This document shows, piece after piece, positions 1 to 64,000 of a stretch of DNA of 64,000 nucleotides. Each line of letters opens with the position of its first letter. Within the stretch, counting starts at the first letter, position 1. Made by a program: the position numbers and the translations under genes. Below the pieces are notes generated by a model. The model was given only the letters and a program-made list of their open reading frames with translations, was not told the origin of the DNA and did no database searches. The stretch is taken from positions 186,001-250,000 of the IMG/VR virus record IMGVR_UViG_3300046092_000062. One strand, written 5' to 3'.

Positions 1-58
1 TACTGTAAGCAAGTCCCAGAGATAGACTCAGGGCAACTTTAAATAAAGGAACTTTATT

Positions 59-1462
59 ATGAAACTCTCTAAAAACATCATTCTCAACACCGACAGCTAC
101 AAAGTGTCAATGGGCCGCCAATACCCAGCTGGCACTACCAATGTATTCAGCTACATTGCAGCACGTGGTGGTAAATTCACATTCACGCAGTTTGTTGGAC
201 TGCAAATGTTCATCAAGGAGTATTTGCTTGAACAAATCACCAAAGAAGACATCGACATTGCAGAAGAAATCCTCACAGCGCACGGCGAGCCATTTGACCG
301 CAGCATGTGGGACTACATTGTCGAAGCACACAACGGCTACTTGCCAGTGGTCATTAAAGCCGTACCAGAAGGCACTGTTGTGCCAGTTGGCAACGCATTA
401 GTCACAATCGAAAACACTGACCCCAAGTGCCACGGTTTAACTACTTGGTTGGAAACTCCATTGCTTCGCGCAGTGTGGTACCCAACTACAGTCTCAACAC
501 AAAGCAAGTACATTAAAAACATCTTGCAAGAATACTTGGAGAAATCAGGTGATCCTGCTTCTATCGGTTTTAAACTGCACGATTTTGGTGCTCGTGGTGT
601 ATCTTCAATGGAGAGTGCTGGTATTGGGGGTGCAGCCCACTTGGTCAACTTCATGGGCACGGACACTATTACTGGTGTTCTTTACGCTCGTGAATATTAC
701 AATGCTGGTATTGCTGGATTTAGCATTCCTGCAGCCGAACACAGTACTATCACTAGTTGGGGTCGCGCAGGCGAACTGAACGCTTACAGCAACATGGTTA
801 CACAGTTTGGCAAGCCAGGCGGCATTGTTGCAGTTGTGTCTGACAGCTATAACATCTACGAAGCATGTAAAATGTGGAGCACTGGTGCGCTGAAACAGCA
901 AGTGATTGATTCAGGTGCCACAGTTGTTATCCGTCCTGACTCAGGTGATCCTGTTGACGTGATGCCAAAGATGATTGCAATTCTTGCAGAAGGTTTTGGT
1001 TACACTACAAACGACAAGGGCTACAAAGTTCTCAACAATGTGCGTATGATCTGGGGTGATGGTATTAACCCATTGTCAATCCAAAGCATCTTGCGCACAA
1101 TGGTTGACGTGGGTGGTTGGAGTGCAGACAACTTTGCGTTTGGTATGGGCGGTGCTTTGTTGCAAGCAATTGATCGTGATACACAAAAATGGGCTATGAA
1201 ATGCTCAAGTGCATGTATCGATGGTGAATGGGTTGATGTTTACAAAGACCCAATCACTGACAGCGGCAAAGCTTCACTCAAAGGTCGTGTCAAGTTGTGG
1301 ACCAACAGTGGTGGCGAGTTTGCGACAAGTGTGCAAGCCCCTACTGGTTGGAGCGACAAGGGCATCGGTGGTTGGGTTGATGCAATGAAAACTGTCTACA
1401 TGGATGGTGCATTGTTTAACGAAATCACCTTTGAAGAAGTTCGTGCTAACAGCATGAAATAA
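59..1462 (+). CDS. nadV: nicotinamide phosphoribosyltransferase (NAMPT)
   Basis: TDSYKVS, LHDFGARG, SIPAAEHS, VSDSY, VIRPDSGDP, IWGDGI and FGMGG motifs typical of NAMPT; 467 aa. Confidence 0.95.
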   Translation: MKLSKNIILNTDSYKVSMGRQYPAGTTNVFSYIAARGGKFTFTQFVGLQMFIKEYLLEQITKEDIDIAEEILTAHGEPFDRSMWDYIVEAHNGYLPVVIKAVPEGTVVPVGNALVTIENTDPKCHGLTTWLETPLLRAVWYPTTVSTQSKYIKNILQEYLEKSGDPASIGFKLHDFGARGVSSMESAGIGGAAHLVNFMGTDTITGVLYAREYYNAGIAGFSIPAAEHSTITSWGRAGELNAYSNMVTQFGKPGGIVAVVSDSYNIYEACKMWSTGALKQQVIDSGATVVIRPDSGDPVDVMPKMIAILAEGFGYTTNDKGYKVLNNVRMIWGDGINPLSIQSILRTMVDVGGWSADNFAFGMGGALLQAIDRDTQKWAMKCSSACIDGEWVDVYKDPITDSGKASLKGRVKLWTNSGGEFATSVQAPTGWSDKGIGGWVDAMKTVYMDGALFNEITFEEVRANSMK

Positions 1463-1477
1463 TGAGTAACAAGGGCA

Positions 1478-1506
1478 TTGACTAACATCGGTGCTCTTGT
1501 TATAAT
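1478..1506 (+). promoter_or_regulatory. sigma70-type promoter upstream of tRNA/groES
   Basis: TTGACT-17 nt-TATAAT; overlaps inverted repeat TAACAAGGGCA...TGCTCTTGTTA. Confidence 0.85.
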
Positions 1507-1514
1507 TACAAAAT

Positions 1515-1589
1515 GCGCTAGTAGCTAAATGGTATAGCAGGAGTTTCTAAACCTCTGAATCGCGGGTTCGATTCCCGCCTAGCGCACCA
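1515..1589 (+). tRNA. tRNA with CUA anticodon (amber suppressor type)
   Basis: Cloverleaf: acceptor GCGCTAG/CTAGCGC, D stem GCTA/TAGC, anticodon stem GGAGT/CCTCT with loop TTCTAAA (CTA at 1547-1549), T arm GCGGG-TTCGATT-CCCGC, A73 plus encoded CCA. Confidence 0.85.
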
Positions 1590-1698
1590 TAGTTAAGTAC
1601 ATTAGCGGTTTGCCTGGGAACCAGTAGAGCGATCTATCCAGGACGGAACAAAGTGGGCAAGTTGGTTCTTGCTACTCCGGCAGTGTACTTAACTATGG
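1587..1698 (+). ncRNA. candidate structured RNA between tRNA and groES
   Basis: 15-bp perfect closing inverted repeat (1587-1601/1684-1698) with internal stems CCTGG/CCAGG, TAGA/TCTA and GCAAG/CTTGC. Confidence 0.5.
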
Positions 1699-1714
1699 TT
1701 AATAAGGAAATAAC

Positions 1715-1999
1715 ATGCAAGTAATGCACGACAGAGTTTTAATTAAGAAACTCGAACCCGAAACAAAATCCGCAGGTGGCATTATGCTAACGACTTCAGT
1801 AACTCCAGTTTACGAAGCTGAAGTTGTAGCAGTAGGCACAGGCAAGCCCGTTAAAGACGGCGCACCTATTCCACTTACGGTAAAAGTTGGTGACCGAGTG
1901 ATGTACAATCCTTCTGCTACTATTACTGTAACAGTCAAGGGCGAAACTTTGCTAGTAATCAAGGAAGAAGAAATCTTCGCTATTTTGGACAACGAGTAA
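1715..1999 (+). CDS. groES: co-chaperonin GroES
   Basis: HDRVLIK, SAGGIML mobile loop, VAVGTG, VKVGDRV, LVIKEEEIFAIL. Confidence 0.92.
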   Translation: MQVMHDRVLIKKLEPETKSAGGIMLTTSVTPVYEAEVVAVGTGKPVKDGAPIPLTVKVGDRVMYNPSATITVTVKGETLLVIKEEEIFAILDNE

Positions 2000-2013
2000 A
2001 TTAAGGAACTCAA

Positions 2014-2943
2014 ATGGGATGCTGGAATCAAACCTGTGGACTGTCGCAGCTACACATTCGCGCCAATCAAGACGTGGTTGTGTTTGCGCTAGTTAAGAAC
2101 AACGGTGTAGACAGTCTTTGTTACACTACCCCATTTTACGCACCAGTAATGATGCCGTTCTATGCCAAGTACAATGACTACGGCGGTGCAGAAGACTGCA
2201 CAGGACTTGGGGTCAACTTGGTTATGAATGCAATCAAGGAAGACCTGGTTGAGCTGCCATTGGGTGCAAATCAATACCACGACATTGCAGTCAAACGCGA
2301 AGGTTTTGATACCGATGTGTTCTTTGAAGCGGTACATGAAAGTCGCTTGTTTATCAAAGGCAATTACAATCGCCAGCGCCAGCATGTGGGATTTGTAATG
2401 ATCCACAAGGATGTTTTTGATCACGTGATTGAGAACCGTGTCGTTGAACGCTACGTAGGCGCCAACAATGGTACTACCGGTTGGGACAATGCCTACATTC
2501 ACATCACCTTTGCTGATGTAGCTAACGATATTGAGGCATGTGTAGAGCACCTGTTTACATCGGGCAAGAAAGATCTATTCCGCTTTGATCCATTGCGTGG
2601 CCTACGTACTATTAACGAAGGCAAAGAAAAAGCCCAAGTAAATACTGCGGCACAGTGGCTAGCACATGACGAGTATCGTTACAGCAGTTTGGTTCGTCCT
2701 AGTCTTATGGTTTGCGACTATGTTGAAGCCGACGATCGAGAAGGCCTTAAAGGGATGTTAACTGAGTATCTCAAAGCCATGTGGATCGACGGATTTATGA
2801 TGGAGACACGTAAGTTCTGGAGCCCGCAATCGGGGGCCGGTAGCCAACAACAAGACCCTGAAGGTTACTTGCTGCTAATTGATGCAATGAAGAAAGTGCT
2901 AGACGCCGAGAAACGTAAACACGAAGAAGACTATTGTGACTGA
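2014..2943 (+). CDS. hypothetical protein
   Basis: 309-aa ORF with AAGGA SD. Confidence 0.8.
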   Translation: MGCWNQTCGLSQLHIRANQDVVVFALVKNNGVDSLCYTTPFYAPVMMPFYAKYNDYGGAEDCTGLGVNLVMNAIKEDLVELPLGANQYHDIAVKREGFDTDVFFEAVHESRLFIKGNYNRQRQHVGFVMIHKDVFDHVIENRVVERYVGANNGTTGWDNAYIHITFADVANDIEACVEHLFTSGKKDLFRFDPLRGLRTINEGKEKAQVNTAAQWLAHDEYRYSSLVRPSLMVCDYVEADDREGLKGMLTEYLKAMWIDGFMMETRKFWSPQSGAGSQQQDPEGYLLLIDAMKKVLDAEKRKHEEDYCD

Positions 2944-3229
2944 TTACCTATTGCGCAACGCCCTTAATTCAGATGACGTAGCGTTTCTTAACGAAACTGA
3001 TATGGACTTTGAACTGGTTAACACACATGGTCTCAAACCCGAGTCCAGTATGTTTGACAGTGGGTGGCGCGATATGGCAACCGAACAACGTATTGTTCAT
3101 CATCTCGATCGTGTGGTGTTTAGAAATGTTACCCCAGCGCAGTACACATATCTACAACTTCGCTATCGAGATCGCCTAAATGAATTGACAGACGGCCTAA
3201 AAGGCATATATAATATTACAACGACATAA
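2936..3229 (+). CDS. hypothetical protein, divergent LRW-like tail
   Basis: GTG start; YTYLQLRY resembles CMLQLRY of 18697. Confidence 0.6.
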   Translation: MTDYLLRNALNSDDVAFLNETDMDFELVNTHGLKPESSMFDSGWRDMATEQRIVHHLDRVVFRNVTPAQYTYLQLRYRDRLNELTDGLKGIYNITTT

Positions 3230-3282
3230 CAAAGGAGAAACTCATGTCACAAGCCTAGATCAACTACCAATGTAAGGAATTA

Positions 3283-3819
3283 GTGTTCCACTTCAATAAG
3301 GGACATCTTACAGATCCAACCATCCCCATGTGGGTTATCAAAACACACGGAGTCACCTTTTACGTGAACCACGTGACAGCAGAAATACCTTGGAGCACCA
3401 AGGAAACACCAAACAATCCCAGTACCAAAGGCAGCATCAAGTTTAAACGATGTAAGTTGACCATTGACTCCGATAACTGTGCAACGTTATCCAAGTTGGG
3501 TTTACTAGACCGTAACTTGCCGACGCCACACCTGCCTTATGATCGCATTATTGTGCCTATGTACTGCGATTTAACTAATGCTATCATCGACCGTGAGTTT
3601 AAGCATGGTATGATCAAGCATGTAGATGGAGCATGTGGCAGTGAGTACATCATTACTGAAATTACAAATAGAGATGATATGCTAATGTTGGCACTCAAGT
3701 ATCCTAATCAGTATCGTGTGCTAAATGCAAATGAAGCATACTACAAGGATTATGATAACAAGCACATTCATATTGAGATGCGTGGTAATGAAGGATTTAA
3801 CGATGAAGAAGACGATTGA
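3283..3819 (+). CDS. hypothetical protein with internal LRW-like motif
   Basis: GTG start after AAGGA; internal TNRDDMLMLALKY. Confidence 0.7.
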   Translation: MFHFNKGHLTDPTIPMWVIKTHGVTFYVNHVTAEIPWSTKETPNNPSTKGSIKFKRCKLTIDSDNCATLSKLGLLDRNLPTPHLPYDRIIVPMYCDLTNAIIDREFKHGMIKHVDGACGSEYIITEITNRDDMLMLALKYPNQYRVLNANEAYYKDYDNKHIHIEMRGNEGFNDEEDD

Positions 3820-3979
3820 CTTAAAAGTTCCATATAAAGATATACACGAGGTTAGGCAGGCCCTTAAAGAGTCTAAAATAAAGCACTGGCCGTTTAAACG
3901 AGCATGGCCGGGGTATATAGTTACAATCGAAGATGGGCCTATGAGCACGTTTTTTGCGTTAAAGTTTACTAATACTTGA
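3803..3979 (+). CDS. LRW-family mini-protein (outlier before array I)
   Basis: AAGGA SD, ATG 3803; tail IEDGPMSTFFALKFTNT. Confidence 0.65.
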   Translation: MKKTIDLKVPYKDIHEVRQALKESKIKHWPFKRAWPGYIVTIEDGPMSTFFALKFTNT

Positions 3980-4024
3980 GTATTACTTTTTTTGGTTGAC
4001 CCATAATGAGCGTTCATGTATAAT
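3970..4024 (+). promoter_or_regulatory. early promoter with upstream palindromic box
   Basis: AATACT-TG-AGTATT palindrome, T-tract, TTGACC(3996)-17-TATAAT(4019). Confidence 0.85.
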
Positions 4025-4052
4025 ACATATATCGCAAACAAAAGGGTCAACC

Positions 4053-4409
4053 ATGAAATTCTTTCAAGAAACTACTGACTACAAAGACAAGATTTCAAAC
4101 GGCATCTACTTGCTGTCAGATGACAAGACACGTATGTTTGCCTATGTTGCACCAGGCAACAACACTGCAAAAGAATTCAAGCGCCCGATTCGCATCGACA
4201 CTCGTGGCCGCAGCTTCAAGCCTGTTACTAATACCTTCAACTATGTGATCCCTGCAGAAGTTGCCCCAGAAGTCCCGCAGTGGATTGTTAAAGGCAGCAA
4301 AGGCGATGAGTACATTGTGCGCAAAGACGGCTTGATGTATTCATGTACATGCAGCGGATTTAAATTTCGCGGTAGCTGCAAGCACGTCACGGAGATCAAA
4401 GGCGCATGA
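4053..4409 (+). CDS. SWIM-type zinc finger protein
   Basis: C-terminal YSCTCSGFKFRGSCKHV (CxC-xn-CxH). Confidence 0.75.
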   Translation: MKFFQETTDYKDKISNGIYLLSDDKTRMFAYVAPGNNTAKEFKRPIRIDTRGRSFKPVTNTFNYVIPAEVAPEVPQWIVKGSKGDEYIVRKDGLMYSCTCSGFKFRGSCKHVTEIKGA

Positions 4410-4615
4410 TTAAACGTCAGTATCATTACTATGGTGGCCGCAACGGCGATGCCTACTTCTGCAACTTTGTTGATGCAGCGGGCGGGCAAGAACACATTCG
4501 TACTGAACTAGCTAAGTGGAAAGCAACAGTTGCTAAAAGCAAAGCCAAATACACCTACAATGTCAAGTTCCACGACGAGCAGTTATACATGTTTTTTAGG
4601 ATCAAGTTTTCATGA
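4406..4615 (+). CDS. LRW-family mini-protein I-1
   Basis: tail FHDEQLYMFFRIKFS. Confidence 0.75.
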   Translation: MIKRQYHYYGGRNGDAYFCNFVDAAGGQEHIRTELAKWKATVAKSKAKYTYNVKFHDEQLYMFFRIKFS

Positions 4616-4863
4616 CAGAAGCGTGGATATTCGTTAATGGACAGAAGGTTCAGATTCCTCAGCATCCTTACCAAGCCAGGGAGTTTAGATGGCATTTGGG
4701 CGCAGAGTATAATTCTGCATTGGAGTGGGAAAATCCCGAGTTTGACAACATAAAAACTTGGTGCGAGCAAACTTGTGTTCCGCATACTTACAGAATGTTT
4801 TTGAGAAGTGTTTGGTTCTTTCGTGAGTCCGATGCCTTATTGTGCAAGTTGAGGTGGGTATGA
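4612..4863 (+). CDS. LRW-family mini-protein I-2
   Basis: WCEQ core; tail FFRESDALLCKLRWV. Confidence 0.85.
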   Translation: MTEAWIFVNGQKVQIPQHPYQAREFRWHLGAEYNSALEWENPEFDNIKTWCEQTCVPHTYRMFLRSVWFFRESDALLCKLRWV

Positions 4864-5090
4864 ACTGGCAGTTTTGGCGTAAGCAATATCGAGTGGCTGT
4901 GACAGAAAATGATTACAATGCTAAGATTGTAAAGCACATGGGCACTACTGGAAAACTCCATATGCAGTTTTTCGACTTTGTTAAGCAAGAGTTCAATGCT
5001 GATCGTGAGTGGAGTTGGAAGACCAGAGAGAATTTCCTAGTGTTTGATAATGAACATGACTACGCTATGTTTCTGTTAAGGATGCTGTGA
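4860..5090 (+). CDS. LRW-family mini-protein I-3
   Basis: start ATG 4860 (ATGA overlap); tail FDNEHDYAMFLLRML. Confidence 0.85.
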   Translation: MNWQFWRKQYRVAVTENDYNAKIVKHMGTTGKLHMQFFDFVKQEFNADREWSWKTRENFLVFDNEHDYAMFLLRML

Positions 5091-5341
5091 TGTTGATCGA
5101 ACTCGACGATGAATATCGTATGATTGGGTACTACATCGCCGTACTAGAAGATCCAATTGACAGCGGGCACGATTTGTGGTATCACGAATCATTCAAAGAC
5201 ACCGATGAATGGTGTGAGCAAACCTTTGGGGCGCAGGACATGTGGGGAGAAAATCCTGCTACAGGGTGGAAGCGTATGCGTAACAGATACTTCTTTACTA
5301 CAGATGCTGCCCGCGGGTTATTTGTATTGAGGTTTACATGA
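5087..5341 (+). CDS. LRW-family mini-protein I-4
   Basis: WCEQTFG core; tail FTTDAARGLFVLRFT. Confidence 0.85.
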   Translation: MMLIELDDEYRMIGYYIAVLEDPIDSGHDLWYHESFKDTDEWCEQTFGAQDMWGENPATGWKRMRNRYFFTTDAARGLFVLRFT

Positions 5342-5559
5342 TTGAAGTAGATATCGATAAAGAAGGCGGATATGGTCGTCACCACTGGTGGGAAAACTTT
5401 CGCGACTATGCTGAGGAACAGGGGTATAATTTCGATAATGCTGAGAATATCACCAAAGCACTTGCAGAATGGAACGCTATTGATAAGGACCCAGATTCCA
5501 CCAAGTTCTACTTTGAAAACGAGCAGGACCACTTGCTGTTTATGTTGAGGTTTACATGA
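5338..5559 (+). CDS. LRW-family mini-protein I-5
   Basis: tail FENEQDHLLFMLRFT. Confidence 0.85.
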   Translation: MIEVDIDKEGGYGRHHWWENFRDYAEEQGYNFDNAENITKALAEWNAIDKDPDSTKFYFENEQDHLLFMLRFT

Positions 5560-5840
5560 AAGTAAAAGACACACTGCAAATTGATTTGATCTACGGCACA
5601 CTCCGTCAACGCCTGCGGGAGTTTGTAGCAGAGACTCCTTGCTTGTATACAAATGACGGAGACGCTGTTAACCTTGTGTGTCATTATTTCCCCTGTTGGC
5701 AGTACAATGGTGCTGCACCGTTTGAAGAAGTTATGCTGTGGTGTGAAGAACATTTCGGCCGTGATTGGATTTGGAGATTTGAAACAATTTTCTTCAAGCA
5801 CGAACGTGATCGTGCAGTATTCTTATTGAGGTGGTCATGA
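5556..5840 (+). CDS. LRW-family mini-protein I-6
   Basis: WCEEHFG core; tail FKHERDRAVFLLRWS. Confidence 0.85.
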   Translation: MKVKDTLQIDLIYGTLRQRLREFVAETPCLYTNDGDAVNLVCHYFPCWQYNGAAPFEEVMLWCEEHFGRDWIWRFETIFFKHERDRAVFLLRWS

Positions 5841-6058
5841 CAACTCTTTACATCTCCGGGGATTACGACCAAAGCCCACTGGCATACAAAAACTTCTATC
5901 GAGCAGTGATAGAACCCAGGTTAATGGAAGTACACCGTGAATCAATTAGCGGAAGTGATCTCCTTAAAGAGTACAATGCACATTGGGATAATACATCTAA
6001 GAGCATTGTGTTTGACACTGAACACGATTTGACAATGTTTATGTTGAGGTGGGCATGA
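5837..6058 (+). CDS. LRW-family mini-protein I-7
   Basis: tail FDTEHDLTMFMLRWA. Confidence 0.85.
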   Translation: MTTLYISGDYDQSPLAYKNFYRAVIEPRLMEVHRESISGSDLLKEYNAHWDNTSKSIVFDTEHDLTMFMLRWA

Positions 6059-6306
6059 TTGTAAAAGAGTATTACCAAAACATTAACTGTAGCAAACCCA
6101 GGGACTACTTTGAGCGTTGGTATGCAGACGTGTGGGCACGACGAATCGGCACAAAGATCGCACAGCCCGGAGTGTTAGCTCGTGTACTCGAAGAAGAAAT
6201 TGCTCAAGTTGGTGCTTATCTCGAGGACAAAGATCGCGGGTACAAATTTGTAGCAACATTCAAAGACGAGCACGACTATACCATGTTTGTATTGAGGTGG
6301 TCATGA
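6055..6306 (+). CDS. LRW-family mini-protein I-8
   Basis: tail FKDEHDYTMFVLRWS. Confidence 0.85.
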   Translation: MIVKEYYQNINCSKPRDYFERWYADVWARRIGTKIAQPGVLARVLEEEIAQVGAYLEDKDRGYKFVATFKDEHDYTMFVLRWS

Positions 6307-6530
6307 AACTACGTGCCGACATTCGTCCATACTTTCAGAAGATTGCTGATTACTATTGGGACAACATTGGTCGTGACTTCTACAACGAAGGGCATCACAT
6401 AACCATTTGGGACTGGCTCAAGCGTGATTACTCTGTGGTTAAGATTGGGCAAATTGGCAGCAAGACTGAGTTATGGGTTACATTTCCAGATGAGCAGCAC
6501 ATGACTATGTTTATGTTGAGGTGGACATGA
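6303..6530 (+). CDS. LRW-family mini-protein I-9
   Basis: true start ATG 6303 (track ORF extended upstream); tail FPDEQHMTMFMLRWT. Confidence 0.85.
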   Translation: MKLRADIRPYFQKIADYYWDNIGRDFYNEGHHITIWDWLKRDYSVVKIGQIGSKTELWVTFPDEQHMTMFMLRWT

Positions 6531-6727
6531 AACAAGAGCTAACTATGCGCATGGATTGCGAATACACTTACATTCCATTTGCCAATAGCCGCACCAGCAT
6601 CGATTGGATAGAAGCACTACTTTGGTGCGAAGAGTTCGAAGGCATTGGACACTTTAGCATGGGAGGACATGGCATTTACTTCGAAAAGGAAAAAGATGCT
6701 ATAATGTTTACATTAATCAACTCATGA
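6527..6727 (+). CDS. LRW-family mini-protein I-10
   Basis: WCEE core; tail FEKEKDAIMFTLINS. Confidence 0.85.
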   Translation: MKQELTMRMDCEYTYIPFANSRTSIDWIEALLWCEEFEGIGHFSMGGHGIYFEKEKDAIMFTLINS

Positions 6728-7005
6728 AAAAGCAATATACAAGAGACTCCCTTATGAAAAAGGCACGTATTGAATCCGACCAGCTAAACACTATCTTCCA
6801 GAAGTGGGCGGCAAACAATGGGTATAAGACCTCAGGACATTGGATTGATCACCTTGATCGACTTAACCTGCGTTACGGCCCTGGCCAAGCGTTTGATCAT
6901 TATGTTTGGTCATGCGGTGGCCGCATTTACACAGAATACAGCAAGCGTTATGCAGACTTCTTTGAAGACGAAGATTTGATAATGTTTACATTAAGGCACC
7001 TATGA
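6724..7005 (+). CDS. LRW-family mini-protein I-11
   Basis: tail FEDEDLIMFTLRHL. Confidence 0.8.
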   Translation: MKKQYTRDSLMKKARIESDQLNTIFQKWAANNGYKTSGHWIDHLDRLNLRYGPGQAFDHYVWSCGGRIYTEYSKRYADFFEDEDLIMFTLRHL

Positions 7006-7187
7006 TAACAACTTTACGAGCATGGTCCAGAGTTAGTGTAAGAGACATTCAACCAGCAGTAGCATGGTGCAGTGAGAATCTTACCCACAATGATTGGGTG
7101 TGCAGTTCGATCCCAAACGACAACGAATTTAGCTTTCGATTCCGTAACGAAAAGATTGCTACAGAGTTTGCACTGAGATTTGCATGA
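7002..7187 (+). CDS. LRW-family mini-protein I-12
   Basis: WCSENL core; tail FRNEKIATEFALRFA. Confidence 0.85.
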   Translation: MITTLRAWSRVSVRDIQPAVAWCSENLTHNDWVCSSIPNDNEFSFRFRNEKIATEFALRFA

Positions 7188-7429
7188 TACGATTAGATCT
7201 TGTTAAAGACTATGCACCTATTCCGATATGGAACAAATTTGTTGGACACCTGCAAGAACAAGTGGGACCACAGGCAGTAACTGACGCTTATGTTAATACC
7301 GCACTAGCTGAGTACTGTGCAGTGTATTATATGGAAGAGGTGGGTAACATATATGAAAGTTCTGTGCTACACTGGATTGAGTTTGAAGATGAAGAATTGT
7401 ACTCTTGGTTTATGTTGAGGTGGGCATGA
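7184..7429 (+). CDS. LRW-family mini-protein I-13
   Basis: tail FEDEELYSWFMLRWA. Confidence 0.85.
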   Translation: MIRLDLVKDYAPIPIWNKFVGHLQEQVGPQAVTDAYVNTALAEYCAVYYMEEVGNIYESSVLHWIEFEDEELYSWFMLRWA

Positions 7430-7683
7430 TTAGCATATTGTTATCAGACAAGGGCAGTACTCCCGAACAAGCATGGTGGTGGAAGTTTTTACACGGCACG
7501 GATAAACGTAGCGGTCCGTCAACTACAGAAGACCGCATTGAAGCTATCAACTTGGAATTGCTAAATTGGTCAGCGCAGCTATGGCGACACGAGCAAACGG
7601 CTACGCGCCACAATGCCCGAAGCGCATACATTGATTTCTACGACGAACAAGCGTACACTTGGTTTGTGCCGAGGTGGTCATGA
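7426..7683 (+). CDS. LRW-family mini-protein I-14
   Basis: tail FYDEQAYTWFVPRWS (Pro at the conserved Leu). Confidence 0.85.
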   Translation: MISILLSDKGSTPEQAWWWKFLHGTDKRSGPSTTEDRIEAINLELLNWSAQLWRHEQTATRHNARSAYIDFYDEQAYTWFVPRWS

Positions 7684-7874
7684 TTGAAATTAAAATCAGC
7701 AAGAAACTTCGTAATGTATACGGGGAAAGTGGTACTCAGGTTGCTTGGAAATGGTGCTTAGATAACTTTGGCCCACCGGAACCAAACGGTAAGCGTTGGG
7801 CATGGGACACTATGCGCACATTTTGGTTTCATAAAGAAGAAGATGCTACACTGTTTGCACTGAGGTGGTTATGA
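7680..7874 (+). CDS. LRW-family mini-protein I-15
   Basis: WCLDNFGP core; tail FHKEEDATLFALRWL. Confidence 0.85.
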   Translation: MIEIKISKKLRNVYGESGTQVAWKWCLDNFGPPEPNGKRWAWDTMRTFWFHKEEDATLFALRWL

Positions 7875-8098
7875 CAACAATTTCAATGAGCCATAATGTT
7901 CTAACAAATGCAGGGTGGATCCGCATACCGCTTGACGCTGAAAAAGTTATGCAAGCTCGACGACATGAAAGTTATTTTGAATTTTTTGAAACTGCACACA
8001 TTCGCAACCGGTATGCAATCTTTAGTGTGCCCAATGGATACGATTTCTTTTTTCGAAATAAAAAAGATGCTACAGAGTTTGTGTTGAGGTGGGCATGA
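7871..8098 (+). CDS. LRW-family mini-protein I-16
   Basis: tail FRNKKDATEFVLRWA. Confidence 0.85.
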   Translation: MTTISMSHNVLTNAGWIRIPLDAEKVMQARRHESYFEFFETAHIRNRYAIFSVPNGYDFFFRNKKDATEFVLRWA

Positions 8099-8385
8099 CT
8101 AAAGAAGAATGGACGAAATGGAATCGCAAGATACAACTAAACAGCATCTACGGTTTAAATCTCTGTAAAGAAATAGTGGCACCAAGGGATCAAGCACTAA
8201 CAGCGATACAAAACGCATGGGCTCAATGGCACTGTGATATCAAACACAACGTAACAGACTTTGGGTTTAAAGACTGGTGCAAGCGTGAGCATGGGTTTGA
8301 ATACCAACAGAATAGTGACCGGAGTGTTGTCACTACTGTACTTGACGAGCAAAAGTATGCTTGGTTCTTACTAAAGTGGGCATGA
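8095..8385 (+). CDS. LRW-family mini-protein I-17 with N-terminal PolB motif-B-like fragment
   Basis: N-term NRKIQLNSIYG; tail VLDEQKYAWFLLKWA. Confidence 0.85.
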   Translation: MTKEEWTKWNRKIQLNSIYGLNLCKEIVAPRDQALTAIQNAWAQWHCDIKHNVTDFGFKDWCKREHGFEYQQNSDRSVVTTVLDEQKYAWFLLKWA

Positions 8386-8388
8386 AAG

Positions 8389-8598
8389 ATGCAAGTAGAG
8401 AAAATGTTCCATCACACTGTGCCTAGCTCTAATGTGTGCATACAAGCCAGTAAATGGTTGCTGGAAGAGCGTGGATACAAGTTCGTCATTGAAGCCGAAA
8501 CAGAAGGACGCGGCAACAGTTCTAGATACACTGGCAGATACACATTCAAGTTCTTGTGTGAGCAAGAGTATATGTGGTTTCTAATGAGGTGGGCATGA
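8389..8598 (+). CDS. LRW-family mini-protein I-18 (close paralogue of 23627)
   Basis: tail RYTGRYTFKFLCEQEYMWFLMRWA. Confidence 0.85.
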   Translation: MQVEKMFHHTVPSSNVCIQASKWLLEERGYKFVIEAETEGRGNSSRYTGRYTFKFLCEQEYMWFLMRWA

Positions 8599-8599
8599 C

Positions 8600-8779
8600 A
8601 TGTTAACATACCGTATGATTGACTGGGTCAACATTCAACAACGCATGATTGAAGGCGGACTCAGTGATATTCCCAATGGGCGATTTCATGACAGCTACCG
8701 TAAGGACGATTACTTGTACTTTATGGTTGAGTTCGACACACCCGAGGATGAAATGATGTTTTTATTGAGGTGGGCATGA
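8600..8779 (+). CDS. LRW-family mini-protein I-19 (59 aa, missing from ORF track)
   Basis: hand translation MLTYRMIDWVNIQQ...FDTPEDEMMFLLRWA. Confidence 0.8.
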   Translation: MLTYRMIDWVNIQQRMIEGGLSDIPNGRFHDSYRKDDYLYFMVEFDTPEDEMMFLLRWA

Positions 8780-9000
8780 ACTCAAAACAAAGACGACGTG
8801 ATCGCAGAGCATGGAAACACGACATTGTGTTTACACACGAACAAGTTTATGAACGTGGTTACAACGACATGTGGGACTGGTGTGTTACTGTTTTTAATAA
8901 CAGGGGCAACAAGTGGAGAGAGCCGTATGGTCCTCCGGGCGTTAGATGGCAGTTTACCAAGCCAGAATACGCTGTGATGTTTGCACTACGCTGGCAATAA
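8776..9000 (+). CDS. LRW-family mini-protein I-20
   Basis: DWCVTVF core; tail FTKPEYAVMFALRWQ. Confidence 0.85.
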   Translation: MNSKQRRRDRRAWKHDIVFTHEQVYERGYNDMWDWCVTVFNNRGNKWREPYGPPGVRWQFTKPEYAVMFALRWQ

Positions 9001-9002
9001 AG

Positions 9003-9058
9003 TAGTACTTGAGTATTACATTTTTTTGGTTGACCCAAAATGGTTTTGGTTGTATAAT
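9003..9058 (+). promoter_or_regulatory. early promoter with palindromic box (near-copy of 3970 element)
   Basis: TAGTACTTGAGTATTAC, T-tract, TTGACC(9030)-17-TATAAT(9053). Confidence 0.85.
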
Positions 9059-9090
9059 ATACACATAGCAAAGCAAAACAGGACTCAAAG

Positions 9091-9357
9091 ATGACACGCA
9101 AAATGAATCAACCAAAGACTATTTTGAAGAACATCATGGAAGATGCTTCTTGGCCCAGCGAGGCCCGTGCAAAAGCAGCTTGGACTGATGAGAAAATTGC
9201 TGCTGATTTGGCAGATTTTGCTGAGCAGATGTGGCACAATCAGTACATTGAAGTTGATGTTAGCAAGGTAACTGGTGACGCTTTCCGTGCAGCAGCCGCA
9301 AAGCGCGAAGAATACCTTAAAGATTTGTGGGCCGGTTGCCCAGAAGAAAACATGTAA
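9091..9357 (+). CDS. hypothetical protein
   Basis: 88-aa ORF directly downstream of promoter. Confidence 0.65.
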   Translation: MTRKMNQPKTILKNIMEDASWPSEARAKAAWTDEKIAADLADFAEQMWHNQYIEVDVSKVTGDAFRAAAAKREEYLKDLWAGCPEENM

Positions 9358-9362
9358 AACGG

Positions 9363-9401
9363 TTGCACCATAATGATTTTGGTGCTATAATATACACATA
9401 G
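9363..9401 (+). promoter_or_regulatory. early promoter for ligase operon
   Basis: TTGCAC-17-TATAAT; 9368-9401 identical (34 nt) to 44367-44400. Confidence 0.85.
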
Positions 9402-9421
9402 AACGAAACAAAGGAACACAA

Positions 9422-10738
9422 ATGAACAAGCCATGGGACGTAATCGCAGAACTCGAAAGTGACAACAGCCGCCTGTTTAAGGAAGCAGTTATTGCCCGTG
9501 AGAGCAAAGCCGGTAACACAGAAGTGTTTCGGGGTTTTCGTGCTGCATACGATGCAATGGTGACATTCGGTGTTAAGAAAGTTGATGTCAAAACTGGCGA
9601 CGGCCCTGGCATCAGCTCGGGCGCATTTTGGGACATTGCCCGCAAACTTGCAGACCGTGAACTCACAGGTGGTGCTGCTCAAACTGCTATCAACTTCTTG
9701 CGTATGCAAGCAACAGAAGAAGAATGGAACAACTGGTATCGTCGCATCTTGATCAAGGACATGCGTTGCGGTGCTAGCGACAGTATTGTTAACAAGGTTG
9801 CTGATCCCAAATACCATGTGCCAGTTTTTGAATGCCAACTTGCGCACGATGGTGCCAAGCACGAAGGCAAGATCAAAGGTCACAAGACTATCGAAGTCAA
9901 GCTGGATGGTATGCGTGTGCTTACCATTGTTTACCCAACAGGTCAAGTTGATCAATACAGCCGCAATGGTAAAGAGCTGGTTAACTTTGAAGTTGTTAAG
10001 CAACAGATTGCCAAGCACGCCAAGTTCTTTAAAGAGCCAATGGTACTCGACGGTGAGATCATGAGCGCCAGCTTCCAAGACTTGATGAAGCAGGCCAAGC
10101 GCAAGACCAACGTCGACGCAGATGATGCAGTGCTTAACTTGTTTGACATTATCCCACTCGACGAGTTCCAAGCAGGTGTGGGTTCACGTACCCAAGCAGA
10201 ACGCAGCGTGGATCTTTTGGCTTGGTTTACACCTTGCGAAGATCACATGCCCAACGTCACTGTGGTGGGTCAAGAAGATGTGGATCTCGATACCCCAGAA
10301 GGCTACGCACGGTTCAAAGAGATCAATGCACAAGCCATTGCAGCAGGTTACGAAGGCATTATGCTTAAAGAACCCAATGCAGTTTACGAGTGCAAGCGCA
10401 CAGTGAGCTGGCTCAAAATCAAGCCCTTCATTGAAGTGTCACTGACTGCGGTTGCCATTGAAGAAGGTACTGGCAAGAACGTGGGCAAAATGGGTGCAGT
10501 GTTGTTTGAAGGCACAGACGACGGCAAGTTCATCCGCGTAAGCGTTGGTGGCGGCTGGAGCGATAAGGATCGTGCAGACATTTGGGCTGCTCGCAATACA
10601 CCAGAATCTGTTGTAGGCGATGTAGGCGAAGTTCGTGCAGATGCTGCTACGCTGAATCAAGACAGCACAGATGTTTGGAGCTTGCGATTCCCACGTTTTA
10701 AAACATGGCGCGGCTTTGCTAAAGGTGAGAAGCTGTGA
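9422..10738 (+). CDS. lig: ATP-dependent DNA ligase
   Basis: motif I EVKLDG, SRNGK, LDGEI, FDII, EGIMLK, WLKIK, OB-fold end SLRFPRF. Confidence 0.95.
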   Translation: MNKPWDVIAELESDNSRLFKEAVIARESKAGNTEVFRGFRAAYDAMVTFGVKKVDVKTGDGPGISSGAFWDIARKLADRELTGGAAQTAINFLRMQATEEEWNNWYRRILIKDMRCGASDSIVNKVADPKYHVPVFECQLAHDGAKHEGKIKGHKTIEVKLDGMRVLTIVYPTGQVDQYSRNGKELVNFEVVKQQIAKHAKFFKEPMVLDGEIMSASFQDLMKQAKRKTNVDADDAVLNLFDIIPLDEFQAGVGSRTQAERSVDLLAWFTPCEDHMPNVTVVGQEDVDLDTPEGYARFKEINAQAIAAGYEGIMLKEPNAVYECKRTVSWLKIKPFIEVSLTAVAIEEGTGKNVGKMGAVLFEGTDDGKFIRVSVGGGWSDKDRADIWAARNTPESVVGDVGEVRADAATLNQDSTDVWSLRFPRFKTWRGFAKGEKL

Positions 10739-10911
10739 TACCTTATACTGATTACGAACGATTAGCCTTACTCGAAGAACTTGAGCGAGGTGAGAAAATC
10801 ATTCTTCCCATTAGCGAAAACCACGCTTATGAAATGATATACGTGGCTGCAAAATACATCCAAGATCGCAAAAACGAAACTTGGTCAGCATTGACTAAGG
10901 AATACAAATGA
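10735..10911 (+). CDS. hypothetical protein (58 aa, not in track)
   Basis: GTGA overlap with ligase stop; MIPYTDYERLALLEELERGEK... Confidence 0.6.
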   Translation: MIPYTDYERLALLEELERGEKIILPISENHAYEMIYVAAKYIQDRKNETWSALTKEYK

Positions 10912-11037
10912 TTCAAACTCTTGCTGATTGGTTGTTTGCTGATGCGTGGCAACAATGCGCTGCTCGTTACGAGTATGCTGCAAAAACTTTTAAGGTTACC
11001 AATGACGCCTGAAATTTTTCACCGCAATCGTTTAGTG

Positions 11038-11244
11038 ATGGCACAGTACAAACTCAATGACAATGTGGTTGTTAAACAGGGCACTGATGCCCAACTTGGA
11101 ACCATTGTTGATTATGATGCGTGGAATGCTGACAGCAAAGTGTACTTGGTTATCAAAATGCACACCGTGGGCAGACTGCGAAGAGAAGACGCAGTTACAC
11201 ACTGGACCATTGACCCCGACCTAACTTATGTGAAGCACGTATGA
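11038..11244 (+). CDS. hypothetical protein
   Basis: likely start ATG 11038 within track ORF 10921-11244. Confidence 0.6.
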   Translation: MAQYKLNDNVVVKQGTDAQLGTIVDYDAWNADSKVYLVIKMHTVGRLRREDAVTHWTIDPDLTYVKHV

Positions 11245-11501
11245 GCAAGCGTATAAATGAACTTGCTATCCGAGCCGGGGGAATCTGGCAGGGTGGCTAT
11301 GTTGACAACCGTGCCGGCGATGGCATATGGACTGAACAAAAGTTTGTCCACGGTGGCGACATGAATGTAGAACAATTCGCCCGGTTGTTAGTCAATGAAT
11401 GTATGGAGCAGGTTTGGTACACTCGTGAAGATGGTATCAATGGCAATGTTTCTGAAGTTATCAAGGACAGGATTAAACAACATTTCGGAGTTGAAGAATG
11501 A
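11241..11501 (+). CDS. FGVE-family small protein
   Basis: RINELA...FARLLVNEC...HFGVEE. Confidence 0.8.
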   Translation: MSKRINELAIRAGGIWQGGYVDNRAGDGIWTEQKFVHGGDMNVEQFARLLVNECMEQVWYTREDGINGNVSEVIKDRIKQHFGVEE

Positions 11502-11764
11502 GCAAAGGTAGCGAACTTTTTGATGCAGTGACAAAACTAGACCATCCTTTGGCTCGTAAATTGAAAGAACTACACGCAGAGGCTTTTGCGTTGCCAACCA
11601 CCGATGACGCTGAAAAGTTTTTAACAGAGTGGAAAAAGAACAATCCTGAAGAAGCACGAGCCATGCACGAGTTTATATTTGGGGATTTAATGGATGAACG
11701 AGAAAGTCGCCGTGAAGTTAAATCAGAGTTAGGTTACAGTCGCATTGGGAGGAACAATGTATGA
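11498..11764 (+). CDS. hypothetical protein
   Basis: coupled by ATGA overlap. Confidence 0.7.
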   Translation: MSKGSELFDAVTKLDHPLARKLKELHAEAFALPTTDDAEKFLTEWKKNNPEEARAMHEFIFGDLMDERESRREVKSELGYSRIGRNNV

Positions 11765-11979
11765 ACGAACGAATCCAAGAACTTGCACTTAAATGTACAC
11801 CGGCATATCAGCAACCAAATTTTGATGCTGAAAAGTTCGCCGAGTTGATTGTTTTGGAATGCCTTGCTATTGCTAAAAACAGAGAAGATGAACTGGAAAG
11901 TGCTGGCCTTCTCAGCGAATCAAATGCAGTAGGCAATGTGTCATATCGAATTTCACGACAATTTGGAGTTAAACGATGA
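11761..11979 (+). CDS. FGVE-family small protein
   Basis: MNERIQELA...EKFAELIVLEC...QFGVKR. Confidence 0.8.
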   Translation: MNERIQELALKCTPAYQQPNFDAEKFAELIVLECLAIAKNREDELESAGLLSESNAVGNVSYRISRQFGVKR

Positions 11980-12299
11980 CAACACGTAGAAAGATTACCG
12001 ACATGGTAGATGATGTCTCCACCTGGGAGTTTGAAGGCACTCTAGCAACAGTGTTGGAACGTGTGCAAGCGTTGATCCAAAAACACGGTCCAGATGCACG
12101 GCTTGATTATAACCGAAACTTCTATTACGATTACGATAACGACCCAACACCTCGCTTTGAGTTGTATGTCGAGCGAGAAGAAAATGATGAAGAATTTAAC
12201 AAGCGTCTAGCCGAACAAGCTGAGTATGACCGCCAACGTGAAGCAGCCGAGAAAGCCGAGTTTGAACGTTTGAGTAAAAAGTTTGGAGATGTAAAATGA
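11976..12299 (+). CDS. hypothetical protein, C-terminal coiled coil
   Basis: ATGA overlap; E/R/A-rich tail. Confidence 0.75.
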   Translation: MTTRRKITDMVDDVSTWEFEGTLATVLERVQALIQKHGPDARLDYNRNFYYDYDNDPTPRFELYVEREENDEEFNKRLAEQAEYDRQREAAEKAEFERLSKKFGDVK

Positions 12300-12423
12300 A
12301 AACCTTTCTAGCAGTAATCGGTGGGTTTGTATTGTGCTTGGCAATACTGGGATCACTTAATGTAGGCAACTTTGTGTTAATGTATAGCCCAGACAAAATT
12401 TCTTGCGTTAAAGGAGATAAAGA

Positions 12424-12732
12424 ATGAAAATGTATATTTGTATTAAGGATGACTTGCCTACTGGTATGGCAATGAACTCCGCAGCACATGCTGGCCTTAT
12501 GTGCCACTTGCAGTTCAGCGACGACGGTGATTACTTAGACTGGCTCAGTAATAGCTTCAAGAAAGTAACCTGTGCAGTAACAGCCGCAGAGTTTGCTATG
12601 CTGAAAACTGTAGAAGATCATTTGGTAGTAACCGAAAGCCGTCTCAACGGGCAGGAAGTTGCTATTGTACTCAAACCGCGCCAACCAAACGAGTGGCCAG
12701 AGTTTGTTAACATGCTGAAGCTGTGGAAATGA
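12424..12732 (+). CDS. Pth2-like peptidyl-tRNA hydrolase fold protein
   Basis: KMYICIKDDL...G.A...AAHA, W...FKKV, terminal LKLW pattern of the PTH2 family. Confidence 0.6.
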   Translation: MKMYICIKDDLPTGMAMNSAAHAGLMCHLQFSDDGDYLDWLSNSFKKVTCAVTAAEFAMLKTVEDHLVVTESRLNGQEVAIVLKPRQPNEWPEFVNMLKLWK

Positions 12733-13082
12733 TACGAGAAATCGGACATGCCCTCCGCATCCTAAAAGAGTTTATCTTTTGGGCGTTATCTAAAATTGGT
12801 ATGTACTTTGTGGGTCGTCACATAGAATATGCCAAGTCGTTGATAAAAGAACCGGGGTTTACCACTTTTATGACCGCTGCGATTTTAGCAATTGGGTGCA
12901 TACCTGTTGCATTAGGCTCGCTAGTCTACACTGGCGAAACTGCATCATCAGTGCTCGCTGTAAAGATTTGGTTCTGGACCGTGCTTTCATACTACATGTT
13001 TACATTGGTAACCATTGCTTTCAAAGCGTTTCTTTTAGAACGTGAAGAGCTCATGAATCGGTTAAGAGACACAAACATTTAA
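12729..13082 (+). CDS. membrane protein
   Basis: two hydrophobic segments. Confidence 0.7.
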   Translation: MIREIGHALRILKEFIFWALSKIGMYFVGRHIEYAKSLIKEPGFTTFMTAAILAIGCIPVALGSLVYTGETASSVLAVKIWFWTVLSYYMFTLVTIAFKAFLLEREELMNRLRDTNI

Positions 13083-13111
13083 TAGACAACAATTCAACAA
13101 ACGTATATAAT
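13083..13111 (+). promoter_or_regulatory. sigma70-type promoter
   Basis: TAGACA-17-TATAAT. Confidence 0.7.
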
Positions 13112-13132
13112 ACACTTTTAAAGGAAAACATT

Positions 13133-13300
13133 ATGACATGCAGAGGTTACGATCCTAAAGCTGTGAAACTCTCCAGCTTGGTTAAGATGGCATCGTCTAC
13201 TATTGTAGACAAGCAAGTTCGTGGAGCATTTCTCCGCAGCTTCACAAAGATTGCTGAAGCTGACGCTCGCCAAAAGGGCGGACGTAAGGACTCCAAGTGA
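13133..13300 (+). CDS. small basic hypothetical protein (55 aa, not in track)
   Basis: AAGGA SD; MTCRGYDPKAVKLSSLVKM... Confidence 0.65.
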   Translation: MTCRGYDPKAVKLSSLVKMASSTIVDKQVRGAFLRSFTKIAEADARQKGGRKDSK

Positions 13301-13599
13301 GTCTAGAGTACACTTTCGGCCCATTGGGTGACGATGAATTTGCGCTGGGCACCCGTTACAAAGAGATTCAAAAGCTCTTGTGGGAACACCAATGCGAAGT
13401 CACTTTCACTAAAGTAGATGGAAGTGTGCGAACAATGCCCTGCACCCTAAAGGCAGAGGCATTGCCTGCTCGTGATGCTGCAACGCTACACGAGACACGA
13501 TTGCTGAACCACAAGACTCTTAGTGCTTGGTGTTTAGACAAGAGCGAATGGCGCAGTTTTAGAACTGCTAACGTTACTCACATTAAGGTGATCACATGA
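13297..13599 (+). CDS. WYL-like/SH3 beta-barrel protein
   Basis: VTFTKVDGSVRTMPCTL...DKSEWRSFR pattern. Confidence 0.65.
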   Translation: MSLEYTFGPLGDDEFALGTRYKEIQKLLWEHQCEVTFTKVDGSVRTMPCTLKAEALPARDAATLHETRLLNHKTLSAWCLDKSEWRSFRTANVTHIKVIT

Positions 13600-13823
13600 A
13601 AGACGCACTAGTGGGCTTTGTATATGTAACCGCATTTATTCTGGTCTCATGGGGATGCGGTACTTTAATTGGGTTAGCCATTGGCTCTGCTGCAAAGGAA
13701 TACTCAGACCCCCGTACTGCACCAATTTGGTACTGTATCGAAGGCAAGCTATACGAAAAGATTGGTGATACCTACGCTAGTATAGTTCCTGCCCGTACCT
13801 GTTTGCCGGTGAGCAAAGACTAA
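13596..13823 (+). CDS. membrane-anchored protein
   Basis: N-terminal TM helix, Cys pair. Confidence 0.65.
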   Translation: MKDALVGFVYVTAFILVSWGCGTLIGLAIGSAAKEYSDPRTAPIWYCIEGKLYEKIGDTYASIVPARTCLPVSKD

Positions 13824-13824
13824 C

Positions 13825-14034
13825 ATGACCACTAGCAAGATTGACCCAAGCGAGCTAACTCCTGAATGGGAACAAACAGGAGAGAACTCGTGGGTGGTCA
13901 CTTTAGCTGAAGACGGTGACGACATTGTTATGCCTATTCCCGACGAACTATTAGCTGCACAAGGGTGGGCCATTGGCGATACTCTTGTATGGGATATTCG
14001 AGATGATGGCACTATCTTTCTAACTAAGCAATGA
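13825..14034 (+). CDS. AbrB/MazE-like swapped-hairpin protein
   Basis: IVMPIPDELL..QGW.IGDTLVW pattern. Confidence 0.7.
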   Translation: MTTSKIDPSELTPEWEQTGENSWVVTLAEDGDDIVMPIPDELLAAQGWAIGDTLVWDIRDDGTIFLTKQ

Positions 14035-14594
14035 CTATTAGCAAAAGCCCCGAGCGTAATACATTTCAAACGCAGAGTTACCGAGAAAAATTGTTGGTTG
14101 ATCCAACGGATGAAGAGGCCCTGCAAATGATTGAACATTACGAAGAATGGAACCACAAAGCTGACCTGAGGACTCAAGACCCCGAATGGCAAAAGGACAA
14201 CATGGAGTACGATCTTCGTACAACAGATTGGATCTTGGAAAAAGTGCGCAGCGATGATGTGTACGCACAGAATCTCTATGCTGCCATGTGTAACAATGAC
14301 TTCCAGAAGCTAGACACTTGGCCTATCCTAACCGGTAAGACCTGGGGCTGTTCTTGGCGTTATGCTGGTGGTATTGTTGCCGATATGCAGGAAAAAGGCG
14401 ACTATATTGATTGGTATTGCAGCGGTATTCGCAATGGCGATGCAACACCCGAAGACCTAGCCGCTACTACAGAAGAGCAGTTGGCTTATCTCAAGCAATC
14501 GCAGGCCTATGTGCCCGAAAGTTTCGTTACTGATGAGATCCGAGAAGACCTACACCGCCTGGGTTGGGCAGCATTGGACAACAAGGACGAGTAA
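14031..14594 (+). CDS. hypothetical protein
   Basis: 187-aa acidic ORF. Confidence 0.75.
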   Translation: MTISKSPERNTFQTQSYREKLLVDPTDEEALQMIEHYEEWNHKADLRTQDPEWQKDNMEYDLRTTDWILEKVRSDDVYAQNLYAAMCNNDFQKLDTWPILTGKTWGCSWRYAGGIVADMQEKGDYIDWYCSGIRNGDATPEDLAATTEEQLAYLKQSQAYVPESFVTDEIREDLHRLGWAALDNKDE

Positions 14595-14684
14595 TATTAC
14601 CATAAGACTTGTTCTTATAGATAGCACTTTGCTATACTACAATCAGTTGTGCAAGACACAACAAATATTAAAGGAAATTACATT

Positions 14685-14972
14685 ATGACAACTATCAACT
14701 TAAAGCGTTTCGATTTAACTACTAAGCAAGGCAAATTGTTCAAAGCATTGGTCTTGGACAAGGAAGTTTTGAGCGAGGCACAAATTGCCAAGCGTTTCAG
14801 CATTGCTAACCCAACTGCTACCATCAGTGCAATCCGCCAACGTGGTTATGCCATTTACGGCAAGAGCCGCAAAGCAGGCAATGGCGTTCAAGTTACTGAA
14901 TACCGTTACGGCGAAGCTAGCCGCAAAATGGTTGCTATCGCTTACAAAGCAATGGCACAAGGTTTGGTCTAA
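14685..14972 (+). CDS. winged helix-turn-helix protein
   Basis: LSEAQIAKRFSIANPTATISAIRQRGY; AAGGA SD before ATG 14685. Confidence 0.65.
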   Translation: MTTINLKRFDLTTKQGKLFKALVLDKEVLSEAQIAKRFSIANPTATISAIRQRGYAIYGKSRKAGNGVQVTEYRYGEASRKMVAIAYKAMAQGLV

Positions 14973-14986
14973 TTCTAGACTGCTCC

Positions 14987-15009
14987 AAAAAGGCTCACAA
15001 GGGCCTTTT
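14987..15009 (+). terminator. intrinsic terminator
   Basis: AAAAGGCTC-ACAA-GGGCCTTTT. Confidence 0.7.
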
Positions 15010-15012
15010 CTC

Positions 15013-15041
15013 TTGACAAGATATTGGAATAGTGCTACAAT
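15013..15041 (+). promoter_or_regulatory. sigma70-type promoter
   Basis: TTGACA-17-TACAAT. Confidence 0.75.
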
Positions 15042-15064
15042 AGCACATTACTAAAGGAACTATC

Positions 15065-15907
15065 ATGCGTGTTAGCGTAATGAGTGATTTACACTTGGAT
15101 TTTGCAGACTTGACCTTGCCCGGAGGCGATGTTCTTATTCTCAGCGGTGACGTTTGCGAAGCCAAGCGTTTCAAGAAAGCAGATTACAACCCAGCAATGG
15201 TATTGCTAGAGCACGAGCGCAAAGACCAGCGCCCCGATCGTTGCAGCCGCTTCTTAGAGGAAGAGTGCGCCAAGTACCGCGAAGTCATTTACGTAATGGG
15301 TAACCATGAGCACTACGGTTACCAGTTCCACAAGACATACGATCACATCAAGAGCCAGTTGCCGTCTAACGTGCATCTGCTAGAGAAAGAATCGTACGAA
15401 ATTGATGGTGTAATATTCTTGGGCGGGACATTGTGGACTGATATGAACAATCATGATCAGCTTACACTATACCACATGAAGAGCATGATGAACGACTACC
15501 GTCAAGTAACTATGCTAAATGAGGCCAATGGTGCTTACCACAAGTTGCAGCCCGAGAAGACTGTGACTGAGCACATTAAGACCAAACAATACTTTACTCA
15601 GCAGTTGAGCGAGAACCGTATGAGTGGCCGTAACAAGCCAGTGGTGGTGTGTACCCATCACAGCCCTAGCAAGTTAAGCACTCATCCGCGTTACGCAGAC
15701 GATGTTATCATGAACGGTGCTTACAGCAGCGATCTCAGTGAGTTTATCTTAGACAATCCTGAGATCAAAGTTTGGACACACGGGCATACACATCATCAGT
15801 TTGACTACATGGTCGGTGACACTCGTGTTATTTGCAATCCACGTGGTTACAAAAACTATGAGCAACAAGCAGAAGAATTTGACCCAACATTTGGGTTCGA
15901 TATTTAA
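15065..15907 (+). CDS. calcineurin-like metallophosphoesterase
   Basis: SDLH, GDV, GNHE, THH, HGHTH motifs. Confidence 0.92.
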   Translation: MRVSVMSDLHLDFADLTLPGGDVLILSGDVCEAKRFKKADYNPAMVLLEHERKDQRPDRCSRFLEEECAKYREVIYVMGNHEHYGYQFHKTYDHIKSQLPSNVHLLEKESYEIDGVIFLGGTLWTDMNNHDQLTLYHMKSMMNDYRQVTMLNEANGAYHKLQPEKTVTEHIKTKQYFTQQLSENRMSGRNKPVVVCTHHSPSKLSTHPRYADDVIMNGAYSSDLSEFILDNPEIKVWTHGHTHHQFDYMVGDTRVICNPRGYKNYEQQAEEFDPTFGFDI

Positions 15908-15945
15908 CTCCTAGAGAGTTATCTTATTACATAAAGGAAATTAAA

Positions 15946-16500
15946 ATGAAAAAAATCTTAGCAATTTTAGCATTGGCTGTTATTTCTGCCACTGCAATGG
16001 CAGGCGATTCAGCAACAGTTGAATATCAAAATTTAAATAACATTGGGTCAGCTGATCAAAAGAATATCGGGCTGTCTGTTAAGCACGAGTTTTCACAATC
16101 AGTTGCAGGTGATATTGGCATTTCTAACACCGTCACTGAAGGCACAAGTGCATTGTCTACTCGCACAGAACTCGGTGCAACGTACTCGGCTCCGATCGGA
16201 TTTAATCTGAAAGGCTATGTGCGCGGCGCAATGGGCCAGAAGTTTACTAACACAGGAGACTACACTTACTACGCAGTTGAGCCGGGTGTTTCTACATCAT
16301 TTGGTGCTGTGACTGTTAAAGCTGGTTACCGTTACCGCTCGGCCATTGACCCAACTACTAATAACGACCAAACCCATACAGCACGAATTGGTGTTGCATA
16401 CGCATTGACCAAGAACGACACTGTTGGTTTACGCTTTGATCGTGTGCGCGGTGATTCTGTACAAAACGTTACAGCCGTTAACTACACACGCGGGTTCTAA
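15946..16500 (+). CDS. outer-membrane beta-barrel protein (porin-like)
   Basis: signal peptide ending AMA, amphipathic strands, C-terminal YTRGF beta-signal. Confidence 0.75.
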   Translation: MKKILAILALAVISATAMAGDSATVEYQNLNNIGSADQKNIGLSVKHEFSQSVAGDIGISNTVTEGTSALSTRTELGATYSAPIGFNLKGYVRGAMGQKFTNTGDYTYYAVEPGVSTSFGAVTVKAGYRYRSAIDPTTNNDQTHTARIGVAYALTKNDTVGLRFDRVRGDSVQNVTAVNYTRGF

Positions 16501-16509
16501 TCAAACCTG

Positions 16510-16555
16510 TTGACTTTAGTTAACACAGAGCCTATACTGCGGTATAGGCTTTTTT
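16510..16555 (+). terminator. terminator overlapping a promoter
   Basis: AGCCTATAC-TGCG-GTATAGGCT-T5; TTGACT(16510)-17-TATACT(16533). Confidence 0.75.
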
Positions 16556-16567
16556 ACGAGGTAAATT

Positions 16568-16948
16568 TTGGCATACATTTTAAATAATCACAAGCATACC
16601 GGCAACTTATTTGTTGGCACAGCAACTACAGCAGCTAATCCATATTCGGTTAGTGGGGCAAATGGATATACCAATACTACATGGACCACTGCCGCCAACC
16701 CAATGACTGTTACACAACAAGCAACTATCCAGCTAAATGGCGAAAAGGCAGACATTGTTATAAACGGCAAGAGTCTCAAGGATACGTTGGAGGCATTGGA
16801 ATCGAGGTTGGCCATGTTGAAACCTGATGTCTCACTCGAAACCGAATGGGCAGAACTAAAACGGTTAGGCGATGAATACCGTAAATTGGAACTAGAGATT
16901 AAGGAAAAGATGAAAACTTGGGACACCCTTAAGAACACCTCACTTTGA
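16568..16948 (+). CDS. hypothetical protein, C-terminal coiled coil
   Basis: TTG start after GAGG. Confidence 0.7.
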   Translation: MAYILNNHKHTGNLFVGTATTAANPYSVSGANGYTNTTWTTAANPMTVTQQATIQLNGEKADIVINGKSLKDTLEALESRLAMLKPDVSLETEWAELKRLGDEYRKLELEIKEKMKTWDTLKNTSL

Positions 16949-16973
16949 CACATAAAGGCATTTAGTGTATAAT
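16945..16973 (+). promoter_or_regulatory. consensus sigma70 promoter heading array II
   Basis: TTGACA-17-TATAAT. Confidence 0.85.
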
Positions 16974-16979
16974 AGTACT

Positions 16980-17162
16980 ATGAACTCTATCACAATCAAT
17001 GGTGCCGATAAGGCACTCGAAGCAGGCGGCTGGTGCAGAAAACAATTTGGTATTAAGGGATGGACAATAGACTTGAACAGTATGTTGGGCAACAATCCCA
17101 CGTATAGGTTTGATTTCTCTAGTCCCGCTGATGCTACACTATTTGCATTAAAATGGCGGTAA
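16980..17162 (+). CDS. LRW-family mini-protein II-1
   Basis: WCRKQFG; tail FSSPADATLFALKWR. Confidence 0.85.
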   Translation: MNSITINGADKALEAGGWCRKQFGIKGWTIDLNSMLGNNPTYRFDFSSPADATLFALKWR

Positions 17163-17410
17163 CTTTAGTCGTTCATGAATTTACACTAGGTGACGTAGAT
17201 GATCCCGAAATCTACGCAGCCGTGCCCTTGTATGAATGGCAATTGAGTGATGCCGGTAAATGGGTTATGGAAAATGCTATTGAAACTCCCCAGTGGGGCA
17301 GAATCAATGATCATCTCACGTACTCACTTCGTTACAGAGTAACTGCAAAGCTCAAAGATGAGGATGCAACCTTTTTCAAGTTAAAGTATGATCACACTAA
17401 CCGACGCTGA
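17153..17410 (+). CDS. LRW-family mini-protein II-2
   Basis: tail LKDEDATFFKLKY. Confidence 0.8.
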   Translation: MAVTLVVHEFTLGDVDDPEIYAAVPLYEWQLSDAGKWVMENAIETPQWGRINDHLTYSLRYRVTAKLKDEDATFFKLKYDHTNRR

Positions 17411-17615
17411 GTGGCGTAATATTAGAAATCAAATCAGAATTGAATACGCCGACAAGCCCAGTGTTTGGCTATTGCGCTCTGTAATGAAGCGTGAGTTAGG
17501 ATTTACTGACCGCCATCATCAAGTATACAGAGAACAAACAGGTTACATCACTACTGTCTACTTGGACTTCTTTAATGATGCAGCAGAAACAATGTTTAGA
17601 TTGAAGTACTTATAA
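17388..17615 (+). CDS. LRW-family mini-protein II-3
   Basis: tail FFNDAAETMFRLKYL. Confidence 0.8.
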   Translation: MITLTDAEWRNIRNQIRIEYADKPSVWLLRSVMKRELGFTDRHHQVYREQTGYITTVYLDFFNDAAETMFRLKYL

Positions 17616-17831
17616 TTGGAATTCATTGCACGTATACTGCCCAAGTTAATTGCTGGTGTCCTAAGCATTATGGATGCCAGTCGCTTGCGGGATAAAGTAT
17701 ACCAGCAACAACACGAGCATGAGTTGATGTGGACTGCACTAGATGATATCGCACGTATGCACCCAGATCATCCGTCAGGAAAAATGGCAAAGAAAACACT
17801 AGATGAAGTTACTACACGCTACGGTAGGTAG
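17616..17831 (+). CDS. hypothetical protein (non-LRW)
   Basis: 71-aa ORF abutting previous stop. Confidence 0.65.
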   Translation: MEFIARILPKLIAGVLSIMDASRLRDKVYQQQHEHELMWTALDDIARMHPDHPSGKMAKKTLDEVTTRYGR

Positions 17832-18219
17832 GTTTCAGGCATGGCGCCATGCACGTTACCTCAAAAAGAAGGGCTGGACCCAGCGCCAGTTTGACCTCAT
17901 CAACGATCCTGATTTTTGCGCACGTGGCAGCAGTATTCGTAAAGATGTCTATCGCGGCTATCCCTACTTAATCTCGTTTGACGACACAGTACCAATGGAA
18001 CGGCGATATGGTCAAGGATGGATCACCGTAGTTGATAATATGACAGCGTGGTGCGAAGCGAATGTTACAGGCAAATGGAGAGAAGATATCCTTGCAGTCG
18101 ACAAGAGTTGGGACGACGAATGGACGCAAGGGTGCATGGGCCTAAGCCACAACATTCTATTCTTTGCATTTAACAATGAGCAAGATGCAGTAATGTTTAG
18201 TCTATACTGGAGTGTGTAA
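17803..18219 (+). CDS. LRW-family protein II-4 with long N-terminal extension
   Basis: AWCEAN core; tail FNNEQDAVMFSLYWSV; start uncertain. Confidence 0.8.
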   Translation: MKLLHATVGRFQAWRHARYLKKKGWTQRQFDLINDPDFCARGSSIRKDVYRGYPYLISFDDTVPMERRYGQGWITVVDNMTAWCEANVTGKWREDILAVDKSWDDEWTQGCMGLSHNILFFAFNNEQDAVMFSLYWSV

Positions 18220-18437
18220 TGAACATCGAATTCAAACATCGCCCGGACCGATACTACGAGTGGGAAATGTACTACAGTCCACAGGGCCCCGAAATGGGCG
18301 AAGTATACGGTTGGTGCTGGGAAACATTCGGTCACCCAGGACTAGCATTAGGTAATGGAACTTGGGATAACCACGGCGGATGGATTAAGTTTCGCAGAGA
18401 AGAAGATATGACTATGTTTATGTTGAGGTGGAGCTAA
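18219..18437 (+). CDS. LRW-family mini-protein II-5
   Basis: WCWETFG; tail FRREEDMTMFMLRWS. Confidence 0.85.
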   Translation: MNIEFKHRPDRYYEWEMYYSPQGPEMGEVYGWCWETFGHPGLALGNGTWDNHGGWIKFRREEDMTMFMLRWS

Positions 18438-18703
18438 TGGAATTATTTTATGGTGGCGGCGGACGCAGTAACCCGGACTTTATACACAAGGTGCGGGTTA
18501 GCAAAAAACGTGCAGGTGATGTTAGTCCACTGATGAAGTGGTGCGACGATTACCCAACTGGTGATAAGGGCTACTTTAAACGCTACTACATCGATTGGCG
18601 TGGTGACACAAAGAGCTGGGATAGTGACTATGTTACATTCCAATTTGAATGGGAACAAGCTGCTATCATGTTTGCTCTAAGTTTTGCGGACAGCGTATGC
18701 TAA
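18437..18703 (+). CDS. LRW-family mini-protein II-6
   Basis: KWCDD; tail FEWEQAAIMFALSF. Confidence 0.8.
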   Translation: MELFYGGGGRSNPDFIHKVRVSKKRAGDVSPLMKWCDDYPTGDKGYFKRYYIDWRGDTKSWDSDYVTFQFEWEQAAIMFALSFADSVC

Positions 18704-18981
18704 CAACAGTAAGAATTTGGGTACTAGATCACAATGTTATCCCCGACCAATCCGATGTAGACTACTGCAAGAACAACGGCATACAACTAGACGCCCAGCA
18801 AGGTGAGCATCAGCGTATCGAAACTGGCAGCGGGCAGGTCTATCACTACCGCACCTCACCCGGGGTCATAAAGCTAACCACATTTGACGAGAAAAGCGAA
18901 TGTATGTTACAATTACGCTACGCAGGTAGAATCCATCTAATGCAACAAATTTACACCGAGTCTGTAACACATTCGTATTAA
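18697..18981 (+). CDS. divergent LRW-like protein II-7
   Basis: FDEKSECMLQLRY; similar to 2936. Confidence 0.65.
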   Translation: MLTTVRIWVLDHNVIPDQSDVDYCKNNGIQLDAQQGEHQRIETGSGQVYHYRTSPGVIKLTTFDEKSECMLQLRYAGRIHLMQQIYTESVTHSY

Positions 18982-19310
18982 TGAAAGTTCGTCTTAAAAA
19001 TGGCCGCATTGGAGAGCATCGCCTTAAGTGGGACAACAACCCAATGGGCATTGCGCCATTGCTAATAGGATCGGAGACTGTGGAATTGGATATCACTGAA
19101 CGAATTTACAACGGGCCCGACTGCTACCCGTGGCGCAAGACGTTTGCACTTTGGCCAGTTAAAACAATAGGTGGTAGCCGCATTTGGTTACGCACTGTTT
19201 ACAAACAACGATTCTGGGCAGTGTGGGGCAAAGGCTTTCACATGGAGCCCTGGGTTGAATATGCAACACTATTTGAGATTTTAAAACATGAACCTAAATC
19301 ATCTATCTGA
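18981..19310 (+). CDS. Trp-rich hypothetical protein (non-LRW)
   Basis: WRKTFALWPVKT.GG..IWL..VY. Confidence 0.75.
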   Translation: MKVRLKNGRIGEHRLKWDNNPMGIAPLLIGSETVELDITERIYNGPDCYPWRKTFALWPVKTIGGSRIWLRTVYKQRFWAVWGKGFHMEPWVEYATLFEILKHEPKSSI

Positions 19311-19764
19311 CGTAGAGCTGCTACGCTACTTGGATTTGACTAGCACTGATCCATTGGTTATTCGTTTGATCAACATGCTGTCTGCACCTAACGGTGGGCT
19401 TGTTGGTGATTTAGTGGAAGCAGGCATGGATCCTAACACATGGGTCTTTACAGACGATCACCAAGACTACTACCCCGGAGATTACATCACCCACTTGCAA
19501 AAGATGGTTGCCTACGCAGAAGATGACCGTGCGGTAGCCGAAATGGATTTAGCGGATGCTCGTGAAGAACTTGATAAGTTAAGTCGACGCACCGTTACAG
19601 AACTTCTAGTAGATGCGCAGCGGGCAATTGACTCTGCAAAATCCAATCACCTTTACGCAGTTAGAGAAGCTGAAAAAGCTCACGAAGTAATTGACAAGGT
19701 ACAAGCAGAGAATAGACATCTCAAAGAGCAATTGGGCATGTGGAATATTTTAGGGACAGAGTAA
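19288..19764 (+). CDS. coiled-coil hypothetical protein
   Basis: heptad-like C-terminal half. Confidence 0.75.
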   Translation: MNLNHLSDVELLRYLDLTSTDPLVIRLINMLSAPNGGLVGDLVEAGMDPNTWVFTDDHQDYYPGDYITHLQKMVAYAEDDRAVAEMDLADAREELDKLSRRTVTELLVDAQRAIDSAKSNHLYAVREAEKAHEVIDKVQAENRHLKEQLGMWNILGTE

Positions 19765-19765
19765 C

Positions 19766-20032
19766 ATGGACAACGTTATTCACAGCAACAAATATTTCCG
19801 ATTAACTAAATGGCGCCATCGCAAAAGCGACAAGGTGCATTATCGCGTTGAGATGACATACAGTTGGTTGAATCTGGACCAAGAAGCAGGGGAGAAAAGT
19901 TTTCCTGAGCAAGTTCGCGATGTAATCGACCCAACTCGTTGTCGTGCTGGGCAAGCTGGCAACCACTGGAAATACCGTAACTTAGAAGAAGCTACAAAAG
20001 CCTATACATTTTTAGTAATGAAATTCTCATGA
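19766..20032 (+). CDS. LRW-family mini-protein II-8 (divergent)
   Basis: tail YRNLEEATKAYTFLVMKFS. Confidence 0.7.
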   Translation: MDNVIHSNKYFRLTKWRHRKSDKVHYRVEMTYSWLNLDQEAGEKSFPEQVRDVIDPTRCRAGQAGNHWKYRNLEEATKAYTFLVMKFS

Positions 20033-20310
20033 GTTATAAACTTAAACTAGCACACAAGCATCACGATCAATTAGATCAAATTGAAGCATGGCTCAACGCT
20101 AACGTTGGCCCTGGTAGCAAACGACATGCAAACAACACCTGGCTCGGTGCCGAAGATTGGTACTGCTATGAAGAAGCACTAGTTCCGGGCAGCGAGGAAG
20201 AGGAAGAAGAGTATTACGACAACGATGACAATCTTGAAGATATTTCAGATTTGATCTTTGTATTCCGCCGCGAAAGCGATCTGTTAATGTTTAGTTTGAA
20301 ATGGGCATAG
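20029..20310 (+). CDS. LRW-family mini-protein II-9 with acidic insertion
   Basis: SEEEEEEYYDNDDNLED; tail FRRESDLLMFSLKWA; TAG stop. Confidence 0.85.
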   Translation: MSYKLKLAHKHHDQLDQIEAWLNANVGPGSKRHANNTWLGAEDWYCYEEALVPGSEEEEEEYYDNDDNLEDISDLIFVFRRESDLLMFSLKWA

Positions 20311-20311
20311 C

Positions 20312-20668
20312 ATGTCTAGTCCTTTTAAACTCACAGATCTCCCCAACAACACTTGGTCAGTAACATGGACCGAGAATAACTTTGCACATAATGCTAAACA
20401 GCGAGACAAGTTAGTAGATATTCTGTTTAGCGAAATTGGATGCCGCGACGTTGGCCTAGGCATTAAACTAAACAATGGCGAACTAGAAACACTGTGGATT
20501 GGTGAAAAAGAGTATTTTCAACGGTCCGACATAGCCCACGGATGGGAAGACATGTATGTTGTTCGTGGTGTTGTGTTCATTCACGAACACGAAGCTAGGG
20601 AGTTTCATCAATTGATGGAAAGTCGATTGGCTTGGTACTACTTAAAGCAAGGTGCAGCAGTTGCTTGA
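20312..20668 (+). CDS. divergent LRW-like protein II-10
   Basis: FIHEHEAREF followed by a helical extension. Confidence 0.65.
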   Translation: MSSPFKLTDLPNNTWSVTWTENNFAHNAKQRDKLVDILFSEIGCRDVGLGIKLNNGELETLWIGEKEYFQRSDIAHGWEDMYVVRGVVFIHEHEAREFHQLMESRLAWYYLKQGAAVA

Positions 20669-20879
20669 AATTCCATACCCAACCCTAATGAATGGCAGTC
20701 GCACGTTCTCTATGGAAACTCTACAAAAGTGGCTTGACGCACACTTTCCTCAAGAACGTTCCTGCATTGTCCGTGTTGCTATTGTTAACAAAGGGCCTGG
20801 GAGGTACGGCGACGAACGATGGGCGATTCGTTTTTATCGGGATGAAGATGCAACACTGTTTGGATTGTTATGGCAGTAA
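20652..20879 (+). CDS. LRW-family mini-protein II-11
   Basis: tail FYRDEDATLFGLLWQ; start GTG 20652 or ATG 20688. Confidence 0.8.
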   Translation: MQQLLEIPYPTLMNGSRTFSMETLQKWLDAHFPQERSCIVRVAIVNKGPGRYGDERWAIRFYRDEDATLFGLLWQ

Positions 20880-21127
20880 CCTATAAAACTAATCCGGGAT
20901 TCCCAGGTGTTAATTTTCCCGTGTTGCACCGTGTTGTCTATGCACACACCATCGATGGTGTCCCAGCACAATGGCAAATCAGCTACAAGGATTATATAGT
21001 CAATGAATGGCTTAAAGCAAACACACGCCATCCTTACTACCACAGTCCCGGGTATCTTCGTGAAAAGTTCATTGAGTTTGAATGTGATGAAGAAGCAGTG
21101 CTATTCGCACTAAAGTGGGCAAAGTAA
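20870..21127 (+). CDS. LRW-family mini-protein II-12
   Basis: tail FECDEEAVLFALKWAK. Confidence 0.85.
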   Translation: MAVTYKTNPGFPGVNFPVLHRVVYAHTIDGVPAQWQISYKDYIVNEWLKANTRHPYYHSPGYLREKFIEFECDEEAVLFALKWAK

Positions 21128-21357
21128 TGTACAGCAAGACTCACCGATTTTTTAAATTCAAACACGTTCCCAAGGACTTTATATGGGGCAGTGAGGAAAT
21201 TGACCTGTGCCGCCTGCACATTGGTGACAACCGTATCACGATGCCGCTTGTGGACCGCGAATGGTTTAGTTCGCCCGATGGTGTATGGATTCGACATGAT
21301 TGTCTGGATAACGAAATCATAACTTGGTTTGCACTGAAAGCAAGCAATGAAGTTTGA
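21127..21357 (+). CDS. LRW-family mini-protein II-13
   Basis: tail LDNEIITWFALKA. Confidence 0.75.
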   Translation: MYSKTHRFFKFKHVPKDFIWGSEEIDLCRLHIGDNRITMPLVDREWFSSPDGVWIRHDCLDNEIITWFALKASNEV

Positions 21358-21607
21358 ACTGCTAGAAGGGCGCATACACGGAGCCCGTTACTACACAGTT
21401 AGACCAGACTTTAATTGGTGGCTTTCGGGCAGCTTAAACAATACAAATGCCACCTGGCGTGATATGTTAGAATGGTGTGTAGAAGTATTCGGTCCTAGCG
21501 CAGAAATGGGTGTGTGGGAACCCGGTGCTCGTTGGTATGCTAACAATGCAAAGTTTTGGTTTCGTAATGCAGAAGATAGGACAGCGTTTTTGCTGAGATG
21601 GTCATGA
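21347..21607 (+). CDS. LRW-family mini-protein II-14
   Basis: EWCVEVFGP; tail FRNAEDRTAFLLRWS. Confidence 0.85.
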   Translation: MKFELLEGRIHGARYYTVRPDFNWWLSGSLNNTNATWRDMLEWCVEVFGPSAEMGVWEPGARWYANNAKFWFRNAEDRTAFLLRWS

Positions 21608-21837
21608 AACCAGACCTAGTCCAATTTTACTGCGAACGAGATCCCTATTACGCTAAATCACGTGAGTACTACATGATGAACGTAAATCATTACGAAACTC
21701 CTTATTACCTTTGGATGATACAGGAATATCGCACTGTGCTGTTAAACAAACAGGGTAGCTGGAGCGACAGGGCTGAACAGCATTGGGGCTTTATTAATGA
21801 ATCGGATAGAACAATTTTTATGTTGAGATGGTCATGA
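21604..21837 (+). CDS. LRW-family mini-protein II-15
   Basis: tail FINESDRTIFMLRWS. Confidence 0.85.
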   Translation: MKPDLVQFYCERDPYYAKSREYYMMNVNHYETPYYLWMIQEYRTVLLNKQGSWSDRAEQHWGFINESDRTIFMLRWS

Positions 21838-22064
21838 CAACTACTGTTGAATTTGGTAAAGATCGTTATCACTTACAGGGTGAAATGGAAGAATGGTGCG
21901 AGCACAATATTGGGTCTAATCCTCGTTATAGCAACCACGTTTGGTCCAAGCCAGTTGAGTGGGAAGGGTTAGGCACATGGTGCATGGCTAGTGCGTTTGG
22001 CACAACATTTTTCTACTTTAAACATCGCAAAGATGCAACCTTCTTTGCATTGAAATGGAAATAA
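21834..22064 (+). CDS. LRW-family mini-protein II-16
   Basis: EWCEHNIG; tail FKHRKDATFFALKWK. Confidence 0.85.
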   Translation: MTTTVEFGKDRYHLQGEMEEWCEHNIGSNPRYSNHVWSKPVEWEGLGTWCMASAFGTTFFYFKHRKDATFFALKWK

Positions 22065-22065
22065 T

Positions 22066-22428
22066 ATGGATGATCGGAATCTTTGGCACCTGCTATGTGA
22101 TTGGGTAAAATTTGGTAAGTTTATAGAATGGAAAGAATGGTTTTACTGGACCATTGTGCCTGGCACTAGCATTGGGGTCATTTGGCCAAATGGCCCAATT
22201 TCTCTGGGTTGTGATCCTGATGGCGAAGAGGTAATCGTCGACTCCGCTGATCCAAACGATCACTATCGCCCATGGTTAGAAGAGCATGTCGGGCGTCAGG
22301 GCATTGATTGGGAATGGAGAATGGGAACTTTTGGATTTTGGACAGATGAAATAGATACTCTAGACATTAAGTTTCGAGTGGGAAAGACAAAGTATGCTAC
22401 AATAGCAGCATTGATGTGGGGCCAATGA
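22066..22428 (+). CDS. LRW-family protein II-17, extended N-terminus
   Basis: WLEEHVG core; tail KYATIAALMWGQ. Confidence 0.75.
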   Translation: MDDRNLWHLLCDWVKFGKFIEWKEWFYWTIVPGTSIGVIWPNGPISLGCDPDGEEVIVDSADPNDHYRPWLEEHVGRQGIDWEWRMGTFGFWTDEIDTLDIKFRVGKTKYATIAALMWGQ

Positions 22429-22628
22429 GAACCAAAACTACAAGAGAACTATATCCGTACCATGTGCGCTTTAAGCGTACAGGAGATTGGTATGGCAATG
22501 ATGGTACTTGGTATCAAATTAGCACATGGCTTCGAGAACACTTTGGGCAGAATTGGGAATATCTTGACAGTATGTTTATGTTCTCTAAGGAAGAACACAA
22601 AATGCTTTTTATAATGAGATGGCTATGA
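22425..22628 (+). CDS. LRW-family mini-protein II-18
   Basis: WLREHFG; tail FSKEEHKMLFIMRWL. Confidence 0.85.
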   Translation: MRTKTTRELYPYHVRFKRTGDWYGNDGTWYQISTWLREHFGQNWEYLDSMFMFSKEEHKMLFIMRWL

Positions 22629-23044
22629 CAAAACGCAACACCGTAGTAATGGATATCGAAACCACAACAGCAGTAATGCCGCGTGGGTCTTCTTCTGTTT
22701 TTCAGGGCATCACAGGTGGAATACATCCTGGAGAAATGATGATTTATGCCGGGGGCAGACAAACTGGCAAGTCCACACTGTCTTACCATATATTAAAGAG
22801 CAGATACTACGAAATGGGCATCAAGGAACAAATCCAGACGTTGGATACGTTTACACTAGATGGTGCTACATGGTACACTGTACACTGTCGTCCTTCGACT
22901 ATTAGTGGGTGGGTGCAAGAGCAAGACTCCGATATGTGGTGCCGACACTACAACACAGGCGCACTGCGAGTTGAATACCCCACGTTTAACAACTACAACA
23001 TACACGAAGAACTGTATTCAATGTTATTGTTGAAATGGTCATGA
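22625..23044 (+). CDS. LRW-family protein II-19 with DnaB-like Walker A fragment
   Basis: GGIHPGEMMIYAGGRQTGKST; tail IHEELYSMLLLKWS. Confidence 0.8.
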   Translation: MTKRNTVVMDIETTTAVMPRGSSSVFQGITGGIHPGEMMIYAGGRQTGKSTLSYHILKSRYYEMGIKEQIQTLDTFTLDGATWYTVHCRPSTISGWVQEQDSDMWCRHYNTGALRVEYPTFNNYNIHEELYSMLLLKWS

Positions 23045-23406
23045 AAATCTTAAAACAAACTGTAGCAGCTAAGACTTGCACCCTCAAAGCCAATTGGACT
23101 ATTGATCGCTCAGCAGACAATAGCTTTACGATCGGTGATGATACGTGGCAAGAGGTTGGGGCAGCACTACGAAAAGAGATTGATGAAGAAATTGTTAACA
23201 ATATTAGAAGGCATGAGCTTATGTTAAAAGGATGGGTCAAGGCCCCGTTTACTAGCGACAAGTTTGCTACACCAGGCAACCACCAGATAGCAGAAGTTAC
23301 TGCATGGATTCACATGAACACCACGGCGCAATATCAAATCTTCGGCCGAGAGTTCTGGTTCTCAAGCAAGGAAGACTTAACACTGTTTGTACTGAGGTGG
23401 GCATGA
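23041..23406 (+). CDS. LRW-family protein II-20 with major-capsid (gp23-like) fragment
   Basis: ILKQTVAAKT..LKANWT...AAL.KEIDEEIV; tail FSSKEDLTLFVLRWA. Confidence 0.8.
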   Translation: MKILKQTVAAKTCTLKANWTIDRSADNSFTIGDDTWQEVGAALRKEIDEEIVNNIRRHELMLKGWVKAPFTSDKFATPGNHQIAEVTAWIHMNTTAQYQIFGREFWFSSKEDLTLFVLRWA

Positions 23407-23630
23407 GCTATACACTGTACCCCGACGAAGACATTCTAAAGAAGCAACGATATATCGTTAAGTACAGAGGGAGCCTGTATGGGCACCGCGACGAGATGCT
23501 TGCCTGGTGTGTAGAACAGTTTGGTCCACATTCACATGCCTACAAAAATCCACGATGGAGTGAAAACTGGGACCGATTCTGCTTTAAGAATGAAAGCGAC
23601 ATGATGCTGTTTATGTTGAGATGGTCATGA
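23403..23630 (+). CDS. LRW-family mini-protein II-21
   Basis: WCVEQFGP; tail FKNESDMMLFMLRWS. Confidence 0.85.
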   Translation: MSYTLYPDEDILKKQRYIVKYRGSLYGHRDEMLAWCVEQFGPHSHAYKNPRWSENWDRFCFKNESDMMLFMLRWS

Positions 23631-23893
23631 CAGATACAGATAAATTAGAGTGGTCAGATATTTGCCGCCATGAGCATAAGTGCAAGGGTGATGAATTGTT
23701 ATATCACACTGTGCCTAGCTATAGTGTATATGTCAGGGCATCTAAATGGTTGCGGGAAGAGCGTGGGTACAAGTTTATCAGCGTAGAGGGTGAAACGGAA
23801 GAACATAGTGCTGGTTGGCGTTACACGGGTAGGTATACTTTTAAGTTCTTGTGCGAGCAAGAGTATATGTGGTTTAAGTTGAGGTGGTCGTGA
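23627..23893 (+). CDS. LRW-family mini-protein II-22 (close paralogue of 8389)
   Basis: tail RYTGRYTFKFLCEQEYMWFKLRWS. Confidence 0.85.
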   Translation: MTDTDKLEWSDICRHEHKCKGDELLYHTVPSYSVYVRASKWLREERGYKFISVEGETEEHSAGWRYTGRYTFKFLCEQEYMWFKLRWS

Positions 23894-24180
23894 TGAGTAG
23901 ACCAGGTTTTAATTCACAAGAGTGGTTTCGGGCCAAGCATGACCCAAAACATGATATGGTACATGGCGATAGACTGTATTACGTTGAGCCAGGTTGCGAA
24001 TACGGGTTCAAAGAAGATGACGGATATGTGTGGAATCGCATAAGCTGTAGCTATTGGTTCGGGGACTGGATTGAAGAAAATGGCGGTGAGGGACGTTGGC
24101 GAGCATACGGCGGCAGGCATCGTGCTATCTACATTGTGCGCGAAGACCTACTAGCGTTTATTAAGTTAAAGTGGCTATGA
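23893..24180 (+). CDS. LRW-family mini-protein II-23
   Basis: DWIEENG; tail VREDLLAFIKLKWL. Confidence 0.8.
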   Translation: MSRPGFNSQEWFRAKHDPKHDMVHGDRLYYVEPGCEYGFKEDDGYVWNRISCSYWFGDWIEENGGEGRWRAYGGRHRAIYIVREDLLAFIKLKWL

Positions 24181-24377
24181 AATACTGGAACAAAGACAAA
24201 CGTGTTCGGCAAAACCATTGGTATACAATTACTTCGCCTACATGGTGGTCGTATGCTGATACTAAACTAGAGTTGCAGAGATTTGACAGTCCGGGTAAGT
24301 TTTATCTATATTACGGCAGTAGAACAATTTGGTTTGAGCGTGAACAAGACGCAGTATTTTTTAGATTGAAGATGTGA
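24177..24377 (+). CDS. LRW-family mini-protein II-24
   Basis: tail FEREQDAVFFRLKM. Confidence 0.8.
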   Translation: MKYWNKDKRVRQNHWYTITSPTWWSYADTKLELQRFDSPGKFYLYYGSRTIWFEREQDAVFFRLKM

Positions 24378-24378
24378 T

Positions 24379-24570
24379 ATGAAGCAATATGGCCTAGCGA
24401 TTGAACGTTGGGGGCATCCACGTAAGGCAACTATATGGCATTGGCTTAAACAAAACTTTGGCCCCGAGGGTGATCGTTGGGGCACACAGTATGACTACGG
24501 ACTGGACAATCTCTGGATGAATGAAGATGTTTACATCATGTATAAATTAAAATGGGAACAACATGACTGA
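24379..24570 (+). CDS. LRW-family mini-protein II-25
   Basis: WLKQNFGP; tail MNEDVYIMYKLKW. Confidence 0.8.
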   Translation: MKQYGLAIERWGHPRKATIWHWLKQNFGPEGDRWGTQYDYGLDNLWMNEDVYIMYKLKWEQHD

Positions 24571-24961
24571 TAAGAATACCTCAGATCAAATGAAAATCTT
24601 GATCCCAATGATCCGTAAGGTCATGCCCACAATGATCGCAACTGACATCATTGGTGTGCAGACAATGGATATGGGAATCGAACTTGAAACCGGGGAGACT
24701 TACGTGGATGAAGCCGCTAGTCATGCAACCGAAAACAACATCGTGGAATGGTATTGGGCACGATTGCCCCTGTCTGCAGGAGCATTCTGGAACATCAAAG
24801 GAACCCAGGCGCATTACAAACAAGTTGATGCATGGTGTGAAGAAACATTCGGACCACGCTGCTCCAACGAGCATCCTGAATTTATATGGGATAAAATTAA
24901 CTACCGTTATTGCTTTAAACATTCCGAAGATAGGACAGCATTCGTGCTGAAGTGGGGCTAA
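24563..24961 (+). CDS. LRW-family protein II-26 with major-capsid Gol-region fragment
   Basis: ILIPMIRKVMPTMIATDIIGVQTM; WCEETFGP; tail FKHSEDRTAFVLKWG. Confidence 0.85.
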   Translation: MTDKNTSDQMKILIPMIRKVMPTMIATDIIGVQTMDMGIELETGETYVDEAASHATENNIVEWYWARLPLSAGAFWNIKGTQAHYKQVDAWCEETFGPRCSNEHPEFIWDKINYRYCFKHSEDRTAFVLKWG

Positions 24962-24998
24962 TATTTCACGCTACGTACTGCCAACACAGTCCGAGCAA

Positions 24999-25175
24999 AT
25001 GGACGCATGGTTCAATGGCGGGCACTTAATTGTGCTAACAGACATTATGTATTGGAGCGCTCACTACCAAGACTTAGCAGACTGGTGTAAAGGAAACGAT
25101 TCCCAAGTGCAAGGAATGACAGTGGTAGTACCCAATGAAAAAGTATTAACTTTATTCTGCCTACGCTGGTCGTAA
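24999..25175 (+). CDS. LRW-family mini-protein II-27 (58 aa, missing from track)
   Basis: hand translation MDAWFNGG...ADWCKG...VPNEKVLTLFCLRWS. Confidence 0.75.
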   Translation: MDAWFNGGHLIVLTDIMYWSAHYQDLADWCKGNDSQVQGMTVVVPNEKVLTLFCLRWS

Positions 25176-25185
25176 TAAGTACAGT

Positions 25186-26394
25186 ATGATCCACCCATTC
25201 TCCGACAAAAATAAGTTCGGATACTACACAATCGGTCAGTATACCACTTACTCAAAGCTAGAAGCATTTGAGATTTCTTCAAAGACTCAACAACCTATTA
25301 GTAGATATTTCAATGATGAAGTCTACACCGCTGCTAATCCGTTAAACGAGCCTCCGTTATCACTGTGGGAATACTACACCCAACGAGCTCAACAGATTCG
25401 CAACAGTTATGATTATGTAGTTGTTATGTACAGCGGCGGAGCAGATAGCAAAACTGTGCTTGACTCATTTGTTAAAAACAACATTCATGTAGATGAGATT
25501 GCTCAGTTTACACATGCAGAGGGTTCGGGCAAAAACGCATTCATGGATAGAGAAGTTTGGAAAGTGGCAGCGCCAACTACTCAAGCAATCGTTGACAACA
25601 ACCCACTCACTAAGCATAGACTCATTGATGTATCTAAGCATTACTACTCGCAGTTTGATGACGCAAACTTTAAATTTGACTTTATCTACCAAGTAAACAA
25701 TTTCCTGCACCCACTTGCTAGTATCCGATGCAGATTAAGAGAATATGTCGACGATTGGAAACATATCATCGATTCTGGAAAAAGATTATGTTTAGTGTGG
25801 GGAGGTGAAAAGCCATTGGTATTTTACAGCGGTATACACAAAAAGCACGTTTTTATGTTTTCTGACTGTATTGATAATATGGTACCACCGTCTGTTCAGC
25901 AAGAGAATAACCCCGGATGGTTTGATGAGTTGTTTTACTGGACTCCGGACATGCCCGAGATTGCAATTAAACAGGCGCACGTTGTAAAAAACTGTTTTAG
26001 GGATCCTACTAATTCTCTTGGTTACTTAGAAAGGACCAAGGCACCGTCAGCATCAGCATTTGAACAAATTGTAAATGAAGATGCCAATCGACGCAGTGGT
26101 TCGACTGTTATCAATGGCGTTAGGTGGTTTTTGAAACGCGAAGCGTTGCATCAATTGATATACCCTACATGGAATCCGTACACGTTTTCAGACGGAAAAC
26201 CCCCGTCTATTATTACACATCCACGTGACCAATGGTTCTGGAACGACACTAGTGCATTAAATACTGCACGGACTAACTATATGCAGGGCATTGTAAAGTT
26301 TAAACAAATGGTTCCAGTTTCTGCACTAAAAGACCCAACTAATTTTGAAACTGGTTTGAAATTTATTAATACTAAAATGTACCCTGTAGAATAA
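25186..26394 (+). CDS. PP-loop (adenine nucleotide alpha-hydrolase) family protein
   Basis: VVMYSGGADS PP-loop; 402 aa; TAAGTA at 25176. Confidence 0.7.
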   Translation: MIHPFSDKNKFGYYTIGQYTTYSKLEAFEISSKTQQPISRYFNDEVYTAANPLNEPPLSLWEYYTQRAQQIRNSYDYVVVMYSGGADSKTVLDSFVKNNIHVDEIAQFTHAEGSGKNAFMDREVWKVAAPTTQAIVDNNPLTKHRLIDVSKHYYSQFDDANFKFDFIYQVNNFLHPLASIRCRLREYVDDWKHIIDSGKRLCLVWGGEKPLVFYSGIHKKHVFMFSDCIDNMVPPSVQQENNPGWFDELFYWTPDMPEIAIKQAHVVKNCFRDPTNSLGYLERTKAPSASAFEQIVNEDANRRSGSTVINGVRWFLKREALHQLIYPTWNPYTFSDGKPPSIITHPRDQWFWNDTSALNTARTNYMQGIVKFKQMVPVSALKDPTNFETGLKFINTKMYPVE

Positions 26395-26397
26395 TAG

Positions 26398-26426
26398 TTG
26401 CGCTAAATGGCATCATATGCTATAAT
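26398..26426 (+). promoter_or_regulatory. sigma70-type promoter
   Basis: TTGCGC-17-TATAAT with extended TG. Confidence 0.7.
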
Positions 26427-26431
26427 ACAGT

Positions 26432-26647
26432 ATGGAAAAGAAAATCAAATGGCTACACGAAGGTACACTACTTCGTGCCACTGTGCCCGTTGCACCACGT
26501 GGATTTGAAAGATCCCTTCGCGAAGAAGACATGGATCCAATCCAAGAATGGTGTGACGAAGTTGGGTACGGACGCCGCATGAGCTTTGACACGTTTAAAT
26601 TTAAAACACAGGCAGAGATAACTGCATTTCTACTAAAATGGTCTTAA
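26432..26647 (+). CDS. LRW-family mini-protein II-28
   Basis: EWCDE; tail FKTQAEITAFLLKWS. Confidence 0.85.
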   Translation: MEKKIKWLHEGTLLRATVPVAPRGFERSLREEDMDPIQEWCDEVGYGRRMSFDTFKFKTQAEITAFLLKWS

Positions 26648-26910
26648 TCGACAATGACATCAGCAGCATGTACCCAGGCAGCGTTGAAAACCCAAGAAGC
26701 AGAGTATTTTGGGCACAAATTGATGAGGAACATCGCATGAGAGTACTAAACAAGAAGTATTGGCCGTATCATGTTAAAGCCGAGACAACCGATAAACAAG
26801 AGCGCTGGTGCTATGAGAATCTCAAAAGTAGCGAATGGCGTAATGTTGGCAGTTACTTTGCATTCAAGCGAGAGCAAGATGCAATGATGTTTACACTAAA
26901 GTGGTCCTAA
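26638..26910 (+). CDS. LRW-family mini-protein II-29
   Basis: N-term DISSMYP; RWCYENL; tail FKREQDAMMFTLKWS. Confidence 0.85.
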   Translation: MVLIDNDISSMYPGSVENPRSRVFWAQIDEEHRMRVLNKKYWPYHVKAETTDKQERWCYENLKSSEWRNVGSYFAFKREQDAMMFTLKWS

Positions 26911-27200
26911 TGGATTTTGAATTTGTCGATAAATGCAGAGCCAAACTAAAACCTCTTGGGGTTAAAGTTAGCATTGACATCATTGATGATTGCTACTATG
27001 CAACATTTGATGGGACCAAGTCCTTAATGAAAACTAAGTGGGTTGAACTGTTTGGTATTTCATTTGGGCAGATTGCAATGCGTACACTAATGGAATTCCA
27101 CTCTGCCTTAGATGTAAAAGAGCCTGCTGATAACATAGCAGTTTTTAAAATTGGCACCCTTTTTGATATACTGAGCAAGCAACATGAGCAGACACTATAG
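26910..27200 (+). CDS. hypothetical protein
   Basis: TAATG coupled. Confidence 0.65.
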   Translation: MDFEFVDKCRAKLKPLGVKVSIDIIDDCYYATFDGTKSLMKTKWVELFGISFGQIAMRTLMEFHSALDVKEPADNIAVFKIGTLFDILSKQHEQTL

Positions 27201-28029
27201 TAGCAGCGCACCAGTTAGCTGGTTGCGTAACAAACTTAACATTGACAAGCCCTATGCCTTGCCGTGGGGAGGATTTGAGAAGTGGGAAGCCGAATTGAAA
27301 GCACAACGACCTATAGCATATTTCTTTACTGAAGTACTTCCTGACTGGATTGAGTACCCTGCCAAGTGGACCATCGATCCCATCAATGACGTTCGTTATT
27401 ACTTTCGAAATCGTTGGATTACAAAAACCCATTACATAAAGACTAGACTGCAACCCGGCAAGTGGTACGAGTATGAAACTAGAATTTTGCACGGACTTTT
27501 TAGTGAACTTGTGGACTTTGTTGAAATCGATAAGGCCAGTCATGCAGTTGCATGGGGCTCCAAAGAAGATCGAGCAAAATACAGTATCCCGTGGTGGAAG
27601 AAATTTCGCTTGGCTTATTGGGGAGAGTGGCGTTGCCCCCAAGCAGGACTCGATCACTTGCGTTGGGAAATCGATCTCGATAACCCCGATAAGGATGTAA
27701 GCGAGCGTTGCGATAGTCAAGCGCAGGCTGCACGTGAGACTATGATCTTATACACCTGGTGGAAAGAAATCCGCAGTGTGCGAACCGATAATGCTGCATA
27801 CGAAATATCTGGGTGGGACGATTTTAACGTGCGTATGGATGCCGAGCACGGGGACAACTGGTTATGGGGATCTTTGGGCAATGGTAGACGCGGTAAACTC
27901 ACTGTTACTGAACAACAAGAGTACGATGCTATCCGTGCCACCATCGATCAACTTGAACAAGATTGGGAGCGAGAAGACGAAGAGATGATGATCCGCTTAA
28001 TCAAGTTGCGTAAAAGTCTTTGGACTTGA
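27184..28029 (+). CDS. Trp-rich hypothetical protein
   Basis: 281-aa ORF. Confidence 0.8.
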   Translation: MSRHYSSSAPVSWLRNKLNIDKPYALPWGGFEKWEAELKAQRPIAYFFTEVLPDWIEYPAKWTIDPINDVRYYFRNRWITKTHYIKTRLQPGKWYEYETRILHGLFSELVDFVEIDKASHAVAWGSKEDRAKYSIPWWKKFRLAYWGEWRCPQAGLDHLRWEIDLDNPDKDVSERCDSQAQAARETMILYTWWKEIRSVRTDNAAYEISGWDDFNVRMDAEHGDNWLWGSLGNGRRGKLTVTEQQEYDAIRATIDQLEQDWEREDEEMMIRLIKLRKSLWT

Positions 28030-28054
28030 CCCATAATGATTTACCTAGTATAAT
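28026..28054 (+). promoter_or_regulatory. early promoter (TTGACCCATAATG class)
   Basis: TTGACC-17-TATAAT. Confidence 0.8.
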
Positions 28055-28072
28055 TGCTACACTGGAGTTAAC

Positions 28073-28474
28073 ATGACATTGGATTTGATCGTTGAATTTG
28101 TGGTTTTCTTTTTGCAATTTATGTTTTGGATGCTGGTGTTTAGCCTTTGCATCCGTGCAGTGACCGGAGGGTCTGCTTCAATTGAGGAAGAAAAAGAAGA
28201 GCTTAAAGACAAACTTACCAAACTCATACACGTTGTTAAGCCCGAAAAGCACGGCGACATGATTTATTGGTTTGACTACGACACAGATGCTTTCTTGGGA
28301 CAAGGACATACCGATGAGGAAATAATTGCACAGATCAAAGCAAGGTTTCCGTCGCATATTTTTATCATCAACGAAGGTCAAAGCAGCATCAGCGCACCCG
28401 ACTGGAAGGCTGCACCACTAGCTGCACTACTTGAGTCAAAATCTGTTAACAATATTGTTGGACGTATCAAATGA
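28073..28474 (+). CDS. membrane-anchored hypothetical protein
   Basis: N-terminal TM helix. Confidence 0.7.
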   Translation: MTLDLIVEFVVFFLQFMFWMLVFSLCIRAVTGGSASIEEEKEELKDKLTKLIHVVKPEKHGDMIYWFDYDTDAFLGQGHTDEEIIAQIKARFPSHIFIINEGQSSISAPDWKAAPLAALLESKSVNNIVGRIK

Positions 28475-28866
28475 GTATGCACCTACACCACCCTAGCCTT
28501 AGCATGACTGGCAAAAAGCGGGGCAAGATGAAATTTAAAAGCGCAGAAGCCAAACGCGAGTTTGAGCAACTGGATAAAGAGTGGAAAGATCTGCTCAAAC
28601 GTCAAGGTGCGGAGCTTGAAGAAAAGCGCCGCCAACGTGCGCTCAAAGCTGAGCCGCTTGCATACAAACTAAGTGCTCCTGCTGGGCGGGATACAGGACC
28701 ACGTATCCCAAGTTTGAACTCAGGTGCTGGTGTGGCCACTATGGCTCCTGCAAAAGTCTACACAGGCACAAAAGTAAAAGGTATTGCTACTATGCACAAG
28801 AGCAACGCCGTTCCAGTGTTTAGTGATGAAGAGGCTGTTGAAATCAGTCGTATGCGCCGTGGTTAA
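28471..28866 (+). CDS. basic hypothetical protein
   Basis: C-term YTGTKVKGIATMHKSNAVPVFS motif common in large phages (recalled). Confidence 0.75.
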   Translation: MSMHLHHPSLSMTGKKRGKMKFKSAEAKREFEQLDKEWKDLLKRQGAELEEKRRQRALKAEPLAYKLSAPAGRDTGPRIPSLNSGAGVATMAPAKVYTGTKVKGIATMHKSNAVPVFSDEEAVEISRMRRG

Positions 28867-29134
28867 TTATCAATACTACTGCGAAGTTAACTGGGACCGT
28901 CCTAGCCGCCCCAGGGGTGTTTATACGTTTGAGTCGCCTGATCACAAATATGCCACTAGATTATATTATGACGCAGTTCAATGCAGTGATGTAATATGGC
29001 GCCAAGGCCCTAAGGGCGGGGTCAAAATAGTTAAGGATCGCCGGGCAGTTTACCCGGTGGGCTATATTACTAGCAGCGAAAAACATATGAAAAAGTTCAT
29101 GTTTATTAAACTAACTGCCAAACCTTTGGCATAA
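28859..29134 (+). CDS. hypothetical protein
   Basis: probable GTG start within track ORF 28784-29134. Confidence 0.6.
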   Translation: MVNYQYYCEVNWDRPSRPRGVYTFESPDHKYATRLYYDAVQCSDVIWRQGPKGGVKIVKDRRAVYPVGYITSSEKHMKKFMFIKLTAKPLA

Positions 29135-29175
29135 GTAAACAGCGTACATAACGAAAGGATAACGCAGAAAACACC

Positions 29176-29397
29176 ATGGCAAAATCAGACGACATTATTC
29201 GCATGGCTGGCAAAGTAGAAGAAGTTCTACCCAACGCTATGTTTAGAATTGTGCTTGAAAACAAGCATACCATTACCGCAACTATTGGCGGTAGACTACG
29301 CAAAAACAATATTCGCATCTTGCTCGGCGATAGCGTAGAAATTGAAATGAGCCCATACGATATGGATCGCGGGCGTGTAGTGTATCGCAATAAATAA
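29176..29397 (+). CDS. infA: translation initiation factor IF-1
   Basis: [18 protein letters not shown]...[33 protein letters not shown]. Confidence 0.95.
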
Positions 29398-29940
29398 GTG
29401 ATGCACTCCATACGTAACACCCTAACACTATTAGAATCCCCAACCGAATTAGCGCAGATTAAACTGCCATACAGCCGCACTGCACTCTCACCAGTTATGA
29501 GTAGTGCAACAGTTGATAGTCATTACGGAAAACTATACAAGGGCTACGTAGATCGCTATAACAAAGGCGAAGGCGACAAAACCTTCAACGAAGCAGGTGC
29601 TTACTTACACGGCATATTCTTTGGTCAATTTAGAGCACCACGTTCTACTGCACCCAAAGGACACATATTAGATCTAATCAATCGCCACCACACATCATTT
29701 GTGGATTTTAAAAAGAATTTCAAAGAAGAAGCGTTAAAGATGCAAGGCTCTGGTTGGATTTATCTAAGCAAGAGCGGGGCAATTAAGACCATTGGTAATC
29801 ACGCTAAACGCACAGATATAGCATTGCTAGTTGATATGTGGGAACATGCTTACACAAACGACTACAGCACAAACAAAGCAAAGTATCTGGACAGCATCTG
29901 GCGCATAATGGACTGGGACGCAATTAACAGACGTTTGTGA
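29398..29940 (+). CDS. sod: Fe/Mn superoxide dismutase
   Basis: HYGK, LHGIFF, GSGW and DMWEHAY; all four metal ligands appear present. Confidence 0.88.
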   Translation: MMHSIRNTLTLLESPTELAQIKLPYSRTALSPVMSSATVDSHYGKLYKGYVDRYNKGEGDKTFNEAGAYLHGIFFGQFRAPRSTAPKGHILDLINRHHTSFVDFKKNFKEEALKMQGSGWIYLSKSGAIKTIGNHAKRTDIALLVDMWEHAYTNDYSTNKAKYLDSIWRIMDWDAINRRL

Positions 29941-30005
29941 CATATAGCCCGATATTGGGCTTGTACATGTTTTGGTAAATACTCATATAGTATGGATACC
30001 ACAAC

Positions 30006-32294
30006 ATGAGTTCAGACGTAAGATTCGTAAACACAGGCGCCGTTGCAAACGACGGAACAGGCGATGCAATTCGCACAGCATTTACTACTGTAAATAGTAA
30101 CTTCAGCAACATCGATGCCAGAATTAGCACCGGTAATTTCGGCGTTGTTTACAGCGGCACTTACATTCAAGCCAACTTGTTGTTAACAAGTCTCGGCCCA
30201 ACACTAACCGACTCATTAGAAGTCTACAGTACTGCAAATATTGCAGGTAATGTGCAGATCGCTAACCTAACAGTTAATAACGCATTTGTTGCAAGTAGAA
30301 TTACTTCCACTGGTAACACTTATGTACAAGATAGTTTGAATGTTACTAACGACATACAAGTTACTAGAAACGTGGTAATTGGCGGTAACTTAACGGTGCT
30401 TGGTAACTCTGTAACCGTTAGTTCCGCAGACTTGGCAGTGCAGGACAGCCTAATTAACTTACACACCGTTGGCCTTGATCCGTTAACATTCGACGACGGC
30501 AAGGACATTGGCTTAAAATTCCATTATTACAAAACATCTGACAAACATGCTGCTCTTGTGTGGGCCAATGATAGCCAAGCATTAGAGTTCTACGCTGACG
30601 GAATTGAATCAGTTGGTAACACATTTAGCGGAACTTACGGTAACGTAAAGGTAGGCAGCTTATTTGTTACTAACACCACAGCAACTACCGACACAACCAC
30701 CGGCGCTATTGTTACTCGAGGTGGTATTGCGGCTGCTGGTAACATCGCTGCAACCAATTTCTTAGGTAACGTATACGGTACCCAAGCCAACGTAGCCAAC
30801 TTATCTGTATCGGGCTCAGTTCTTGGCAGTTTATATTTTAGCGGAGCCGATACCATTTATATTAACGGTTCCGCAGTTGCTACATCAGCTGCATCGTTTA
30901 CAGGTGGTACTGTACCTGGATACACTTTATTCAATGCAGTAGTAGAAGCTCGTGGTAACATTTTCGCTAACAGCCAAGTTGCTAGCACTAGCACAACAAC
31001 TGGTGCGTTAGTTGTTAATGGCGGAGCAGGTATTAGTGGTACAGTATACGCAGGTAGCGTTAATGCTCCAATCGGAACTGGTACTGCCAACTCAGGCGCA
31101 TTTACTACTATCACGTCCACTGGCATTATAAACGCAAGCGGTAACATTGTTGCCGGTGCAACAACTCACAGCGTTGGTATTACTACTGGTGCTCTTGTTG
31201 TTAAGGGCGGTGTAGGTATTGCTGGTAACTTGTATGTAGGCGGTAGTATTAACAACACGCCAATTGGCGTATACGGATCAAGTATTGGTAACTTTATCAG
31301 CATTGGTGACCAAGGTCCTGGATACGGTATCTTTACTCGTTTACAAATCAACAACACCACAGCAAGTGCAAACTTAACCACTGGTGCCGTAATTGTAGCA
31401 GGTGGTGTTGGTGTAAGCGGTAACGTATATGCAAACGGCATGTATGCCAACAACATCGGCTTCGCTAACGGTGCGCCGTTTGTGTCAACTGCTATTGCCA
31501 ACACCGCAGATATTACTGCTAACATCCCAAGTGGACCTAGCGTAGGTGTTAGTTTAACTACTACTGGCGTAACTGCCGGTACTTACGGTAATGTAACCTA
31601 TTACCCAATCGTCACAGTCGACAGTAAAGGTCGCGCAACTTCAGTGGCATCTCAAGTTATTAACTTGCCGCTAACTGGCACGAGTGGCACTGGTGCAGCT
31701 AACGGTTCGTTAACCTTTGCCGGATCAAGTGGTGTTACTGCAACCGTAAGTGGCGGTACTGTAACCATTGCTACTCCACAAGATGTTCGCACTAGCGCAG
31801 CACCAACTTTTGCTGGTATTAACGTAAGCGCAGCGATTGTTCCAACTGGTAACGCCACTGTTAACTTAGGTAGCCCAACTGCATGGTTTAATAATATCTA
31901 CGGTGTATCAAGTCAAGCAAAATACGCTGACTTGGCAGAAAAGTACACAAGCGATAGCGATTATACCCCAGGTACTGTGTTAGTATTTGGTGGCGCACAA
32001 GAAGTTACAATCGCCGCAGAGTTTGCAGATACTAGAGTCGCTGGTGCAGTTACAACTGATCCAGCTTACTTGATGAATGCCGAACTAGATGGTGTTGCTA
32101 TTGCATTGCGTGGACGTATTCCAGTTAATGTAATTGGCAAGGTTGCTAAAGGTGATTTGCTTGTCACAAGTACAACACCAGGATGTGCGGTAAGTGTTGG
32201 GAACGACAAGACCTACGGTCCTGCGGTATTTGCCAAGGCACTTAACAATAAAGAAAACGATGGCATTGGCCAAATTGAAGCGGTAATACTATAA
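30006..32294 (+). CDS. tail fibre / virion structural protein
   Basis: N-term NDGTGDAIRTAF; G/T/N-rich beta repeats; C-term ADLAEKY..PGTVL chaperone-like domain. Confidence 0.75.
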   Translation: MSSDVRFVNTGAVANDGTGDAIRTAFTTVNSNFSNIDARISTGNFGVVYSGTYIQANLLLTSLGPTLTDSLEVYSTANIAGNVQIANLTVNNAFVASRITSTGNTYVQDSLNVTNDIQVTRNVVIGGNLTVLGNSVTVSSADLAVQDSLINLHTVGLDPLTFDDGKDIGLKFHYYKTSDKHAALVWANDSQALEFYADGIESVGNTFSGTYGNVKVGSLFVTNTTATTDTTTGAIVTRGGIAAAGNIAATNFLGNVYGTQANVANLSVSGSVLGSLYFSGADTIYINGSAVATSAASFTGGTVPGYTLFNAVVEARGNIFANSQVASTSTTTGALVVNGGAGISGTVYAGSVNAPIGTGTANSGAFTTITSTGIINASGNIVAGATTHSVGITTGALVVKGGVGIAGNLYVGGSINNTPIGVYGSSIGNFISIGDQGPGYGIFTRLQINNTTASANLTTGAVIVAGGVGVSGNVYANGMYANNIGFANGAPFVSTAIANTADITANIPSGPSVGVSLTTTGVTAGTYGNVTYYPIVTVDSKGRATSVASQVINLPLTGTSGTGAANGSLTFAGSSGVTATVSGGTVTIATPQDVRTSAAPTFAGINVSAAIVPTGNATVNLGSPTAWFNNIYGVSSQAKYADLAEKYTSDSDYTPGTVLVFGGAQEVTIAAEFADTRVAGAVTTDPAYLMNAELDGVAIALRGRIPVNVIGKVAKGDLLVTSTTPGCAVSVGNDKTYGPAVFAKALNNKENDGIGQIEAVIL

Positions 32295-34729
32295 TGATTG
32301 TTTGGAACACACCAGCTGGTCGACTAGGTACTCTTAAAGAACTCGATTTCAACGAGATCGTATTAAGTGCAACTGATCTCAATACTGGACCATTGACATA
32401 TATACACCTGTCGGGATCTATGCCCCCAGGTATGTATGTCACGTCCGACGGTGTAGTTAAAGGTGTGCCGAATATCACCGGCACAGTTAGCGGAAATTCC
32501 GCAACGTATGTGTTCTCTATTAGAGCTGCAAACGCCAGCGGAAACATAGCTGATAGAACTTTTAGTTTGGTAATTACAAACCAAAGTGTATTAACAATTG
32601 AACCTCGCAGCCTAAGCCTTGGCGCATTTGACGACGGCAAACTTATTTCATACCAGTTCCATGCAATAACAGACAATCCGGGGGCAAACCTAACGTGGAC
32701 TGTTATCAGTGGGTCATTACCAATTGACATTAGAACTGGACAACCAATCACGTTAAGTCAAACTGGCTTACTTGAAGGGCACATTGCAAGACTAATTGAT
32801 ACCACTAGTGGAACCGCAGGATACGGCGTAGAAGCCGACGATTCATTCCCGTTTGACTTTAGTGCAGGCAGCAAAGACAAGGTTTACAGCTTCGAAATTC
32901 AAGTAACCGACGGGTACTCATACGACACTGTGCCTGTTACGATTGCTATTGTAAGTAAAGGAAACTTTACTGCTGATAACGACATCACTATCATCAATAA
33001 CACATCATTGCTCGTTGACGCAGATAATAAGTATGTTCCAGTTATCGTGACTGATCCATCAAACATCCCTGTGCTCGAAGAGGGAAGTAAATTTAGTTTT
33101 AAATTTGATGCAATTGACCCCGAAGACGATGTAGTCTATTGGTCTGCTAATGCAGGATTACCAAACGGATTAACTATCAGTAGTGTAACTGGATGGGTGT
33201 CTGGCACAATTCCGATCCAAACTGAAGAGCAAAAGACCTACACATTCAATGTAACTGCATACAAACGAGACAAACCCACGTATGTTAGCGTTCCTGTGCA
33301 AGTTAACATCACCACTGTTAGAGATTCCAGCAACTATATTACTTGGGCAAGCCCAAGTACGCTAGGTAGCATCATCAACGGTACTGCAAGCGAGTTTAAA
33401 ATTTCTGCAATTAGCAACCTAGGTAAAGAAATTAAGTATACTAAGTTGGATCTACCAAGTGATCGCTTACCTCAAGGTCTAAAGATGTTAGACACTGGTG
33501 AGATTATTGGTCGTGCTACGTTTCAATACTTTAGCATCGATGGTCATAGCAGCAAAATATCCGTCGAAGATGCCAGTTCTATTGTAGTCGGGATGACTGT
33601 TGAAGGCCCAGGTGTTGCTAGCGGGTGTACAGTGACTCAACTAATTGATGCGCATACTGTGGAAATTCAGCCTGCAATTTACGTCACTGAGGGTACGCAA
33701 ATCACTTTTGCAGATTTACTACACAGTGTTGAAGTAATTACTCGAACAACCAGCTTGAGTAGTACTACTTCAATTGACGACAATAAAACCACATTCGACA
33801 GTACATTTAAATTTACTGTAAATGCCGTAACTGCTGACCAAACTGCGTCTGCGACTAAAGAGTTTACTATCGCAGTTAATAACTACAATCGCGCTCCATA
33901 CGAAAACGTATACCTAAAGGCATTGCCAAGCATTGACCAGCGCCGTACATTTGACAGCATCATCAGCAACACAGACATTTTCCCAGATGAGTTGATTTAT
34001 CGCCCATTGGATCCATGGTTTGGTAAGGCCAAAGACATTAAACTGCTTTTTGTGCCCGGGCTAACTGCAAGTGACCTAAGCACGTTTGCTAATGCTATCC
34101 AAAATAACCACTACAATAAGAAGATCAACTTCGGTAAGATTAAAACGGCCCGTGCTGTTGATGAAAAATTCAACACCAAATATGAAGTTGTTTACCTTGA
34201 AGTCGAAGATACTAATGCAGGTGCTGCACTGAGTCAAGAGCCGGCTATCAGTCATTATTACAACAATATCTACCACACACTCTACCCAAACAGTTTTAGA
34301 AATATGACTTATAGATTAGCCAATGGTGTTGGGTATAGTAATAGAGGCGCACTACCAGACTGGATGACTAGTCCACAAGAAGATGGTAAGGTATTGGGAT
34401 TAACTAGGGCAGTTGTTTTAGCATATACTGTGCCGGGCGCATCAAAGTTAATTGCATATCGTCTAAACAACAACCAAATCACATTTAATAACATCCAATT
34501 TATTGCCGATCGTTATCAAATTGACGCTGGCATGATTGACAATTACAACACAGCCACTAACGCATTTATACCAAGTGCAGAAACCACGTTCGATTTTAGC
34601 GGATTTAGCGCAATACGCACTATTTTCGATAGCAACGATACTAGATTCTATAGCAATAGAGACAATTACGCCGAACCAGAATCTGGCGATAAATATATTA
34701 TGTTCACACAACACGGAGTTTTTAAATAA
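32294..34729 (+). CDS. Ig-like repeat virion (baseplate/tail) protein
   Basis: repeated W.T.AG.LG / LP.GL.L...G.I.G Ig-like units; 811 aa. Confidence 0.7.
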   Translation: MIVWNTPAGRLGTLKELDFNEIVLSATDLNTGPLTYIHLSGSMPPGMYVTSDGVVKGVPNITGTVSGNSATYVFSIRAANASGNIADRTFSLVITNQSVLTIEPRSLSLGAFDDGKLISYQFHAITDNPGANLTWTVISGSLPIDIRTGQPITLSQTGLLEGHIARLIDTTSGTAGYGVEADDSFPFDFSAGSKDKVYSFEIQVTDGYSYDTVPVTIAIVSKGNFTADNDITIINNTSLLVDADNKYVPVIVTDPSNIPVLEEGSKFSFKFDAIDPEDDVVYWSANAGLPNGLTISSVTGWVSGTIPIQTEEQKTYTFNVTAYKRDKPTYVSVPVQVNITTVRDSSNYITWASPSTLGSIINGTASEFKISAISNLGKEIKYTKLDLPSDRLPQGLKMLDTGEIIGRATFQYFSIDGHSSKISVEDASSIVVGMTVEGPGVASGCTVTQLIDAHTVEIQPAIYVTEGTQITFADLLHSVEVITRTTSLSSTTSIDDNKTTFDSTFKFTVNAVTADQTASATKEFTIAVNNYNRAPYENVYLKALPSIDQRRTFDSIISNTDIFPDELIYRPLDPWFGKAKDIKLLFVPGLTASDLSTFANAIQNNHYNKKINFGKIKTARAVDEKFNTKYEVVYLEVEDTNAGAALSQEPAISHYYNNIYHTLYPNSFRNMTYRLANGVGYSNRGALPDWMTSPQEDGKVLGLTRAVVLAYTVPGASKLIAYRLNNNQITFNNIQFIADRYQIDAGMIDNYNTATNAFIPSAETTFDFSGFSAIRTIFDSNDTRFYSNRDNYAEPESGDKYIMFTQHGVFK

Positions 34730-35670
34730 TGACAAGCCAAGTTAATCCATTCAACATTGACGGTACGTACCCTGTAGCCGGTCAAGACAACGACAGTCAA
34801 GGTTTCCGCGATAATTTTACCAATACTCGCAATAACTTTGCTTTCGTTAAAAGCGAATTAGAAGATCTGCAATCTAAAGTATTGCTTAAATCTGCACTAA
34901 ACAACACAACACTAGACAACGATCTGAGCGCCAGTGGTACCACATTGAACCATGCTCAGTTAACTGCATTTAGCGAAACATTTTATAACAATGGTTCGTT
35001 GCTAGGCAGTCAAACCATTGACTACAACCAAGGTAACTACCAACGTATTACTACTGGTGGTAGCTTAACAGTTGGTTTTAACAACTGGCCAGCAACCGGC
35101 GTTATGGGACGTTTGATCCTTTGGGTTAGCGTTACTAGCACTGCATATACACTAACTTTGCCAGCACAAGTTACCCTAGGTTTCCCAACTGAAATCGCAG
35201 GAGACGTTGCTAACGTTATTACATTTGATGCAACTGGCGATTATTTGTACGAGTTTATTAGTAGCGACAACGGTGCTAACTTCTTTGTTGTTGATATGAC
35301 CCGCGATGCAAGCAAAGTACACGGTAACTTAACAGTTACTGGCAACTTAATCACTAACAGTGGTCGCATCGAATCCGGATACCAATACAGTGCTGCCACT
35401 AACGGCTTCCAACTTACTGCAAGCCCAGCAGTGTCTCGTGTGATCTTAAATCCCGCTGGTACATTATCTAATGGTAATGTTACACTACCATCTGGTAACG
35501 TCGACGCTAGAACCATTAGCATTAGTTCAACCGAAACTATTACAGCATTCGCAGTTAACGGCAATACCGGAACCAGCGTTAAACCTAGTGGCAACATTAC
35601 TTTGACTGCTGGTACTCAAGTTAGTTACTTCTTCCATGCAAGCCAGTCTACTTGGTATAAGATTTCTTAA
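34729..35670 (+). CDS. virion structural protein
   Basis: YPVAGQDNDSQGFRDNF N-terminus; beta-rich; follows tail genes. Confidence 0.65.
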   Translation: MTSQVNPFNIDGTYPVAGQDNDSQGFRDNFTNTRNNFAFVKSELEDLQSKVLLKSALNNTTLDNDLSASGTTLNHAQLTAFSETFYNNGSLLGSQTIDYNQGNYQRITTGGSLTVGFNNWPATGVMGRLILWVSVTSTAYTLTLPAQVTLGFPTEIAGDVANVITFDATGDYLYEFISSDNGANFFVVDMTRDASKVHGNLTVTGNLITNSGRIESGYQYSAATNGFQLTASPAVSRVILNPAGTLSNGNVTLPSGNVDARTISISSTETITAFAVNGNTGTSVKPSGNITLTAGTQVSYFFHASQSTWYKIS

Positions 35671-35686
35671 TTAAATACCAAACCAT

Positions 35687-35715
35687 TTGACTCCTAGATT
35701 GGGTTAGTTTATACT
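35687..35715 (+). promoter_or_regulatory. sigma70-type promoter inside hairpin
   Basis: TTGACT-17-TATACT; ACTCCTAG/CTAGGAGT inverted repeat. Confidence 0.7.
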
Positions 35716-35735
35716 AGCTTAACTAGGAGTTTTTC

Positions 35736-36149
35736 ATGACCAATCATATCGATCTAAACAAATACACACAATTCGTAAATGCTGTGACCAGCAAAGAGTC
35801 TAACAACTACGACCATTTGCAACAACGTGTTAGCGAATTGCGCGACACCACAAACGTAAACATCAGCTTGCTAATGACAGCATGTTTTGGACTTGCAGCC
35901 GAAAGCGGTGAGTTTATCGAAATCCCAAAGAAGATCCTGTTCCAAGGTAAGCCACTTACCGAAGAAAACATCTTTCACATGAAGCGCGAACTTGGTGACG
36001 TTATGTGGTATTGGGTCAACGCTTGTCGCGCTTTGAACCTAGATCCTAACGACGTCATTCAAGAAAACGTAAATAAGTTAGAGAGCCGTTACCCCGGTGG
36101 TAGCTTTGATGCTCATTACAGTGAAAATCGAAAAGACGGCGACCTTTAA
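35736..36149 (+). CDS. MazG-like nucleotide pyrophosphohydrolase
   Basis: GLAAESGEF.E..KK...ELGDVMWY...N..KL..RYP. Confidence 0.88.
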   Translation: MTNHIDLNKYTQFVNAVTSKESNNYDHLQQRVSELRDTTNVNISLLMTACFGLAAESGEFIEIPKKILFQGKPLTEENIFHMKRELGDVMWYWVNACRALNLDPNDVIQENVNKLESRYPGGSFDAHYSENRKDGDL

Positions 36150-36158
36150 GGAAGCAAT

Positions 36159-36404
36159 ATGCACCCATTAGCACCAGACTTATCAAATTTAAGTCAAGAT
36201 GAACTTTTTCAAAAGTACACTGACTTACAAAAGAGATACAACCAAGCGTGGCGTTCTGGCCCACAAAGCATTATGCCACAAATCCAAATGATGATGGACC
36301 ATTACCAAAATGAAATTAGCGAACGCAGTCGTAAGCAAATGGAAGAAATGGAAAAACGTCTCGAGGGTGGCAAAGGCTACAAAGGTATCATTGATATTTC
36401 ATGA
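36159..36404 (+). CDS. hypothetical protein
   Basis: helical 81-aa ORF. Confidence 0.75.
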   Translation: MHPLAPDLSNLSQDELFQKYTDLQKRYNQAWRSGPQSIMPQIQMMMDHYQNEISERSRKQMEEMEKRLEGGKGYKGIIDIS

Positions 36405-36916
36405 ACTACGATCAATTTGGCAGAGCGTACACAACATCAAACGAGTTAGCAGAATTGTTGTATTCTAATCCAGGATTAGACATCAGCAAGTTCTTTGTAA
36501 CCGACACTGATCAATACAACAAATGTGTTGAGAAGGTGTTTTATGCTGACATGCCAATGTTGACCTCGTACACTCCGCTGGATATGAATCCCGAAGAGTT
36601 TGATCAAATGATGCAAAGCCACTGGCACATGCCAGAGGAATACCAAACGTTAGACATAGCCCAATGGCTATTAGACCAATGTAAGTCTCAAGAAGAGCTA
36701 CAACGAGTAGGCGAAGAGTTACTGTTATACCAAGACAGGGACTTATTCAACCTACTCCGATATCTAAAATACATGGTCGATACGTTTCGAAAAAATAATA
36801 TAGTTTGGGGACTAGGTCGAGGTAGTAGTGTGGCTAGCTATGTGTTATACTTGTTAGGAGTACACAAAGTTAACAGTATCTATTATGATTTAGATATCTC
36901 TGAATTTTTAAGATAA
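36401..36916 (+). CDS. DNA polymerase III alpha (DnaE)-like fragment
   Basis: WGLGRGSSVASYVLYLLGV...DISEFL matches the DnaE GRGS helix region. Confidence 0.7.
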   Translation: MNYDQFGRAYTTSNELAELLYSNPGLDISKFFVTDTDQYNKCVEKVFYADMPMLTSYTPLDMNPEEFDQMMQSHWHMPEEYQTLDIAQWLLDQCKSQEELQRVGEELLLYQDRDLFNLLRYLKYMVDTFRKNNIVWGLGRGSSVASYVLYLLGVHKVNSIYYDLDISEFLR

Positions 36917-36925
36917 GGAAAACAA

Positions 36926-37315
36926 ATGAAAAAAGTCTATACAACTGCCCAAGGCAAACAAATCTCCATTGACAATGTACGTCTATCTAACGAGGACGTT
37001 ATTGCAGTAGGTAACATGAAAGTGAATGCCCGCGGAGATCAGTTAGGCCCCGGTGGCGTTCCAGAAGGTTCGCGCCAACAGGCGGTAAATCAATATTACA
37101 ATTTACACACACCTGTAGTAGGGGCCCCGGTGGCAATGGCACCAGGCAGTGGCGTAATTGAAAACAAGCCCGTAGTTACACCTACTCCACCAGCACCAGT
37201 GCAATCAGCTGATCCTCTTATCGACGAGCAAGATGCAGCGCCAATTGAAGCACCAAAGCTCCGTGGCAGTTTAGCTGACTCTGTTGCTAAGAAAACAGGA
37301 CCATCACGGATCTAA
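36926..37315 (+). CDS. hypothetical protein
   Basis: AAGGA SD; Pro-rich tail. Confidence 0.75.
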   Translation: MKKVYTTAQGKQISIDNVRLSNEDVIAVGNMKVNARGDQLGPGGVPEGSRQQAVNQYYNLHTPVVGAPVAMAPGSGVIENKPVVTPTPPAPVQSADPLIDEQDAAPIEAPKLRGSLADSVAKKTGPSRI

Positions 37316-37317
37316 TT

Positions 37318-37746
37318 ATGGCAAGAGAAGAAAAGTTATTTGAACGTACTGGCAAATTAGCTGCTACTAACCAAGTGCCCGGCATCCGTGCTATCCATGA
37401 TCACGTTATTGTAACTGATATGGATTTTGCAGGACGTAGATTGTCGAGCGGTATTTGGATGCTCAATGATGACGGCAAAAGCGAAGGTATTCGACCTCGC
37501 TGGGGCAAAGTCTATAAAGTAGGCCCGGACCAAGTTGATGTTAAAGTCGGACAATGGGTTTACGTCGAACACGGACGTTGGACACGTGGTCTTGAAATTG
37601 ATATTGACGGTAACGAGTTTACAGTTCGTCGTGTTGATCCCAAGTGCATTATCTTTGTACAAGACGAAGAACCCACTGCCGATGATACTATTTCAACTGC
37701 GGTGTCAGGCGAGAAGAAAACTAGAGAAAACTGGGCAGAGCAATAA
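37318..37746 (+). CDS. divergent GroES-like co-chaperonin
   Basis: IRAIHDHVIV, SGI, V.KVGP, VKVGQWV. Confidence 0.7.
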   Translation: MAREEKLFERTGKLAATNQVPGIRAIHDHVIVTDMDFAGRRLSSGIWMLNDDGKSEGIRPRWGKVYKVGPDQVDVKVGQWVYVEHGRWTRGLEIDIDGNEFTVRRVDPKCIIFVQDEEPTADDTISTAVSGEKKTRENWAEQ

Positions 37747-37748
37747 TC

Positions 37749-37925
37749 ATGAATCAAATTGAAATTCAACCAAAAGACCCCAGTAAAGGTCATTTTTATG
37801 TTAGCCTCATTAAGAGCGTACTACGCATTGGTGCAGGGGTATCGTTAATTATGGTGGGCTTCCCCGAAGCAGGGACATTGTTCATCGTCGCTGAATGTTT
37901 AGGAATTTTAGAGGAGTTAGTATAA
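37749..37925 (+). CDS. small membrane protein (58 aa, not in track)
   Basis: hand translation MNQIEIQPKDPSKGHFYVSLIKS...LGILEELV. Confidence 0.65.
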   Translation: MNQIEIQPKDPSKGHFYVSLIKSVLRIGAGVSLIMVGFPEAGTLFIVAECLGILEELV

Positions 37926-38137
37926 TGGATATGGATGTAGCAGCAGTATTTTTAGCATCAAGCGTTTTAATCGGTATGGGCGCGATTGCCATTGGCATTA
38001 CCATCATTGTGATGAACAACTTGTTTGCAAAATATTGGAAGCCAGTGCAGTGGAGCATTATTCCCGAAGCACTGCGTATGCCACCAACACGATTTGCTGA
38101 GCCACACGAGGTTCACGAACAGAAGGACCCAAAATGA
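37925..38137 (+). CDS. small membrane protein
   Basis: single long TM helix. Confidence 0.65.
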   Translation: MDMDVAAVFLASSVLIGMGAIAIGITIIVMNNLFAKYWKPVQWSIIPEALRMPPTRFAEPHEVHEQKDPK

Positions 38138-38427
38138 GCGACGGTGGTAAGGGCAGTAACCCTCGCCCGTTTAGCGTAAGTCAGCAAGAGTTCGGTGCAA
38201 GTCATGAGCAGGCGTTTGGCGAAAAGAAGCGTTGGTATTTTGACAAAACATGCGGCTGTTATCGCTGCATGGGATTAAAATATGACGATCGCGGAATGCC
38301 ACTTACAATGAGCACGTTTATTATGTGTCCAGACTGTGGTAACAAACGTTGCCCTAAGTCAACGGATCACACATTGGCCTGTACTAATAGCAACGAGCCG
38401 GGACAAGCAGGATCAAGATATGAATGA
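38134..38427 (+). CDS. Cys-rich (Zn-binding) hypothetical protein
   Basis: CGCYRC, CPDCGNKRCP, H..ACT. Confidence 0.7.
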   Translation: MSDGGKGSNPRPFSVSQQEFGASHEQAFGEKKRWYFDKTCGCYRCMGLKYDDRGMPLTMSTFIMCPDCGNKRCPKSTDHTLACTNSNEPGQAGSRYE

Positions 38428-38599
38428 ACAAATTAAAGCATTAGCAGTCCGTGCCAAGATTCAAATGTGTAGTCACGAACGCCTACAAGAGTTTGCTGAA
38501 TTGGTTATCGATGAGTGCAAAGCAGCACTAGAGAAAACAGACCCAACAACATCACAACGCGGCATTGAAGCCATTAACAGAGAGCTAGGAATCAAATGA
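38420..38599 (+). CDS. FGVE-family small protein
   Basis: MNEQIKALA...EFAELVIDEC...ELGIK. Confidence 0.75.
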   Translation: MNEQIKALAVRAKIQMCSHERLQEFAELVIDECKAALEKTDPTTSQRGIEAINRELGIK

Positions 38600-39513
38600 A
38601 AGAGCTATGGACTGAAAAGTATCGACCAAAGACTGTAGGCGACTATGTGTTTACTGATGCAAGTCAACGTAAACAAATTGAGTCTTGGATTCGCGATAAG
38701 ACTATCCCGCATCTGCTACTAAGCGGCAGTCCGGGCACAGGCAAAACAACTCTTGCTAAAGTTCTTATCAATGAACTGGGCATTGAAGACTACGATGTAC
38801 TACAGATCAACGCAAGTCGTGACAACGGCGTGGACTTTATTAAAAGCAAGGTCGAAGGCTTTGTGCAAACAATGCCATTTGGTCGCTTTAAAGTTGTGCT
38901 AATGGACGAAGCTGATTACTTGTCGCATAACGCACAGGCTATCATGCGCGGACTGTTAGAAACATACGCAAGCCAAGCACGTTTTATCTTTACATGTAAC
39001 AAGCCACACAAGATCATGGATGCACTGCATTCACGTTGCCAAGGCTTTCACATTGACAAAACAGATGAAACAGAGTTCACTGCCCGTGTTGCAACTATTC
39101 TTGTAACCGAAGGCGTCGAGTTTGACCTTGACACACTAGACAGCTATTGCAAAGCCACTTATCCAGACTTGCGTAAGTGCTTGAACTTGCTGCAAGCTAA
39201 CAGTACCGAAGGTACTCTAGACAAGCCCGGAGAAAATGATCGTGGCGTTAGAGACTGGAAACTGGATGCAGTTGAACTAATGAAGAGCGGTCGTATTCGC
39301 GAAGCTCGTCAAGCAATTATCAACAATGGCGACAACCACGAAGAGATCTTCCGTTGGATGTACGACAACTTGAACATTTGGTCTAAGACCGAATCTGGAC
39401 AAGACGAGGCAATCATTGTCATTCGCAAGGGACTTGTAAACCACAGCATGGTTGCAGATCCCGAAATCAACCTATCGGCTACACTAGTCGAATTAACACA
39501 AATTACATCATGA
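38596..39513 (+). CDS. clamp loader subunit (RFC small / T4 gp44-like)
   Basis: LWTEKYRP, GSPGTGKTT, INAS, LMDEAD, SRC, DLR. Confidence 0.92.
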   Translation: MKELWTEKYRPKTVGDYVFTDASQRKQIESWIRDKTIPHLLLSGSPGTGKTTLAKVLINELGIEDYDVLQINASRDNGVDFIKSKVEGFVQTMPFGRFKVVLMDEADYLSHNAQAIMRGLLETYASQARFIFTCNKPHKIMDALHSRCQGFHIDKTDETEFTARVATILVTEGVEFDLDTLDSYCKATYPDLRKCLNLLQANSTEGTLDKPGENDRGVRDWKLDAVELMKSGRIREARQAIINNGDNHEEIFRWMYDNLNIWSKTESGQDEAIIVIRKGLVNHSMVADPEINLSATLVELTQITS

Positions 39514-39911
39514 GCAATAAAGACATCTATCTAGTAGCATATTATGGCATGAAGCCAAAGCCAGGAGTCCGCACCAACGTTAAAGGTTGGATGGATAATA
39601 AAGACAACATTCGCTACGACGAAAAAGTTGAAATCACACGCGGTTTAAAGAACAGCGCACACACTGCAAAGATTGTGCTTAATTTCTCTAACAAGACTGT
39701 TACACGTAACGGCTTTAACGAAAATCGTGACTTCAAAGAACTGTTTAAGTATTTCTTTGCAGGATATCATCAGTACATGACTACAGTTATGAAACAGTTG
39801 GATCCAGAGTTCATGGACATTATTGTCTCAGAGCTAGAAGCCGAAATGGAAGCAGCAGACGCGGCAGCAGCGGCCGAGATTGAAAATGCCCAAGCAGTTC
39901 CAGCTGAGTGA
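39510..39911 (+). CDS. hypothetical protein
   Basis: coupled to clamp loader. Confidence 0.75.
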   Translation: MSNKDIYLVAYYGMKPKPGVRTNVKGWMDNKDNIRYDEKVEITRGLKNSAHTAKIVLNFSNKTVTRNGFNENRDFKELFKYFFAGYHQYMTTVMKQLDPEFMDIIVSELEAEMEAADAAAAAEIENAQAVPAE

Positions 39912-40212
39912 TGCAGGCGATAGGGGTTGGTTTGTAGGGCAATTTGATAAGGCTGTTTTTAAAACAGATATCTTAGAAGCTGCCTTCCAAACTAACTACC
40001 AGGGCGAGACTAGTGTGGCACATTACCACAAAATCGCCACGGAAATCAATCTAATTACGGCAGGCAAGGTTCAAATTAACGGGGAAATCTACACCGCAGG
40101 CATGGGAATTATATTCTATCCCAACGAAGTGTGTCAGTGCAGCTACTTAGAAGATACCACTACTATGGTCATCAAGGTTCCGGGACCACTTAACGATAAA
40201 TATCCTATATGA
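39880..40212 (+). CDS. cupin-like protein
   Basis: GWFVG.F, H.HKIATE, G.V..NG. Confidence 0.6.
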   Translation: MKMPKQFQLSDAGDRGWFVGQFDKAVFKTDILEAAFQTNYQGETSVAHYHKIATEINLITAGKVQINGEIYTAGMGIIFYPNEVCQCSYLEDTTTMVIKVPGPLNDKYPI

Positions 40213-40454
40213 ACCCAGCAATGCTTAGACTAATGAAGGCAAAGAAGAAGCGTCCAGTGGACCCTAATGCTCCGCCTCGTCCCAACTTATTGAGCCACGA
40301 AAAAGTCCTTAAAGACACCAAGTTAACTATGGACCAAATGGCTGCTAAAATTAATCGATTAGAACAACGACTAGAAGCTACTGAATCTAAATTACGCTAC
40401 CAAACACAATATCTATCTCAATTACACGCTAGCCTTGCTAGCAAGAAAAAGTAA
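40209..40454 (+). CDS. coiled-coil hypothetical protein
   Basis: heptad pattern. Confidence 0.7.
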   Translation: MNPAMLRLMKAKKKRPVDPNAPPRPNLLSHEKVLKDTKLTMDQMAAKINRLEQRLEATESKLRYQTQYLSQLHASLASKKK

Positions 40455-40920
40455 CATTATCGTAACATAAGGTTGGCAGGCCGGTTAAAATTCTGCTGGG
40501 TAAGCATCTGATGTGTGTGCCGATGCCCAATTCTGTCATTACGGACGGACTTCAATTCTCTACCCTTGTGATGCAAGGATGCCTTAAAACGATGCCCCTC
40601 TGCGGTAATAACGTTTGAATTGTCGGATACAGGTTGAGTGTAGCGTGAGCTAACTTAGATCCATTACGTCCATTGCACATTGACACCGAGGTGCATTAAA
40701 AATCGTAGTAGGTAGGGTAAGGTACAGAGCCCAGAGACGTGGAATCCAAAACACCTATTGTCGTTTAAACGAGAGCAACTCGGATGAAATCCTTTTGACA
40801 TCCATTTATTGGGTGTCATTCTCACTCCACAATCTGGATGAATATCTCATACATCACTTCTTACTACTTCAAACAAATGCGTTAAGCGATAGCTTATAAG
40901 CAGATGTACGCAGTACATCT
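40455..40920 (+). ncRNA. candidate large structured non-coding RNA
   Basis: about 460 nt without a credible ORF in a gene-dense genome, with many nested helices; strand not established. Confidence 0.55.
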
Positions 40921-40925
40921 TTCAT

Positions 40926-40981
40926 GTAATACAAAGTATTACATAATTTTGGTTGACCCATAAAGATTTCCTTGTTATAAT
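40926..40981 (+). promoter_or_regulatory. early promoter with palindromic box
   Basis: GTAATAC-AAA-GTATTAC; TTGACC(40953)-17-TATAAT(40976). Confidence 0.85.
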
Positions 40982-41010
40982 AAACGCATAGCAAATAATT
41001 AAGGGTTACC

Positions 41011-41184
41011 ATGAACAAATCTGATGCTGTGAGAATCTTGTTTAAACTTGCTAAACTCAAACAGGTTTGTCGTTATACCAGCATGAATATAGTGCATGTT
41101 GGGGAAGTCTGGGTTGAAGCATGGTCTAGCCCTGCAGATCTAAACACTATGCAATTAAACAATTGGACTTACCAAGTTCTCTAA
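41011..41184 (+). CDS. hypothetical protein (57 aa, not in track)
   Basis: between two early promoters; MNKSDAVRILFKL... Confidence 0.55.
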   Translation: MNKSDAVRILFKLAKLKQVCRYTSMNIVHVGEVWVEAWSSPADLNTMQLNNWTYQVL

Positions 41185-41191
41185 CCGAAAT

Positions 41192-41220
41192 TTGACCTTA
41201 AATGGTTTTGGTGCTATAAT
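41192..41220 (+). promoter_or_regulatory. early promoter
   Basis: TTGACC-17-TATAAT with TGGTTTTGGTGC spacer shared with 9030 and 9363. Confidence 0.85.
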
Positions 41221-41251
41221 ACTAGCATAGTAAGCAAAACAGGAGTTTGAT

Positions 41252-41638
41252 ATGGCCCGCGAAACAGCAGCACAGCGTAATGCACGATTTGATGCAGAAC
41301 GTGAAGCACAACGCCAACAAGAAATGGCAGCTTATCCTTCTCGTTTAATGTCGGCTCTTGAGCGTGTGAATAATCAATACGATTGGCAACTCACTGTTGT
41401 GGATGCCGTGTTCCTTGTGACTAATCCTCACAGTCGCGCCTATCACAATAAAGAATATCGTATGAGCTATGCCTACGATACAGTTTCTCAAGAGTCCTTA
41501 GAGGATCTTGAATACATGCTAACAGATTTGGAAGAAGCTCAAGCAGAAGCCAAGCGCCAATCGGCAGTCAAAGCAGAAGCTCAACGCAAAGTGCGCGAGT
41601 TGCTGAATGACGAAGAACGTGCATTGTTGGGGCTCTAA
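41252..41638 (+). CDS. hypothetical protein
   Basis: AGGAG SD. Confidence 0.75.
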   Translation: MARETAAQRNARFDAEREAQRQQEMAAYPSRLMSALERVNNQYDWQLTVVDAVFLVTNPHSRAYHNKEYRMSYAYDTVSQESLEDLEYMLTDLEEAQAEAKRQSAVKAEAQRKVRELLNDEERALLGL

Positions 41639-41642
41639 TAAC

Positions 41643-42281
41643 ATGGCAATCAACGTACTAGACACTCTTGCGCTGGCAGTAGCAGCATATCGCATCAATG
41701 GCAATCAGGTTGTCAATGCTACTACACTTGCGCAACCAGTTACCAATGCCGCTATGGTCAAAAGCCATATGCTGCATTGTACTAGCATTGAAGTGCTTAA
41801 CGAAGATCGCGTTCGCGCACAAGAGATTAAAGATGCTATTGTGCAGCAGGTTTTGTTGGCTCGCCTGACAGGTAAGGAATTAGGCAATTTTGTTGAGCGT
41901 GTGGGTTTGATTGTAGAGAAAGAATCTACAGGCCGCGGCGATGTTGGCATCATTGTTTGGATTCCCAAAATCTATGCAGACCTTCAAGCTGAGCAGAACC
42001 AAGCGCATGAGCTGACTATTAACGGGTACAGCAGCAAGTATATTGGCCGCATTGGTGACAAAGTTGAGCTGGAGTTCACTACAGTAATCAAGCGTTGGAA
42101 TAAGACTTATCTCTGCTATCGCTACACAGGACACGACAACAACGGCAATCTAGTGGGATTTTTCTGTAAGCATGAATATCCCCCAACCGTTAAATTGCGG
42201 GCCAAAGTCAAGGCACAAGAAGAAAGCAAGTTTAGTGGTGGTAAGATCACGTATCTAAACTACACAAAGGAAATAAAATGA
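41643..42281 (+). CDS. hypothetical protein, possible C-terminal OB fold
   Basis: SKYIGRIGDK.. followed by beta-rich tail. Confidence 0.7.
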   Translation: MAINVLDTLALAVAAYRINGNQVVNATTLAQPVTNAAMVKSHMLHCTSIEVLNEDRVRAQEIKDAIVQQVLLARLTGKELGNFVERVGLIVEKESTGRGDVGIIVWIPKIYADLQAEQNQAHELTINGYSSKYIGRIGDKVELEFTTVIKRWNKTYLCYRYTGHDNNGNLVGFFCKHEYPPTVKLRAKVKAQEESKFSGGKITYLNYTKEIK

Positions 42282-42496
42282 TGGCCGTATTTGGTTGGAT
42301 TTGTTTAGTGGTGTTTATGCTGTCAGCAACCGCGTCATGGTTTATTATGTGGATTTGCCACAGTGGACCTTGGACAATTGGTGGCGCAGAAAATTCGTGG
42401 GCTAGCCGTATTTCGATTAACGTTGCTGGTATTGCAGTTGCAGGACTGTGGTACTTGGTCTTTACTGAAGCTCCTTTTACATTGGCATTAAAATGA
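42278..42496 (+). CDS. membrane protein
   Basis: two TM segments. Confidence 0.7.
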   Translation: MMAVFGWICLVVFMLSATASWFIMWICHSGPWTIGGAENSWASRISINVAGIAVAGLWYLVFTEAPFTLALK

Positions 42497-42714
42497 TTCA
42501 CTTTGATTTTATTGTGGAAGATGTTGACGCTGAAAATCTCATGTGGGCTATCCGTGAATCAGCATTGCGTAATGATGAAGCCATTATGGACTACGAGGCT
42601 CGAACAGACTTAACACAAGAACAGAAAGATTCGTATATTGACTGGCTCAAAGCCAATAAAGCATATATGCTGGGCTTGATTGAAAAAATGACCAACACAC
42701 GGGTGGAAGAATGA
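42493..42714 (+). CDS. hypothetical protein
   Basis: ATGA coupled. Confidence 0.7.
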   Translation: MIHFDFIVEDVDAENLMWAIRESALRNDEAIMDYEARTDLTQEQKDSYIDWLKANKAYMLGLIEKMTNTRVEE

Positions 42715-43118
42715 TTCCAGAAGAACACAAAACAGCACTTATTACCAATGGCTTGCATTTTATGAGGGCCATTACGGAAGCCTACGGCGCAGACAAAGGA
42801 CTAGAATTGTGGGAACAGGTTACAAGTGTGCTAGATCCCGATGTTAAAGGACAAATATTCTTTGCAATGATCACTGGTCAATACAATGATCGTATCCTGT
42901 TAAAAGGCCTTACACACTATGCGACTAACAATGCAGTGGCCTGCATCAAAGAGATTCGCACGTGGACGGGCTTGGGTCTTAAAGACAGCAAAGACATTTA
43001 CGACCGCTTGCGTAATCGCACGTATGAAAGCAGTCCTAGCCAAGAGTTCATTAAGGTCGGGCCAGAGCAGTACAGTCAAGCAGTTGCGGGTCTTCGTAAC
43101 GCAGGATTTACAATATGA
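42711..43118 (+). CDS. protein with ribosomal L7/L12 C-terminal-like motif
   Basis: AVACIKEIRTWTGLGLKDSKDIYD resembles L7/L12 K..VIK.VR..TGLGLKEAK.LVE. Confidence 0.7.
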   Translation: MIPEEHKTALITNGLHFMRAITEAYGADKGLELWEQVTSVLDPDVKGQIFFAMITGQYNDRILLKGLTHYATNNAVACIKEIRTWTGLGLKDSKDIYDRLRNRTYESSPSQEFIKVGPEQYSQAVAGLRNAGFTI

Positions 43119-43477
43119 CACACAACAGAGATAAAACTTGGCGCACAGCAGATGGTCGTAGCATACCAGTTAAAGACATGACGTTGGGCCACTTGGTCAA
43201 TGTGGTTAACTGGATCCTAGACAATCCACGCAGCTACCCACCTAGCGCACTTACATTAATGGTGTCAGAAGCCAGTTTTCGACAAACTGTATTGTTTGCA
43301 GAAGGTTCTGCATACCCGCAGTTAGTTGGCAACCGCTGGAAGATTGTTGATCCAGTTACTGGTGTAACTAAGATTGAAAAGCCGCCAGAAGACTATATTG
43401 AAGCAGTTAAAGACAATCCAGCATACACAGCAATGTTCAAACGAACTCAAGAGAAACGTAAAAAGGAACGACAATGA
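43115..43477 (+). CDS. hypothetical protein
   Basis: W.TADGR.IP.KDM...HL.N pattern. Confidence 0.7.
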   Translation: MTHNRDKTWRTADGRSIPVKDMTLGHLVNVVNWILDNPRSYPPSALTLMVSEASFRQTVLFAEGSAYPQLVGNRWKIVDPVTGVTKIEKPPEDYIEAVKDNPAYTAMFKRTQEKRKKERQ

Positions 43478-43716
43478 CTGACCGTATCCAAGTACTATAC
43501 ATGCAGGCCATTGAATATGCAGATAGTGTAGTACCTGCTGAACGCCGATACAATGACATTTATTATGCGATTGCCTCTGGTAAACATGCTAAGTTAATTG
43601 TTGACGATTGTCTGGACCAGTTAGAAAAAATTAACGGTGGTTCTACTGATGAATGGGACAAAGCAGTTCGTAGTGGCATTACTACAATCAAAGAACATTT
43701 TGGAGTTGAATCATGA
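43474..43716 (+). CDS. FGVE-family small protein
   Basis: AKLIVDDC...IKEHFGVES. Confidence 0.8.
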   Translation: MTDRIQVLYMQAIEYADSVVPAERRYNDIYYAIASGKHAKLIVDDCLDQLEKINGGSTDEWDKAVRSGITTIKEHFGVES

Positions 43717-43877
43717 CAAAAGATAACATGTGGTGTATTGTGTTGGGGTTCTTTATTTTCTCAATCCTTAACACCATGCCGTTTGCTGATGCTGAAAAGT
43801 ATCGCCGGGCGAAACAAGAGTGTGAGAAATCTCTTCCCCGTGATCAACAATGTAAAATCATCGGAGTCCCAGAATGA
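43713..43877 (+). CDS. small membrane protein (54 aa, not in track)
   Basis: ATGA coupled on both sides. Confidence 0.6.
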   Translation: MTKDNMWCIVLGFFIFSILNTMPFADAEKYRRAKQECEKSLPRDQQCKIIGVPE

Positions 43878-44191
43878 ACTACGAGCACATTCTTTGGTGT
43901 AACGAAGATAACCACGACAAAGTGTGGGGCATGATTCGAATTGCAGAGGTGGACATAGTCTACAGTGGCAGCAGAGTTAATACTTACAAGTACGTGACTT
44001 TCTGGGGCCGACGTGGTAAGAAACTCCAAACGAAGATTGCCGATGCTTTCTTTATGGACGCAGAACATCAACGTGATAAAAAGCTCAAGAGGGGCTACAA
44101 GATCGTTTCCAAATCAGAACTGGATGCAGTGTATCCGGAGTTTGAAGAAGACTTAGAGAAAACAGCCGTTTGGGCTATGTTAGGAGCATAA
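43874..44191 (+). CDS. WGR-domain-like protein
   Basis: DKVW...FWGRRG...K.KRGY. Confidence 0.65.
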   Translation: MNYEHILWCNEDNHDKVWGMIRIAEVDIVYSGSRVNTYKYVTFWGRRGKKLQTKIADAFFMDAEHQRDKKLKRGYKIVSKSELDAVYPEFEEDLEKTAVWAMLGA

Positions 44192-44361
44192 ATGTTAGCT
44201 ATACAAATCATCGTTACTTTTGGCGTCATCTTTGTTGCAGGTATGCACTATGCAATGTGGGACAATTTTCAGGAGCGCAAAAGTGTATACTTTTGTTTAG
44301 GTTTAACTGTAATTGGGTTTTGGAACTTGATCAGCCTTGTTGGCTATGTTGCAAAGCACAG

Positions 44362-44400
44362 TTGACCCATAATGATTTTGGTGCTATAATATACACATAG
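44362..44400 (+). promoter_or_regulatory. early promoter
   Basis: TTGACC-17-TATAAT; 34 nt identical to 9368-9401. Confidence 0.85.
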
Positions 44401-44420
44401 CAGCAAAGTAAGGAAGCATA

Positions 44421-45158
44421 ATGAGTCAAGTTCTTGTTTGGAAAAGTGATGCAGATGGCAAGTTGTTTGAAGACAAGGCCAAGTACACCACTCACCTACG
44501 TAAACTTGGTGCTGCACGAGCACAGGTGCGCCGCTTAGAAAAACGTGCTGCCGAACGCGAAGTGTTCCTGGACACAATGGGACAGGTTGGATCCTTTGAT
44601 GAGCTGCAACAGTTTATCGTTGATCATTGGAGCTTCTTCCGTGACAACATGATCCAGCATAATAGCTGGCGCAAACGTAACCAATATCCCAAGAAGGCTG
44701 ATCAGCTAATTGGATTAACGCTGTCTGGCTTGCACTTTGTCCGGGATCTAAGCAATAGCCACTCTTGCCCACGCAAAGGTGTTACTAACTTTGATCGTCG
44801 TGGTGATCACAATAAAGGCAAGCCCACTGGTTATTCAGGCTGGCGCGGTCGTATCACTTACAGCGTAACAAGTTCAAGTAGCTTTGGTAGTGACTACTTC
44901 AATGGCACTCCTATCTGTACTGGATCGGGCGGTGGCGGAGACGAACGCCTTAGCTACGATTTGAGCTTGTGGGCAGCAGACTTTCCAGTAATGTGGGAAG
45001 AACAGGCCAAACAGCTCTGGATTCAGAAGGAAAATCAAGACCGTGCATTTGCTTGGCGTCAACTTGGTGGGGCACCCGCTGGTTTGGTTGAAGTCACTGA
45101 AGTACCAGCAGACTGGGTGTTGCCTGATCCTTTAGCAGCAACATCGTACTATGCTTGA
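44421..45158 (+). CDS. hypothetical protein
   Basis: 245-aa ORF with AAGGA SD. Confidence 0.8.
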   Translation: MSQVLVWKSDADGKLFEDKAKYTTHLRKLGAARAQVRRLEKRAAEREVFLDTMGQVGSFDELQQFIVDHWSFFRDNMIQHNSWRKRNQYPKKADQLIGLTLSGLHFVRDLSNSHSCPRKGVTNFDRRGDHNKGKPTGYSGWRGRITYSVTSSSSFGSDYFNGTPICTGSGGGGDERLSYDLSLWAADFPVMWEEQAKQLWIQKENQDRAFAWRQLGGAPAGLVEVTEVPADWVLPDPLAATSYYA

Positions 45159-45375
45159 TGTTGGCTTAAAGCACTTTTTCATGCACTTACCATGTGGCGG
45201 TATAGCAGAATTTGATCACAGCTCGGGTTGTGCTCATCGCTGCACCGAGTGCCTAGCGGTAGTGGGAAGTGTGGGCATGCCACGTGAATGCAAAGAGCAG
45301 ATGGATATGTACGAGTCTTGGCAACAGCTCGGAGGCAAAGGTTGGAACTACATCTTAGGGCAAGCATATGAATGA
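45151..45375 (+). CDS. Cys-rich (Zn-finger-like) protein
   Basis: LPCGG...RCTECLAVVGS. Confidence 0.65.
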   Translation: MLDVGLKHFFMHLPCGGIAEFDHSSGCAHRCTECLAVVGSVGMPRECKEQMDMYESWQQLGGKGWNYILGQAYE

Positions 45376-45571
45376 AGCAGAGAACACTATGCGAGCATTA
45401 AAGGACGAACCTTTGCTGGCTACCAGCTTCTTGTGCCGATTAGGCTGGCACAACTGGACCAAGTACGGTGAACCAAAAGCCCGCAAAGAAGGTGTATGGA
45501 CTATTGACTACCAAGCCAGACATTACGGTAACTGTAATGTACTGAACATAAAGCAATTACGGAGGTACTAA
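45368..45571 (+). CDS. hypothetical protein
   Basis: LC..GWH.W pattern. Confidence 0.6.
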   Translation: MNEAENTMRALKDEPLLATSFLCRLGWHNWTKYGEPKARKEGVWTIDYQARHYGNCNVLNIKQLRRY

Positions 45572-45883
45572 TGACTAACCGTATCAAGAATGAAAAATTG
45601 CGCCTAGTAGTTGAAATCATTTGTGCTATACCATTCATTCCCTTCTTTCTATTTTTGATCGTGTGGTTAAACTGGTTAGGCCCATGGTATGAACGAGTAA
45701 CTGGTAAAGAAATGTGGAATCCAAAATGAAAACATATCAAGTATATTATCTGGTTAGTGTAGAGGGCATTGAGGCCGGACCTTTCCCTACAGTGGATGCA
45801 GCCGTGCATGGCAAGAGCAAGTTCATTCCACCATTTCAAAGTTTGCTCTCTATAGTTAAGAGCACAATTCAAGCGGAGCCATT

Positions 45884-46126
45884 ATGAATCCCATTACTGA
45901 TGTCATTGGTCAAGAGATCAAAGCAGATGACTTTGTGGTCTTCTACAGCAATATCTACAAAGTCAAATCTGTAGGCACTACCAAGTATGAAAACGGTAGC
46001 GGCATGGTACGGATGAAGATCGTGGATAATCCCGATGCAAAGACCGTGCATAAACACAGCAAGGACATTGCTAAACTGGATCAACAACAAGTGCTGGTGT
46101 GGATGTTAAAGAAGGGTTACAAGTGA
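45884..46126 (+). CDS. hypothetical protein (KOW/SH3-like)
   Basis: D..G.EI...D.V pattern also seen at 48254. Confidence 0.65.
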   Translation: MNPITDVIGQEIKADDFVVFYSNIYKVKSVGTTKYENGSGMVRMKIVDNPDAKTVHKHSKDIAKLDQQQVLVWMLKKGYK

Positions 46127-46389
46127 AACTCTGTTACGAAGGTTGGGCAATGAAGGACGGTAATAGCAGCGGGCGTTGTTGCTGCAACTGCGAATATCAA
46201 TTTGAAGTTATGCGACATCCGTGGAACATTATGAGTGGTGGTCGCATGAAAGGTCCTGTTTCGCAAAACGCAGGGTGGGGTTGCTATGCAATGGGCGCAG
46301 AAATTGGTGAGAAGAAGGTTACCTTCATGGAAGACGAACATAGTGTGTGCGAAATGCACACCTGGAAAACAATTAAGGAAAACAAATGA
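46123..46389 (+). CDS. Cys-rich hypothetical protein
   Basis: CCCNC...CEMH. Confidence 0.65.
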   Translation: MKLCYEGWAMKDGNSSGRCCCNCEYQFEVMRHPWNIMSGGRMKGPVSQNAGWGCYAMGAEIGEKKVTFMEDEHSVCEMHTWKTIKENK

Positions 46390-46880
46390 ACATTTATTTA
46401 GATATGGACGATGTGGTTTGCGATTGGAAAGTCCACGCACAAAACATTCTTGGCATGACATGGGACGACACCATTGGTGAACGTATTCCGCAAAAGGACT
46501 GGGATCGTCTTAAAGATGACGAACGCTTTTACTTGAACTTGCCCTTGAAGCCAGGCGCACATGACTTGGTTGCATACTGTCAAGCACTTACACAAGAGAC
46601 TGGCGGAACACTGCGATTCTTGTCAGCTCTGCCACATGACTACAGTGTGCCCTTTGCTGCACAGGATAAAGTATGGTGGGCAGACAAGCACTTTCCCGGC
46701 ATCCCTGTGTTCCTGGGCCCTTTTAGCCATGACAAGTATCGTTATGTTAAAAACCCAACTGACATCTTAATTGATGATCGTCACAGTAATTGCAGCGAGT
46801 GGATTGCAGCAGGCGGCATTGCCCATGTGTATACAACTTGGGAAAAGTGCGAAGCTTGGTTCAAGGAGTTGCAAGCATGA
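46386..46880 (+). CDS. HAD-family 5'(3')-deoxyribonucleotidase-like protein
   Basis: IYLDMDDV, LSA, K..W, ILIDDR, EW..AGG. Confidence 0.85.
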   Translation: MNIYLDMDDVVCDWKVHAQNILGMTWDDTIGERIPQKDWDRLKDDERFYLNLPLKPGAHDLVAYCQALTQETGGTLRFLSALPHDYSVPFAAQDKVWWADKHFPGIPVFLGPFSHDKYRYVKNPTDILIDDRHSNCSEWIAAGGIAHVYTTWEKCEAWFKELQA

Positions 46881-47038
46881 AAGATATCGAGATTGAACAG
46901 TACTGTGATGGATGGACAGTAAACGTAGATGGCAAACGGTTCAGTTGGTCCCATAATGACGAAGATATGGGCACAGAAGGTATCAAAAAACTATTGGAAC
47001 ATCTTGGCCATAAAGTCACAGTCGAGGAGTGTTATTAA
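46877..47038 (+). CDS. small hypothetical protein
   Basis: ATG 46877 coupled to previous stop. Confidence 0.6.
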   Translation: MKDIEIEQYCDGWTVNVDGKRFSWSHNDEDMGTEGIKKLLEHLGHKVTVEECY

Positions 47039-47265
47039 TGAACGAACGAATCAAACAACTTGCTGAACAGGCTTTACAACTTGTAGCAGATGAACACACC
47101 AATGGTGACGAATCTAGACTCAATACAGATTCATATCATGTAAAAGATTTGATTCAGGAAAAGTTCGCTGAGTTGATTGTTCGGGAATGTGCTAGTCATT
47201 TGAATTGGGTCGGTGATGATGCTGCTGGTATTGAGTTGTTAGAACATTTCGGAGTTGAAGAATGA
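47038..47265 (+). CDS. FGVE-family small protein
   Basis: MNERIKQLA...EKFAELIVREC...LEHFGVEE. Confidence 0.8.
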   Translation: MNERIKQLAEQALQLVADEHTNGDESRLNTDSYHVKDLIQEKFAELIVRECASHLNWVGDDAAGIELLEHFGVEE

Positions 47266-47555
47266 TTAGTTTTAGTTTTAATTTGCGTAACCCGTTTAGT
47301 GATCGTTGGGACAATATCTACAATCGCAGCGCCGTAGTTGACCGGTTGCACAAGGCTGTGGAGTTTGAAGTCTATCGTGACACAACGATTATCAGCTTTG
47401 CATTCCGTTGGAACATTAGACAAGACCATGCTGGCATGAACTTGGAACTTGGCTTGTTGGGTTACACTGTATCAGCACAGTATTACGACACACGCCACTG
47501 GAATGACGAAGCAGGTCGTTTCAACATCTACGACAGTGCAGGTAACGCATCATGA
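47262..47555 (+). CDS. hypothetical protein
   Basis: ATGA coupled. Confidence 0.7.
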   Translation: MISFSFNLRNPFSDRWDNIYNRSAVVDRLHKAVEFEVYRDTTIISFAFRWNIRQDHAGMNLELGLLGYTVSAQYYDTRHWNDEAGRFNIYDSAGNAS

Positions 47556-47758
47556 GTGAAATCATTGGCTACGATCGAGTGGGCAAAGACCAGTACCAAC
47601 CCATACATCAGCCACAACAAGGTTACATCTACACCGCTGCGATGATCGCATGTTGCAAGTGTAACCAACTAATTAGTGGCATGGGCGGACCACGTCCTAA
47701 AGCTCTTTGCGTCAAGTGTGCAACAGAAGCTGGAATTCCCAATGAAGTACATAACTAA
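47552..47758 (+). CDS. Zn-finger-like small protein
   Basis: CCKC...CVKC. Confidence 0.6.
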   Translation: MSEIIGYDRVGKDQYQPIHQPQQGYIYTAAMIACCKCNQLISGMGGPRPKALCVKCATEAGIPNEVHN

Positions 47759-47958
47759 CAGATACCAAAATATCCGTTTACCTTTTGCGGAAGATATGTT
47801 ACAATGGCTGCAAGAGACATATCCGTTTTCTAATTATCACGTGGTGGAGCAATGATGGTACCAGTAAGTTACATGGTAGGTTGGATGTTGTGGACTGCAA
47901 TATGTTTTTGGTTAGTTGGGTATTTCACTGGCAAAGCAGATGCCAAAAGGAAACGTAG

Positions 47959-48252
47959 ATGAGTGAACAAACATTTTTTAAAATCCGTCATAAAAAGACA
48001 GGACGTTACAGCAAGGGCGGCGTCTATGTTAACGCAGATGGCAACAACAGCTATTGGGTCGAAAAAGGCGGCAAGACTTGGGACACCTTAGGTAAACTTC
48101 GCGCACACATTACTAGTCATATTGGCAAGTACAGTGGCGCCACAGACATGAGCGAGTGGCAAGTAATTGAATATCGTTGCGTTCCTACTGATTACAAGAT
48201 GGTACACGAAATCGTCAAGCCAGAAAAACTTATCGAGATGTTGAAAGCATAA
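47959..48252 (+). CDS. hypothetical protein
   Basis: 97-aa ORF. Confidence 0.7.
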   Translation: MSEQTFFKIRHKKTGRYSKGGVYVNADGNNSYWVEKGGKTWDTLGKLRAHITSHIGKYSGATDMSEWQVIEYRCVPTDYKMVHEIVKPEKLIEMLKA

Positions 48253-48253
48253 C

Positions 48254-48514
48254 ATGGCAACTAAAGAAATTCCAGTACACAAAGATAAACTAGGGCGTGA
48301 CATTACACTCGGTGACTGTGTTGCAGTAGCGCATCACAACGGCATGGAAGTTGCTAAGGTTGTTAAAATCAACCCCAAGATGGTTAAGGTTGAAATCCTT
48401 AACGTGGAAAAGCGCACATGGTACAGCGGCGAACACAACAAGTACGGCGTACAGATGGTAGTGATTGATAGCCAAGAAGTTACTATGTACCTGCTAAGAG
48501 GCAACAATGGCTAA
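48254..48514 (+). CDS. hypothetical protein (KOW/SH3-like)
   Basis: DKLGRDITLGDCV. Confidence 0.7.
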   Translation: MATKEIPVHKDKLGRDITLGDCVAVAHHNGMEVAKVVKINPKMVKVEILNVEKRTWYSGEHNKYGVQMVVIDSQEVTMYLLRGNNG

Positions 48515-48743
48515 TTACGCAGAATACTTTGCAGCACGTGACGCAGACCTGCTTAAGCCCAAATACAATTACGGCGATAGAGTGTTTGGTCACTGGAACA
48601 AGATCCCATTCATTGCAATGGTAGTCCGAGAAGAAAACAAGCAGGTTCTAGTACATACAGATTTGCCAATTAGATTCGAAGAAGCTAATCACAGTATCCT
48701 GCGTTTGTCGCGCACTCATGTCACACTGTTAAAGGAGATGTAG
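48507..48743 (+). CDS. hypothetical protein
   Basis: PKY.YGDRVFG.W. Confidence 0.7.
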   Translation: MANYAEYFAARDADLLKPKYNYGDRVFGHWNKIPFIAMVVREENKQVLVHTDLPIRFEEANHSILRLSRTHVTLLKEM

Positions 48744-48744
48744 C

Positions 48745-48894
48745 ATGAATTTTAGATCATGGTGCCAGGAAAAATGGTATGAGCATCAAGCAGAGCTAGA
48801 AAGCTACGGGCAAGCATTGCCATATACTGCACAGGAATATTTTGCCAAGTACAAATACTGGTTTAAACGTGAATATCAACATCAAGTAAAATGA
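48745..48894 (+). CDS. small hypothetical protein (49 aa, not in track)
   Basis: AAGGAG SD; MNFRSWCQEKWYEH... Confidence 0.6.
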   Translation: MNFRSWCQEKWYEHQAELESYGQALPYTAQEYFAKYKYWFKREYQHQVK

Positions 48895-49373
48895 CTAAGA
48901 AAATCTATTACGAAAAAGTCGGGAGCAGGTACAAGCCAGTACATGAGTACGATAGCGATCTAATGGATGCTTTTCCAAAAGGGGTACATCTTGTTATTTG
49001 CCACCCTGGCGGGGTTAGTCGTAGATACAATATCGATCCCAACTATGCTGCAATGATTGCAGCAGGACGATTAGCTGAAGATGCAATTAGCAGTGCTATT
49101 GTTGCTGCTACAGACCTGCGTATGCAAAAACAAACCCAAAGCAAGACACCGCTAACTCCTAGTCAGAAGGCAGCATGGGATAATCTAGTTGCTGAGTTTG
49201 GGGATAGTGCAAAGACATTGGAATGGCCTAGTGCCCGTGAAGCCTGTGAAGATGCAGTTAAAATCATGACCCGGGAAGCAGAGAACCTAATGCAGCATGA
49301 AAGTGTGCGTCAGGCATACGAGCACTTTCAAATGGTATGCAACCTAACGAAAGAACACAATGGCAACAGTTGA
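48891..49373 (+). CDS. hypothetical protein
   Basis: 160-aa ORF. Confidence 0.75.
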   Translation: MTKKIYYEKVGSRYKPVHEYDSDLMDAFPKGVHLVICHPGGVSRRYNIDPNYAAMIAAGRLAEDAISSAIVAATDLRMQKQTQSKTPLTPSQKAAWDNLVAEFGDSAKTLEWPSAREACEDAVKIMTREAENLMQHESVRQAYEHFQMVCNLTKEHNGNS

Positions 49374-49581
49374 AACTTATGTAGAAGTTGACGTGGACTT
49401 AACTGACTTTGATACATACGATCTAATTGAAGAATTAGAAAAGCGTGGCAAAGGCTTTGAAGTTGACAGCAATACACCATCAGAGTTAGTTACAAAGATT
49501 TACGAACTACGCCGTACTGGGCGAGATTATCAACGCGAGCTAGATGAGTTGATTTACGTGGCAATTGGTCGCATAGCTTAA
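49360..49581 (+). CDS. small acidic hypothetical protein
   Basis: VEVDVDLTDFDT.DLIEELE.RG. Confidence 0.7.
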   Translation: MATVETYVEVDVDLTDFDTYDLIEELEKRGKGFEVDSNTPSELVTKIYELRRTGRDYQRELDELIYVAIGRIA

Positions 49582-49585
49582 AAGA

Positions 49586-49625
49586 ATATGCGCCAACACT
49601 AGTTGGATGTAGTGTTAGCGCATAT
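49586..49625. terminator. bidirectional hairpin between convergent genes
   Basis: ATATGCGCCAACACTA-8 nt-TAGTGTTAGCGCATAT (15/16 paired). Confidence 0.7.
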
Positions 49626-49654
49626 AAGCGGATAAGGTTAGTAAGTAACTATAC

Positions 49655-50413
49655 TCATACCTCCTTATAGATCTTCAATATCTCGAGAACAGCAGGATGT
49701 CGCATAATATCCTTGCCTGTGAATTCCACTCCGCTGACGTATTTGCAATTACGGTAATCATCAACTAGACGTTTAAAGTCTAGTAAGCCGTTATCTGCTT
49801 CTTTACGGTCTGCTTGGCGTGTGTCACCTGTAACTACAATTTTGGAACCTTCACCGAGGCGTGTTAGCAGCATCTTCATCTGCGATGGTGTGGCGTTTTG
49901 CATTTCGTCTGCAATAATCCAACTATTTTTAAAGGTACGTCCTCTCATATATGCTAGTGGAGAGATCTCAATTTGTTTTTCTTCTAGCATTTTTGTGACT
50001 TCAATTGGTCTATAGTATTCTTCGATGTAATCTAAAATAGGTCTAGTCCATGGTGCCATTTTTGCATTAAGGTCGCCTGGTAGGAACCCGTGCTGCTCAT
50101 CATCAACTCCGACGGCTGGTCGAGTGATAACGATCTTGGAACATTCGCCAGCTCTAAATGCTTTTAGTGCCGCTAATACGGCTAGCATTGTTTTACCAGT
50201 ACCTGCTGGGCCAGTGGCGAATAGAATAATTCTTTGGGGATCTGTTAATAGATCAATGTAGTCTTCTTGTGCTAAAGACTTTGGGGAAAGGTTAATTGGT
50301 CTTTGTTTTTGGGGACGATATGTATCGATGTTAATGGTGTTATCGTTGCGATTGTTTGATTGGGTGATTGCTGGTTGAGCATTTGATGCTCGGCCTTTAC
50401 GCTGTTTAGACAA
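49655..50413 (-). CDS. phoH: PhoH family protein
   Basis: GPAGTGKT, GFLPG, PLAYMRGRTF, DEMQN, TGD..Q, RHP; likely TTG start at 50413 after AAGGAGG. Confidence 0.93.
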   Translation of the reverse strand: MSKQRKGRASNAQPAITQSNNRNDNTINIDTYRPQKQRPINLSPKSLAQEDYIDLLTDPQRIILFATGPAGTGKTMLAVLAALKAFRAGECSKIVITRPAVGVDDEQHGFLPGDLNAKMAPWTRPILDYIEEYYRPIEVTKMLEEKQIEISPLAYMRGRTFKNSWIIADEMQNATPSQMKMLLTRLGEGSKIVVTGDTRQADRKEADNGLLDFKRLVDDYRNCKYVSGVEFTGKDIMRHPAVLEILKIYKEV

Positions 50414-50547
50414 ATGTGCCTCCTTGGGGTGCGTGAATTTTTCCATTTTACTGTGGATCAGTAAAACAGTCTGTCCACGCAAATATTTACGGAGGTTGCC
50501 CCAGACCAATTAACAGGGTTTATAACTTTTGGTGACCGGCATAAGTA

Positions 50548-51087
50548 TTAAGCTGTGCGCGATACTTTCCACTCTGCATATAAGCGATTCTGCGTATCCC
50601 ATCTACATTCTACTAAGCGGCAATTAAACAAGTCTGCTAACCGCACATGCTCCTCAACACTCCATGGATAGAAATCTATGTCGTTACATTCTGTGTTACC
50701 ATGATCTTTGCGCCCAGGATTGCAACGCCAATAAATCCTAGCTTCGCTTTTAAGCAACCCAAGCACTATAGCAATTTGATCTTCGATGTTTTTCCTATCG
50801 CCAAAGTTAATTGACCCCAAACAAAACGCAACATCAAACGGTGCAGGGGTGTGGTACTCTTCTAGTGTGCATTTAACATCAGCTTGGTCAAATGCTGGAT
50901 CAATACCCACTAGATCGGGGATGTGTCCTTTAAACGGATTCATTCCGCAGCCCACATCAAGTACACGCTCACCTGGCTTAATTTTGTCCACTAAGGCCCA
51001 CCCAGTGTAAGTATATTGATCAAGAGTGCGATCGCGCTTTGCCCATACGTTGGCAAAATAGTCATTAAGGTAAGGTTGATTAATCAT
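50548..51087 (-). CDS. class I SAM-dependent methyltransferase
   Basis: RVLDVGCG motif I, GIDP, FD...LGSINF. Confidence 0.75.
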   Translation of the reverse strand: MINQPYLNDYFANVWAKRDRTLDQYTYTGWALVDKIKPGERVLDVGCGMNPFKGHIPDLVGIDPAFDQADVKCTLEEYHTPAPFDVAFCLGSINFGDRKNIEDQIAIVLGLLKSEARIYWRCNPGRKDHGNTECNDIDFYPWSVEEHVRLADLFNCRLVECRWDTQNRLYAEWKVSRTA

Positions 51088-51119
51088 ATAAAATTGTCTA
51101 CAATGTGTATTTAAATACT

Positions 51120-51695
51120 ATGCTACCAAATCGAATATTTTTTACCGGAGTGCCCGGAAGCCGCTGGAGCGGCATTGCACAATTACTAGAAACACTGCCA
51201 GAATTCAATACACAGGATCGTAATAGAGATCGGGTATTCACACATGCAAAATATGGAGGGCATTGTGGCGCATACTTCGGGCCCGGTATGGAACTCGAAG
51301 ATCGATTAGATGCTGACTACATTGACAGCGCATGGGCAAAAGAGGGTGGTACTAAGATTGTAAAGAGCCACAATTGGGCATACAAGCTGCATGACGTAAA
51401 AGCGGCATTTCCCGATGATTGGATCATGCTAGTCTACCGCCCCGATATGTCTAGTTATACTTGGTGGCACGAAGCAGGCGGATTTGATATTGAGTACCCT
51501 GACTACAGTTGGTACCGGGACAGTCCAACTATGTTACACGAGATTGGCATTCAAAATAAAAAGATACTGGAGTTTGCACACCAGCATGATGCAACCTGGA
51601 ACTACTTTAATGATGCGTGGATCAAAAATAATTTTGGTCACGAAGTACAATTAACTAAACAATGGAGCGACATACTAGTCACAATTATCAAATGA
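51120..51695 (+). CDS. hypothetical protein (P-loop/sulfotransferase-like)
   Basis: IFFTGVPGSRWS N-terminal loop; TAAATA just upstream. Confidence 0.6.
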   Translation: MLPNRIFFTGVPGSRWSGIAQLLETLPEFNTQDRNRDRVFTHAKYGGHCGAYFGPGMELEDRLDADYIDSAWAKEGGTKIVKSHNWAYKLHDVKAAFPDDWIMLVYRPDMSSYTWWHEAGGFDIEYPDYSWYRDSPTMLHEIGIQNKKILEFAHQHDATWNYFNDAWIKNNFGHEVQLTKQWSDILVTIIK

Positions 51696-52654
51696 AAAAA
51701 TTACTAATTACCCTTTTATTAATTCCCATCTTAGCATTTGCATGGGAACCCACTAAGCCAATTACGGTTATCATTGGCAACCAGCCTGGCTCGGGAAACG
51801 AAGTTGGATTCCGTGCAATCAGCGCCGTAGTTAACAAGACCAATCCCGCAGTGTTTGTCATTGAACTTAAACCGGGTGCAGACAGTGTTGTAGCTATGAA
51901 CGCTTTGTATAACGCCAAGCCCGATGGGCACACGATTGCTATCCCTAGCTACATGAGCACCTATGTAACCAATGACATTTGGCAAAAAGATATTAAACAA
52001 TTTCAATACAACAGTTTCACTACTGCATTTGGGATGGGCAAAAGCCCATTAGCTATTGTTGCTAATCCCAAGAGCAAGATTAATACGCCTGCGGAACTTG
52101 CCAAGTTAGTTAAGGAAACTGATAAACCAATTACGTTTGCTATCGGTGGCGGAGCGCATAGAATGGCTTACGAGTTCTTTATGATGAAAGCCAATGGTAA
52201 CAAAGAACAAGTTAAATTTACACAATTCCCTGGACCGTTGCAGGCAGTTACAGCAGTTGCCGGTGATGGGGGCATGGAGTTTGGCATTATGCCCATTGCG
52301 ATCGCTTTGCCATTGGTCCAAAGCGGGCATGTTAAAGTTATTGGCATCACTGGCGAAAAGCGCCTTGCTAACTTACCAGCGGCAGAGCCTATTCGAGTGG
52401 GAGGCAGTTACATTAACGTATTTGCAGCGTGGGCGCTCGCATTGCCCCCAAATACTCCTAAAGAGATTGTGGACTGGTATTCTAAGAATTTTATACCTGC
52501 ATTGCGTAGCCCGGAAATCAAGCAGTATTATGATGCTAACTTGATCTTTATTGACGACCGAGAACTAACCCCTGCAGGTTTTAACAGAAACATTGAACAT
52601 CTACGCAGCGTATTCATCCCGCTGAGCCAACAAGTCAACCTCTTAGCCAATTGA
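51692..52654 (+). CDS. Bug/TctC-family tripartite tricarboxylate transporter substrate-binding protein
   Basis: signal peptide, W.PTKPIT.I, KPGA, A.PDGHT, G.VKVIG.TG..RL..LP. Confidence 0.82.
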   Translation: MKKLLITLLLIPILAFAWEPTKPITVIIGNQPGSGNEVGFRAISAVVNKTNPAVFVIELKPGADSVVAMNALYNAKPDGHTIAIPSYMSTYVTNDIWQKDIKQFQYNSFTTAFGMGKSPLAIVANPKSKINTPAELAKLVKETDKPITFAIGGGAHRMAYEFFMMKANGNKEQVKFTQFPGPLQAVTAVAGDGGMEFGIMPIAIALPLVQSGHVKVIGITGEKRLANLPAAEPIRVGGSYINVFAAWALALPPNTPKEIVDWYSKNFIPALRSPEIKQYYDANLIFIDDRELTPAGFNRNIEHLRSVFIPLSQQVNLLAN

Positions 52655-52682
52655 CATAAATACACTAAAGCGGAATAAAACA

Positions 52683-53255
52683 ATGGCTCAGAGCATTAAA
52701 GATGTAATTAACAATACAAAAACACTGTCAATGACAGACAGTGCATTGGCTACCCTTATGGACTTTGAACGTGTAATCGACGAGTTAGACTTGTATGCGT
52801 TTAAAAACTGGAAGAACGGGGAGCTAGTAGAAGGCCCAATTTACGAAAAGTACTTTGTTACTTGCACGTTTATGTGGCCACACAAATTTATGCCTGATCC
52901 ACGTGCAGCAGAGCGCCTAGCAGAATACAACTGCGAAGTCTATTACAAGCGAGACACTCTGGAATATCCGATTAAAGTTAAAAACCCCAACGACTTTAAG
53001 CCTGGTACAAAGATGCCCAAGAAAGGCGAGAGCCCGGTTTGGTTAGTTAAGATTGTGATGCCTAAGACGCTTATGCAAGAAATCCATCAAGGTAGTTTGG
53101 AACTCGAGTCTGGTAGTATTGATATGGAAGACATTGAGCAAGCATACGAAACTGGTCAAGACGATAAGATGTACAAGACCGGCAACGCAGAACAAGTAAA
53201 TCCACAACAAGGAATGGGCAATGAACAACCAGCACCAGCAGCACCAGCAGCTTAA
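52683..53255 (+). CDS. hypothetical late-region protein
   Basis: TAAATA upstream; 190 aa. Confidence 0.75.
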   Translation: MAQSIKDVINNTKTLSMTDSALATLMDFERVIDELDLYAFKNWKNGELVEGPIYEKYFVTCTFMWPHKFMPDPRAAERLAEYNCEVYYKRDTLEYPIKVKNPNDFKPGTKMPKKGESPVWLVKIVMPKTLMQEIHQGSLELESGSIDMEDIEQAYETGQDDKMYKTGNAEQVNPQQGMGNEQPAPAAPAA

Positions 53256-53787
53256 AGAGGGTCTAGAGTACGGCGATTTAAAGCGCCTTATTCACCCCGA
53301 GTTGCACATTGACGAATACAAGAGCAAGCTAGGGCGCGACGAAGATGTTGCAGTACTAAGTTTTAAACTTGCCACAAAAGAACCAGCAGAAGACCTAGTT
53401 AGCTTTTGCGAAAAAGGCTACGAGTGGGTAATTGACGCTGATGTTAGTAGCGGCGAATTAGATGACGGCGCATACTTGGTATTTGTTGAATTAGAACGTG
53501 ACTACGATCTTCCTAAGCATGTACACAAACTGTTACAAGACATGATGAACTTGACAGAGCAGAGCATTGAAGATTGGCGTGTGCGTTACCGTTCAGACGA
53601 AACTGATCACGAAGCAACTGTTAACAGCATTGCCGACTTAGTTCCGTTATCTGCTAAATCATACAATGAGCGTTACGGCAAAGAAGACATTGATAAAATG
53701 AAGGCCGCAGCAGGAGTTGAAGTAACTACTAAAGCTCCTAAGAACGATTTCACTGAATCTCTAAGAATCGCAGCAGGAATCCGCTAA
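53221..53787 (+). CDS. hypothetical late-region protein
   Basis: acidic 188 aa. Confidence 0.75.
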   Translation: MNNQHQQHQQLKEGLEYGDLKRLIHPELHIDEYKSKLGRDEDVAVLSFKLATKEPAEDLVSFCEKGYEWVIDADVSSGELDDGAYLVFVELERDYDLPKHVHKLLQDMMNLTEQSIEDWRVRYRSDETDHEATVNSIADLVPLSAKSYNERYGKEDIDKMKAAAGVEVTTKAPKNDFTESLRIAAGIR

Positions 53788-53838
53788 CCTATTTTGGCTC
53801 CTACTAGCTAAATACTGTAGCTATTTAGGAGCTTTTCA

Positions 53839-54465
53839 ATGAGTTTAAACCTGTCGCTCGACCAATTAAAACAAATCATTCCCGGTAACAAACACGTAGA
53901 GCATTGGCACGAAGCCTTGTGCGAAATCCTTCCGGACTACGATATTGACACACCCCAACGCCTTGCGGCATTCCTTGCACAATGCGCCCACGAAAGCGGC
54001 GGCTTCACTGCTATTAAAGAAAACTTAAACTATCGTCCTGCTACACTAGTGACATTGTTTAAGAAGTACTTTGACCTTGAAACTGCTACTCGCTATTGCG
54101 CCATGCCAGATAAGCAAGCTGCGATTGCTAACAGAATTTACGCTAACCGTATGGGCAATGGCCCTGAAGAATCAGGCGACGGCTATCGCTATTGCGGTCG
54201 TGGCTTGATCCAGTTAACTGGTAAAGACAACTATACCCGTTATGCACAAAGTCTTGAAATTGATGTAGAAGAAGCTAGCGAGCATTTAACTACATTCGAA
54301 GGTTGTGTACAAAGTGCAGCTTGGTTCTGGGAAGCTAATAACTTAAACCAGTGGGCTGACAAGGGCGATATCCTAACACTAACCAAGCGCATCAACGGTG
54401 GTACTATTGGTTTAGAAGATCGCATTAAGCATTACCAACACGCATTGCACGTACTAGGCGCTTAA
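53839..54465 (+). CDS. glycoside hydrolase family 19 endolysin
   Basis: AAFLAQCAHES, ENLNY, GRGLIQLTG..NY, SAAWFW, INGG..GL.DR. Confidence 0.92.
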   Translation: MSLNLSLDQLKQIIPGNKHVEHWHEALCEILPDYDIDTPQRLAAFLAQCAHESGGFTAIKENLNYRPATLVTLFKKYFDLETATRYCAMPDKQAAIANRIYANRMGNGPEESGDGYRYCGRGLIQLTGKDNYTRYAQSLEIDVEEASEHLTTFEGCVQSAAWFWEANNLNQWADKGDILTLTKRINGGTIGLEDRIKHYQHALHVLGA

Positions 54466-54466
54466 C

Positions 54467-54928
54467 ATGTGGTTGCTACATTTCCTTCCTGACAGCTTTC
54501 TGCAATTTGTAGTTCACGCTATCTTAATTGCGGGTATCATTGGTACGTTCCTGAGTTTCTTTGTTGTTAACAGGATTCTTATGGCTCTGCCAATGTTGTC
54601 TAGTTATGTTAATGTGGCACAGCTTGTTAGTGCAATTACTTTGGCAGCAGGTGTTTACTTTGAAGGTGGGTATGCAGCGGAAACGCAATGGCGTGCCCGC
54701 GTTGCTGAAATGGAAGTTAAAGTGGCAGCAGCAGAAGCTGAAGCTAAAACTGCCAATGATAAACTAGCAAAGAAGAGTAAAGAAAAGGTTCGAGTGATTC
54801 GTGAGAAGGCTGTAGTGGTTAAACAATACATCACTCGTGAAGTTACCAAATATGATGCTACCTGCAAGATCCCAGAACCAGTAGTTAAGGCGCACAATGC
54901 AGCAGCGAAAAACGAGACAATTAAATGA
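54467..54928 (+). CDS. putative inner-membrane spanin (Rz-like)
   Basis: N-terminal TM helices, Ala/Glu/Lys coiled coil, C-terminal C.IP; directly follows endolysin. Confidence 0.65.
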   Translation: MWLLHFLPDSFLQFVVHAILIAGIIGTFLSFFVVNRILMALPMLSSYVNVAQLVSAITLAAGVYFEGGYAAETQWRARVAEMEVKVAAAEAEAKTANDKLAKKSKEKVRVIREKAVVVKQYITREVTKYDATCKIPEPVVKAHNAAAKNETIK

Positions 54929-55818
54929 AAATAACTGAAATTATATTAGAAAACTTTGCAGATGGTCGACACCCCGAAGATAAGGGCGACAGCAAACGTC
55001 ATGGCATCCCAAAACATGCAACCCTTGCACAGTTAGATAGTATGACTCATGCAGGTGGCCGTAAAGGTCAATTAGCACACTGGCAAGCTAATATGCGTCG
55101 TGGTCGAGCTAAAAATGAAGCCGAAGGCGATGCCGAAGGATTGCCTCATTTAACTAAAGAATTGCTAACACACATTGTTCAGCAAATTGGTACCGAAGGT
55201 GCCCACGCTATTATCAAAAGCCTAGAGTGGGGCGATGGTGCAGCAGATGAATTGCTGGATCTAATCAAACATGATTTGGAACAAGACATCGGAATTGAAG
55301 AGAGTGTTAAGCAGAGATTGGATAAAAGCTGTTGGGCTGGGTATCACAAAGCTGGTACCAAAATTAAAGGCGGAGTTAGAGTTAACAACTGCGTAGCCAA
55401 TGAATGTGAATGCGACGATGAAGAGCAAAATCTAAACGAACAGTTTGACTTAATCGAGTCATGGGTCGAAAGTTTAGCTGAAGCACACGGGGTCGACAGT
55501 GAACTGATATGGGAAGACTTTGAATCAGTTGATGACGAAGAGTTGCTTGCTGAAACCGCTGCATGGAGAACTAGCAAGGGTAAGAATAAAAACGGCGGAC
55601 TAAACGCCAAAGGTGTTGCTAGCTATCGTCGCGAGAATCCGGGTAGCAAACTGCAAACTGCGGTTACTACTAAGCCTAGCAAACTTAAAAAAGGTTCTAA
55701 AGCAGCCAAGCGCCGCAAGAGCTTCTGCGCCAGAATGTCGGGCGTTAAAGGCCCAATGAAAAAGCCGAATGGTAAGCCAACTCGTAAAGCACTAGCTTTG
55801 CGTAAATGGAATTGCTAA
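54925..55818 (+). CDS. modular acidic/basic protein, possible internal head protein
   Basis: modules ENFADG, CW.GY.K.G..CV, acidic block, K.GGLN.KG...SFCARM. Confidence 0.7.
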   Translation: MKITEIILENFADGRHPEDKGDSKRHGIPKHATLAQLDSMTHAGGRKGQLAHWQANMRRGRAKNEAEGDAEGLPHLTKELLTHIVQQIGTEGAHAIIKSLEWGDGAADELLDLIKHDLEQDIGIEESVKQRLDKSCWAGYHKAGTKIKGGVRVNNCVANECECDDEEQNLNEQFDLIESWVESLAEAHGVDSELIWEDFESVDDEELLAETAAWRTSKGKNKNGGLNAKGVASYRRENPGSKLQTAVTTKPSKLKKGSKAAKRRKSFCARMSGVKGPMKKPNGKPTRKALALRKWNC

Positions 55819-56087
55819 TGAAATACACGTTAATCGCGTTTGCACTATTATTATCAGGATGTAGCACAACTGCACCGGTTGTAGCTAAGTTCCCCGACGA
55901 ACCAGGCAAAGCCGCTATGGAATCATGTCCACAGCTGACGACAGTAGAGAACGGGGTGAAGTTGAGTGAGTTGACTGCGACGGTAACGCAGAATTACAGC
56001 ACCTACTACGAGTGTGCAGTAAAGGTTGATACCTGGCAGGAATGGTATCGTGTACAAAAACAAATATTTGAGGGAGTATCTAAATGA
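55818..56087 (+). CDS. putative outer-membrane spanin lipoprotein (Rz1-like)
   Basis: lipobox LLSGC, Pro-rich, additional Cys. Confidence 0.7.
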   Translation: MKYTLIAFALLLSGCSTTAPVVAKFPDEPGKAAMESCPQLTTVENGVKLSELTATVTQNYSTYYECAVKVDTWQEWYRVQKQIFEGVSK

Positions 56088-56160
56088 GCGACCGTAAAGA
56101 AGAATGTCCACACTGTGGCCATAAGCATCCAAAGAACTAAAACTATAAAGGAGATCGAAG

Positions 56161-56706
56161 ATGGCAGAAGAAATCAAGGAAGTAAAACCCCTTTCACGTT
56201 CAGAGCGTGAAGCACAAATTAAAGACAAAGCAGGTCTAGTAATCGTTATCATGGCATTGTTCATGGCAGTTACCACATACTTTGCTAACCAGCACTCAGG
56301 TGCAGCATTGAAGAACATGTTAAAGGCAACTGATACATACGCTTTCTTCCAGTCTAAGAGCATCAAGCAAACTATTGCTGAAGGTCAACGTGATGACTAT
56401 ATTGCTCGTGGTGACAAGGCCAAAGCCGGATCATTGCAGGCAAAGATTGATCGTTACGAAAGTGATCCAGTTAAAGGCGAAGGCAAGAAGGAATTGCTAG
56501 CAAAAGCACAAGCATACGAAGCTGCCCGCGATGAAGCAAGTAAGCACAGCCCATGGTTGACGTTTGCTAGCATGGCGTTCCAGTTGGCTATCGTATTGTT
56601 GAGTGCAAGTATCTTGTCAGTTAACAATAAGATGTATAAGTTTAGTGAAGTGGTTGCTGTCATTGGCATTGTTTTACTAAGTCAAGGCATTTGGCTTTGG
56701 TTCTAA
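56161..56706 (+). CDS. membrane protein (DUF4337-like)
   Basis: TM-coiled coil-2TM topology; FFQSKSIKQ motif recalled from the family. Confidence 0.6.
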   Translation: MAEEIKEVKPLSRSEREAQIKDKAGLVIVIMALFMAVTTYFANQHSGAALKNMLKATDTYAFFQSKSIKQTIAEGQRDDYIARGDKAKAGSLQAKIDRYESDPVKGEGKKELLAKAQAYEAARDEASKHSPWLTFASMAFQLAIVLLSASILSVNNKMYKFSEVVAVIGIVLLSQGIWLWF

Positions 56707-56715
56707 GGAGTAAAC

Positions 56716-57237
56716 ATGTTTAAGAAATCAACTAAACCAGAAGTAGAAGTAGTCGAAGCAGAAGTGTTAGGCAAAGGCGAATGGATGCAGAAATACTGGC
56801 GTCCTTGTGCAGCGTTTATGTACATGATTTGCTGTTTAGCAGACTTTGCTATCTTCCCAATCATGTTTACCGTTGTGCAGTTTTGGGAAATGCAAGCAGC
56901 AAATGATGCGTTCCGTCAATGGGTACCGATTACATTACAGGGCGGTGGCTTGTTCCACGTGAGTATGTGTGCGGTATTAGGCGTAAGTGCATATGGTCGT
57001 ACCCAAGAGAAGTTAGCAGGACAGTCATCTGTGCCAGACGCAGCAGGATTGCCTAGCCCAACATTATCTACAGCGACACCAGCAGTGGCACCAACTACAA
57101 CTCCTGCGCCAGCAGCGACTCCAGTTGCAACTCCTGCACCAGCAGCGTTTACCCCAACCTTTGCTGCACCAACTGTGGTAGCAACAACAGCAAGTGGCAA
57201 GAAGATTGTCCCAGAAGCTGAACAACCATTACTATAA
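56716..57237 (+). CDS. putative holin
   Basis: WM.K.WRP, 2 TM segments, LG..AYGRT.EK, Ala/Pro/Thr-rich tail; lysis context. Confidence 0.55.
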   Translation: MFKKSTKPEVEVVEAEVLGKGEWMQKYWRPCAAFMYMICCLADFAIFPIMFTVVQFWEMQAANDAFRQWVPITLQGGGLFHVSMCAVLGVSAYGRTQEKLAGQSSVPDAAGLPSPTLSTATPAVAPTTTPAPAATPVATPAPAAFTPTFAAPTVVATTASGKKIVPEAEQPLL

Positions 57238-57246
57238 GGAAATAAT

Positions 57247-57444
57247 ATGAAAGATTTATTAGCAATCGTAATCGCAGTGTGTGCATTGACTGCACATGCT
57301 GGCGGCGAAAAGAAAGAAGTCTGTACTGACGTAAAAGACAAAGCAGGCAAAGTGGTTAAGAACAAAGATGGTAGCACAAAGCAATCTTGTAAGACTATCA
57401 AGGTCCACAAGAAAGTTGAAGGCGAAAAAGTACCAACTAAGTAA
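57247..57444 (+). CDS. small secreted Lys-rich protein
   Basis: signal peptide ending AHA; Cys pair. Confidence 0.65.
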   Translation: MKDLLAIVIAVCALTAHAGGEKKEVCTDVKDKAGKVVKNKDGSTKQSCKTIKVHKKVEGEKVPTK

Positions 57445-57447
57445 CAC

Positions 57448-57495
57448 TTGACACCAAATGAAAAGTCCTGTATAATATACATACAGGACTTTTTT
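57448..57495 (+). promoter_or_regulatory. sigma70 promoter with -10 inside a terminator-like hairpin
   Basis: TTGACA-17-TATAAT; AAAAGTCCTGTA/TACAGGACTTTT. Confidence 0.75.
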
Positions 57496-57711
57496 ATGAA
57501 CCCAATTTATGAACTATTAACTAAACATCAGTATGATGTATGGGATGTTCCTACACAGTTTCAAATTAGGAATGAAATTCTAGCTTTGGGAATCCCAGGT
57601 CTAGTAGATGTACAGTTTAACCTTAAAAGGTCAGAAGCTAAGGTAACGCCGGTGTTTGCGACCGAACAAGACTATACTTGGTATCAATTAAAATATGTCA
57701 ACTCACTATGA
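57496..57711 (+). CDS. orphan LRW-like mini-protein
   Basis: tail FATEQDYTWYQLKY. Confidence 0.65.
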   Translation: MNPIYELLTKHQYDVWDVPTQFQIRNEILALGIPGLVDVQFNLKRSEAKVTPVFATEQDYTWYQLKYVNSL

Positions 57712-58540
57712 AACGCTTGGCTTAACAGAGTCAGCAACACAAGACGATATCAAAAAAGCATATCGCAGTCTTGCTAGCAAGAACCATCCCGACAAAGGTG
57801 GAGACACAGCTAAGTTCCAGGAAATCCAAGCAGCATACGCAGCAATTGAAACTCCCGAAAAGCGTGAGCAATACGATGCTGAACGCCGTAACCCATTTGG
57901 CAATAGACAGCACGGCTTTAATACCAGCAATATGGATATTAATGACCTAATGCGTAACTTTGGGTTTGCATTTAATGGTGCCGGATTCCAACAGCGCCAG
58001 CAACGTAATCGAGACATTCGGGTTACAGTACAAATAAACTTAGCAGAAACACTAGAAGTTCAAAAGCGCACATTAAATATTAACACAAATCGGGCAACTG
58101 CGGACCAAGTGGTTGATATCGAAATTCCACGTGGCGTGTATTCGGACAGCAGCATTAAGTATCCGGGCCTCGGCGACAACCTTTTTACCACATTGCCCCG
58201 TGGTGATTTGTACGTTAATATTGTTGTTATGCCGCACCCGCGATTCCAAATTAATGGAATTGATTTGTTCACATCCATTGACATTGATTGCCTTGATGCT
58301 ATAATTGGATGTAGCAAAGAGTTTACCACTTTAGACAACCGAACTTTTAGTCTCACAGTGCCGCAAGGTACGCAGCCCGGGACTAAATTTAAAATTGGAG
58401 GACAAGGTCTTTATGCGCTAAATCAATCTAACAGGGGTAATTTGTATTTGATTGCAAATATCACTGTTCCAACAAATTTAACAGAAACTCAGGTAGAAGC
58501 CATTCGTCAACTAACTAAAAATCAAGATGCTACAAACTAA
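57695..58540 (+). CDS. dnaJ: DnaJ/CbpA-type J-domain co-chaperone (no Zn finger)
   Basis: J domain with HPD; G/F region; C-terminal GDLYV, G.QPG. Confidence 0.9.
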   Translation: MSTHYETLGLTESATQDDIKKAYRSLASKNHPDKGGDTAKFQEIQAAYAAIETPEKREQYDAERRNPFGNRQHGFNTSNMDINDLMRNFGFAFNGAGFQQRQQRNRDIRVTVQINLAETLEVQKRTLNINTNRATADQVVDIEIPRGVYSDSSIKYPGLGDNLFTTLPRGDLYVNIVVMPHPRFQINGIDLFTSIDIDCLDAIIGCSKEFTTLDNRTFSLTVPQGTQPGTKFKIGGQGLYALNQSNRGNLYLIANITVPTNLTETQVEAIRQLTKNQDATN

Positions 58541-60818
58541 TCCAGAAATTGACCACATCGTTGCAGAAGCAACAAACCTTGCAAAAGAACACAAACACGA
58601 GTACGTGGTTGCGGAACACATGTTGCTTTGCCTTGTTAAGTACAAGCCATTTAATGAATTGATTTACGGCTACGGTATCGACACTGATGGCTTGATCAAA
58701 GATCTTGAGACATACATTGCAGGACTAACCGACTTGGTTAACCCCAATGTCACTGAGCCAAAGAAGACTCATGCACTGGAACGTGTGTTTAATCGAGCAT
58801 TCACGCAGGTGTTGTTCTCTGCACGTACACACGTTCAAGTCATTGACTTGTTCCTAAGCCTGCATTCTGAGAACAGCACCTATGCACACTACTTCATGGT
58901 CAAGTATGGCATGGACCGTGCAAAACTTGTTGATTACTACAACAAGCACTACACAGAAGAAGCACATCGCAAAGAAGCTGGAAAAGAGAAAGCCGACGAG
59001 TTCATTGAACAGTACTGTGCTAACCTGAACAAGCAGGCAATTGAAGGAACAATCGATCCAGTAATCGGACGCGAGTACGAGTTGGACGAAATTGCAGAAG
59101 TTCTAGCCAAGCGTAACAAGAGCAACGTGTTGCTGATTGGTGATCCAGGTGTAGGTAAGACTGCTATTGCAGAAGGTCTTGCACTCAACATTGTCAACGG
59201 CACTGTGCCCGAGTACTTGAAAGATCACACTGTCTACAACTTGGACATTGGTAGCTTGCTTGCTGGATCTAAGTACCGCGGTGAGTTTGAAGAAAAGTTC
59301 CAGGACGTTATCAAAGGGCTCAAAGCAAAAGGCAAGGCAATCTTGTTTATTGACGAAGCGCACCAAATGCGCGGAGCAGGTTCTGGTAGCAACAGCAGCG
59401 TTGACTTTGGCAACATGATTAAGCCTGCATTGACTAAAGGCCAAATCAAAGTGTTGGCAAGTACAACATGGGAAGAATACAGCCAGAGCTTTGAGAAGGA
59501 TCGTGCATTGATGCGCCGTTTCCAACGTATTACCGTCGATGAGCCAACTCCAGCAGTTGCTAAGGACATTCTCAAAGGTCTCAAAGAGAAGTTTGAATTA
59601 TTCCATGGTGGTGTTATTACAGATGAAGCCATTGACGCAGCAGTTGATCTCAGCGTTCGTTACCAAACTGACAAGAAGCTGCCCGACAAAGCAATTGACT
59701 TGATTGACAGCACATGTGCTCGTCTTAAGATTAAGACTGTGGACTTTGTTGTTACACGTAGCCATATAGTGGATGCAATCAGCAAGTTTACTAAGATCCC
59801 AGTTGAACAAATTGGCAATACCAACAACGGTGGTGCAATCACTAACCTCGAAAGCAATATTAAAGTTAAACTGTACGGGCAAGATTCAGCAGTTGATTCT
59901 GTGCTGGAAAAGATCTATGTGGCGCGAGCTGGATTGAAGAGCTTGAACAAACCCGTTGGTAACTTCTTGTTCCTTGGCCCAACTGGTACAGGTAAGACTG
60001 AACTGGCTAAGTTGCTTGCAGAGAACTTAGGCATGAAACTGTTGCGTTACGATATGAGCGAGTATCAAGAAAAGCACAGCGTAGCTAAATTGATTGGTGC
60101 GCCTCCTGGCTACGTCGGCTACGACGATGGCAACTTGGGCGGCGGCATGTTGATTAGTGACGTTGAGAAAAGCCCTAACAGTATCATCTTAATGGATGAA
60201 ATTGAAAAGGCTCACCCCGACGTGTCTAACATCTTGTTGAGCTTAATGGATGAAGGTATGGTTACTAGCAGCAACGGCAAGAAAGCTGACTGCCGTAACT
60301 GTATTGTGATCCTTACAAGTAACTTGGGTGCAGCAGCAAACGAGCGTAACAACATTGGTTTTGGTCGCAGTATGCAAAAGACTGACGAAGACGACAAAGC
60401 AGTTAAGGACTTCTTTAAGCCAGAGTTCCGTAATCGCTTAGACGGCATTGTTAAGTTCAACAAGCTGGACCAATTGAGTATGCGCAAGATTGTCAGCAAG
60501 TTTGTTAACGAAATTAACGTGTTGCTTGCAGAACGTCAGATCAAAGTGCGCTTGAGCGAGTCAGCAATTGACGAAATCATTGCCACAGGCTTTGATGCTA
60601 AGATGGGTGCTCGACCTGTTCAACGTAAGATTAACGACTTGATTAAAGTACCATTGAGTAAGAAAATCTTGTTTGATAACATCGGTCCTAACACTATCAT
60701 GGTAGTGGACTATGTTAACAAAGAGTTCACCTTTGAAGCACAATCAGCGTTTGATATCGCACCACAACCTACCGTAAACGAAGATGGATTCATTGTTCTG
60801 GACCAACCTAAATCCTAA
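58527..60818 (+). CDS. clpA: ClpA-type AAA+ chaperone
   Basis: two NBDs GDPGVGKT and GPTGTGKT, FIDEAH, LPDKAID, MGARP; no long ClpB middle domain. Confidence 0.9.
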   Translation: MLQTNPEIDHIVAEATNLAKEHKHEYVVAEHMLLCLVKYKPFNELIYGYGIDTDGLIKDLETYIAGLTDLVNPNVTEPKKTHALERVFNRAFTQVLFSARTHVQVIDLFLSLHSENSTYAHYFMVKYGMDRAKLVDYYNKHYTEEAHRKEAGKEKADEFIEQYCANLNKQAIEGTIDPVIGREYELDEIAEVLAKRNKSNVLLIGDPGVGKTAIAEGLALNIVNGTVPEYLKDHTVYNLDIGSLLAGSKYRGEFEEKFQDVIKGLKAKGKAILFIDEAHQMRGAGSGSNSSVDFGNMIKPALTKGQIKVLASTTWEEYSQSFEKDRALMRRFQRITVDEPTPAVAKDILKGLKEKFELFHGGVITDEAIDAAVDLSVRYQTDKKLPDKAIDLIDSTCARLKIKTVDFVVTRSHIVDAISKFTKIPVEQIGNTNNGGAITNLESNIKVKLYGQDSAVDSVLEKIYVARAGLKSLNKPVGNFLFLGPTGTGKTELAKLLAENLGMKLLRYDMSEYQEKHSVAKLIGAPPGYVGYDDGNLGGGMLISDVEKSPNSIILMDEIEKAHPDVSNILLSLMDEGMVTSSNGKKADCRNCIVILTSNLGAAANERNNIGFGRSMQKTDEDDKAVKDFFKPEFRNRLDGIVKFNKLDQLSMRKIVSKFVNEINVLLAERQIKVRLSESAIDEIIATGFDAKMGARPVQRKINDLIKVPLSKKILFDNIGPNTIMVVDYVNKEFTFEAQSAFDIAPQPTVNEDGFIVLDQPKS

Positions 60819-61539
60819 GATCGTTTGCGAAGATACACGTAAGCAGTTCTATGGCCAGTTTTGTTATAAGCTGGTCATAGAGGCTCACGGTAGTAGGTCT
60901 ATCACCGAAACGAGGCCCGATGATTGCATTGCAAATCATTTAGCTGATAGACGATCTAAGCAAAAGCATATTAACTACGGCGGCAGTTGGGCGACACAAT
61001 CCACTTGGGCACAGCGGCAAGCAGATGAACTAAAAAAATCGGACCCGGTATTCCTTGAAGAATTGCGAAGTATCAAAAATGGGTATGGTAATCGGATCCG
61101 AATGCGCATTGAAGAGCCCTGGTTACAGATTTATACCAGAGACGAACAGACTCTCAAAGACATTGCCGCAAGACTAAATCACGATCAAACTATTGCTAGC
61201 AGACTATTAAGTGTTAGTACACCGGCTAGCCCAGAACAGCAGACATTGCTAGAAGCGGGTCATATTATTGCAGCACCTAATTCCAAGCAAGAATACAAAT
61301 ACAAGATAGTGCTCAGAGACGGTTCCTACAGCATGGAAACCAAGCAGTCAATTGTTAATTATTTAAAAACAATGGGCAATGAAGTTAAAGTTTCCGCAGC
61401 TAATATGAACATGTTATCAGGCCCATTGAAATACATATGGGGATGTTTTGTTTATACCAACGACCCATCTATTACAACAATGATCGGTTTAATTGCTCCG
61501 GGAATGGTTGGAAAAATTCACGAGATCGTGAAACTGTGA
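60784..61539 (+). CDS. hypothetical protein
   Basis: 251-aa ORF. Confidence 0.75.
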   Translation: MDSLFWTNLNPKIVCEDTRKQFYGQFCYKLVIEAHGSRSITETRPDDCIANHLADRRSKQKHINYGGSWATQSTWAQRQADELKKSDPVFLEELRSIKNGYGNRIRMRIEEPWLQIYTRDEQTLKDIAARLNHDQTIASRLLSVSTPASPEQQTLLEAGHIIAAPNSKQEYKYKIVLRDGSYSMETKQSIVNYLKTMGNEVKVSAANMNMLSGPLKYIWGCFVYTNDPSITTMIGLIAPGMVGKIHEIVKL

Positions 61540-61572
61540 AATAAATACTACTATAATATCAAGGAGCCTAAG

Positions 61573-61740
61573 ATGGCAAAAATTCAAGAACAAGTAATCG
61601 TAATCAGACTTAGCAAACTAGTTAAGGATTCTGATGATCACTTTCCAGATCTAGCAACTGAAGAAGTTGTTGCTAGCCTAGAACAAGTAACACAAGAATT
61701 GGTTGCAGCCGGCGTAGTCGTCGAAGTTGCGGCTGGATAA
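61573..61740 (+). CDS. small hypothetical protein (55 aa, not in track)
   Basis: AAGGAG SD, TAAATA upstream; MAKIQEQVIVIRLSKL... Confidence 0.7.
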   Translation: MAKIQEQVIVIRLSKLVKDSDDHFPDLATEEVVASLEQVTQELVAAGVVVEVAAG

Positions 61741-61759
61741 CTCACACAAGAAAGTAAAC

Positions 61760-62650
61760 ATGGTTAAAAAAGTAACTACACCTGCCTCCGGGCAATCTAC
61801 CTCTGACGCTATTGCCGCAATCAAAGCAGCAGCAGAAGCAGCACAACAAACAGCAGCACCTGCTCCAAAGCCACAAGGTACACCGTTTGATTTCTCTAAG
61901 TGCCATTTGCACATTGGTATTCCTTGCTATGGCGGCATGATGAGCGAGCCAACTGTTACCAGTTTGTTGCGTTTTATTTTGCTTGCACAACAAGTGGGAC
62001 TAAACTGGAGCTTGGATACAATGGTCAATGAATCATTGGTTACTCGTGCTCGTAACAACTTAATGGCTAAGATGATGACCAACGAGCAAGCTACCCACTT
62101 TTTCTTCATTGACGCAGACATTAGGTTCGAACCAGATGCTCCTTTAAAAATGATGGCATGTGATAAGGACGTTATTGGCGGCTTGTACCCTAAGAAAGCA
62201 CTCCCAGTTAACTACGTTATTAACTTGAACCCACAAACAAAGGTGCAAGGCGATATCTTTACAGTAGACACCATGGGCACGGGATTTTTGATGTTTAAAC
62301 GTGATGTTTACGCTAAGTTAATCGCGGCGCACCCGGAAACCAAGTATGTTGACGATGTGGGCCTAGGTAAACAATACGAGCCAATGATGTACAGCATCTT
62401 CGATTGTGAGATTGACGAACGCGGTCATTACTTGAGCGAAGACTGGTTGTTCTGCCGCAGATGGCAAAAGCTAGGTGGCGAGATTTGGGCACACGGTAAA
62501 GTATTGTTGAACCACATTGGTCACTACGAGTTCCAAGGCGACTTGAGCAAGATGCCACAGTTTGGCGCACCAGTTGCACAAGCAGAAGGCCAACAGTTAC
62601 CGCAGGCATTAACTGATGCTATGAATATGGCTGTTAAAAAGGACGCATAA
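61760..62650 (+). CDS. GT-A fold glycosyltransferase-like protein
   Basis: IGIPCYGG, ESLVTRARN, FIDADI (DXD), LSEDWLFC. Confidence 0.72.
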   Translation: MVKKVTTPASGQSTSDAIAAIKAAAEAAQQTAAPAPKPQGTPFDFSKCHLHIGIPCYGGMMSEPTVTSLLRFILLAQQVGLNWSLDTMVNESLVTRARNNLMAKMMTNEQATHFFFIDADIRFEPDAPLKMMACDKDVIGGLYPKKALPVNYVINLNPQTKVQGDIFTVDTMGTGFLMFKRDVYAKLIAAHPETKYVDDVGLGKQYEPMMYSIFDCEIDERGHYLSEDWLFCRRWQKLGGEIWAHGKVLLNHIGHYEFQGDLSKMPQFGAPVAQAEGQQLPQALTDAMNMAVKKDA

Positions 62651-63120
62651 TGCAAGAAATTGAAAAGATCAAGTTTCGAGTTGGTATCAGTGGTACCTAC
62701 TGGGACAAGAAACCCCAGTTTAGCATTGCAATCTCTGGCAAAGAATATACAGCAGGTTATATCACTTCTCCGTCAGGGGAAACAGAATACCATGAATTTC
62801 TAGTAGACCTAGTTGACGGAGATCATCGGCTGGAAATTTCGCTGTTGAACAAAGATAGTTCAGACACCGTTAAAGACAATGACGGCGAGAACTTTACTAT
62901 CGTTAAGGATATGCTGCTCAACATCGATCATATCGAAATTGATGACATTGACATTGGGCATTTGCGTCATCTCAAGAGCCATTATGTGCCTGTGAAAAAA
63001 CAGGTATACAACGGTGCCATTGTTGATCGCATCGAGCAGTGCGTAAACATGGGATGGACTGGTACATACATCCTTGAATTTAGCAGTCCTTTCTACCTTT
63101 GGCTATTGGAAAACCTATAA
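62650..63120 (+). CDS. hypothetical protein
   Basis: beta-rich 156 aa. Confidence 0.7.
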   Translation: MQEIEKIKFRVGISGTYWDKKPQFSIAISGKEYTAGYITSPSGETEYHEFLVDLVDGDHRLEISLLNKDSSDTVKDNDGENFTIVKDMLLNIDHIEIDDIDIGHLRHLKSHYVPVKKQVYNGAIVDRIEQCVNMGWTGTYILEFSSPFYLWLLENL

Positions 63121-63157
63121 GCCATTTTAGACTAAATACAGCAATAACGGAATTTTT

Positions 63158-64000
63158 ATGTTTATTGCTGAAATGTTTACCGAAGCGGCACAACCGCAAG
63201 TAGTTGTAATTTATCCAGGGCGTTTCCAGCCCTTCCATCTAGGACATCGCGACGTATTTGAAAGCCTACAAGCCAAATACGGTCGCGACAGCGTCTACAT
63301 TGCAACCAGCAACAAGACAGAGCTGCCTAAAAGTCCCTTTAACTTCACAGACAAGACCATCTTAATGCACGCCGCAGGTGTGCCTAACGATCGCATCTTA
63401 GAAGTTAAAAGCCCTTACATCCTCCCCCCACAATTTGACCCTGCATCTACTGTGTTTGTAGTTGCAGTTGGCGCCCCCGACGCAGATCGTCTAAAGCCTG
63501 GTACATACAAGAAAGATGGCCAGCCTAGTTACTACCAAAAGTTTGAAGATCTAAGCAAGTGCCAAACTGCCGACAAGCATGGCTACGTTATTATTGCAGC
63601 AGAACGCAAGAAAGTCATCACAATCAATGGTCAGCAGTACGATGCTAGTCACGGCACTGAAAATCGCGCATTGTGGAACAGTATCCGTAGCGACGCTAAA
63701 GCACGTGGCGAATACCTATTGCAAATGTACGGACGCAATGACCCAGAAGTGGGCCGCATCTTAGACAAAATCCCAATGAATGAGGACTCTATCAGTCCAC
63801 ATGCTACAGACAGCGCAAGTGCTATTCCTGGCATTAGTGAGCATATTGTCAAACACGGTAGCCAATACCGTTTGCTTAGTAAGCACGGTAACAAAAATCT
63901 AGGTACTTTCCCAACTAAAGCTGCCGCACAAAAGCACGAACGTGAAGTGCAGTACTTTAAACATGCAGACGAAGGTATGGAAGAAGCATACGACCACAAT
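63158..64000 (+). CDS. HxGH nucleotidyltransferase (NadM/cytidylyltransferase-like), 3'-truncated by window end
   Basis: open frame of 281 codons to the end; YPGRFQPFHLGH; SPF.F..K; absent from track because no stop is in the window. Confidence 0.75.
   Translation, partial: MFIAEMFTEAAQPQVVVIYPGRFQPFHLGHRDVFESLQAKYGRDSVYIATSNKTELPKSPFNFTDKTILMHAAGVPNDRILEVKSPYILPPQFDPASTVFVVAVGAPDADRLKPGTYKKDGQPSYYQKFEDLSKCQTADKHGYVIIAAERKKVITINGQQYDASHGTENRALWNSIRSDAKARGEYLLQMYGRNDPEVGRILDKIPMNEDSISPHATDSASAIPGISEHIVKHGSQYRLLSKHGNKNLGTFPTKAAAQKHEREVQYFKHADEGMEEAYDHN

What the first reader, a model, noticed from the sequence alone, without database searches (positions are those of the whole stretch)
3970..9058. 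Array I is bracketed by about 40-bp direct repeats (promoter plus palindrome)
Seen: TA(A/G)TACTTGAGTATTAC(T/A)TTTTTT..GGTTGACCCA(T/A)AATG at 3970 and 9003 encloses the SWIM gene plus all 20 cassettes. Inference: recombination between the copies would excise or tandemly amplify the whole 5-kb block (gene-accordion behaviour), or the block arrived as a promoter-delimited module.
Basis: partly seen in the sequence, partly recalled or inferred. Interest (0 to 1): 0.6.

Follow-up and report, generated by a model that had tools for sequence, protein, structure and literature searches.

The report
Ordinary promoter modules flanking a phage operon
The two 40-bp repeats are real, but they are two of about fifty copies of this jumbo phage's standard "palindrome plus early promoter" punctuation, marking the start of two neighbouring operons rather than the ends of a mobile or amplifying 5-kb block.

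Summary
The repeat is confirmed: 3970-4008 and 9003-9042 match at 37 of 40 positions and enclose a SWIM-like gene plus 20 small paralogous genes. The window lies in a 320-kb uncultured phage with a T4-type capsid gene.

The pair is not private. The genome has about 50 near-consensus sigma-70-type promoters with the same leader, nearly all on the + strand. At least 7 carry the same AT-rich palindrome (GTA-R-TAC, 3-4 nt, GTA-Y-TAC) just upstream. The right copy's promoter core is 97% identical to promoters 16 and 57 kb away, but only 72% to the left copy. The same palindrome-plus-promoter occurs in 71 other viral contigs.

The interval 4053-9000 has no strong internal promoter and reads as one 21-gene operon.

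Relatives do not treat the interval between the repeats as a unit. SWIM directly abuts the DNA ligase in many relatives. The cassettes and the right module are the insert, and cassette number changes one gene at a time (20, 15, 4-6, 0).

Promoter-to-promoter indels do occur (two clean cases against a 90%-identical genome). They are no more frequent than expected from gene junctions.

Closest known: PeSL promoter/stem-loop cassettes of T4-type phages. A read-level test could not be run.

The parts
3969..3986 (+). Left palindrome (CTAATAC TTGA GTATTAC). A degenerate member of the GTA-R-TAC/GTA-Y-TAC family. The stop codon (TGA, 3977-3979) of the upstream gene lies in its loop.
   Evidence: As RNA it is weak and is not the minimum-energy fold (-3.7 kcal/mol, z -0.6).
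3987..4024 (+). T7-GG tract and left sigma-70-type promoter (-35 TTGACC 3996-4001, 17-nt spacer, -10 TATAAT 4019-4024).
   Evidence: Scores 11 of 12 consensus positions. Member of a genome-wide promoter family.
4025..4052 (+). Leader with SD (AAGGG) before the ATG at 4053.
4053..4409 (+). SWIM-like zinc-finger gene (118 aa, C-x-C-x9-C-x-H near the C terminus). First gene of the operon.
   Evidence: Pfam SWIM is sub-threshold: E 0.015, 15.3 bits against a cut-off of 19.6. Two orthologs score the same way. Orthologs abut the ligase in many relatives.
4406..9000 (+). Twenty small paralogous genes (59-96 aa). They end in F-x2-E-x-D-x3-F-x-L-R-W, and 17 of the 20 gene junctions in the operon are 4-nt ATGA overlaps.
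   Evidence: No strong internal promoter.
9002..9019 (+). Right palindrome (GTAGTAC TTGA GTATTAC), 1 nt after the TAA of the last cassette.
   Evidence: RNA hairpin -5.9 kcal/mol, z -1.8. The same position after the last cassette holds a palindrome in L008.
9020..9058 (+). A-T7-GG tract and right promoter (-35 9030-9035, -10 9053-9058).
   Evidence: Scores 11 of 12. The core is 97% identical to the promoters at genome 179200 and 137824.
9091..9357 (+). 88-aa gene of unknown function, driven by the right promoter.
9363..9391 (+). Promoter of the same family without a palindrome (TTGCAC-17 nt-TATAAT), just before the ligase gene.
9422..10738 (+). ATP-dependent DNA ligase. It is the conserved anchor gene used to find relatives.
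   Evidence: Pfam PF01068 (E 1e-20) and PF14743. Relatives.
40926..40981 (+). A third palindrome-plus-promoter module in the window (GTAATAC AAA GTATTAC, then TTGACC-17 nt-TATAAT).
   Evidence: Hairpin -7.1 kcal/mol, z -3.6.

Best explanation
The two repeats are two members of the phage's standard composite intergenic regulatory module. Its order is: stop codon of the upstream gene, a short AT-rich palindrome, a T-rich tract, a near-consensus sigma-70-type early promoter, a conserved leader, an SD and an ATG.

The left module starts a 21-gene polycistronic early operon (the SWIM-like gene plus 20 small paralogs, joined by ATGA overlaps). The right module closes that unit and starts the next one (g9091, then the ligase behind a further promoter).

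Their likeness comes from membership of a dispersed, functionally constrained and probably recombinationally homogenised family. It does not come from being the scars or substrates of a block-level event.

Shown: the sequence family, its copy number, its conservation in relatives, the operon layout, and the pattern of gene gain and loss in relatives. Inferred: promoter activity, early timing, and the role of the palindrome. My preferred reading of the palindrome is a weak terminator/attenuator or insulator of the upstream unit, as in PeSLs. That sub-claim is only about 40% likely.

Like PeSLs, the modules can occasionally serve as cross-over points for small gene-sized indels.
For: About 41-53 + strand copies of TTGMMM-16-18 nt-TATAAT with a shared leader, against one on the - strand.

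At least 7 copies carry the GTA-N-TAC palindrome 8-12 nt upstream of the -35. They lie at genome 88195, 133695, 136864, 139483, 189969, 195002 and 226926.

The right copy's -35..-10 core is 97% identical to two distant promoters but only 72% to the left copy. Its best overall partner is the module at genome 139513.

Only three sites scoring at least 11 of 12 occur in 3000-11000 (3185, 3996, 9030), and none lies inside 4053-9000. Of the 20 gene junctions, 17 overlap by 4 nt.

The same palindrome plus promoter is present in 71 IMG/VR contigs and at least 17 gene contexts, with 3-8 copies per 200-250-kb record.

The module position is conserved. L111/L112/L114/L128 have a palindrome-promoter directly before SWIM. 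L008 has one before the SWIM region and another right after the last cassette, driving the ligase.

The genome encodes a T4-type Gp23 capsid protein. The architecture matches the published PeSL definition, in which each lineage has its own stem sequence.
Against: Promoter and terminator activity are untested, and the host is unknown.

The palindromes are weak as RNA (-3.7 to -8.1 kcal/mol), and the left one does not fold as the palindrome at all. The terminator scan does not call them, because they have only 2 G-C pairs.

In three relatives a canonical GC-rich terminator lies between the palindrome and the promoter. This argues that the palindrome is not, or not only, the terminator.

The 14-nt exact identity of the two palindromes is specific to this genome's pair. 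In the 90% relative L005 the two corresponding modules are much less alike. Some local exchange or homogenisation between copies therefore cannot be excluded.
Confidence: 0.8

Rival explanations
1. Gene-accordion reading. The two modules act as direct repeats for homologous recombination that recurrently excises (as a circle) or tandemly amplifies the whole 5-kb SWIM-plus-cassette block.
For: Exact runs of 17 and 14 nt lie in direct orientation 5 kb apart. T4-type recombination needs less than 50 bp, and PeSL pairs give mini-circles at about 1 in 100,000 virions (PMC2839356). Two clean promoter-to-promoter indels exist between this genome and G006/L005: a 202-bp one at genome 183718/183920, and a roughly 480-bp gene between L005 9130 and 9611, where the window has one chimeric module.
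Against: No two cassettes are alike beyond their 22-29-nt junctions, so there has been no recent amplification. Those junctions offer 20 equally long or longer homologies (up to 24 of 24 nt). Relatives differ by single cassettes bounded at junctions. Relatives without cassettes keep SWIM fused to the ligase, which recombination between the two modules cannot produce. The deletion junction and the circle/tandem junction were absent from metagenome contigs, although no positive control was possible. Genome-wide, 9% of 132 breakpoints lie in promoter modules, against 9.4% of gene ends.
Confidence: 0.1
2. The block arrived by horizontal transfer as one promoter-delimited module (a moron-like or PeSL-cassette insertion).
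For: L015 (ligase 74% identical) lacks SWIM and array I. It carries five unrelated genes between the g3803 homolog and the ligase, so the whole interval can be replaced. GC content and skew do not set the block apart, but that is neutral evidence.
Against: SWIM next to the ligase is the widespread, and so probably ancestral, arrangement. The stop and start overlap as TAATG in L112, and the gap is 20-50 nt in L118-122 and L145-151. Sixteen further paralogs of the cassettes sit in a second array 8-18 kb downstream in the same genome, and also in L015. Cassette number grades 0, 4-6, 15, 20 across relatives. In L015 homology ends at the gene ends, and no chimeric module can be placed.
Confidence: 0.07
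3. The palindrome is not a terminator. It is a sequence-specific protein recognition site, on DNA or on the RNA or DNA hairpin, for example for a phage regulator of a subset of early promoters or for a recombination helper. This is compatible with the main explanation and concerns only the palindrome's role.
For: Six of seven stem positions are invariant in at least 17 contexts and in lineages whose surrounding DNA is unalignable. Each arm (GTA-N-TAC) is itself palindromic, and the arms are 10-11 bp centre to centre. The element occurs with either loop orientation (TTGA or TCAA). A-C central mismatches are as common as G-T. Every intergenic copy in 1.3 Mb of unbiased sequence is followed by a promoter, where about 0.5 chance matches are expected. 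Three copies are followed by a separate GC-rich terminator. The PeSL authors raised the same idea for their stems.
Against: The distance to the -35 varies from 0 to about 40 nt and loop length from 3 to 5 nt, which is unusual for an operator. No candidate binding protein was identified. Purine/pyrimidine-only variation at the central pair is also what a tolerated-then-compensated stem would show.
Confidence: 0.3

Closest known systems
PeSLs (promoter-early stem-loops) of T4-type phages (Arbiol, Comeau & Krisch 2010, PMC2839356; Comeau et al. 2014, PMC4122927)
   Same: A composite of roughly 90-100 bp running from an upstream stop codon through an AT-rich tract, a stem-loop just upstream of a sigma-70-like promoter, an SD and an ATG. 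It is dispersed in many copies among small ORFan genes. Each lineage has its own stem sequence. Occasional gene-sized indels leave one chimeric module. The phage has a T4-type Gp23 capsid gene.
   Different: The stem here is AT-rich and weak (GTARTAC/GTAYTAC), not G-run/C-run. Only about 7 of 50 promoters carry it. Terminator activity is untested and is doubtful for the left copy. Indel breakpoints are not enriched at the modules. Mini-circles are untested. The module brackets a 21-gene operon rather than single ORFans.
T4 early promoters and hyperplastic regions of small early genes
   Same: Near-consensus -35/-10 boxes with an A/T-rich upstream tract, and tightly packed, overlapping small early genes of unknown function that vary between relatives.
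   Different: The extended conserved spacer and leader motifs are specific to this lineage. The small genes form one large paralogous family.
Poxvirus gene accordions (recent tandem amplification under selection)
   Same: An array of paralogs whose number differs between relatives.
   Different: The copies here are ancient and less than about 75% identical in DNA, apart from a 22-29-nt junction. There are no near-identical tandem units, and no evidence that the flanking repeats drive copy change.
Integron cassette arrays
   Same: A promoter at one end of a string of short, promoterless, same-strand genes.
   Different: Junctions are coding ATGA overlaps, not attC sites. No integrase lies next to the array. 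Considered from memory only and not pursued.

Membership tests
PeSL regulatory cassette | Sigma-70-like -35 and -10 boxes with about a 17-nt spacer | tested here: met
   TTGACC-17 nt-TATAAT at 3996-4024 and 9030-9058, 11 of 12 consensus positions. Family of about 50 copies.
PeSL regulatory cassette | AT-rich tract upstream of the -35, beginning at the stop codon of the upstream gene, and an SD plus ATG at the 3' end, with conservation over about 100 bp | tested here: met
   T7-GG before the -35. Stops at 3977-3979 and 8998-9000. ATGs at 4053 and 9091. Similarity spans 86 and 91 nt.
PeSL regulatory cassette | A sequence able to form a stem-loop in or next to the promoter | tested here: met
   A palindrome with 7-bp arms and a 3-5-nt loop lies 8-12 nt upstream of the -35 in at least 7 modules. 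It is weak: -5.9 kcal/mol for the right copy, and the left copy's palindrome is not its minimum-energy fold.
PeSL regulatory cassette | The stem-loop terminates or attenuates upstream transcription | not testable with these tools
   Needs a reporter assay or transcript-end data. Indirect signs are mixed: a T7 tail follows, but there are only 2 G-C pairs, and three relatives have an extra GC-rich terminator after the palindrome.
PeSL regulatory cassette | Genes that differ between close relatives are flanked by the modules, and the genome lacking the gene keeps one chimeric module | tested here: inconclusive
   Two clean cases among 66 gaps between G000 and G006. Overall, 12 of 132 breakpoints (9%) lie in modules, the same as the 9.4% of gene ends that are followed by a promoter.
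PeSL regulatory cassette | Mini-circles formed by recombination between neighbouring modules | not testable with these tools
Junction scans of assembled contigs were empty.
PeSL regulatory cassette | Host genome is a T4-type phage | tested here: met
   Gp23 major capsid family PF07068, 327 bits, at G000:2757-3704. There is no close cultured relative.
Intrinsic (rho-independent) terminator | A stable G+C-rich stem followed directly by a U tract | tested here: not met
   A U tract is present (T7), but the stem has 2 G-C pairs of 7 and folds at -3.7 and -5.9 kcal/mol. The scan does not call it.
Gene accordion (recent tandem amplification) | Near-identical tandem units, with copy number varying as whole units between the flanking repeats | tested here: not met
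   Cassettes share only 22-29-nt junctions. Relatives differ by single diverged cassettes.
SWIM zinc finger (PF04434) | A match to the family profile above its curated cut-off, with the C-x-C-xn-C-x-H signature | tested here: inconclusive
   The signature is present and invariant in 4 orthologs. Profile scores are 15.3-16.3 bits against a cut-off of 19.6.

The most novel reading that the evidence does not exclude
The 18-nt palindrome GTA-R-TAC/N3-4/GTA-Y-TAC is a sequence-specific recognition element shared by a large group of uncultured T4-type jumbo phages. It would be bound by a dedicated phage protein that either co-regulates a subset of early operons or targets recombination to the promoter modules, making them truly mobile regulatory cassettes. 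It would not be a mere weak terminator.
Probability: 0.2. Interest if true: 0.55.

Novelty: new member of a known kind. Interest (0 to 1): 0.28.

Why it matters
This result mainly prevents a false lead. Direct repeats that bracket a gene array in a phage can simply be the genome's repeated promoter punctuation, and here they are.

What remains of interest is modest. First, it extends PeSL-type composite promoter/stem-loop cassettes to an uncultured 320-kb T4-type lineage with a distinctive, unusually well-conserved AT-rich stem.

Second, it gives a first quantitative check that such modules are not preferred indel boundaries in this lineage.

Third, it shows how a large early-gene family expanded between two once-coupled genes (SWIM-like and DNA ligase). 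A second promoter module now sits between the array and the ligase, which may keep the ligase expressed.

Tried and rejected
- Near-identity search of 3700-9400 against cultured phages: no match. The SWIM protein also has no match there.
- Pfam and PHROGs on the cassettes, g9091 and g3803: nothing.
- Rfam on 3000-11000 at E up to 1: nothing.
- Scans of metagenome contigs for the predicted deletion junction (g3803 end to g9091 start) and circle/tandem junction (cassette-21 end to SWIM start): 0 hits each. These need exact flanks, assembled contigs drop rare variants, and no positive control was possible, so they count as a weak negative only.
- Terminator reading of the palindrome by energy: the 40-mers upstream of the promoters fold no better than random genomic 40-mers (mean -5.9 against -5.6 kcal/mol).
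- Covariation as a way to separate an RNA stem from a DNA site: only the central pair varies, and both readings predict the same pattern.
- Integron-like reading: rejected, because the junctions are coding overlaps.
- Structure of a cassette protein: a confident model, but no solved-structure match.
Full report
**Setting.** The window is bases 186001-250000 of a 320,767-bp IMG/VR virus record with 92% estimated completeness. It is a large uncultured phage:
- It carries a nicotinamide phosphoribosyltransferase gene, a ClpA-like ATPase and an ATP-dependent DNA ligase.
- It has a T4-type Gp23 major capsid gene (327 bits).
- No cultured phage is close.
- Almost all genes lie on the + strand.

**Observation.** The left copy (3970-4008) and the right copy (9003-9042) align at 37 of 40 columns. 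The longest exact runs are 17 nt and 14 nt.
- Each copy has a palindrome with 7-nt arms and a TTGA loop, then T7-GG, then TTGACC-17 nt-TATAAT, which scores 11 of 12 consensus positions.
- Looser similarity continues through the leader and SD to the ATGs at 4053 and 9091.
- Between the copies lie a 118-aa SWIM-like gene and 20 genes of 59-96 aa.

**The pair is not private.**
- A simple pattern finds 41 + strand and one - strand promoter of this type in the genome. A slightly looser pattern finds 53 on the + strand. Most share the tract AATTT(T/C)GG before the -35 and a leader of the type ACACATAGCAA..AGGA.
- Seven of them carry a palindrome of the form GTA-R-TAC, 3-5 nt, GTA-Y-TAC, 8-12 nt upstream of the -35. 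They lie at genome 88195, 133695, 136864, 139483, 189969 (window 3969), 195002 (window 9002) and 226926 (window 40926).
- Over the -35..-10 core, the right copy is 97% identical to the promoters at genome 179200 and 137824 but only 72% to the left copy. Over the whole module its best partner is the copy at 139513.
- Only the 14-nt palindrome core and the T7-GG-TTGACCCA run are special to the pair.

**Wider distribution.**
- The exact palindrome core followed by TTGWCC occurs in 71 IMG/VR contigs. In nearly all of them the stop codon TAA of the upstream gene forms part of the stem (G-TAA-TAC).
- There are at least 17 different gene contexts, and 3-8 copies per 200-250-kb record.
- In 1.3 Mb of sequence that was not selected for the motif, every intergenic copy is followed by a promoter on the gene strand. 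Only the one orthologous site inside a coding region (genome 133610 and its G006 counterpart) is not. By my estimate about 0.5 chance matches are expected in that sequence.

**The block is one operon.**
- Between 3000 and 11000 the only sites scoring at least 11 of 12 are 3185, 3996 and 9030. None lies inside 4053-9000.
- Seventeen of the 20 junctions are 4-nt ATGA overlaps.
- The last codons of most cassettes (Leu-Arg-Trp, TTG AGG TGG) supply the GAGG Shine-Dalgarno of the next gene.
- The right module then drives g9091. A palindrome-less promoter at 9363 precedes the ligase.

**Relatives, using the ligase as anchor.**
- L005/L006 (ligase 98% amino-acid identity, DNA about 90%):
  - They keep the left module.
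  - They have 15 rather than 20 cassettes. Four window cassettes are missing, one is extra and two are replaced, and each change is bounded at gene junctions.
  - After the array they have a palindrome-promoter, an extra 134-aa membrane-type gene, and then a second promoter.
  - The window has a single module there. Its upstream part and spacer match the first L005 promoter, and its leader and downstream gene match the second. The cross-over falls in the shared stretch from the -10 box to the leader. This is a PeSL-style event at the right copy itself, but it removes or adds one gene, not the 5-kb block.
- L008 (68%) has a palindrome-promoter before the SWIM region, two SWIM-like genes and 4-6 cassettes. 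Another palindrome-promoter lies right after the last cassette and drives the ligase directly.
- L015 (74%) lacks SWIM and array I. Five unrelated genes fill the space between the g3803 homolog and the ligase. Homology stops at the gene ends, so no cross-over can be placed in a module.

**Relatives, using SWIM as anchor.**
- In L111/L112 the SWIM stop overlaps the ligase start (TAATG). In L118-L122 and L145-L151 the two genes are 20-50 nt apart.
- L111, L112, L114 and L128 have one palindrome-promoter directly before SWIM. Its palindrome abuts the -35 with no T tract.
- The common, and so probably ancestral, layout is therefore module-SWIM-ligase.
- The window's cassettes, the right module and g9091 are what has been added between SWIM and the ligase.
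- Recombination between the two repeats would remove SWIM and keep g9091. That layout was not seen in any relative.

**Are the modules recombination hot spots?** I fetched the whole 354,098-bp relative G006 and chained its alignment to the own genome.
- There are 66 gaps of at least 150 bp. Eight of them touch a promoter module.
- Twelve of 132 breakpoints (9%) lie in a module, which equals the 9.4% of 405 approximate + strand gene ends that are followed by a promoter.
- Two events are clean promoter-to-promoter exchanges: the one above, and a 202-bp one at genome 183718/183920 that leaves a single chimeric promoter in G006.
- Thirteen insertions of about 550-800 bp stand out, eleven of them in G006. 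Three of the ten G006-specific insert ORFs scanned show homing-endonuclease hallmarks (GIY-YIG, HNH, NUMOD3), of which only NUMOD3 passes Pfam's own cut-off.
- Inside array I the cassettes share only their 22-29-nt junctions, up to 24 of 24 nt. These junctions are at least as good recombination substrates as the bracketing repeats, and there are twenty of them.

**What the palindrome does is open.**

For a terminator or attenuator, as in PeSLs:
- It sits at or on the upstream stop codon.
- It is followed by a T tract in this genome.
- Loop length and the distance to the -35 vary.

Against that reading, or for a sequence-specific site:
- The hairpins are weak (-3.7 to -8.1 kcal/mol), and the left copy does not adopt the palindromic fold. 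The 40-mers upstream of promoters fold no better than random genomic 40-mers.
- Six of seven stem positions never change across lineages.
- Both loop orientations occur, and A-C central mismatches are as common as G-T.
- In three relatives a canonical GC-rich terminator lies between the palindrome and the promoter.

Rfam has no match.

**Comparison with the literature.**
- PeSLs are composite promoter/stem-loop cassettes of T4-type phages. [quoted passage not shown] Recombination between them yields indels and mini-circles (PMC2839356; PMC4122927).
- The modules here meet the architectural criteria, and the phage has a T4-type capsid gene.
- The recombination criterion is met only anecdotally, and terminator function and circles could not be tested.
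- I therefore file the modules as a new member of that kind, with an unusual AT-rich, highly conserved stem.

**Limits.**
- The two junction scans of assembled metagenome contigs were empty but lack a positive control.
- Gene calls used for the null model are approximate.
- Promoter activity, timing and host are inferred.

Noticed in passing
window 4406-9000 (array I) and 16980-26910 (array II): About 36 small paralogs end in F-x2-E-x-D-x3-F-x-L-R-W. The Leu-Arg-Trp codons (TTG AGG TGG) double as the Shine-Dalgarno of the next gene, and 17 of the 20 gene junctions in the array I operon (4053-9000) are ATGA overlaps. The conserved C terminus may therefore be partly constrained at the RNA level.
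   Followed up: partly
window 7680-7874 (representative cassette): AlphaFold on 65 paralogs gives a confident beta-alpha-beta-beta-alpha fold (pLDDT 83.7). There is no solved-structure match. The only matches are uncharacterised proteins of uncultured Caudovirales, and there is no Pfam or PHROG family.
   Followed up: partly
L112:4067-4420; also L118-L122 and L145-L151: The small SWIM-like zinc-finger gene is directly, and in L112 translationally (TAATG), coupled to the ATP-dependent DNA ligase in many relatives. This suggests a functional pairing that the cassette array has split in the window's lineage.
   Followed up: partly
L102:13124-13804 (-), L102:1023-1679 (+), L100:1339-1977 (+), and other G006-specific inserts: The 90%-identical relative carries eleven extra insertions of about 610-740 bp between genes. 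Three of the ten insert ORFs scanned match GIY-YIG, NUMOD3 or HNH families, so they are probably free-standing homing endonuclease genes. Only NUMOD3 passes Pfam's curated cut-off; the GIY-YIG and HNH scores fall just below it.
   Followed up: partly
window 23020-23205 and 24593-24673: Two short matches just above the cut-off to the Gp23 major-capsid Pfam profile lie inside ORFs of array II. The protein atlas also lists a small-protein cluster with partial Gp23 annotation near the cassette family. Meaning unknown.
   Followed up: no
G006 reverse strand 161406; L115:2607; L123:15459: Here the conserved palindrome is followed by a canonical GC-rich hairpin plus T run, and only then by the promoter. 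The palindrome and the terminator are therefore separable elements.
   Followed up: partly
G000:C1:183718-183950 (about 2.1-2.3 kb upstream of the window start): Two promoters 202 bp apart flank a tiny ORF. The relative G006 has one chimeric promoter with the cross-over inside the -35 region, a textbook promoter-to-promoter deletion or insertion.
   Followed up: yes
G000:C1:54155-71214: Several promoters of the family directly follow sequences that look like tRNA 3' ends (GGTTCGAATCC-type). This suggests a tRNA gene cluster with individual promoters. It was not scanned with the tRNA tool.
   Followed up: no
window 8389-8598 versus 23694-23893: This is the only cassette pair with DNA similarity over most of its length (74% over 201 nt). 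The array I copy is absent from L005, which hints at transfer of a cassette between the two arrays.
   Followed up: partly

What the first reader, a model, noticed from the sequence alone, without database searches (positions are those of the whole stretch)
4406..9000. Array I: 20 consecutive translationally coupled paralogues in 4.6 kb
Seen: every ORF from 4406 to 9000 ends in a variant of F-x-x-E-x-D-x-x-x-F-x-L-R-W, including a 59-aa member (8600-8779) missing from the ORF track. Most neighbours overlap by ATGA/GTGA. Two body types alternate: WC.E.FG...W (4612, 5087, 5556, 6527, 7002, 7680, 8776) and W..F...L.E[YW].A (5338, 5837, 7184, 7426), suggesting a common tail recombined onto different bodies. 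The array follows a SWIM-finger gene under an early promoter, implying early expression (inference).
Basis: seen in the sequence. Interest (0 to 1): 0.88.

Follow-up and report, generated by a model that had tools for sequence, protein, structure and literature searches.

The report
Coupled paralogue array in jumbo phage
A giant uncultured phage carries one operon of 20 back-to-back copies (at least 42 in 64 kb) of an uncharacterised mini-protein whose last codons also form the ribosome-binding site of the next gene, and related phages gain and lose these genes as exact cassettes.

Summary
Window 4406-9000 holds 20 consecutive + strand genes of 59-96 aa. All end in register with F..E.D...F.LRW-like tails, and 17 of 19 junctions are 4-nt ATGA/GTGA overlaps. 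They belong to one protein family. It has at least 42 members in the window and about 4,000 50%-identity clusters in metagenomes, with no Pfam, NCBIfam, PHROG or PDB match. AlphaFold gives a confident beta-alpha-beta-beta-alpha fold for both "body types". The tail is the last core helix, not a separable module.

New points:
- The tail codons TTG AGG TGG nnA TGA carry the Shine-Dalgarno sequence and start of the next gene. AGG is 2.7% of Arg codons elsewhere but 18 of 25 at this position. Array-terminal genes use CGC or AAA instead.
- A relative with about 90% nucleotide identity differs by whole-gene indels whose breakpoints lie exactly at these junctions.
- Orthologues are under purifying selection (dN/dS about 0.1).
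- A SWIM-like leader gene behind a consensus sigma-70 promoter precedes such arrays in several divergent phages.

The idea that a common tail was recombined onto different bodies is not supported, because tails track their bodies. Function is unknown. My best guess is an early-expressed arsenal of host-binding mini-proteins.

The parts
3996..4024 (+). Sigma-70-type promoter (TTGACC-17-TATAAT) heading the operon
   Evidence: It is one of 11 exact TTGACN-N16-18-TATAAT matches, all on the + strand, against 0.13 expected. They share an extended TTGACCCATAATG motif.
4053..4409 (+). Leader gene of 118 aa with a C-terminal SWIM-like CxCx(n)CxH motif. Its stop overlaps the first array ATG.
   Evidence: Pfam SWIM scores 15.3 bits, below the 19.6 cut-off. 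Homologues of 38-58% identity precede arrays in L008, L045, L063, L060 and L136.
4406..4615 (+). Family member 1 (69 aa), tail ...FFRIKFS
   Evidence: It is 96% identical to its L005 orthologue, with dN/dS 0.05.
4612..4863 (+). Member 2 (83 aa, WC type). Absent from relative L005.
   Evidence: The indel runs exactly from ATGA to ATGA.
4860..5090 (+). Member 3 (76 aa)
   Evidence: dN/dS 0.08, dS 1.0.
5087..5341 (+). Member 4 (83-84 aa, WC type; start GTG 5087 or ATG 5090). Absent from L005.
5338..5559 (+). Member 5 (73 aa, extra-helix type)
   Evidence: dN/dS 0.08, dS 1.9.
5556..5840 (+). Member 6 (94 aa, WC type)
5837..6058 (+). Member 7 (73 aa)
   Evidence: dN/dS 0.42, the highest.
6055..6306 (+). 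Member 8 (83 aa)
6303..6530 (+). Member 9 (75 aa). The longer 137-aa ORF from TTG 6117 is an artefact of the open frame.
6527..6727 (+). Member 10 (66 aa, WC type, degenerate tail ...FTLINS, so no SD for the next gene)
6724..7005 (+). Member 11 (93 aa)
7002..7187 (+). Member 12 (61 aa, WC type)
   Evidence: Only 49% identity to the gene at that position in L005.
7184..7429 (+). Member 13 (81 aa, extra-helix type). This is the AlphaFold model with pLDDT 90.5.
7426..7683 (+). Member 14 (85 aa). Absent from L005; the breakpoint lies in the shared tail/junction sequence.
7680..7874 (+). Member 15 (64 aa, WC type, closest to the family consensus). This is the AlphaFold model with pLDDT 87.5.
7871..8098 (+). 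Member 16 (75 aa). A different family member occupies this position in L005.
8095..8385 (+). Member 17 (96 aa)
8389..8598 (+). Member 18 (69 aa). It is 64% identical to member 23627-23893 of the second array and absent from L005.
8600..8779 (+).
8776..9000 (+). Member 20 (74 aa). It is the terminal gene: TAA stop, no coupled downstream gene, and the tail Arg is CGC rather than AGG. Absent from L005.
9002..9058 (+). Weak AU-rich hairpin plus a T7 run (9002-9027), then the next consensus promoter (9030-9058). This marks the end of the transcription unit.
   Evidence: The hairpin is only -5.9 kcal/mol, so its role as a terminator is not established.
16980..26910 (+). At least 22 further members of the same family in several smaller coupled runs, interspersed with unrelated ORFs

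Best explanation
Array I is a single operon of about 5 kb in a T4-related jumbo phage of about 321 kb from a metagenome. It is read by the host RNA polymerase. A consensus sigma-70 promoter (3996-4024) drives a SWIM-like leader gene and then 20 paralogues of one uncharacterised mini-protein family. Each protein is one compact beta-alpha-beta-beta-alpha domain. The conserved positions (the central Trp, F.F, E.D, F.L[R/K]W) are mostly hydrophobic and I read them as the core of the fold; everything else varies strongly, including net charge. I could not inspect model coordinates to confirm burial.

The last helix ends one residue before the stop. Its codons (TTG AGG TGG nnA TGA) are at the same time the Shine-Dalgarno sequence and start codon of the next cistron. 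Every cassette therefore brings the translation signal for whatever follows it, and ribosomes are passed down the array.

The same conserved 3' sequence marks where whole cassettes are inserted, deleted or replaced between related phages. The array evolves by cassette turnover, while each retained paralogue stays under purifying selection.

Inferred, not shown: the proteins are made early in infection and act as a diversified set of small binders of host proteins (takeover or counter-defence).

My confidence by part is about 0.9 for operon and family, about 0.85 for the dual-coding tail, about 0.7 for junction-mediated cassette turnover, and about 0.4 for the host-binder function.
For: One family: profile iteration finds 42 members, all on the + strand. 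The alignment shows a near-invariant central W, two F and L.

Fold: AlphaFold gives pLDDT 87.5 (pTM 0.72) and pLDDT 90.5 (pTM 0.75) with the same topology for both body types.

Spread: 3,986 cluster representatives at E<=1e-3, all small, with the domain at the C-terminus. Exactly one residue follows the Trp in 124/185 sequences.

Real genes: dN/dS is 0.05-0.42 (median about 0.1) against the L005 orthologues, similar to flanking genes.

Dual coding: the tail Arg is AGG 18, AGA 5, CGC 2, while AGG is 2.7% of Arg codons in large genes and 7% in the family bodies (binomial p 2e-23). Both CGC cases are array-terminal genes with TAA stops. Over the window and the relatives L001, L008 and L015 (the pooled table), AGG is used at 32/50 coupled junctions against 1/12 uncoupled (Fisher p 7e-4). 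GAGGT lies 5-7 nt before 13 of the 20 starts.

Operon: the consensus promoters at 3996 and 9030 bracket the array.

Cassette turnover: L005/L006 (flanks about 90% nt identity, ligase 98% aa) have 16 members instead of 20. Five window genes are absent, one is replaced and one is extra. For four of the five absent genes the breakpoints were aligned and lie at the ATGA/tail. More distant relatives have arrays of different content and position.

Diversified surface: pI runs from 4.3 to 10.0.

A peptide-presenting variant: one member carries the conserved segment of the T4-type major capsid protein.
Against: There is no functional evidence of any kind. No homologue has a known function or a solved structure.

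Early timing rests only on promoter consensus.

Breakpoints at gene boundaries could reflect selection, since only in-register indels survive, rather than a recombination mechanism.

dN/dS of about 0.1 shows no sign of the positive selection often seen in arms-race genes. That measure is crude and averaged over the whole gene.

Four of the 20 starts have a weak or no SD sequence.
Confidence: 0.55

Rival explanations
1. One reading: a mobile common tail module has been recombined onto unrelated bodies, so bodies and tails have separate histories.
For: The tail is far more conserved than the rest. Crossovers do fall within tails. The L005 orthologue of 7184-7429 ends with the final residue and junction of window gene 7426-7683. 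A Mantel test among the window paralogues found no body-tail correlation.
Against: Both body types share one predicted fold, with the tail as its last helix, and align on the same Trp. Tails track bodies across phages far above chance. WC bodies associate with a tail subtype. The Mantel null is explained by saturation at 20-30% identity.
Confidence: 0.08
2. The proteins are small nucleic-acid-binding regulators (RNA or DNA) rather than binders of host proteins. For example, they could modulate host or phage transcripts early in infection.
For: The topology is a ferredoxin-like or RRM-like alpha+beta sandwich lacking the last strand. The weak Foldseek neighbours include RRM, KH and ferredoxin-like proteins. 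Some members are basic, with pI up to 10.
Against: No structural match is significant (E>0.2, TM<0.5). Net charge is centred on zero and many members are strongly acidic. No conserved basic patch is visible in the alignments.
Confidence: 0.15
3. The paralogues are interchangeable partner or specificity subunits of the SWIM-like leader protein. That would make one machine with many adaptors rather than independent effectors.
For: A SWIM-like gene directly precedes arrays in at least five further divergent loci with 38-58% identity, while the array contents turn over. The conserved face of the domain could be a common docking surface.
Against: Most of the 103 array-bearing loci show no SWIM homologue in the DNA held, although the flanks are short. 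The window's second set of 22 members is not preceded by one. The conserved residues look like core positions rather than surface ones.
Confidence: 0.15
4. The shared tail is only a nucleotide-level signal (SD plus start for coupling). On this view the ORFs are not homologous proteins, or they are non-functional products of tandem amplification.
For: The LRW codons do encode the SD sequence, and codon choice there is clearly driven by it.
Against: L[R/K]W is kept with non-SD codons (CGC, AAA) at uncoupled ends. Homology extends over about 55 residues upstream, including the central Trp. The fold predictions are confident. Purifying selection acts on every orthologue pair. Paralogues are old, at 25-40% identity, not recent amplicons.
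Confidence: 0.02

Closest known systems
Early 'host-takeover' clusters of small ORFs in large lytic phages (T4 early regions; SPO1 host-takeover module; the small-ORF region of jumbo phage PA5oct). T4 and SPO1 are from general knowledge.
   Same: Dense same-strand runs of very small genes behind strong sigma-70-type promoters, in a T4-related genome. The clamp loader is 57% identical to the PA5oct group.
   Different: Those clusters consist of mostly unrelated genes; here 20 neighbours are paralogues of one family. The family profile finds nothing in the first 50 kb of PA5oct or in PHROGs.
Tandem multigene families and 'gene accordions' of large eukaryotic DNA viruses such as the ASFV MGFs and poxvirus host-range genes (from general knowledge)
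   Same: Many diverged tandem paralogues in a variable genome region, with copy-number differences between close relatives.
   Different: This is a bacterial virus with 60-95-aa proteins. It is polycistronic with translational coupling, and the paralogues are ancient rather than recently amplified.
Integron gene-cassette arrays
   Same: One promoter at the head, a string of short cassettes, and gain or loss of exact cassettes at a repeated junction.
   Different: There is no room for attC sites, because the junctions are 4-nt overlaps. No integrase was seen among the genes examined. The cassettes are paralogues, and the repeated junction is coding sequence plus SD.
Anti-CRISPR / anti-defence loci marked by a conserved associated gene (acr-aca)
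   Same: Small, fast-turning-over proteins clustered next to a conserved marker gene. Here the marker is the SWIM-like leader.
   Different: Acr proteins in a locus are usually unrelated to each other. No inhibition of any defence system has been shown here, and the marker is not an HTH regulator.
Ferredoxin-like / RRM alpha+beta sandwich folds
   Same: Beta-alpha-beta-beta-alpha order of elements, with two helices packed on a small sheet.
   Different: There is no significant Foldseek match (best E 0.2, TM<0.45), the final strand is lacking, and there is no sequence similarity.

Membership tests
Any curated protein family (Pfam-A 2025, NCBIfam 20, PHROGs v4) | Score above the family threshold or a significant E-value | tested here: not met
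   For Pfam, 10 window members and 10 external members gave no hit better than E 0.002, and all were unrelated and below their cut-offs. For NCBIfam, 0 of 42 matched. For PHROGs, none matched the family domain; the only hits are to a capsid-protein fragment in the N-terminus of a few members.
Proteins of solved structure | Sequence-profile or fold match to a PDB entry | tested here: not met
   The profile against PDB sequences gave a best E of 0.77. Foldseek with both models gave a best E of 0.2-1.7 and TM<=0.5. The BFVD matches are all uncharacterised proteins of uncultured phages.
Single homologous family produced by duplication and divergence | All members recognised by one profile, a shared fold, and tail co-inherited with body | tested here: met
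Translationally coupled operon | Stop/start overlap with an SD sequence inside the upstream ORF at the proper spacing | tested here: met
   17/19 junctions are ATGA/GTGA. GAGGT lies 5-7 nt upstream of 13/20 starts. The AGG codon bias is tied to coupled junctions. Actual coupling of translation was not measurable here.
SWIM zinc finger (PF04434), leader gene 4053-4409 | CxCx(n)CxH motif and a score above the gathering threshold | tested here: inconclusive
   The motif C-T-C-x9-C-K-H is visible. Pfam gives 15.3 bits against a cut-off of 19.6, E 0.015.
Sigma-70 (host RNA polymerase) early transcription unit | -35/-10 consensus promoter upstream and no phage-specific late motif | tested here: met
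   There is a TTGACC-17-TATAAT match at 3996-4024. The window holds 11 exact matches against 0.13 expected and no TATAAATA. Timing of expression is not testable with these tools.
Integron cassette array | attC recombination sites between cassettes and an IntI integrase | tested here: not met
   The junctions are 4-nt overlaps with no intergenic DNA. No recombinase appeared among the larger ORFs scanned; that scan was not exhaustive.
Anti-defence (Acr-like) proteins | Demonstrated inhibition of a host defence system | not testable with these tools
   Only circumstantial evidence exists: small size, presumed early expression, variability and cassette turnover.

The most novel reading that the evidence does not exclude
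The family is a self-coupling, plug-and-play cassette system. Each gene ends in a short coding sequence that is at once part of the fold's core, the ribosome-binding site of the next gene, and the homology used to insert or excise cassettes. This lets jumbo phages reshuffle, without loss of expression, an arsenal of mini-proteins on a previously unseen scaffold. These proteins present variable surfaces or grafted peptides (for example the Gol-like capsid segment) to host targets such as translation factors or defence sensors.
Probability: 0.3. Interest if true: 0.8.

Novelty: new variant of a known kind. Interest (0 to 1): 0.62.

Why it matters
Tandem multigene families are well known in large eukaryotic viruses but are rarely documented at this scale in phages. 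Here at least 42 paralogues occupy about 15% of a 64-kb stretch.

The family is large (about 4,000 clusters at 50% identity) and apparently confined to uncultured phages. It is absent from curated libraries and has no structural relative, so it is a sizeable unannotated part of phage 'dark matter'.

The tail shows a clear case of overlapping constraints: core helix, Shine-Dalgarno sequence and cassette boundary. This explains why the motif is so conserved. It also warns against reading such motifs purely as protein signals.

If the proteins are host-directed binders, the arrays would be a rich source of small inhibitors. They would also be a model for how phages keep a changeable arsenal expressed.

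Tried and rejected
- Megablast of the array against GenBank phages found no match.
- tblastn of an external member (P0002) against GenBank phages found nothing. BLAST has little power at this level of divergence.
I used the ligase and a junction DNA pattern instead.
- The search for homologous proteins with A2 returned only 23 unnamed 'hypothetical' proteins, mostly orthologues of one member.
- The look-up of encoding contigs for an orthologue gave only contigs of 0.9-1.5 kb.
- The Mantel test of body against tail similarity among the paralogues gave r about 0 and was uninformative because of saturation. I replaced it with the cross-phage congruence test.
- The hairpins before the promoters are too weak to call terminators.
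- The family profile against the first 50 kb of the nearest cultured relative, PA5oct, gave no hit. The rest of that genome was not scanned.
- A genome-contig scan with a two-junction pattern gave only two short MAG contigs binned as Flavobacterium and Bacteroidetes. This is a weak host clue and sits poorly with the strong SD and sigma-70 signals.
- Four literature searches were run. The three aimed at phage paralogue arrays found no description of this family. The fourth was the Gol/Lit search used for the side observation.

Full report
**What is there**

Window 4406-9000 contains 20 consecutive + strand genes of 59-96 aa. In all 20 the last 15 residues align in register with F..E.D...F.LRWx, with F 19/20, second F 19/20, L 17, R 17, E 15, W 13 and D 11. 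Of the 19 internal junctions, 17 are 4-nt overlaps (16 ATGA, 1 GTGA), and the other two are gaps of 3 and 1 nt. The stop of the upstream gene also overlaps the first ATG. The 59-aa gene at 8600-8779 is real. A profile built from the 20 recovers them all plus 22 further + strand ORFs between 16956 and 26910, and nothing on the - strand. The window therefore holds at least 42 members. Three more ORFs have family-like endings but fall below threshold.

**Genomic setting**

The ligase next to the array identifies the window as part of IMG/VR contig IMGVR_UViG_3300046092_000062, 320,767 bp (L004, window position = L004 position - 579). The phage encodes:
- a T4-type clamp loader (phrog_168, 8e-78), at most 57% identical to the Pseudomonas jumbo phage PA5oct group;
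- NAMPT and a ClpB-like AAA+ protein;
- a ligase no more than 36% identical to any GenBank phage.

About 92% of the window is covered by + strand ORFs. There are 11 exact TTGACN-N16-18-TATAAT matches, all on the + strand, against 0.13 expected. One lies at 3996-4024, just before the 118-aa leader gene (ATG 4053). Another lies at 9030-9058, just after the array. No T4-type late motif is present. Array I is thus one sigma-70-type transcription unit of about 5 kb: promoter, leader gene, then 20 paralogues. The small hairpins before the promoters are too weak to call terminators. Early expression is inferred from the promoter type only.

The leader has a visible CxCx9CxH motif but scores below the Pfam SWIM threshold (15.3 against 19.6 bits). 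Its homologues (38-58% identity) directly precede arrays in at least five other divergent viral contigs.

**One family, one fold**

The 42 sequences align on a near-invariant central Trp, the motif W[C/L].E.FG. After it come a second aromatic residue, an F.F strand and the E.D...F.L[R/K]W helix.

AlphaFold models, using the paralogue alignments, are confident. Gene 7680-7874 gives pLDDT 87.5 and pTM 0.72 with order beta-alpha-beta-beta-alpha. The 'tail' is therefore the last helix of the domain. The conserved positions are mostly hydrophobic and I take them to be core residues, but I could not inspect model coordinates.

The rest is hypervariable. Most detectable pairs are 25-40% identical. 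pI ranges from 4.3 to 10.0, and Trp content is about 5%.

No curated family matches: Pfam, NCBIfam and PHROGs are all negative. No PDB sequence or fold matches. The only structural neighbours are uncharacterised proteins of uncultured phages.

An exhaustive profile search of 1.84 billion representatives finds 3,986 clusters at E<=1e-3. All are small, with the domain at the C-terminus, and a few are two-domain fusions. In 124 of 185 sequences examined, exactly one residue follows the Trp.

**Why the tail is so conserved: dual coding**

The typical 3' end is TTG AGG TGG nnA TGA. This places GAGGTGG 5-7 nt before the overlapping ATG of the next gene. GAGGT is present before 13 of the 20 starts.

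At the tail Arg position the codons are AGG 18, AGA 5 and CGC 2. AGG is only 2.7% of Arg codons in the phage's large genes and 7% in the family bodies (binomial p 2e-23). Both CGC cases (8776-9000 and 24999-25175) are array-terminal genes with TAA stops and no coupled successor. Uncoupled ends otherwise use Lys AAA or AAG.

Over the window and the relatives L001, L008 and L015 (the pooled table), AGG is used at 32 of 50 coupled junctions and at 1 of 12 uncoupled ones (Fisher p 7e-4). L[R/K]W is retained even where the SD sequence is not needed. The motif is therefore under both protein-level and mRNA-level constraint.

**Evolution**

Relatives L005 and L006 have about 90% nt identity in the flanks and a 98% identical ligase. 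They carry 16 members instead of 20.
- Window genes 4612, 5090, 7426, 8389 and 8776 are absent.
- Gene 7871 is replaced by a different member.
- The counterpart of 7002 is only 49% identical.
- One extra member is present.

For four of the five absent genes (4612, 5090, 7426, 8389), alignments show the L005 sequence switching from the left flank to the right flank exactly at the ATGA or within the shared tail.

More distant relatives differ completely:
- L015 (ligase 74%) has no array upstream of the ligase. It has 17 profile-detected members downstream in one array that mixes relatives of window arrays I and II.
- L008 (68%) has six members that are not clearly orthologous.
- L007 (70%) has none within 10 kb.

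A junction DNA pattern retrieves at least 117 IMG/VR stretches. Of these, 103 contain family ORFs, in arrays of up to 17.

Orthologue pairs show dN/dS of 0.05-0.42 (median about 0.1), like the flanking genes. dS is heterogeneous, 0.32-1.9 against 0.11-0.84 in the flanks, which suggests allele replacement of single cassettes.

Among the window paralogues, body and tail similarities are uncorrelated. At this divergence the test has no power.

Across phages, the tail of a homologue is most similar to the tail of the same window gene that best matches its body. This held in 20/25 cases (L005) and 7/26 cases (distant phages with clear body matches), with a top-3 rank in 13/26. About 0.6 and 1.9 would be expected by chance.

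WC-type bodies also associate with one tail subtype in the window (p=0.005, post hoc).

Tails therefore descend with their bodies. The prediction that array order and content vary is borne out.

**Function**

Nothing shows what the proteins do. The following features are most simply read as a diversified set of early host-directed binders for takeover or counter-defence, at about 0.4 confidence:
- a conserved core with hypervariable surface and charge;
- a presumed early operon;
- very high copy number;
- cassette turnover with purifying selection on each retained copy;
- a conserved marker gene.

One member outside the finding (24563-24961) supports a peptide-presenting scaffold. Its N-terminus matches Pfam Gp23 above threshold and aligns to T4 gp23 residues of about 95-118. 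An external homologue aligns to residues 95-125 at 52% identity. This is the highly conserved segment that, as I recall it, contains the Gol peptide, which binds EF-Tu and triggers Lit. The review read here confirms a 29-residue Gol region as the most conserved part of gp23, but does not give its coordinates (PMC3014915).

The rivals are nucleic-acid-binding regulators, adaptor subunits of the SWIM-like protein, a purely nucleotide-level signal, and junk amplification. They are weighed in the rival section; the last two are refuted by the data.

**Verdict**

This is a real and unusual feature: a large, translationally self-coupling cassette array of an uncharacterised, widespread phage mini-protein family with no structural relative. 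I class it as a new variant of a known kind, namely tandem multigene families or early accessory-gene clusters of large viruses. Its function remains open.

Noticed in passing
window 24563-24961: This family member's N-terminal ~30 residues match the T4-type major capsid protein. Pfam Gp23 scores 27.2 bits against a 24.4 cut-off, and the match aligns to T4 gp23 residues ~95-118. 6 of 140 external homologues match the major-head-protein family in their N-terminus. I recall this segment as the Gol region (EF-Tu/Lit), but those coordinates were not verified.
   Followed up: partly
window 1515-1589: A tRNA with anticodon CUA (amber suppressor, called 'Pyl' by ARAGORN) sits directly after a consensus promoter at 1478-1506. 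TAG ends only 4 of 144 + strand ORFs in the window, which may indicate TAG read-through or recoding.
   Followed up: partly
window 1478, 3185, 3996, 9030, 16945, 28026, 40953, 41192, 44362, 57448, 58278: Eleven exact sigma-70 consensus promoters lie here, all on the + strand. Several share an extended TTGACCCATAATG...TATAAT form and a T-rich upstream element, which looks like a phage-specific early promoter class.
   Followed up: partly
window 8389-8598 and 23627-23893: This is the only close paralogue pair (64% aa identity over 67 residues), and it links the two arrays. The array-I copy is absent from relative L005, so it was probably gained by inter-array or inter-phage transfer.
   Followed up: partly
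L045:10708-11058(-), L063:919-1260, L008:6890-7231, L060:5295-5633, L136:4799-5128: Homologues of the SWIM-like leader gene (38-58% identity) lie immediately upstream of family arrays in divergent viral contigs. In L045 the leader's stop overlaps an ATG (ATGA) at the head of the array. Leader plus array appears to be a conserved architecture.
   Followed up: partly
proteins P0007, P0008, P0011, P0020: Database homologues with two family domains in one polypeptide. They are either true fusions of neighbouring cassettes or read-through of a lost stop.
   Followed up: no
window 19766-20032, 22619-23044, 23884-24180: These ORFs have family-like endings (...FLVMKFS, ...LLLKWS, ...FIKLKWL) but fell below the profile threshold. 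They are probably further divergent members, so the true count may be about 45.
   Followed up: no
window 59-1462, 38596-39513, 58527-60818: The phage encodes a nicotinamide phosphoribosyltransferase, a T4-type clamp loader (57% identical to the PA5oct group) and a ClpB/Hsp100-like double AAA+ protein. The last is unusual for a phage.
   Followed up: partly
L137, L138 (genome contigs): The only hits of a two-junction pattern in species-representative genomes are short MAG contigs binned as Flavobacterium and Bacteroidetes. These may be mis-binned phage DNA. As a host clue this conflicts with the strong SD and sigma-70 signals.
   Followed up: no
window 15946-16500: This 184-aa ORF has no orthologue in the otherwise collinear relative L005. 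It is another indel between the two phages, outside the arrays.
   Followed up: no

What the first reader, a model, noticed from the sequence alone, without database searches (positions are those of the whole stretch)
5820..8779. Dual-coded junction: the L-R-W codons are the Shine-Dalgarno site and start of the next gene
Seen: junctions read TTG-AGG-TGG-NC-ATGA, placing GAGG 5 nt upstream of the next ATG, which overlaps the stop. GAGGTGG occurs at 14 junctions I counted: 4851, 5828, 6046, 6294, 6518, 7417, 7671, 7862, 8086, 8586, 8767, 18425, 23394 and 23881. Exact repeats: TTTATGTTGAGGTGGGCATGA at 6038 and 7409; TTTATGTTGAGATGGTCATGA at 21817 and 23610; a 25-mer at 6501 and 18408. Core genes here mostly use CGT/CGC for Arg (by eye), so AGG looks selected for SD function. 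Inference: each cassette brings the translation signal for whatever follows, and the 20-25 nt microhomology could serve as the recombination site that shuffles cassettes without an integrase.
Basis: partly seen in the sequence, partly recalled or inferred. Interest (0 to 1): 0.85.

Follow-up and report, generated by a model that had tools for sequence, protein, structure and literature searches.

The report
Ribosome-site tails joining phage gene cassettes
About forty small related genes of an uncultured giant phage end in the same Leu-Arg-Trp tail, whose codons also form the ribosome-binding site for the next, overlapping gene. Related phages differ by whole genes cut exactly at these joints. 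The principle is known, but this is an unusually clean, standardised and widespread example.

Summary
There are 17 copies on the + strand and none on the - strand, against 4.25 expected on both strands.

The window is part of a 320.8-kb IMG/VR jumbo-phage contig. About 40 small + strand genes in 4.4-27 kb form one uncharacterised family ending F-x-L-[R/K]-W-x-stop, mostly chained by ATGA overlaps.

The codon claim holds:
- AGG is 4% of Arg codons in other genes but 18 of 27 in the tails.
- In 93 other viral loci, AGG is tied to a start codon 3-9 nt downstream: 124 AGG versus 39 other in coupled tails, 9 versus 46 in uncoupled ones (cluster level, OR 16).
- GAGG lies at an aligned spacing of 5 nt, the register used by the phage's ordinary genes.

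Relatives support cassette exchange at the joint:
- A ~91%-identical phage differs by whole-cassette gains, losses and replacements, with crossover points in the last 4-15 nt.
- A more distant contig carries the cassettes in permuted order.

Both principles are already known: a Shine-Dalgarno site inside the upstream gene at 4-nt overlaps, and modular shuffling at conserved regulatory motifs (PeSLs). This is a new coding variant. Translation and recombination remain untested experimentally.

The parts
3970..4043 (+). Conserved terminator-like hairpin, T-run and sigma-70-like promoter (TTGACC-17-TATAAT at 3996-4024) upstream of array 1
   Evidence: It is 80% identical to the block at 9003-9078.
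4053..4409 (+). Lead gene of the operon (118 aa, not a family member), with its own AAGGG Shine-Dalgarno site. The first cassette is coupled to it by ATGA.
4406..9000 (+). Array 1: 21 consecutive family cassettes (59-96 aa). They are joined by 4-nt ATGA overlaps except at 5090 (1-nt overlap), 8385/8389 and 8598/8600. The last gene ends CTA-CGC-TGG-CAA-TAA.
5826..5840 (+). Typical junction TTG-AGG-TGG-TCA-TGA. The Leu-Arg-Trp codons give GAGGTGGTC, a 9-bp match to the anti-SD with one G-U pair. The ATG of the next gene overlaps the TGA stop.
   Evidence: (-14.1 kcal/mol). Equivalent GAGGTGG junctions start at 4851, 6046, 6294, 6518, 7417, 7671, 7862, 8086, 8586, 8767, 18425, 23394 and 23881.
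8989..9000 (+). Uncoupled end of array 1. The same L-R-W motif is written CTA-CGC-TGG, followed by CAA-TAA and no overlapping start.
   Evidence: A second case is at 25164-25175 (CGC-TGG-TCG-TAA).
9003..9078 (+). Hairpin (7 bp), T-run and TTGACC-17-TATAAT promoter block closing array 1 and opening the DNA ligase operon
16945..18703 (+). Array 2: a perfect TTGACA-17-TATAAT promoter (16945-16973) followed by family cassettes 16980-17162, 17388-17615, 17803-18219 and 18219-18437. Other small ORFs are interspersed.
19766..27200 (+). Array 3: about 20 family cassettes with mixed junction types (AGG-TGG, AGA-TGG, AAA/AAG-TGG). A 402-aa non-family gene at 25186-26394 interrupts it.
21823..21837 (+). 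AGA variant of the junction (TTG-AGA-TGG-TCA-TGA). It has no GAGG but creates two in-frame ATGs (ATG-GTC-ATG) for the next gene. The same 21-mer is at 23610-23630.
4612..4863 (+). Cassette present in the window but absent from the ~91%-identical relative. Breakpoints are at the two ATGA overlaps. Cassettes 5090-5341, 7426-7683 and 8389-8598 behave the same way.
7680..7874 (+). Cassette shared at 90% nt / 95% aa with contig L084, which is otherwise ~70% nt identical. There it sits in a different neighbourhood. Homology stops exactly at the ATGA.

Best explanation
The region holds operons of paralogous early-type gene cassettes in an uncultured jumbo phage. Each cassette encodes a small beta-alpha-beta-beta-alpha protein whose C-terminal helix ends in F-x-L-[R/K]-W, followed by one more residue.

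Where another gene follows, the stop overlaps its start (ATGA). The Leu-Arg-Trp codons are then written NNG-AGG-TGG, so they also spell GAGGTG(G). That is a strong Shine-Dalgarno sequence 5 nt (aligned) before the overlapping ATG. Ribosomes finishing one cassette, or binding afresh, therefore start the next one. A chain of up to 21 genes is translated from one transcript without any intergenic DNA.

Every cassette ends in the same connector, so a cassette can be deleted, inserted or moved to another joint and the neighbour still gets a ribosome site and an in-register start. The short identical stretch at the joint is the likely crossover point.

Shown here: the anatomy, the codon bias and its dependence on a downstream start, purifying selection, the fold, and breakpoints at the joints in relatives.

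Inferred: that the SD is used in vivo, whether by termination-reinitiation or de novo initiation, and that short-homology recombination rather than selection alone places the breakpoints.
For: Family and anatomy:
- About 38-40 + strand ORFs carry the tail, against 1 on the - strand.
- pN/pS is 0.25 between orthologues.
- The AF2 model has pLDDT 89.6, with the tail inside helix 53-63.

Shine-Dalgarno reading:
- Duplex energies are -10 to -14 kcal/mol.
- Aligned spacing is 5 nt in 13 of 17 tails. Other genes peak at 4-6 nt.

Codon choice:
- Window tails have 18/27 AGG against 29/697 elsewhere.
- In other contigs AGG is 80% of tail Arg codons against an 8.8% background. The preceding base is G in 94%. 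Control Phe TTT is 82% against 66%.
- At cluster level, coupled tails are 124 AGG to 39 other and uncoupled tails 9 to 46 (OR 16, p 4e-15).
- The two R-type tails that end in TAA without an overlapping start use CGC.
- One orthologue pair reads AGG with ATGA in the window. In the relative, where the downstream gene differs, it reads AAA-TGG-AGT-TAG.
- GAGGTGG cores are unchanged in 7 of 7 orthologue pairs that keep L-R-W, although pS is 0.41.

Shuffling:
- Against the ~91% relative there are four window-only cassettes, one relative-only cassette and two to three replacements. Crossovers map to the last 4-15 nt.
- Cassette order is permuted in L084, and cassettes there are more similar than the flanking genes.
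- 32% of homology-block ends lie within 5 nt of a joint, against 1.4% at random.
- 40 isolated single-cassette matches of at least 85% identity link different contigs.

Precedent:
- Removing intragenic SDs at ATGA overlaps lowers reinitiation by 60-90% or more in 4 of 5 E. coli gene pairs (PMC6728339).
Against: - There is no expression or translation data, and the host is unknown.
- Predicted accessibility of the motif is unremarkable (unpaired probability 0.43 against 0.47 for the surrounding window).
- Some coupled tails use AGA, AAG/AAA or CGN, so GAGG is not obligatory.
- 'Coupled' was defined from sequence alone. Array ends may have a different history.
- A paired-orthologue test was noisy: 8 changes in the expected direction against 3.
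- Microhomology at mapped crossovers can be as short as 4-6 nt.
- Selection for intact ORFs could by itself place visible breakpoints at joints.
- Over all seven tail codons, synonymous divergence equals that of gene bodies (pS 0.41 in both). Only the GAGGTGG core is conserved.
Confidence: 0.65

Rival explanations
1. Descent and concerted evolution only. The tails share TTG-AGG-TGG because all cassettes descend from one ancestor and are homogenised by gene conversion. The resemblance to a Shine-Dalgarno site is incidental.
For: - Cassettes are paralogues in tandem.
- Exact 21-25-mers occur between cassettes that are otherwise dissimilar.
- In the first, cruder classification AGG was still 48% in tails scored as uncoupled.
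Against: - With a better start definition and one vote per cluster, uncoupled tails drop to 9/55 AGG, near background.
- The bias is specific to the bases that make GAGG. Leu third base is G in 78-94%, while the control Phe codon hardly moves.
- CGC is used in the two TAA-terminated tails without an overlapping start.
- The spacing equals that of ordinary genes.
Confidence: 0.1
2. A selection filter, not a recombination site. Rearrangements arise by random illegitimate or replication-slippage events. Only those that keep whole, coupled ORFs survive, so breakpoints merely appear to sit at the joints.
For: - Some crossovers share only ATGA or 5-6 nt (events g2 and g4).
- Cassette 8389-8598 is a 5'-truncated copy of the 23627-23893 type. 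It has imperfect joints on both sides (ATGA followed by a new ATG 4-5 nt later), which looks like a scar.
Against: - Nearly all joints are scar-free ATGA overlaps.
- Crossover intervals for g14, g18 and r5 fall inside 10-15 nt shared by both parental tails.
- Single-cassette blocks recur between contigs with both ends 0-3 nt from joints.
- In T4-type phages, PeSLs are reported to direct modular shuffling and to form mini-circles (PMC2839356).
Confidence: 0.3
3. A purely protein-level signal. L-R-W-x is conserved only because it is a structural or recognition element of the protein, such as a helix cap, binding motif or degron. Nucleotide conservation follows from that.
For: - [R/K]-W plus one residue is kept even in uncoupled tails.
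- The tail is part of the predicted C-terminal helix.
- The phage encodes a ClpA-like ATPase at 58527-60818.
Against: It explains the amino acids but not the choice of a rare Arg codon and a G-ending Leu codon. It also does not explain why those choices depend on a downstream start.
Confidence: 0.1
4. GAGGTGG is a DNA- or RNA-level signal of another kind, such as a Chi-like recombination hotspot or a frameshift or pausing stimulator that fuses cassettes.
For: - All 17 copies are on one strand.
- The 3' half, GGTGG, resembles the E. coli Chi core (from my own knowledge, a lead only).
Against: - Only 3 of 17 copies lie outside tails, which is no more than chance.
- The strand bias follows from all genes being on the + strand.
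- There is no slippery heptamer at the joints.
- Every downstream ORF has its own ATG in the SD register.
Confidence: 0.03

Closest known systems
Intragenic Shine-Dalgarno sites at 4-nt (ATGA) gene overlaps, translational coupling, and the resulting codon bias at gene ends (Huber et al. 2019, PMC6728339; Eyre-Walker 1996, as cited in PMC8410138)
   Same: Co-directional genes overlap by ATGA. The SD lies in the 3' codons of the upstream gene, which constrains its codon and stop use (TGA is favoured).
   Different: Here the SD is not an ad hoc feature of individual gene pairs. It is written in one conserved amino-acid motif shared by about 40 paralogues per genome and hundreds across contigs. 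The SD is unusually strong, and up to 21 genes are chained.
[quoted passage not shown] 2010, PMC2839356; Comeau et al. 2014, PMC4122927)
   Same: A short conserved expression signal flanks small, non-essential ORFan-like early genes. Insertions, deletions and replacements between close relatives are bounded by it. The element brings the expression signal for the neighbouring gene.
   Different: PeSLs are ~100-bp intergenic transcription signals. Here the element is 15-25 nt of coding sequence plus a translation signal, with no intergenic DNA. PeSL-like hairpin-plus-promoter blocks do exist in this window, but between arrays (3970-4043, 9003-9078), not between cassettes.
Integron gene-cassette arrays
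   Same: Promoterless small cassettes sit in one orientation behind a common promoter. Cassette content and order vary between relatives.
   Different: No attC-like inverted repeats lie at the joints. No integrase was seen in the window. The cassettes are paralogues of one family rather than unrelated genes.
Mosaic joints at gene boundaries in lambdoid and other phages (Juhala 2000 and Clark 2001; cited from my own knowledge)
   Same: Homology blocks between phages end at gene boundaries. The debate between short conserved boundary sequences and selection acting on random events is the same.
   Different: Here a defined, repeated, dual-function sequence sits at every boundary.

Membership tests
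Translationally coupled overlapping gene pairs with an intragenic SD | Co-directional genes whose stop and start overlap (ATGA or TGATG) | tested here: met
   50 of 143 adjacent + strand pairs overlap by 4 nt and 11 overlap by 1 nt. Nearly all joints of array 1 are of this kind.
Translationally coupled overlapping gene pairs with an intragenic SD | [quoted passage not shown] | tested here: met
   GAGGTG(G) gives -10 to -14 kcal/mol. Aligned spacing is 5 nt, as for other genes.
Translationally coupled overlapping gene pairs with an intragenic SD | Downstream translation depends on upstream translation or termination and on the SD | not testable with these tools
   This needs reporter constructs. 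There is precedent in E. coli and H. volcanii (PMC6728339).
PeSL-mediated modular shuffling | The flanking element is a sigma-70 promoter plus a stem-loop terminator in intergenic DNA | tested here: not met
   Cassettes overlap, so there is no intergenic DNA. Promoter-like and terminator-like sites in the scanned region 3000-19000, which contains array 1, are not above shuffled expectation. Such blocks occur only at array borders.
PeSL-mediated modular shuffling | Indels and replacements between close relatives are bounded by the conserved element | tested here: met
PeSL-mediated modular shuffling | Excised mini-circles carrying one cassette and one chimeric element | not testable with these tools
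   This needs outward-facing PCR or long reads on phage DNA.
Integron | attC-type imperfect inverted repeats at cassette ends | tested here: not met
   No recurrent inverted repeat lies at the joints of 4400-9100.
Integron | An adjacent IntI tyrosine recombinase | tested here: inconclusive
   No integrase appears among the 25 of 40 matched PHROG families that were listed for the 50 larger window proteins, or among the Pfam hits. Only 64 kb of the 320.8-kb contig could be read.
Any described protein family (Pfam, PHROGs, PADLOC, PDB) | A significant profile or fold match for the cassette protein | tested here: not met
   Pfam, PHROGs, PADLOC, PDB sequence and PDB fold searches gave nothing significant. 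The only relatives are unnamed metagenomic or 'uncultured Caudovirales phage' proteins.

The most novel reading that the evidence does not exclude
The L-R-W/ATGA tail is a standardised coding connector carrying both a translation-coupling signal and a short-homology crossover site. It lets a whole clade of uncultured, apparently freshwater jumbo phages trade and reorder single early-gene cassettes without a site-specific recombinase, in effect an integrase-free, integron-like system. Some cassettes fuse the family domain to short copies of the most conserved segments of the major capsid protein. The arrays might therefore be an arsenal of decoys or modulators aimed at host defences that sense phage structural proteins.
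Probability: 0.2. Interest if true: 0.75.

Novelty: new variant of a known kind. Interest (0 to 1): 0.5.

Why it matters
This is a natural example of a standard part junction. One short sequence satisfies a protein fold, a ribosome-binding site, a stop and a start. It recurs at hundreds of joints in many uncultured large phages.

It gives a clean, quantitative case of selection on a rare codon for a non-coding function. AGG makes up 76% of coupled tails and 16% of uncoupled tails, against a background of about 9%.

It also extends the PeSL idea, that regulatory motifs act as shuffling points for accessory genes, from transcription signals in intergenic DNA to a translation signal inside coding sequence.

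Practically, it flags a large uncharacterised family of early phage proteins. Some members are capsid-fragment chimeras worth testing for host-takeover or anti-defence roles.

Tried and rejected
- Nearest phage: megablast of the array against INPHARED found nothing. tblastn of two typical cassettes found nothing even at E = 1. The nearest cultured relatives of the ligase and the ClpA-like protein are only 36-44% identical.
- Family identity: Pfam, PHROGs, PADLOC, a PDB profile search and PDB Foldseek gave no significant match. The cluster look-up gave no names.
- Bacterial genomes: the 21-mer has one match in 596 Gb, in a Lachnospiraceae contig in a different sequence context. That is probably chance. 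It serves as a calibration for the 96 IMG/VR matches.
- RNA accessibility of the motif shows no consistent pattern.
- The paired-orthologue codon test was too noisy because 'uncoupled' was misclassified. A cluster-level test replaced it.
- Synonymous divergence over the whole 7-codon tail is no lower than in gene bodies. Only the GAGGTGG core is conserved.
- No attC-like inverted repeats were found.
- Frameshift and Chi-like readings were rejected on anatomy.


Full report
**What is in the window.** All long ORFs lie on the + strand, and G+C is 43.8%. Pfam identifies several proteins:
- NAMPT at 59-1462
- an ATP-dependent DNA ligase at 9422-10738
- a clamp-loader-like AAA protein at 38596-39513
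- a TctC-family binding protein at 51662-52654
- a ClpA/B-like ATPase at 58527-60818

PHROGs adds PhoH, MazG, endolysin and structural proteins. The array has no nucleotide match in INPHARED, and the ligase and the ClpA-like protein have only 36-44% protein matches there. The window is identical to part of IMG/VR contig IMGVR_UViG_3300046092_000062, which is 320,767 bp long. Window base 1 corresponds to contig base 186001. It is therefore an uncultured jumbo phage.

**Checking the observation.** All 14 GAGGTGG positions are exact. The motif occurs 17 times on the + strand and never on the - strand, against 4.25 +/- 1.94 expected on both strands. The three exact repeats are also as stated. Each of the 14 sites lies in the last codons of a small ORF, and in most the TGA stop overlaps the next ATG. 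Minor corrections:
- The two bases before ATGA vary.
- The junctions at 18425 and 23881 use 1-nt overlaps (TAATG and TGATG) instead.

**The genes are one family.** A motif scan finds 38 + strand ORFs, against 1 on the - strand, that end in [hydrophobic]-x-[LMPI]-[RK]-[WFYMH] plus 0-2 residues. All lie between 4.4 and 27 kb. They fall into three arrays:
- 4406-9000, with 21 consecutive cassettes
- 16980-18703
- 19766-27200

An alignment of 37 members shows about 14% mean column identity. It carries a shared pattern, W(C)xxxFG ... W ... F-x-F-x-x-E-x-D-x-x-x-F-x-L-R-W-x.

Several results show these are real genes:
- Thirteen orthologue pairs with a close relative give pN/pS 0.25. The family evolves faster than flanking genes (pN 0.10 against 0.026).
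- AlphaFold2 on the alignment gives a confident beta-alpha-beta-beta-alpha model (pLDDT 89.6, pTM 0.73). The tail closes the C-terminal helix at residues 53-63.

No Pfam, PHROG, PADLOC, PDB-sequence or PDB-fold match exists. The only relatives are unnamed metagenomic proteins and 'uncultured Caudovirales phage' entries.

The exact 21-mer TTYATGTTGAGGTGGNCATGA occurs in 96 IMG/VR stretches, including contigs of 236-374 kb. It occurs once in 596 Gb of bacterial genomes, in a different sequence context.

**Is the tail a Shine-Dalgarno site?** GAGGTGGTC pairs with the conserved 16S tail over 9 positions, one of them a G-U pair. Computed duplex energies for the AGG-TGG joints are -10 to -14 kcal/mol (-16.2 at the 23881 joint). 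The phage's usual AAGGA-type sites give about -5.6. When aligned to the SD consensus, the last G of GGAGG lies 5 nt before the ATG in 13 of 17 tail joints. The phage's other genes peak at 4-6 nt. The motif therefore sits in the normal register.

**Is AGG selected?**
- In the window, AGG is 29 of 697 Arg codons in non-family genes and 12 of 178 in cassette bodies, but 18 of 27 in tails.
- In 93 loci from other contigs, excluding the seed matches, AGG is 311 of 387 tail Arg codons against an 8.8% background. The base before it is G in 94% of cases, so GAGG is formed whatever the preceding amino acid. Position-wise, the Leu third base is G in 78%, against 32% G-ending Leu codons in the background. 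The control Phe codon moves only from 66% to 82% TTT.
- The bias depends on context. Of 513 tails, AGG tails are coupled to a start 3-9 nt downstream in 306 of 329 cases. Lys tails are coupled in 59 of 98 and other Arg codons in 46 of 86.
- I counted one vote per body-sequence cluster and context, using 188 clusters. Coupled tails are 124 AGG to 39 other, and uncoupled tails are 9 to 46 (OR 16, p 4e-15).
- Within the window, the two R-type tails that end in TAA without an overlapping start (8776-9000 and 24999-25175) keep L-R-W but write it CTA-CGC-TGG.
- The orthologue of cassette 8600-8779 has a different downstream gene in the relative. There it reads TTA-AAA-TGG-AGT-TAG, which supplies a GGAG from the Trp-Ser codons instead.
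- Among the 7 orthologue pairs that keep L-R-W in both phages, the GAGGTGG core never changed, although pS is 0.41.
- [R/K]-W survives without coupling. The amino acids are therefore constrained by the protein, and the codons by the ribosome site. This is genuine dual coding.

**Known background for this part.** SD motifs inside the upstream gene are the rule at ATGA overlaps in most prokaryotic groups. Removing them lowered reinitiation by 60-90% or abolished it in 4 of 5 E. coli gene pairs (PMC6728339). The constraint this places on codon and stop use at gene ends was described by Eyre-Walker in 1996, as cited in PMC8410138. The principle is not new.

**Is the joint a recombination site?**

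*The close relative.* IMGVR_UViG_3300048625_000152 (loci L075 plus L017) is identical over this region to 3300043418_000072. It is about 91% identical to the window in flanking DNA and 80-85% identical in the array. Gene by gene:
- It lacks window cassettes 4612-4863, 5090-5341, 7426-7683 and 8389-8598.
- It has one extra cassette.
- It has replacements at 7871-8098 and 8776-9000.

Three-way comparisons place each crossover in the last 4-15 nt of the tail or in the ATGA. For 7426-7683, the switch from left-parent to right-parent sequence falls within GAGGTGG itself.

*The more distant contig.* L084 belongs to a 30.6-kb contig whose flanking genes are 51-83% aa identical to the window. It has one array of roughly 30 cassettes. 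The recognisable orthologues stand in the order 18219, 5556, 5837, 5338, 4860, 7680, 7184. The window order is 4860, 5338, 5556, 5837, 7184, 7680, 18219. Some cassettes reach 95% aa and 90% nt identity, more than the flanks. For 7680-7874 the homology ends exactly at its ATGA.

*Across all loci.*
- 32% of homology-block ends lie within 5 nt of a family joint, against 1.4% for random points.
- 40 single-cassette-sized matches of at least 85% identity have no collinear neighbouring similarity.

Cassettes are gained, lost, replaced and reordered as whole units cut at the joint. These data cannot separate short-homology recombination at the tail from random events filtered by selection for intact, coupled ORFs. 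Cassette 8389-8598 argues that not every event is clean. It is a 5'-truncated copy of the 23627-23893 type, and the joints on both sides are imperfect.

**Comparison with known systems.** The nearest functional analogue for the shuffling part is the PeSL of T4-type phages. PeSLs are ~100-bp promoter-plus-stem-loop motifs flanking ORFans. They bound the indels between phi1 and RB49, bring their own expression signals, and form mini-circles (PMC2839356; PMC4122927). The joints here fail the defining PeSL feature, because there is no intergenic promoter or terminator. They share the behaviour.

PeSL-like blocks do exist at the array borders. A hairpin, a T-run and TTGACC-17-TATAAT occur at 3970-4043 and 9003-9078, and the two blocks are 80% identical. 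The relative has extra genes between duplicated copies of this block.

Integron membership fails on attC-like repeats. No integrase was seen in the window.

**Verdict.** The SD and codon-selection reading is well supported computationally. The recombination reading passes its proposed test but remains mechanistically open. The system is a new coding variant of two known phenomena, found in an uncharacterised and widespread family of jumbo-phage early proteins.

Noticed in passing
window 24563-24961 and 23035-23406: Two cassettes are chimeras of a major-capsid-protein fragment and the family's C-terminal domain. Residues 11-35 of the first are 56% identical to PA5oct MCP 59-83 (Pfam Gp23 27.2 bits, above the 24.4 cut-off). 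Residues 1-81 of the second are 36% identical to PA5oct MCP 150-228. All listed INPHARED tblastn hits lie under capsid genes. Five of 48 long family members from other contigs also hit Gp23. From memory only, the first fragment corresponds to the conserved gp23 region that contains the T4 Gol peptide. A decoy or defence-related role is speculation.
   Followed up: partly
window 22619-23044: A 141-aa cassette has a P-loop-like segment (GGRQTGKST). It gives weak PHROG hits to the Walker-A regions of UvsX-like recombinase, DnaB-like helicase and NrdA (E 6e-4 to 5e-3). It may be another fragment chimera.
   Followed up: partly
window 11241-12427, 43474-43877, 47038-47265: A second small-gene family (N-terminus M-x-x-R-I-x-E-L, C-terminus H-F-G-V-E-E-stop) has tail codons TTY-GGA-GTT-GAA-GAA-TGA. 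These supply a GGAG Shine-Dalgarno site for the next ATGA-overlapping gene. The relative also shows a replacement bounded by these joints at 11501/11962.
   Followed up: partly
window 1515-1589: ARAGORN calls a tRNA with anticodon CTA and labels it tRNA-Pyl. That is an amber-suppressor-type tRNA. ORFs in this window are intact under the standard code, so no recoding is evident here.
   Followed up: no
window 3970-4043, 9003-9078, 9361-9415; R1 (L075+L017) 6912-6995, 7416-7478, 7744-7799: A repeated block of a weak hairpin, a T-run and a TTGACC-17-TATAAT promoter sits at operon borders. It resembles a PeSL. The close relative has extra genes between duplicated copies.
   Followed up: partly
window 21598/21604, 21828/21834, 22619/22625, 23035/23041, 23621/23627: Where the tail reads AGA-TGG or AAA-TGG followed by NNA-TGA, the A-TG-G creates a second ATG. 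It is in frame with the ATGA start and two codons upstream (for example ATG-GTC-ATG), so the next protein may begin M-V-M or M-A-M.
   Followed up: no
window 8382-8391 and 8595-8602: At two joints the ATGA is present but opens only a 3-14 codon ORF. The real cassette starts at another ATG 4-5 nt later. These look like scars flanking the 5'-truncated cassette 8389-8598, a paralogue of 23627-23893 with 74% nt identity.
   Followed up: partly
window 51662-52654, 59-1462, 58527-60818: The phage carries auxiliary genes: a TctC-family solute-binding protein, NAMPT and a ClpA/B-like unfoldase. From my own knowledge, TctC/Bug proteins are expanded in Betaproteobacteria, which hints at the host.
   Followed up: no
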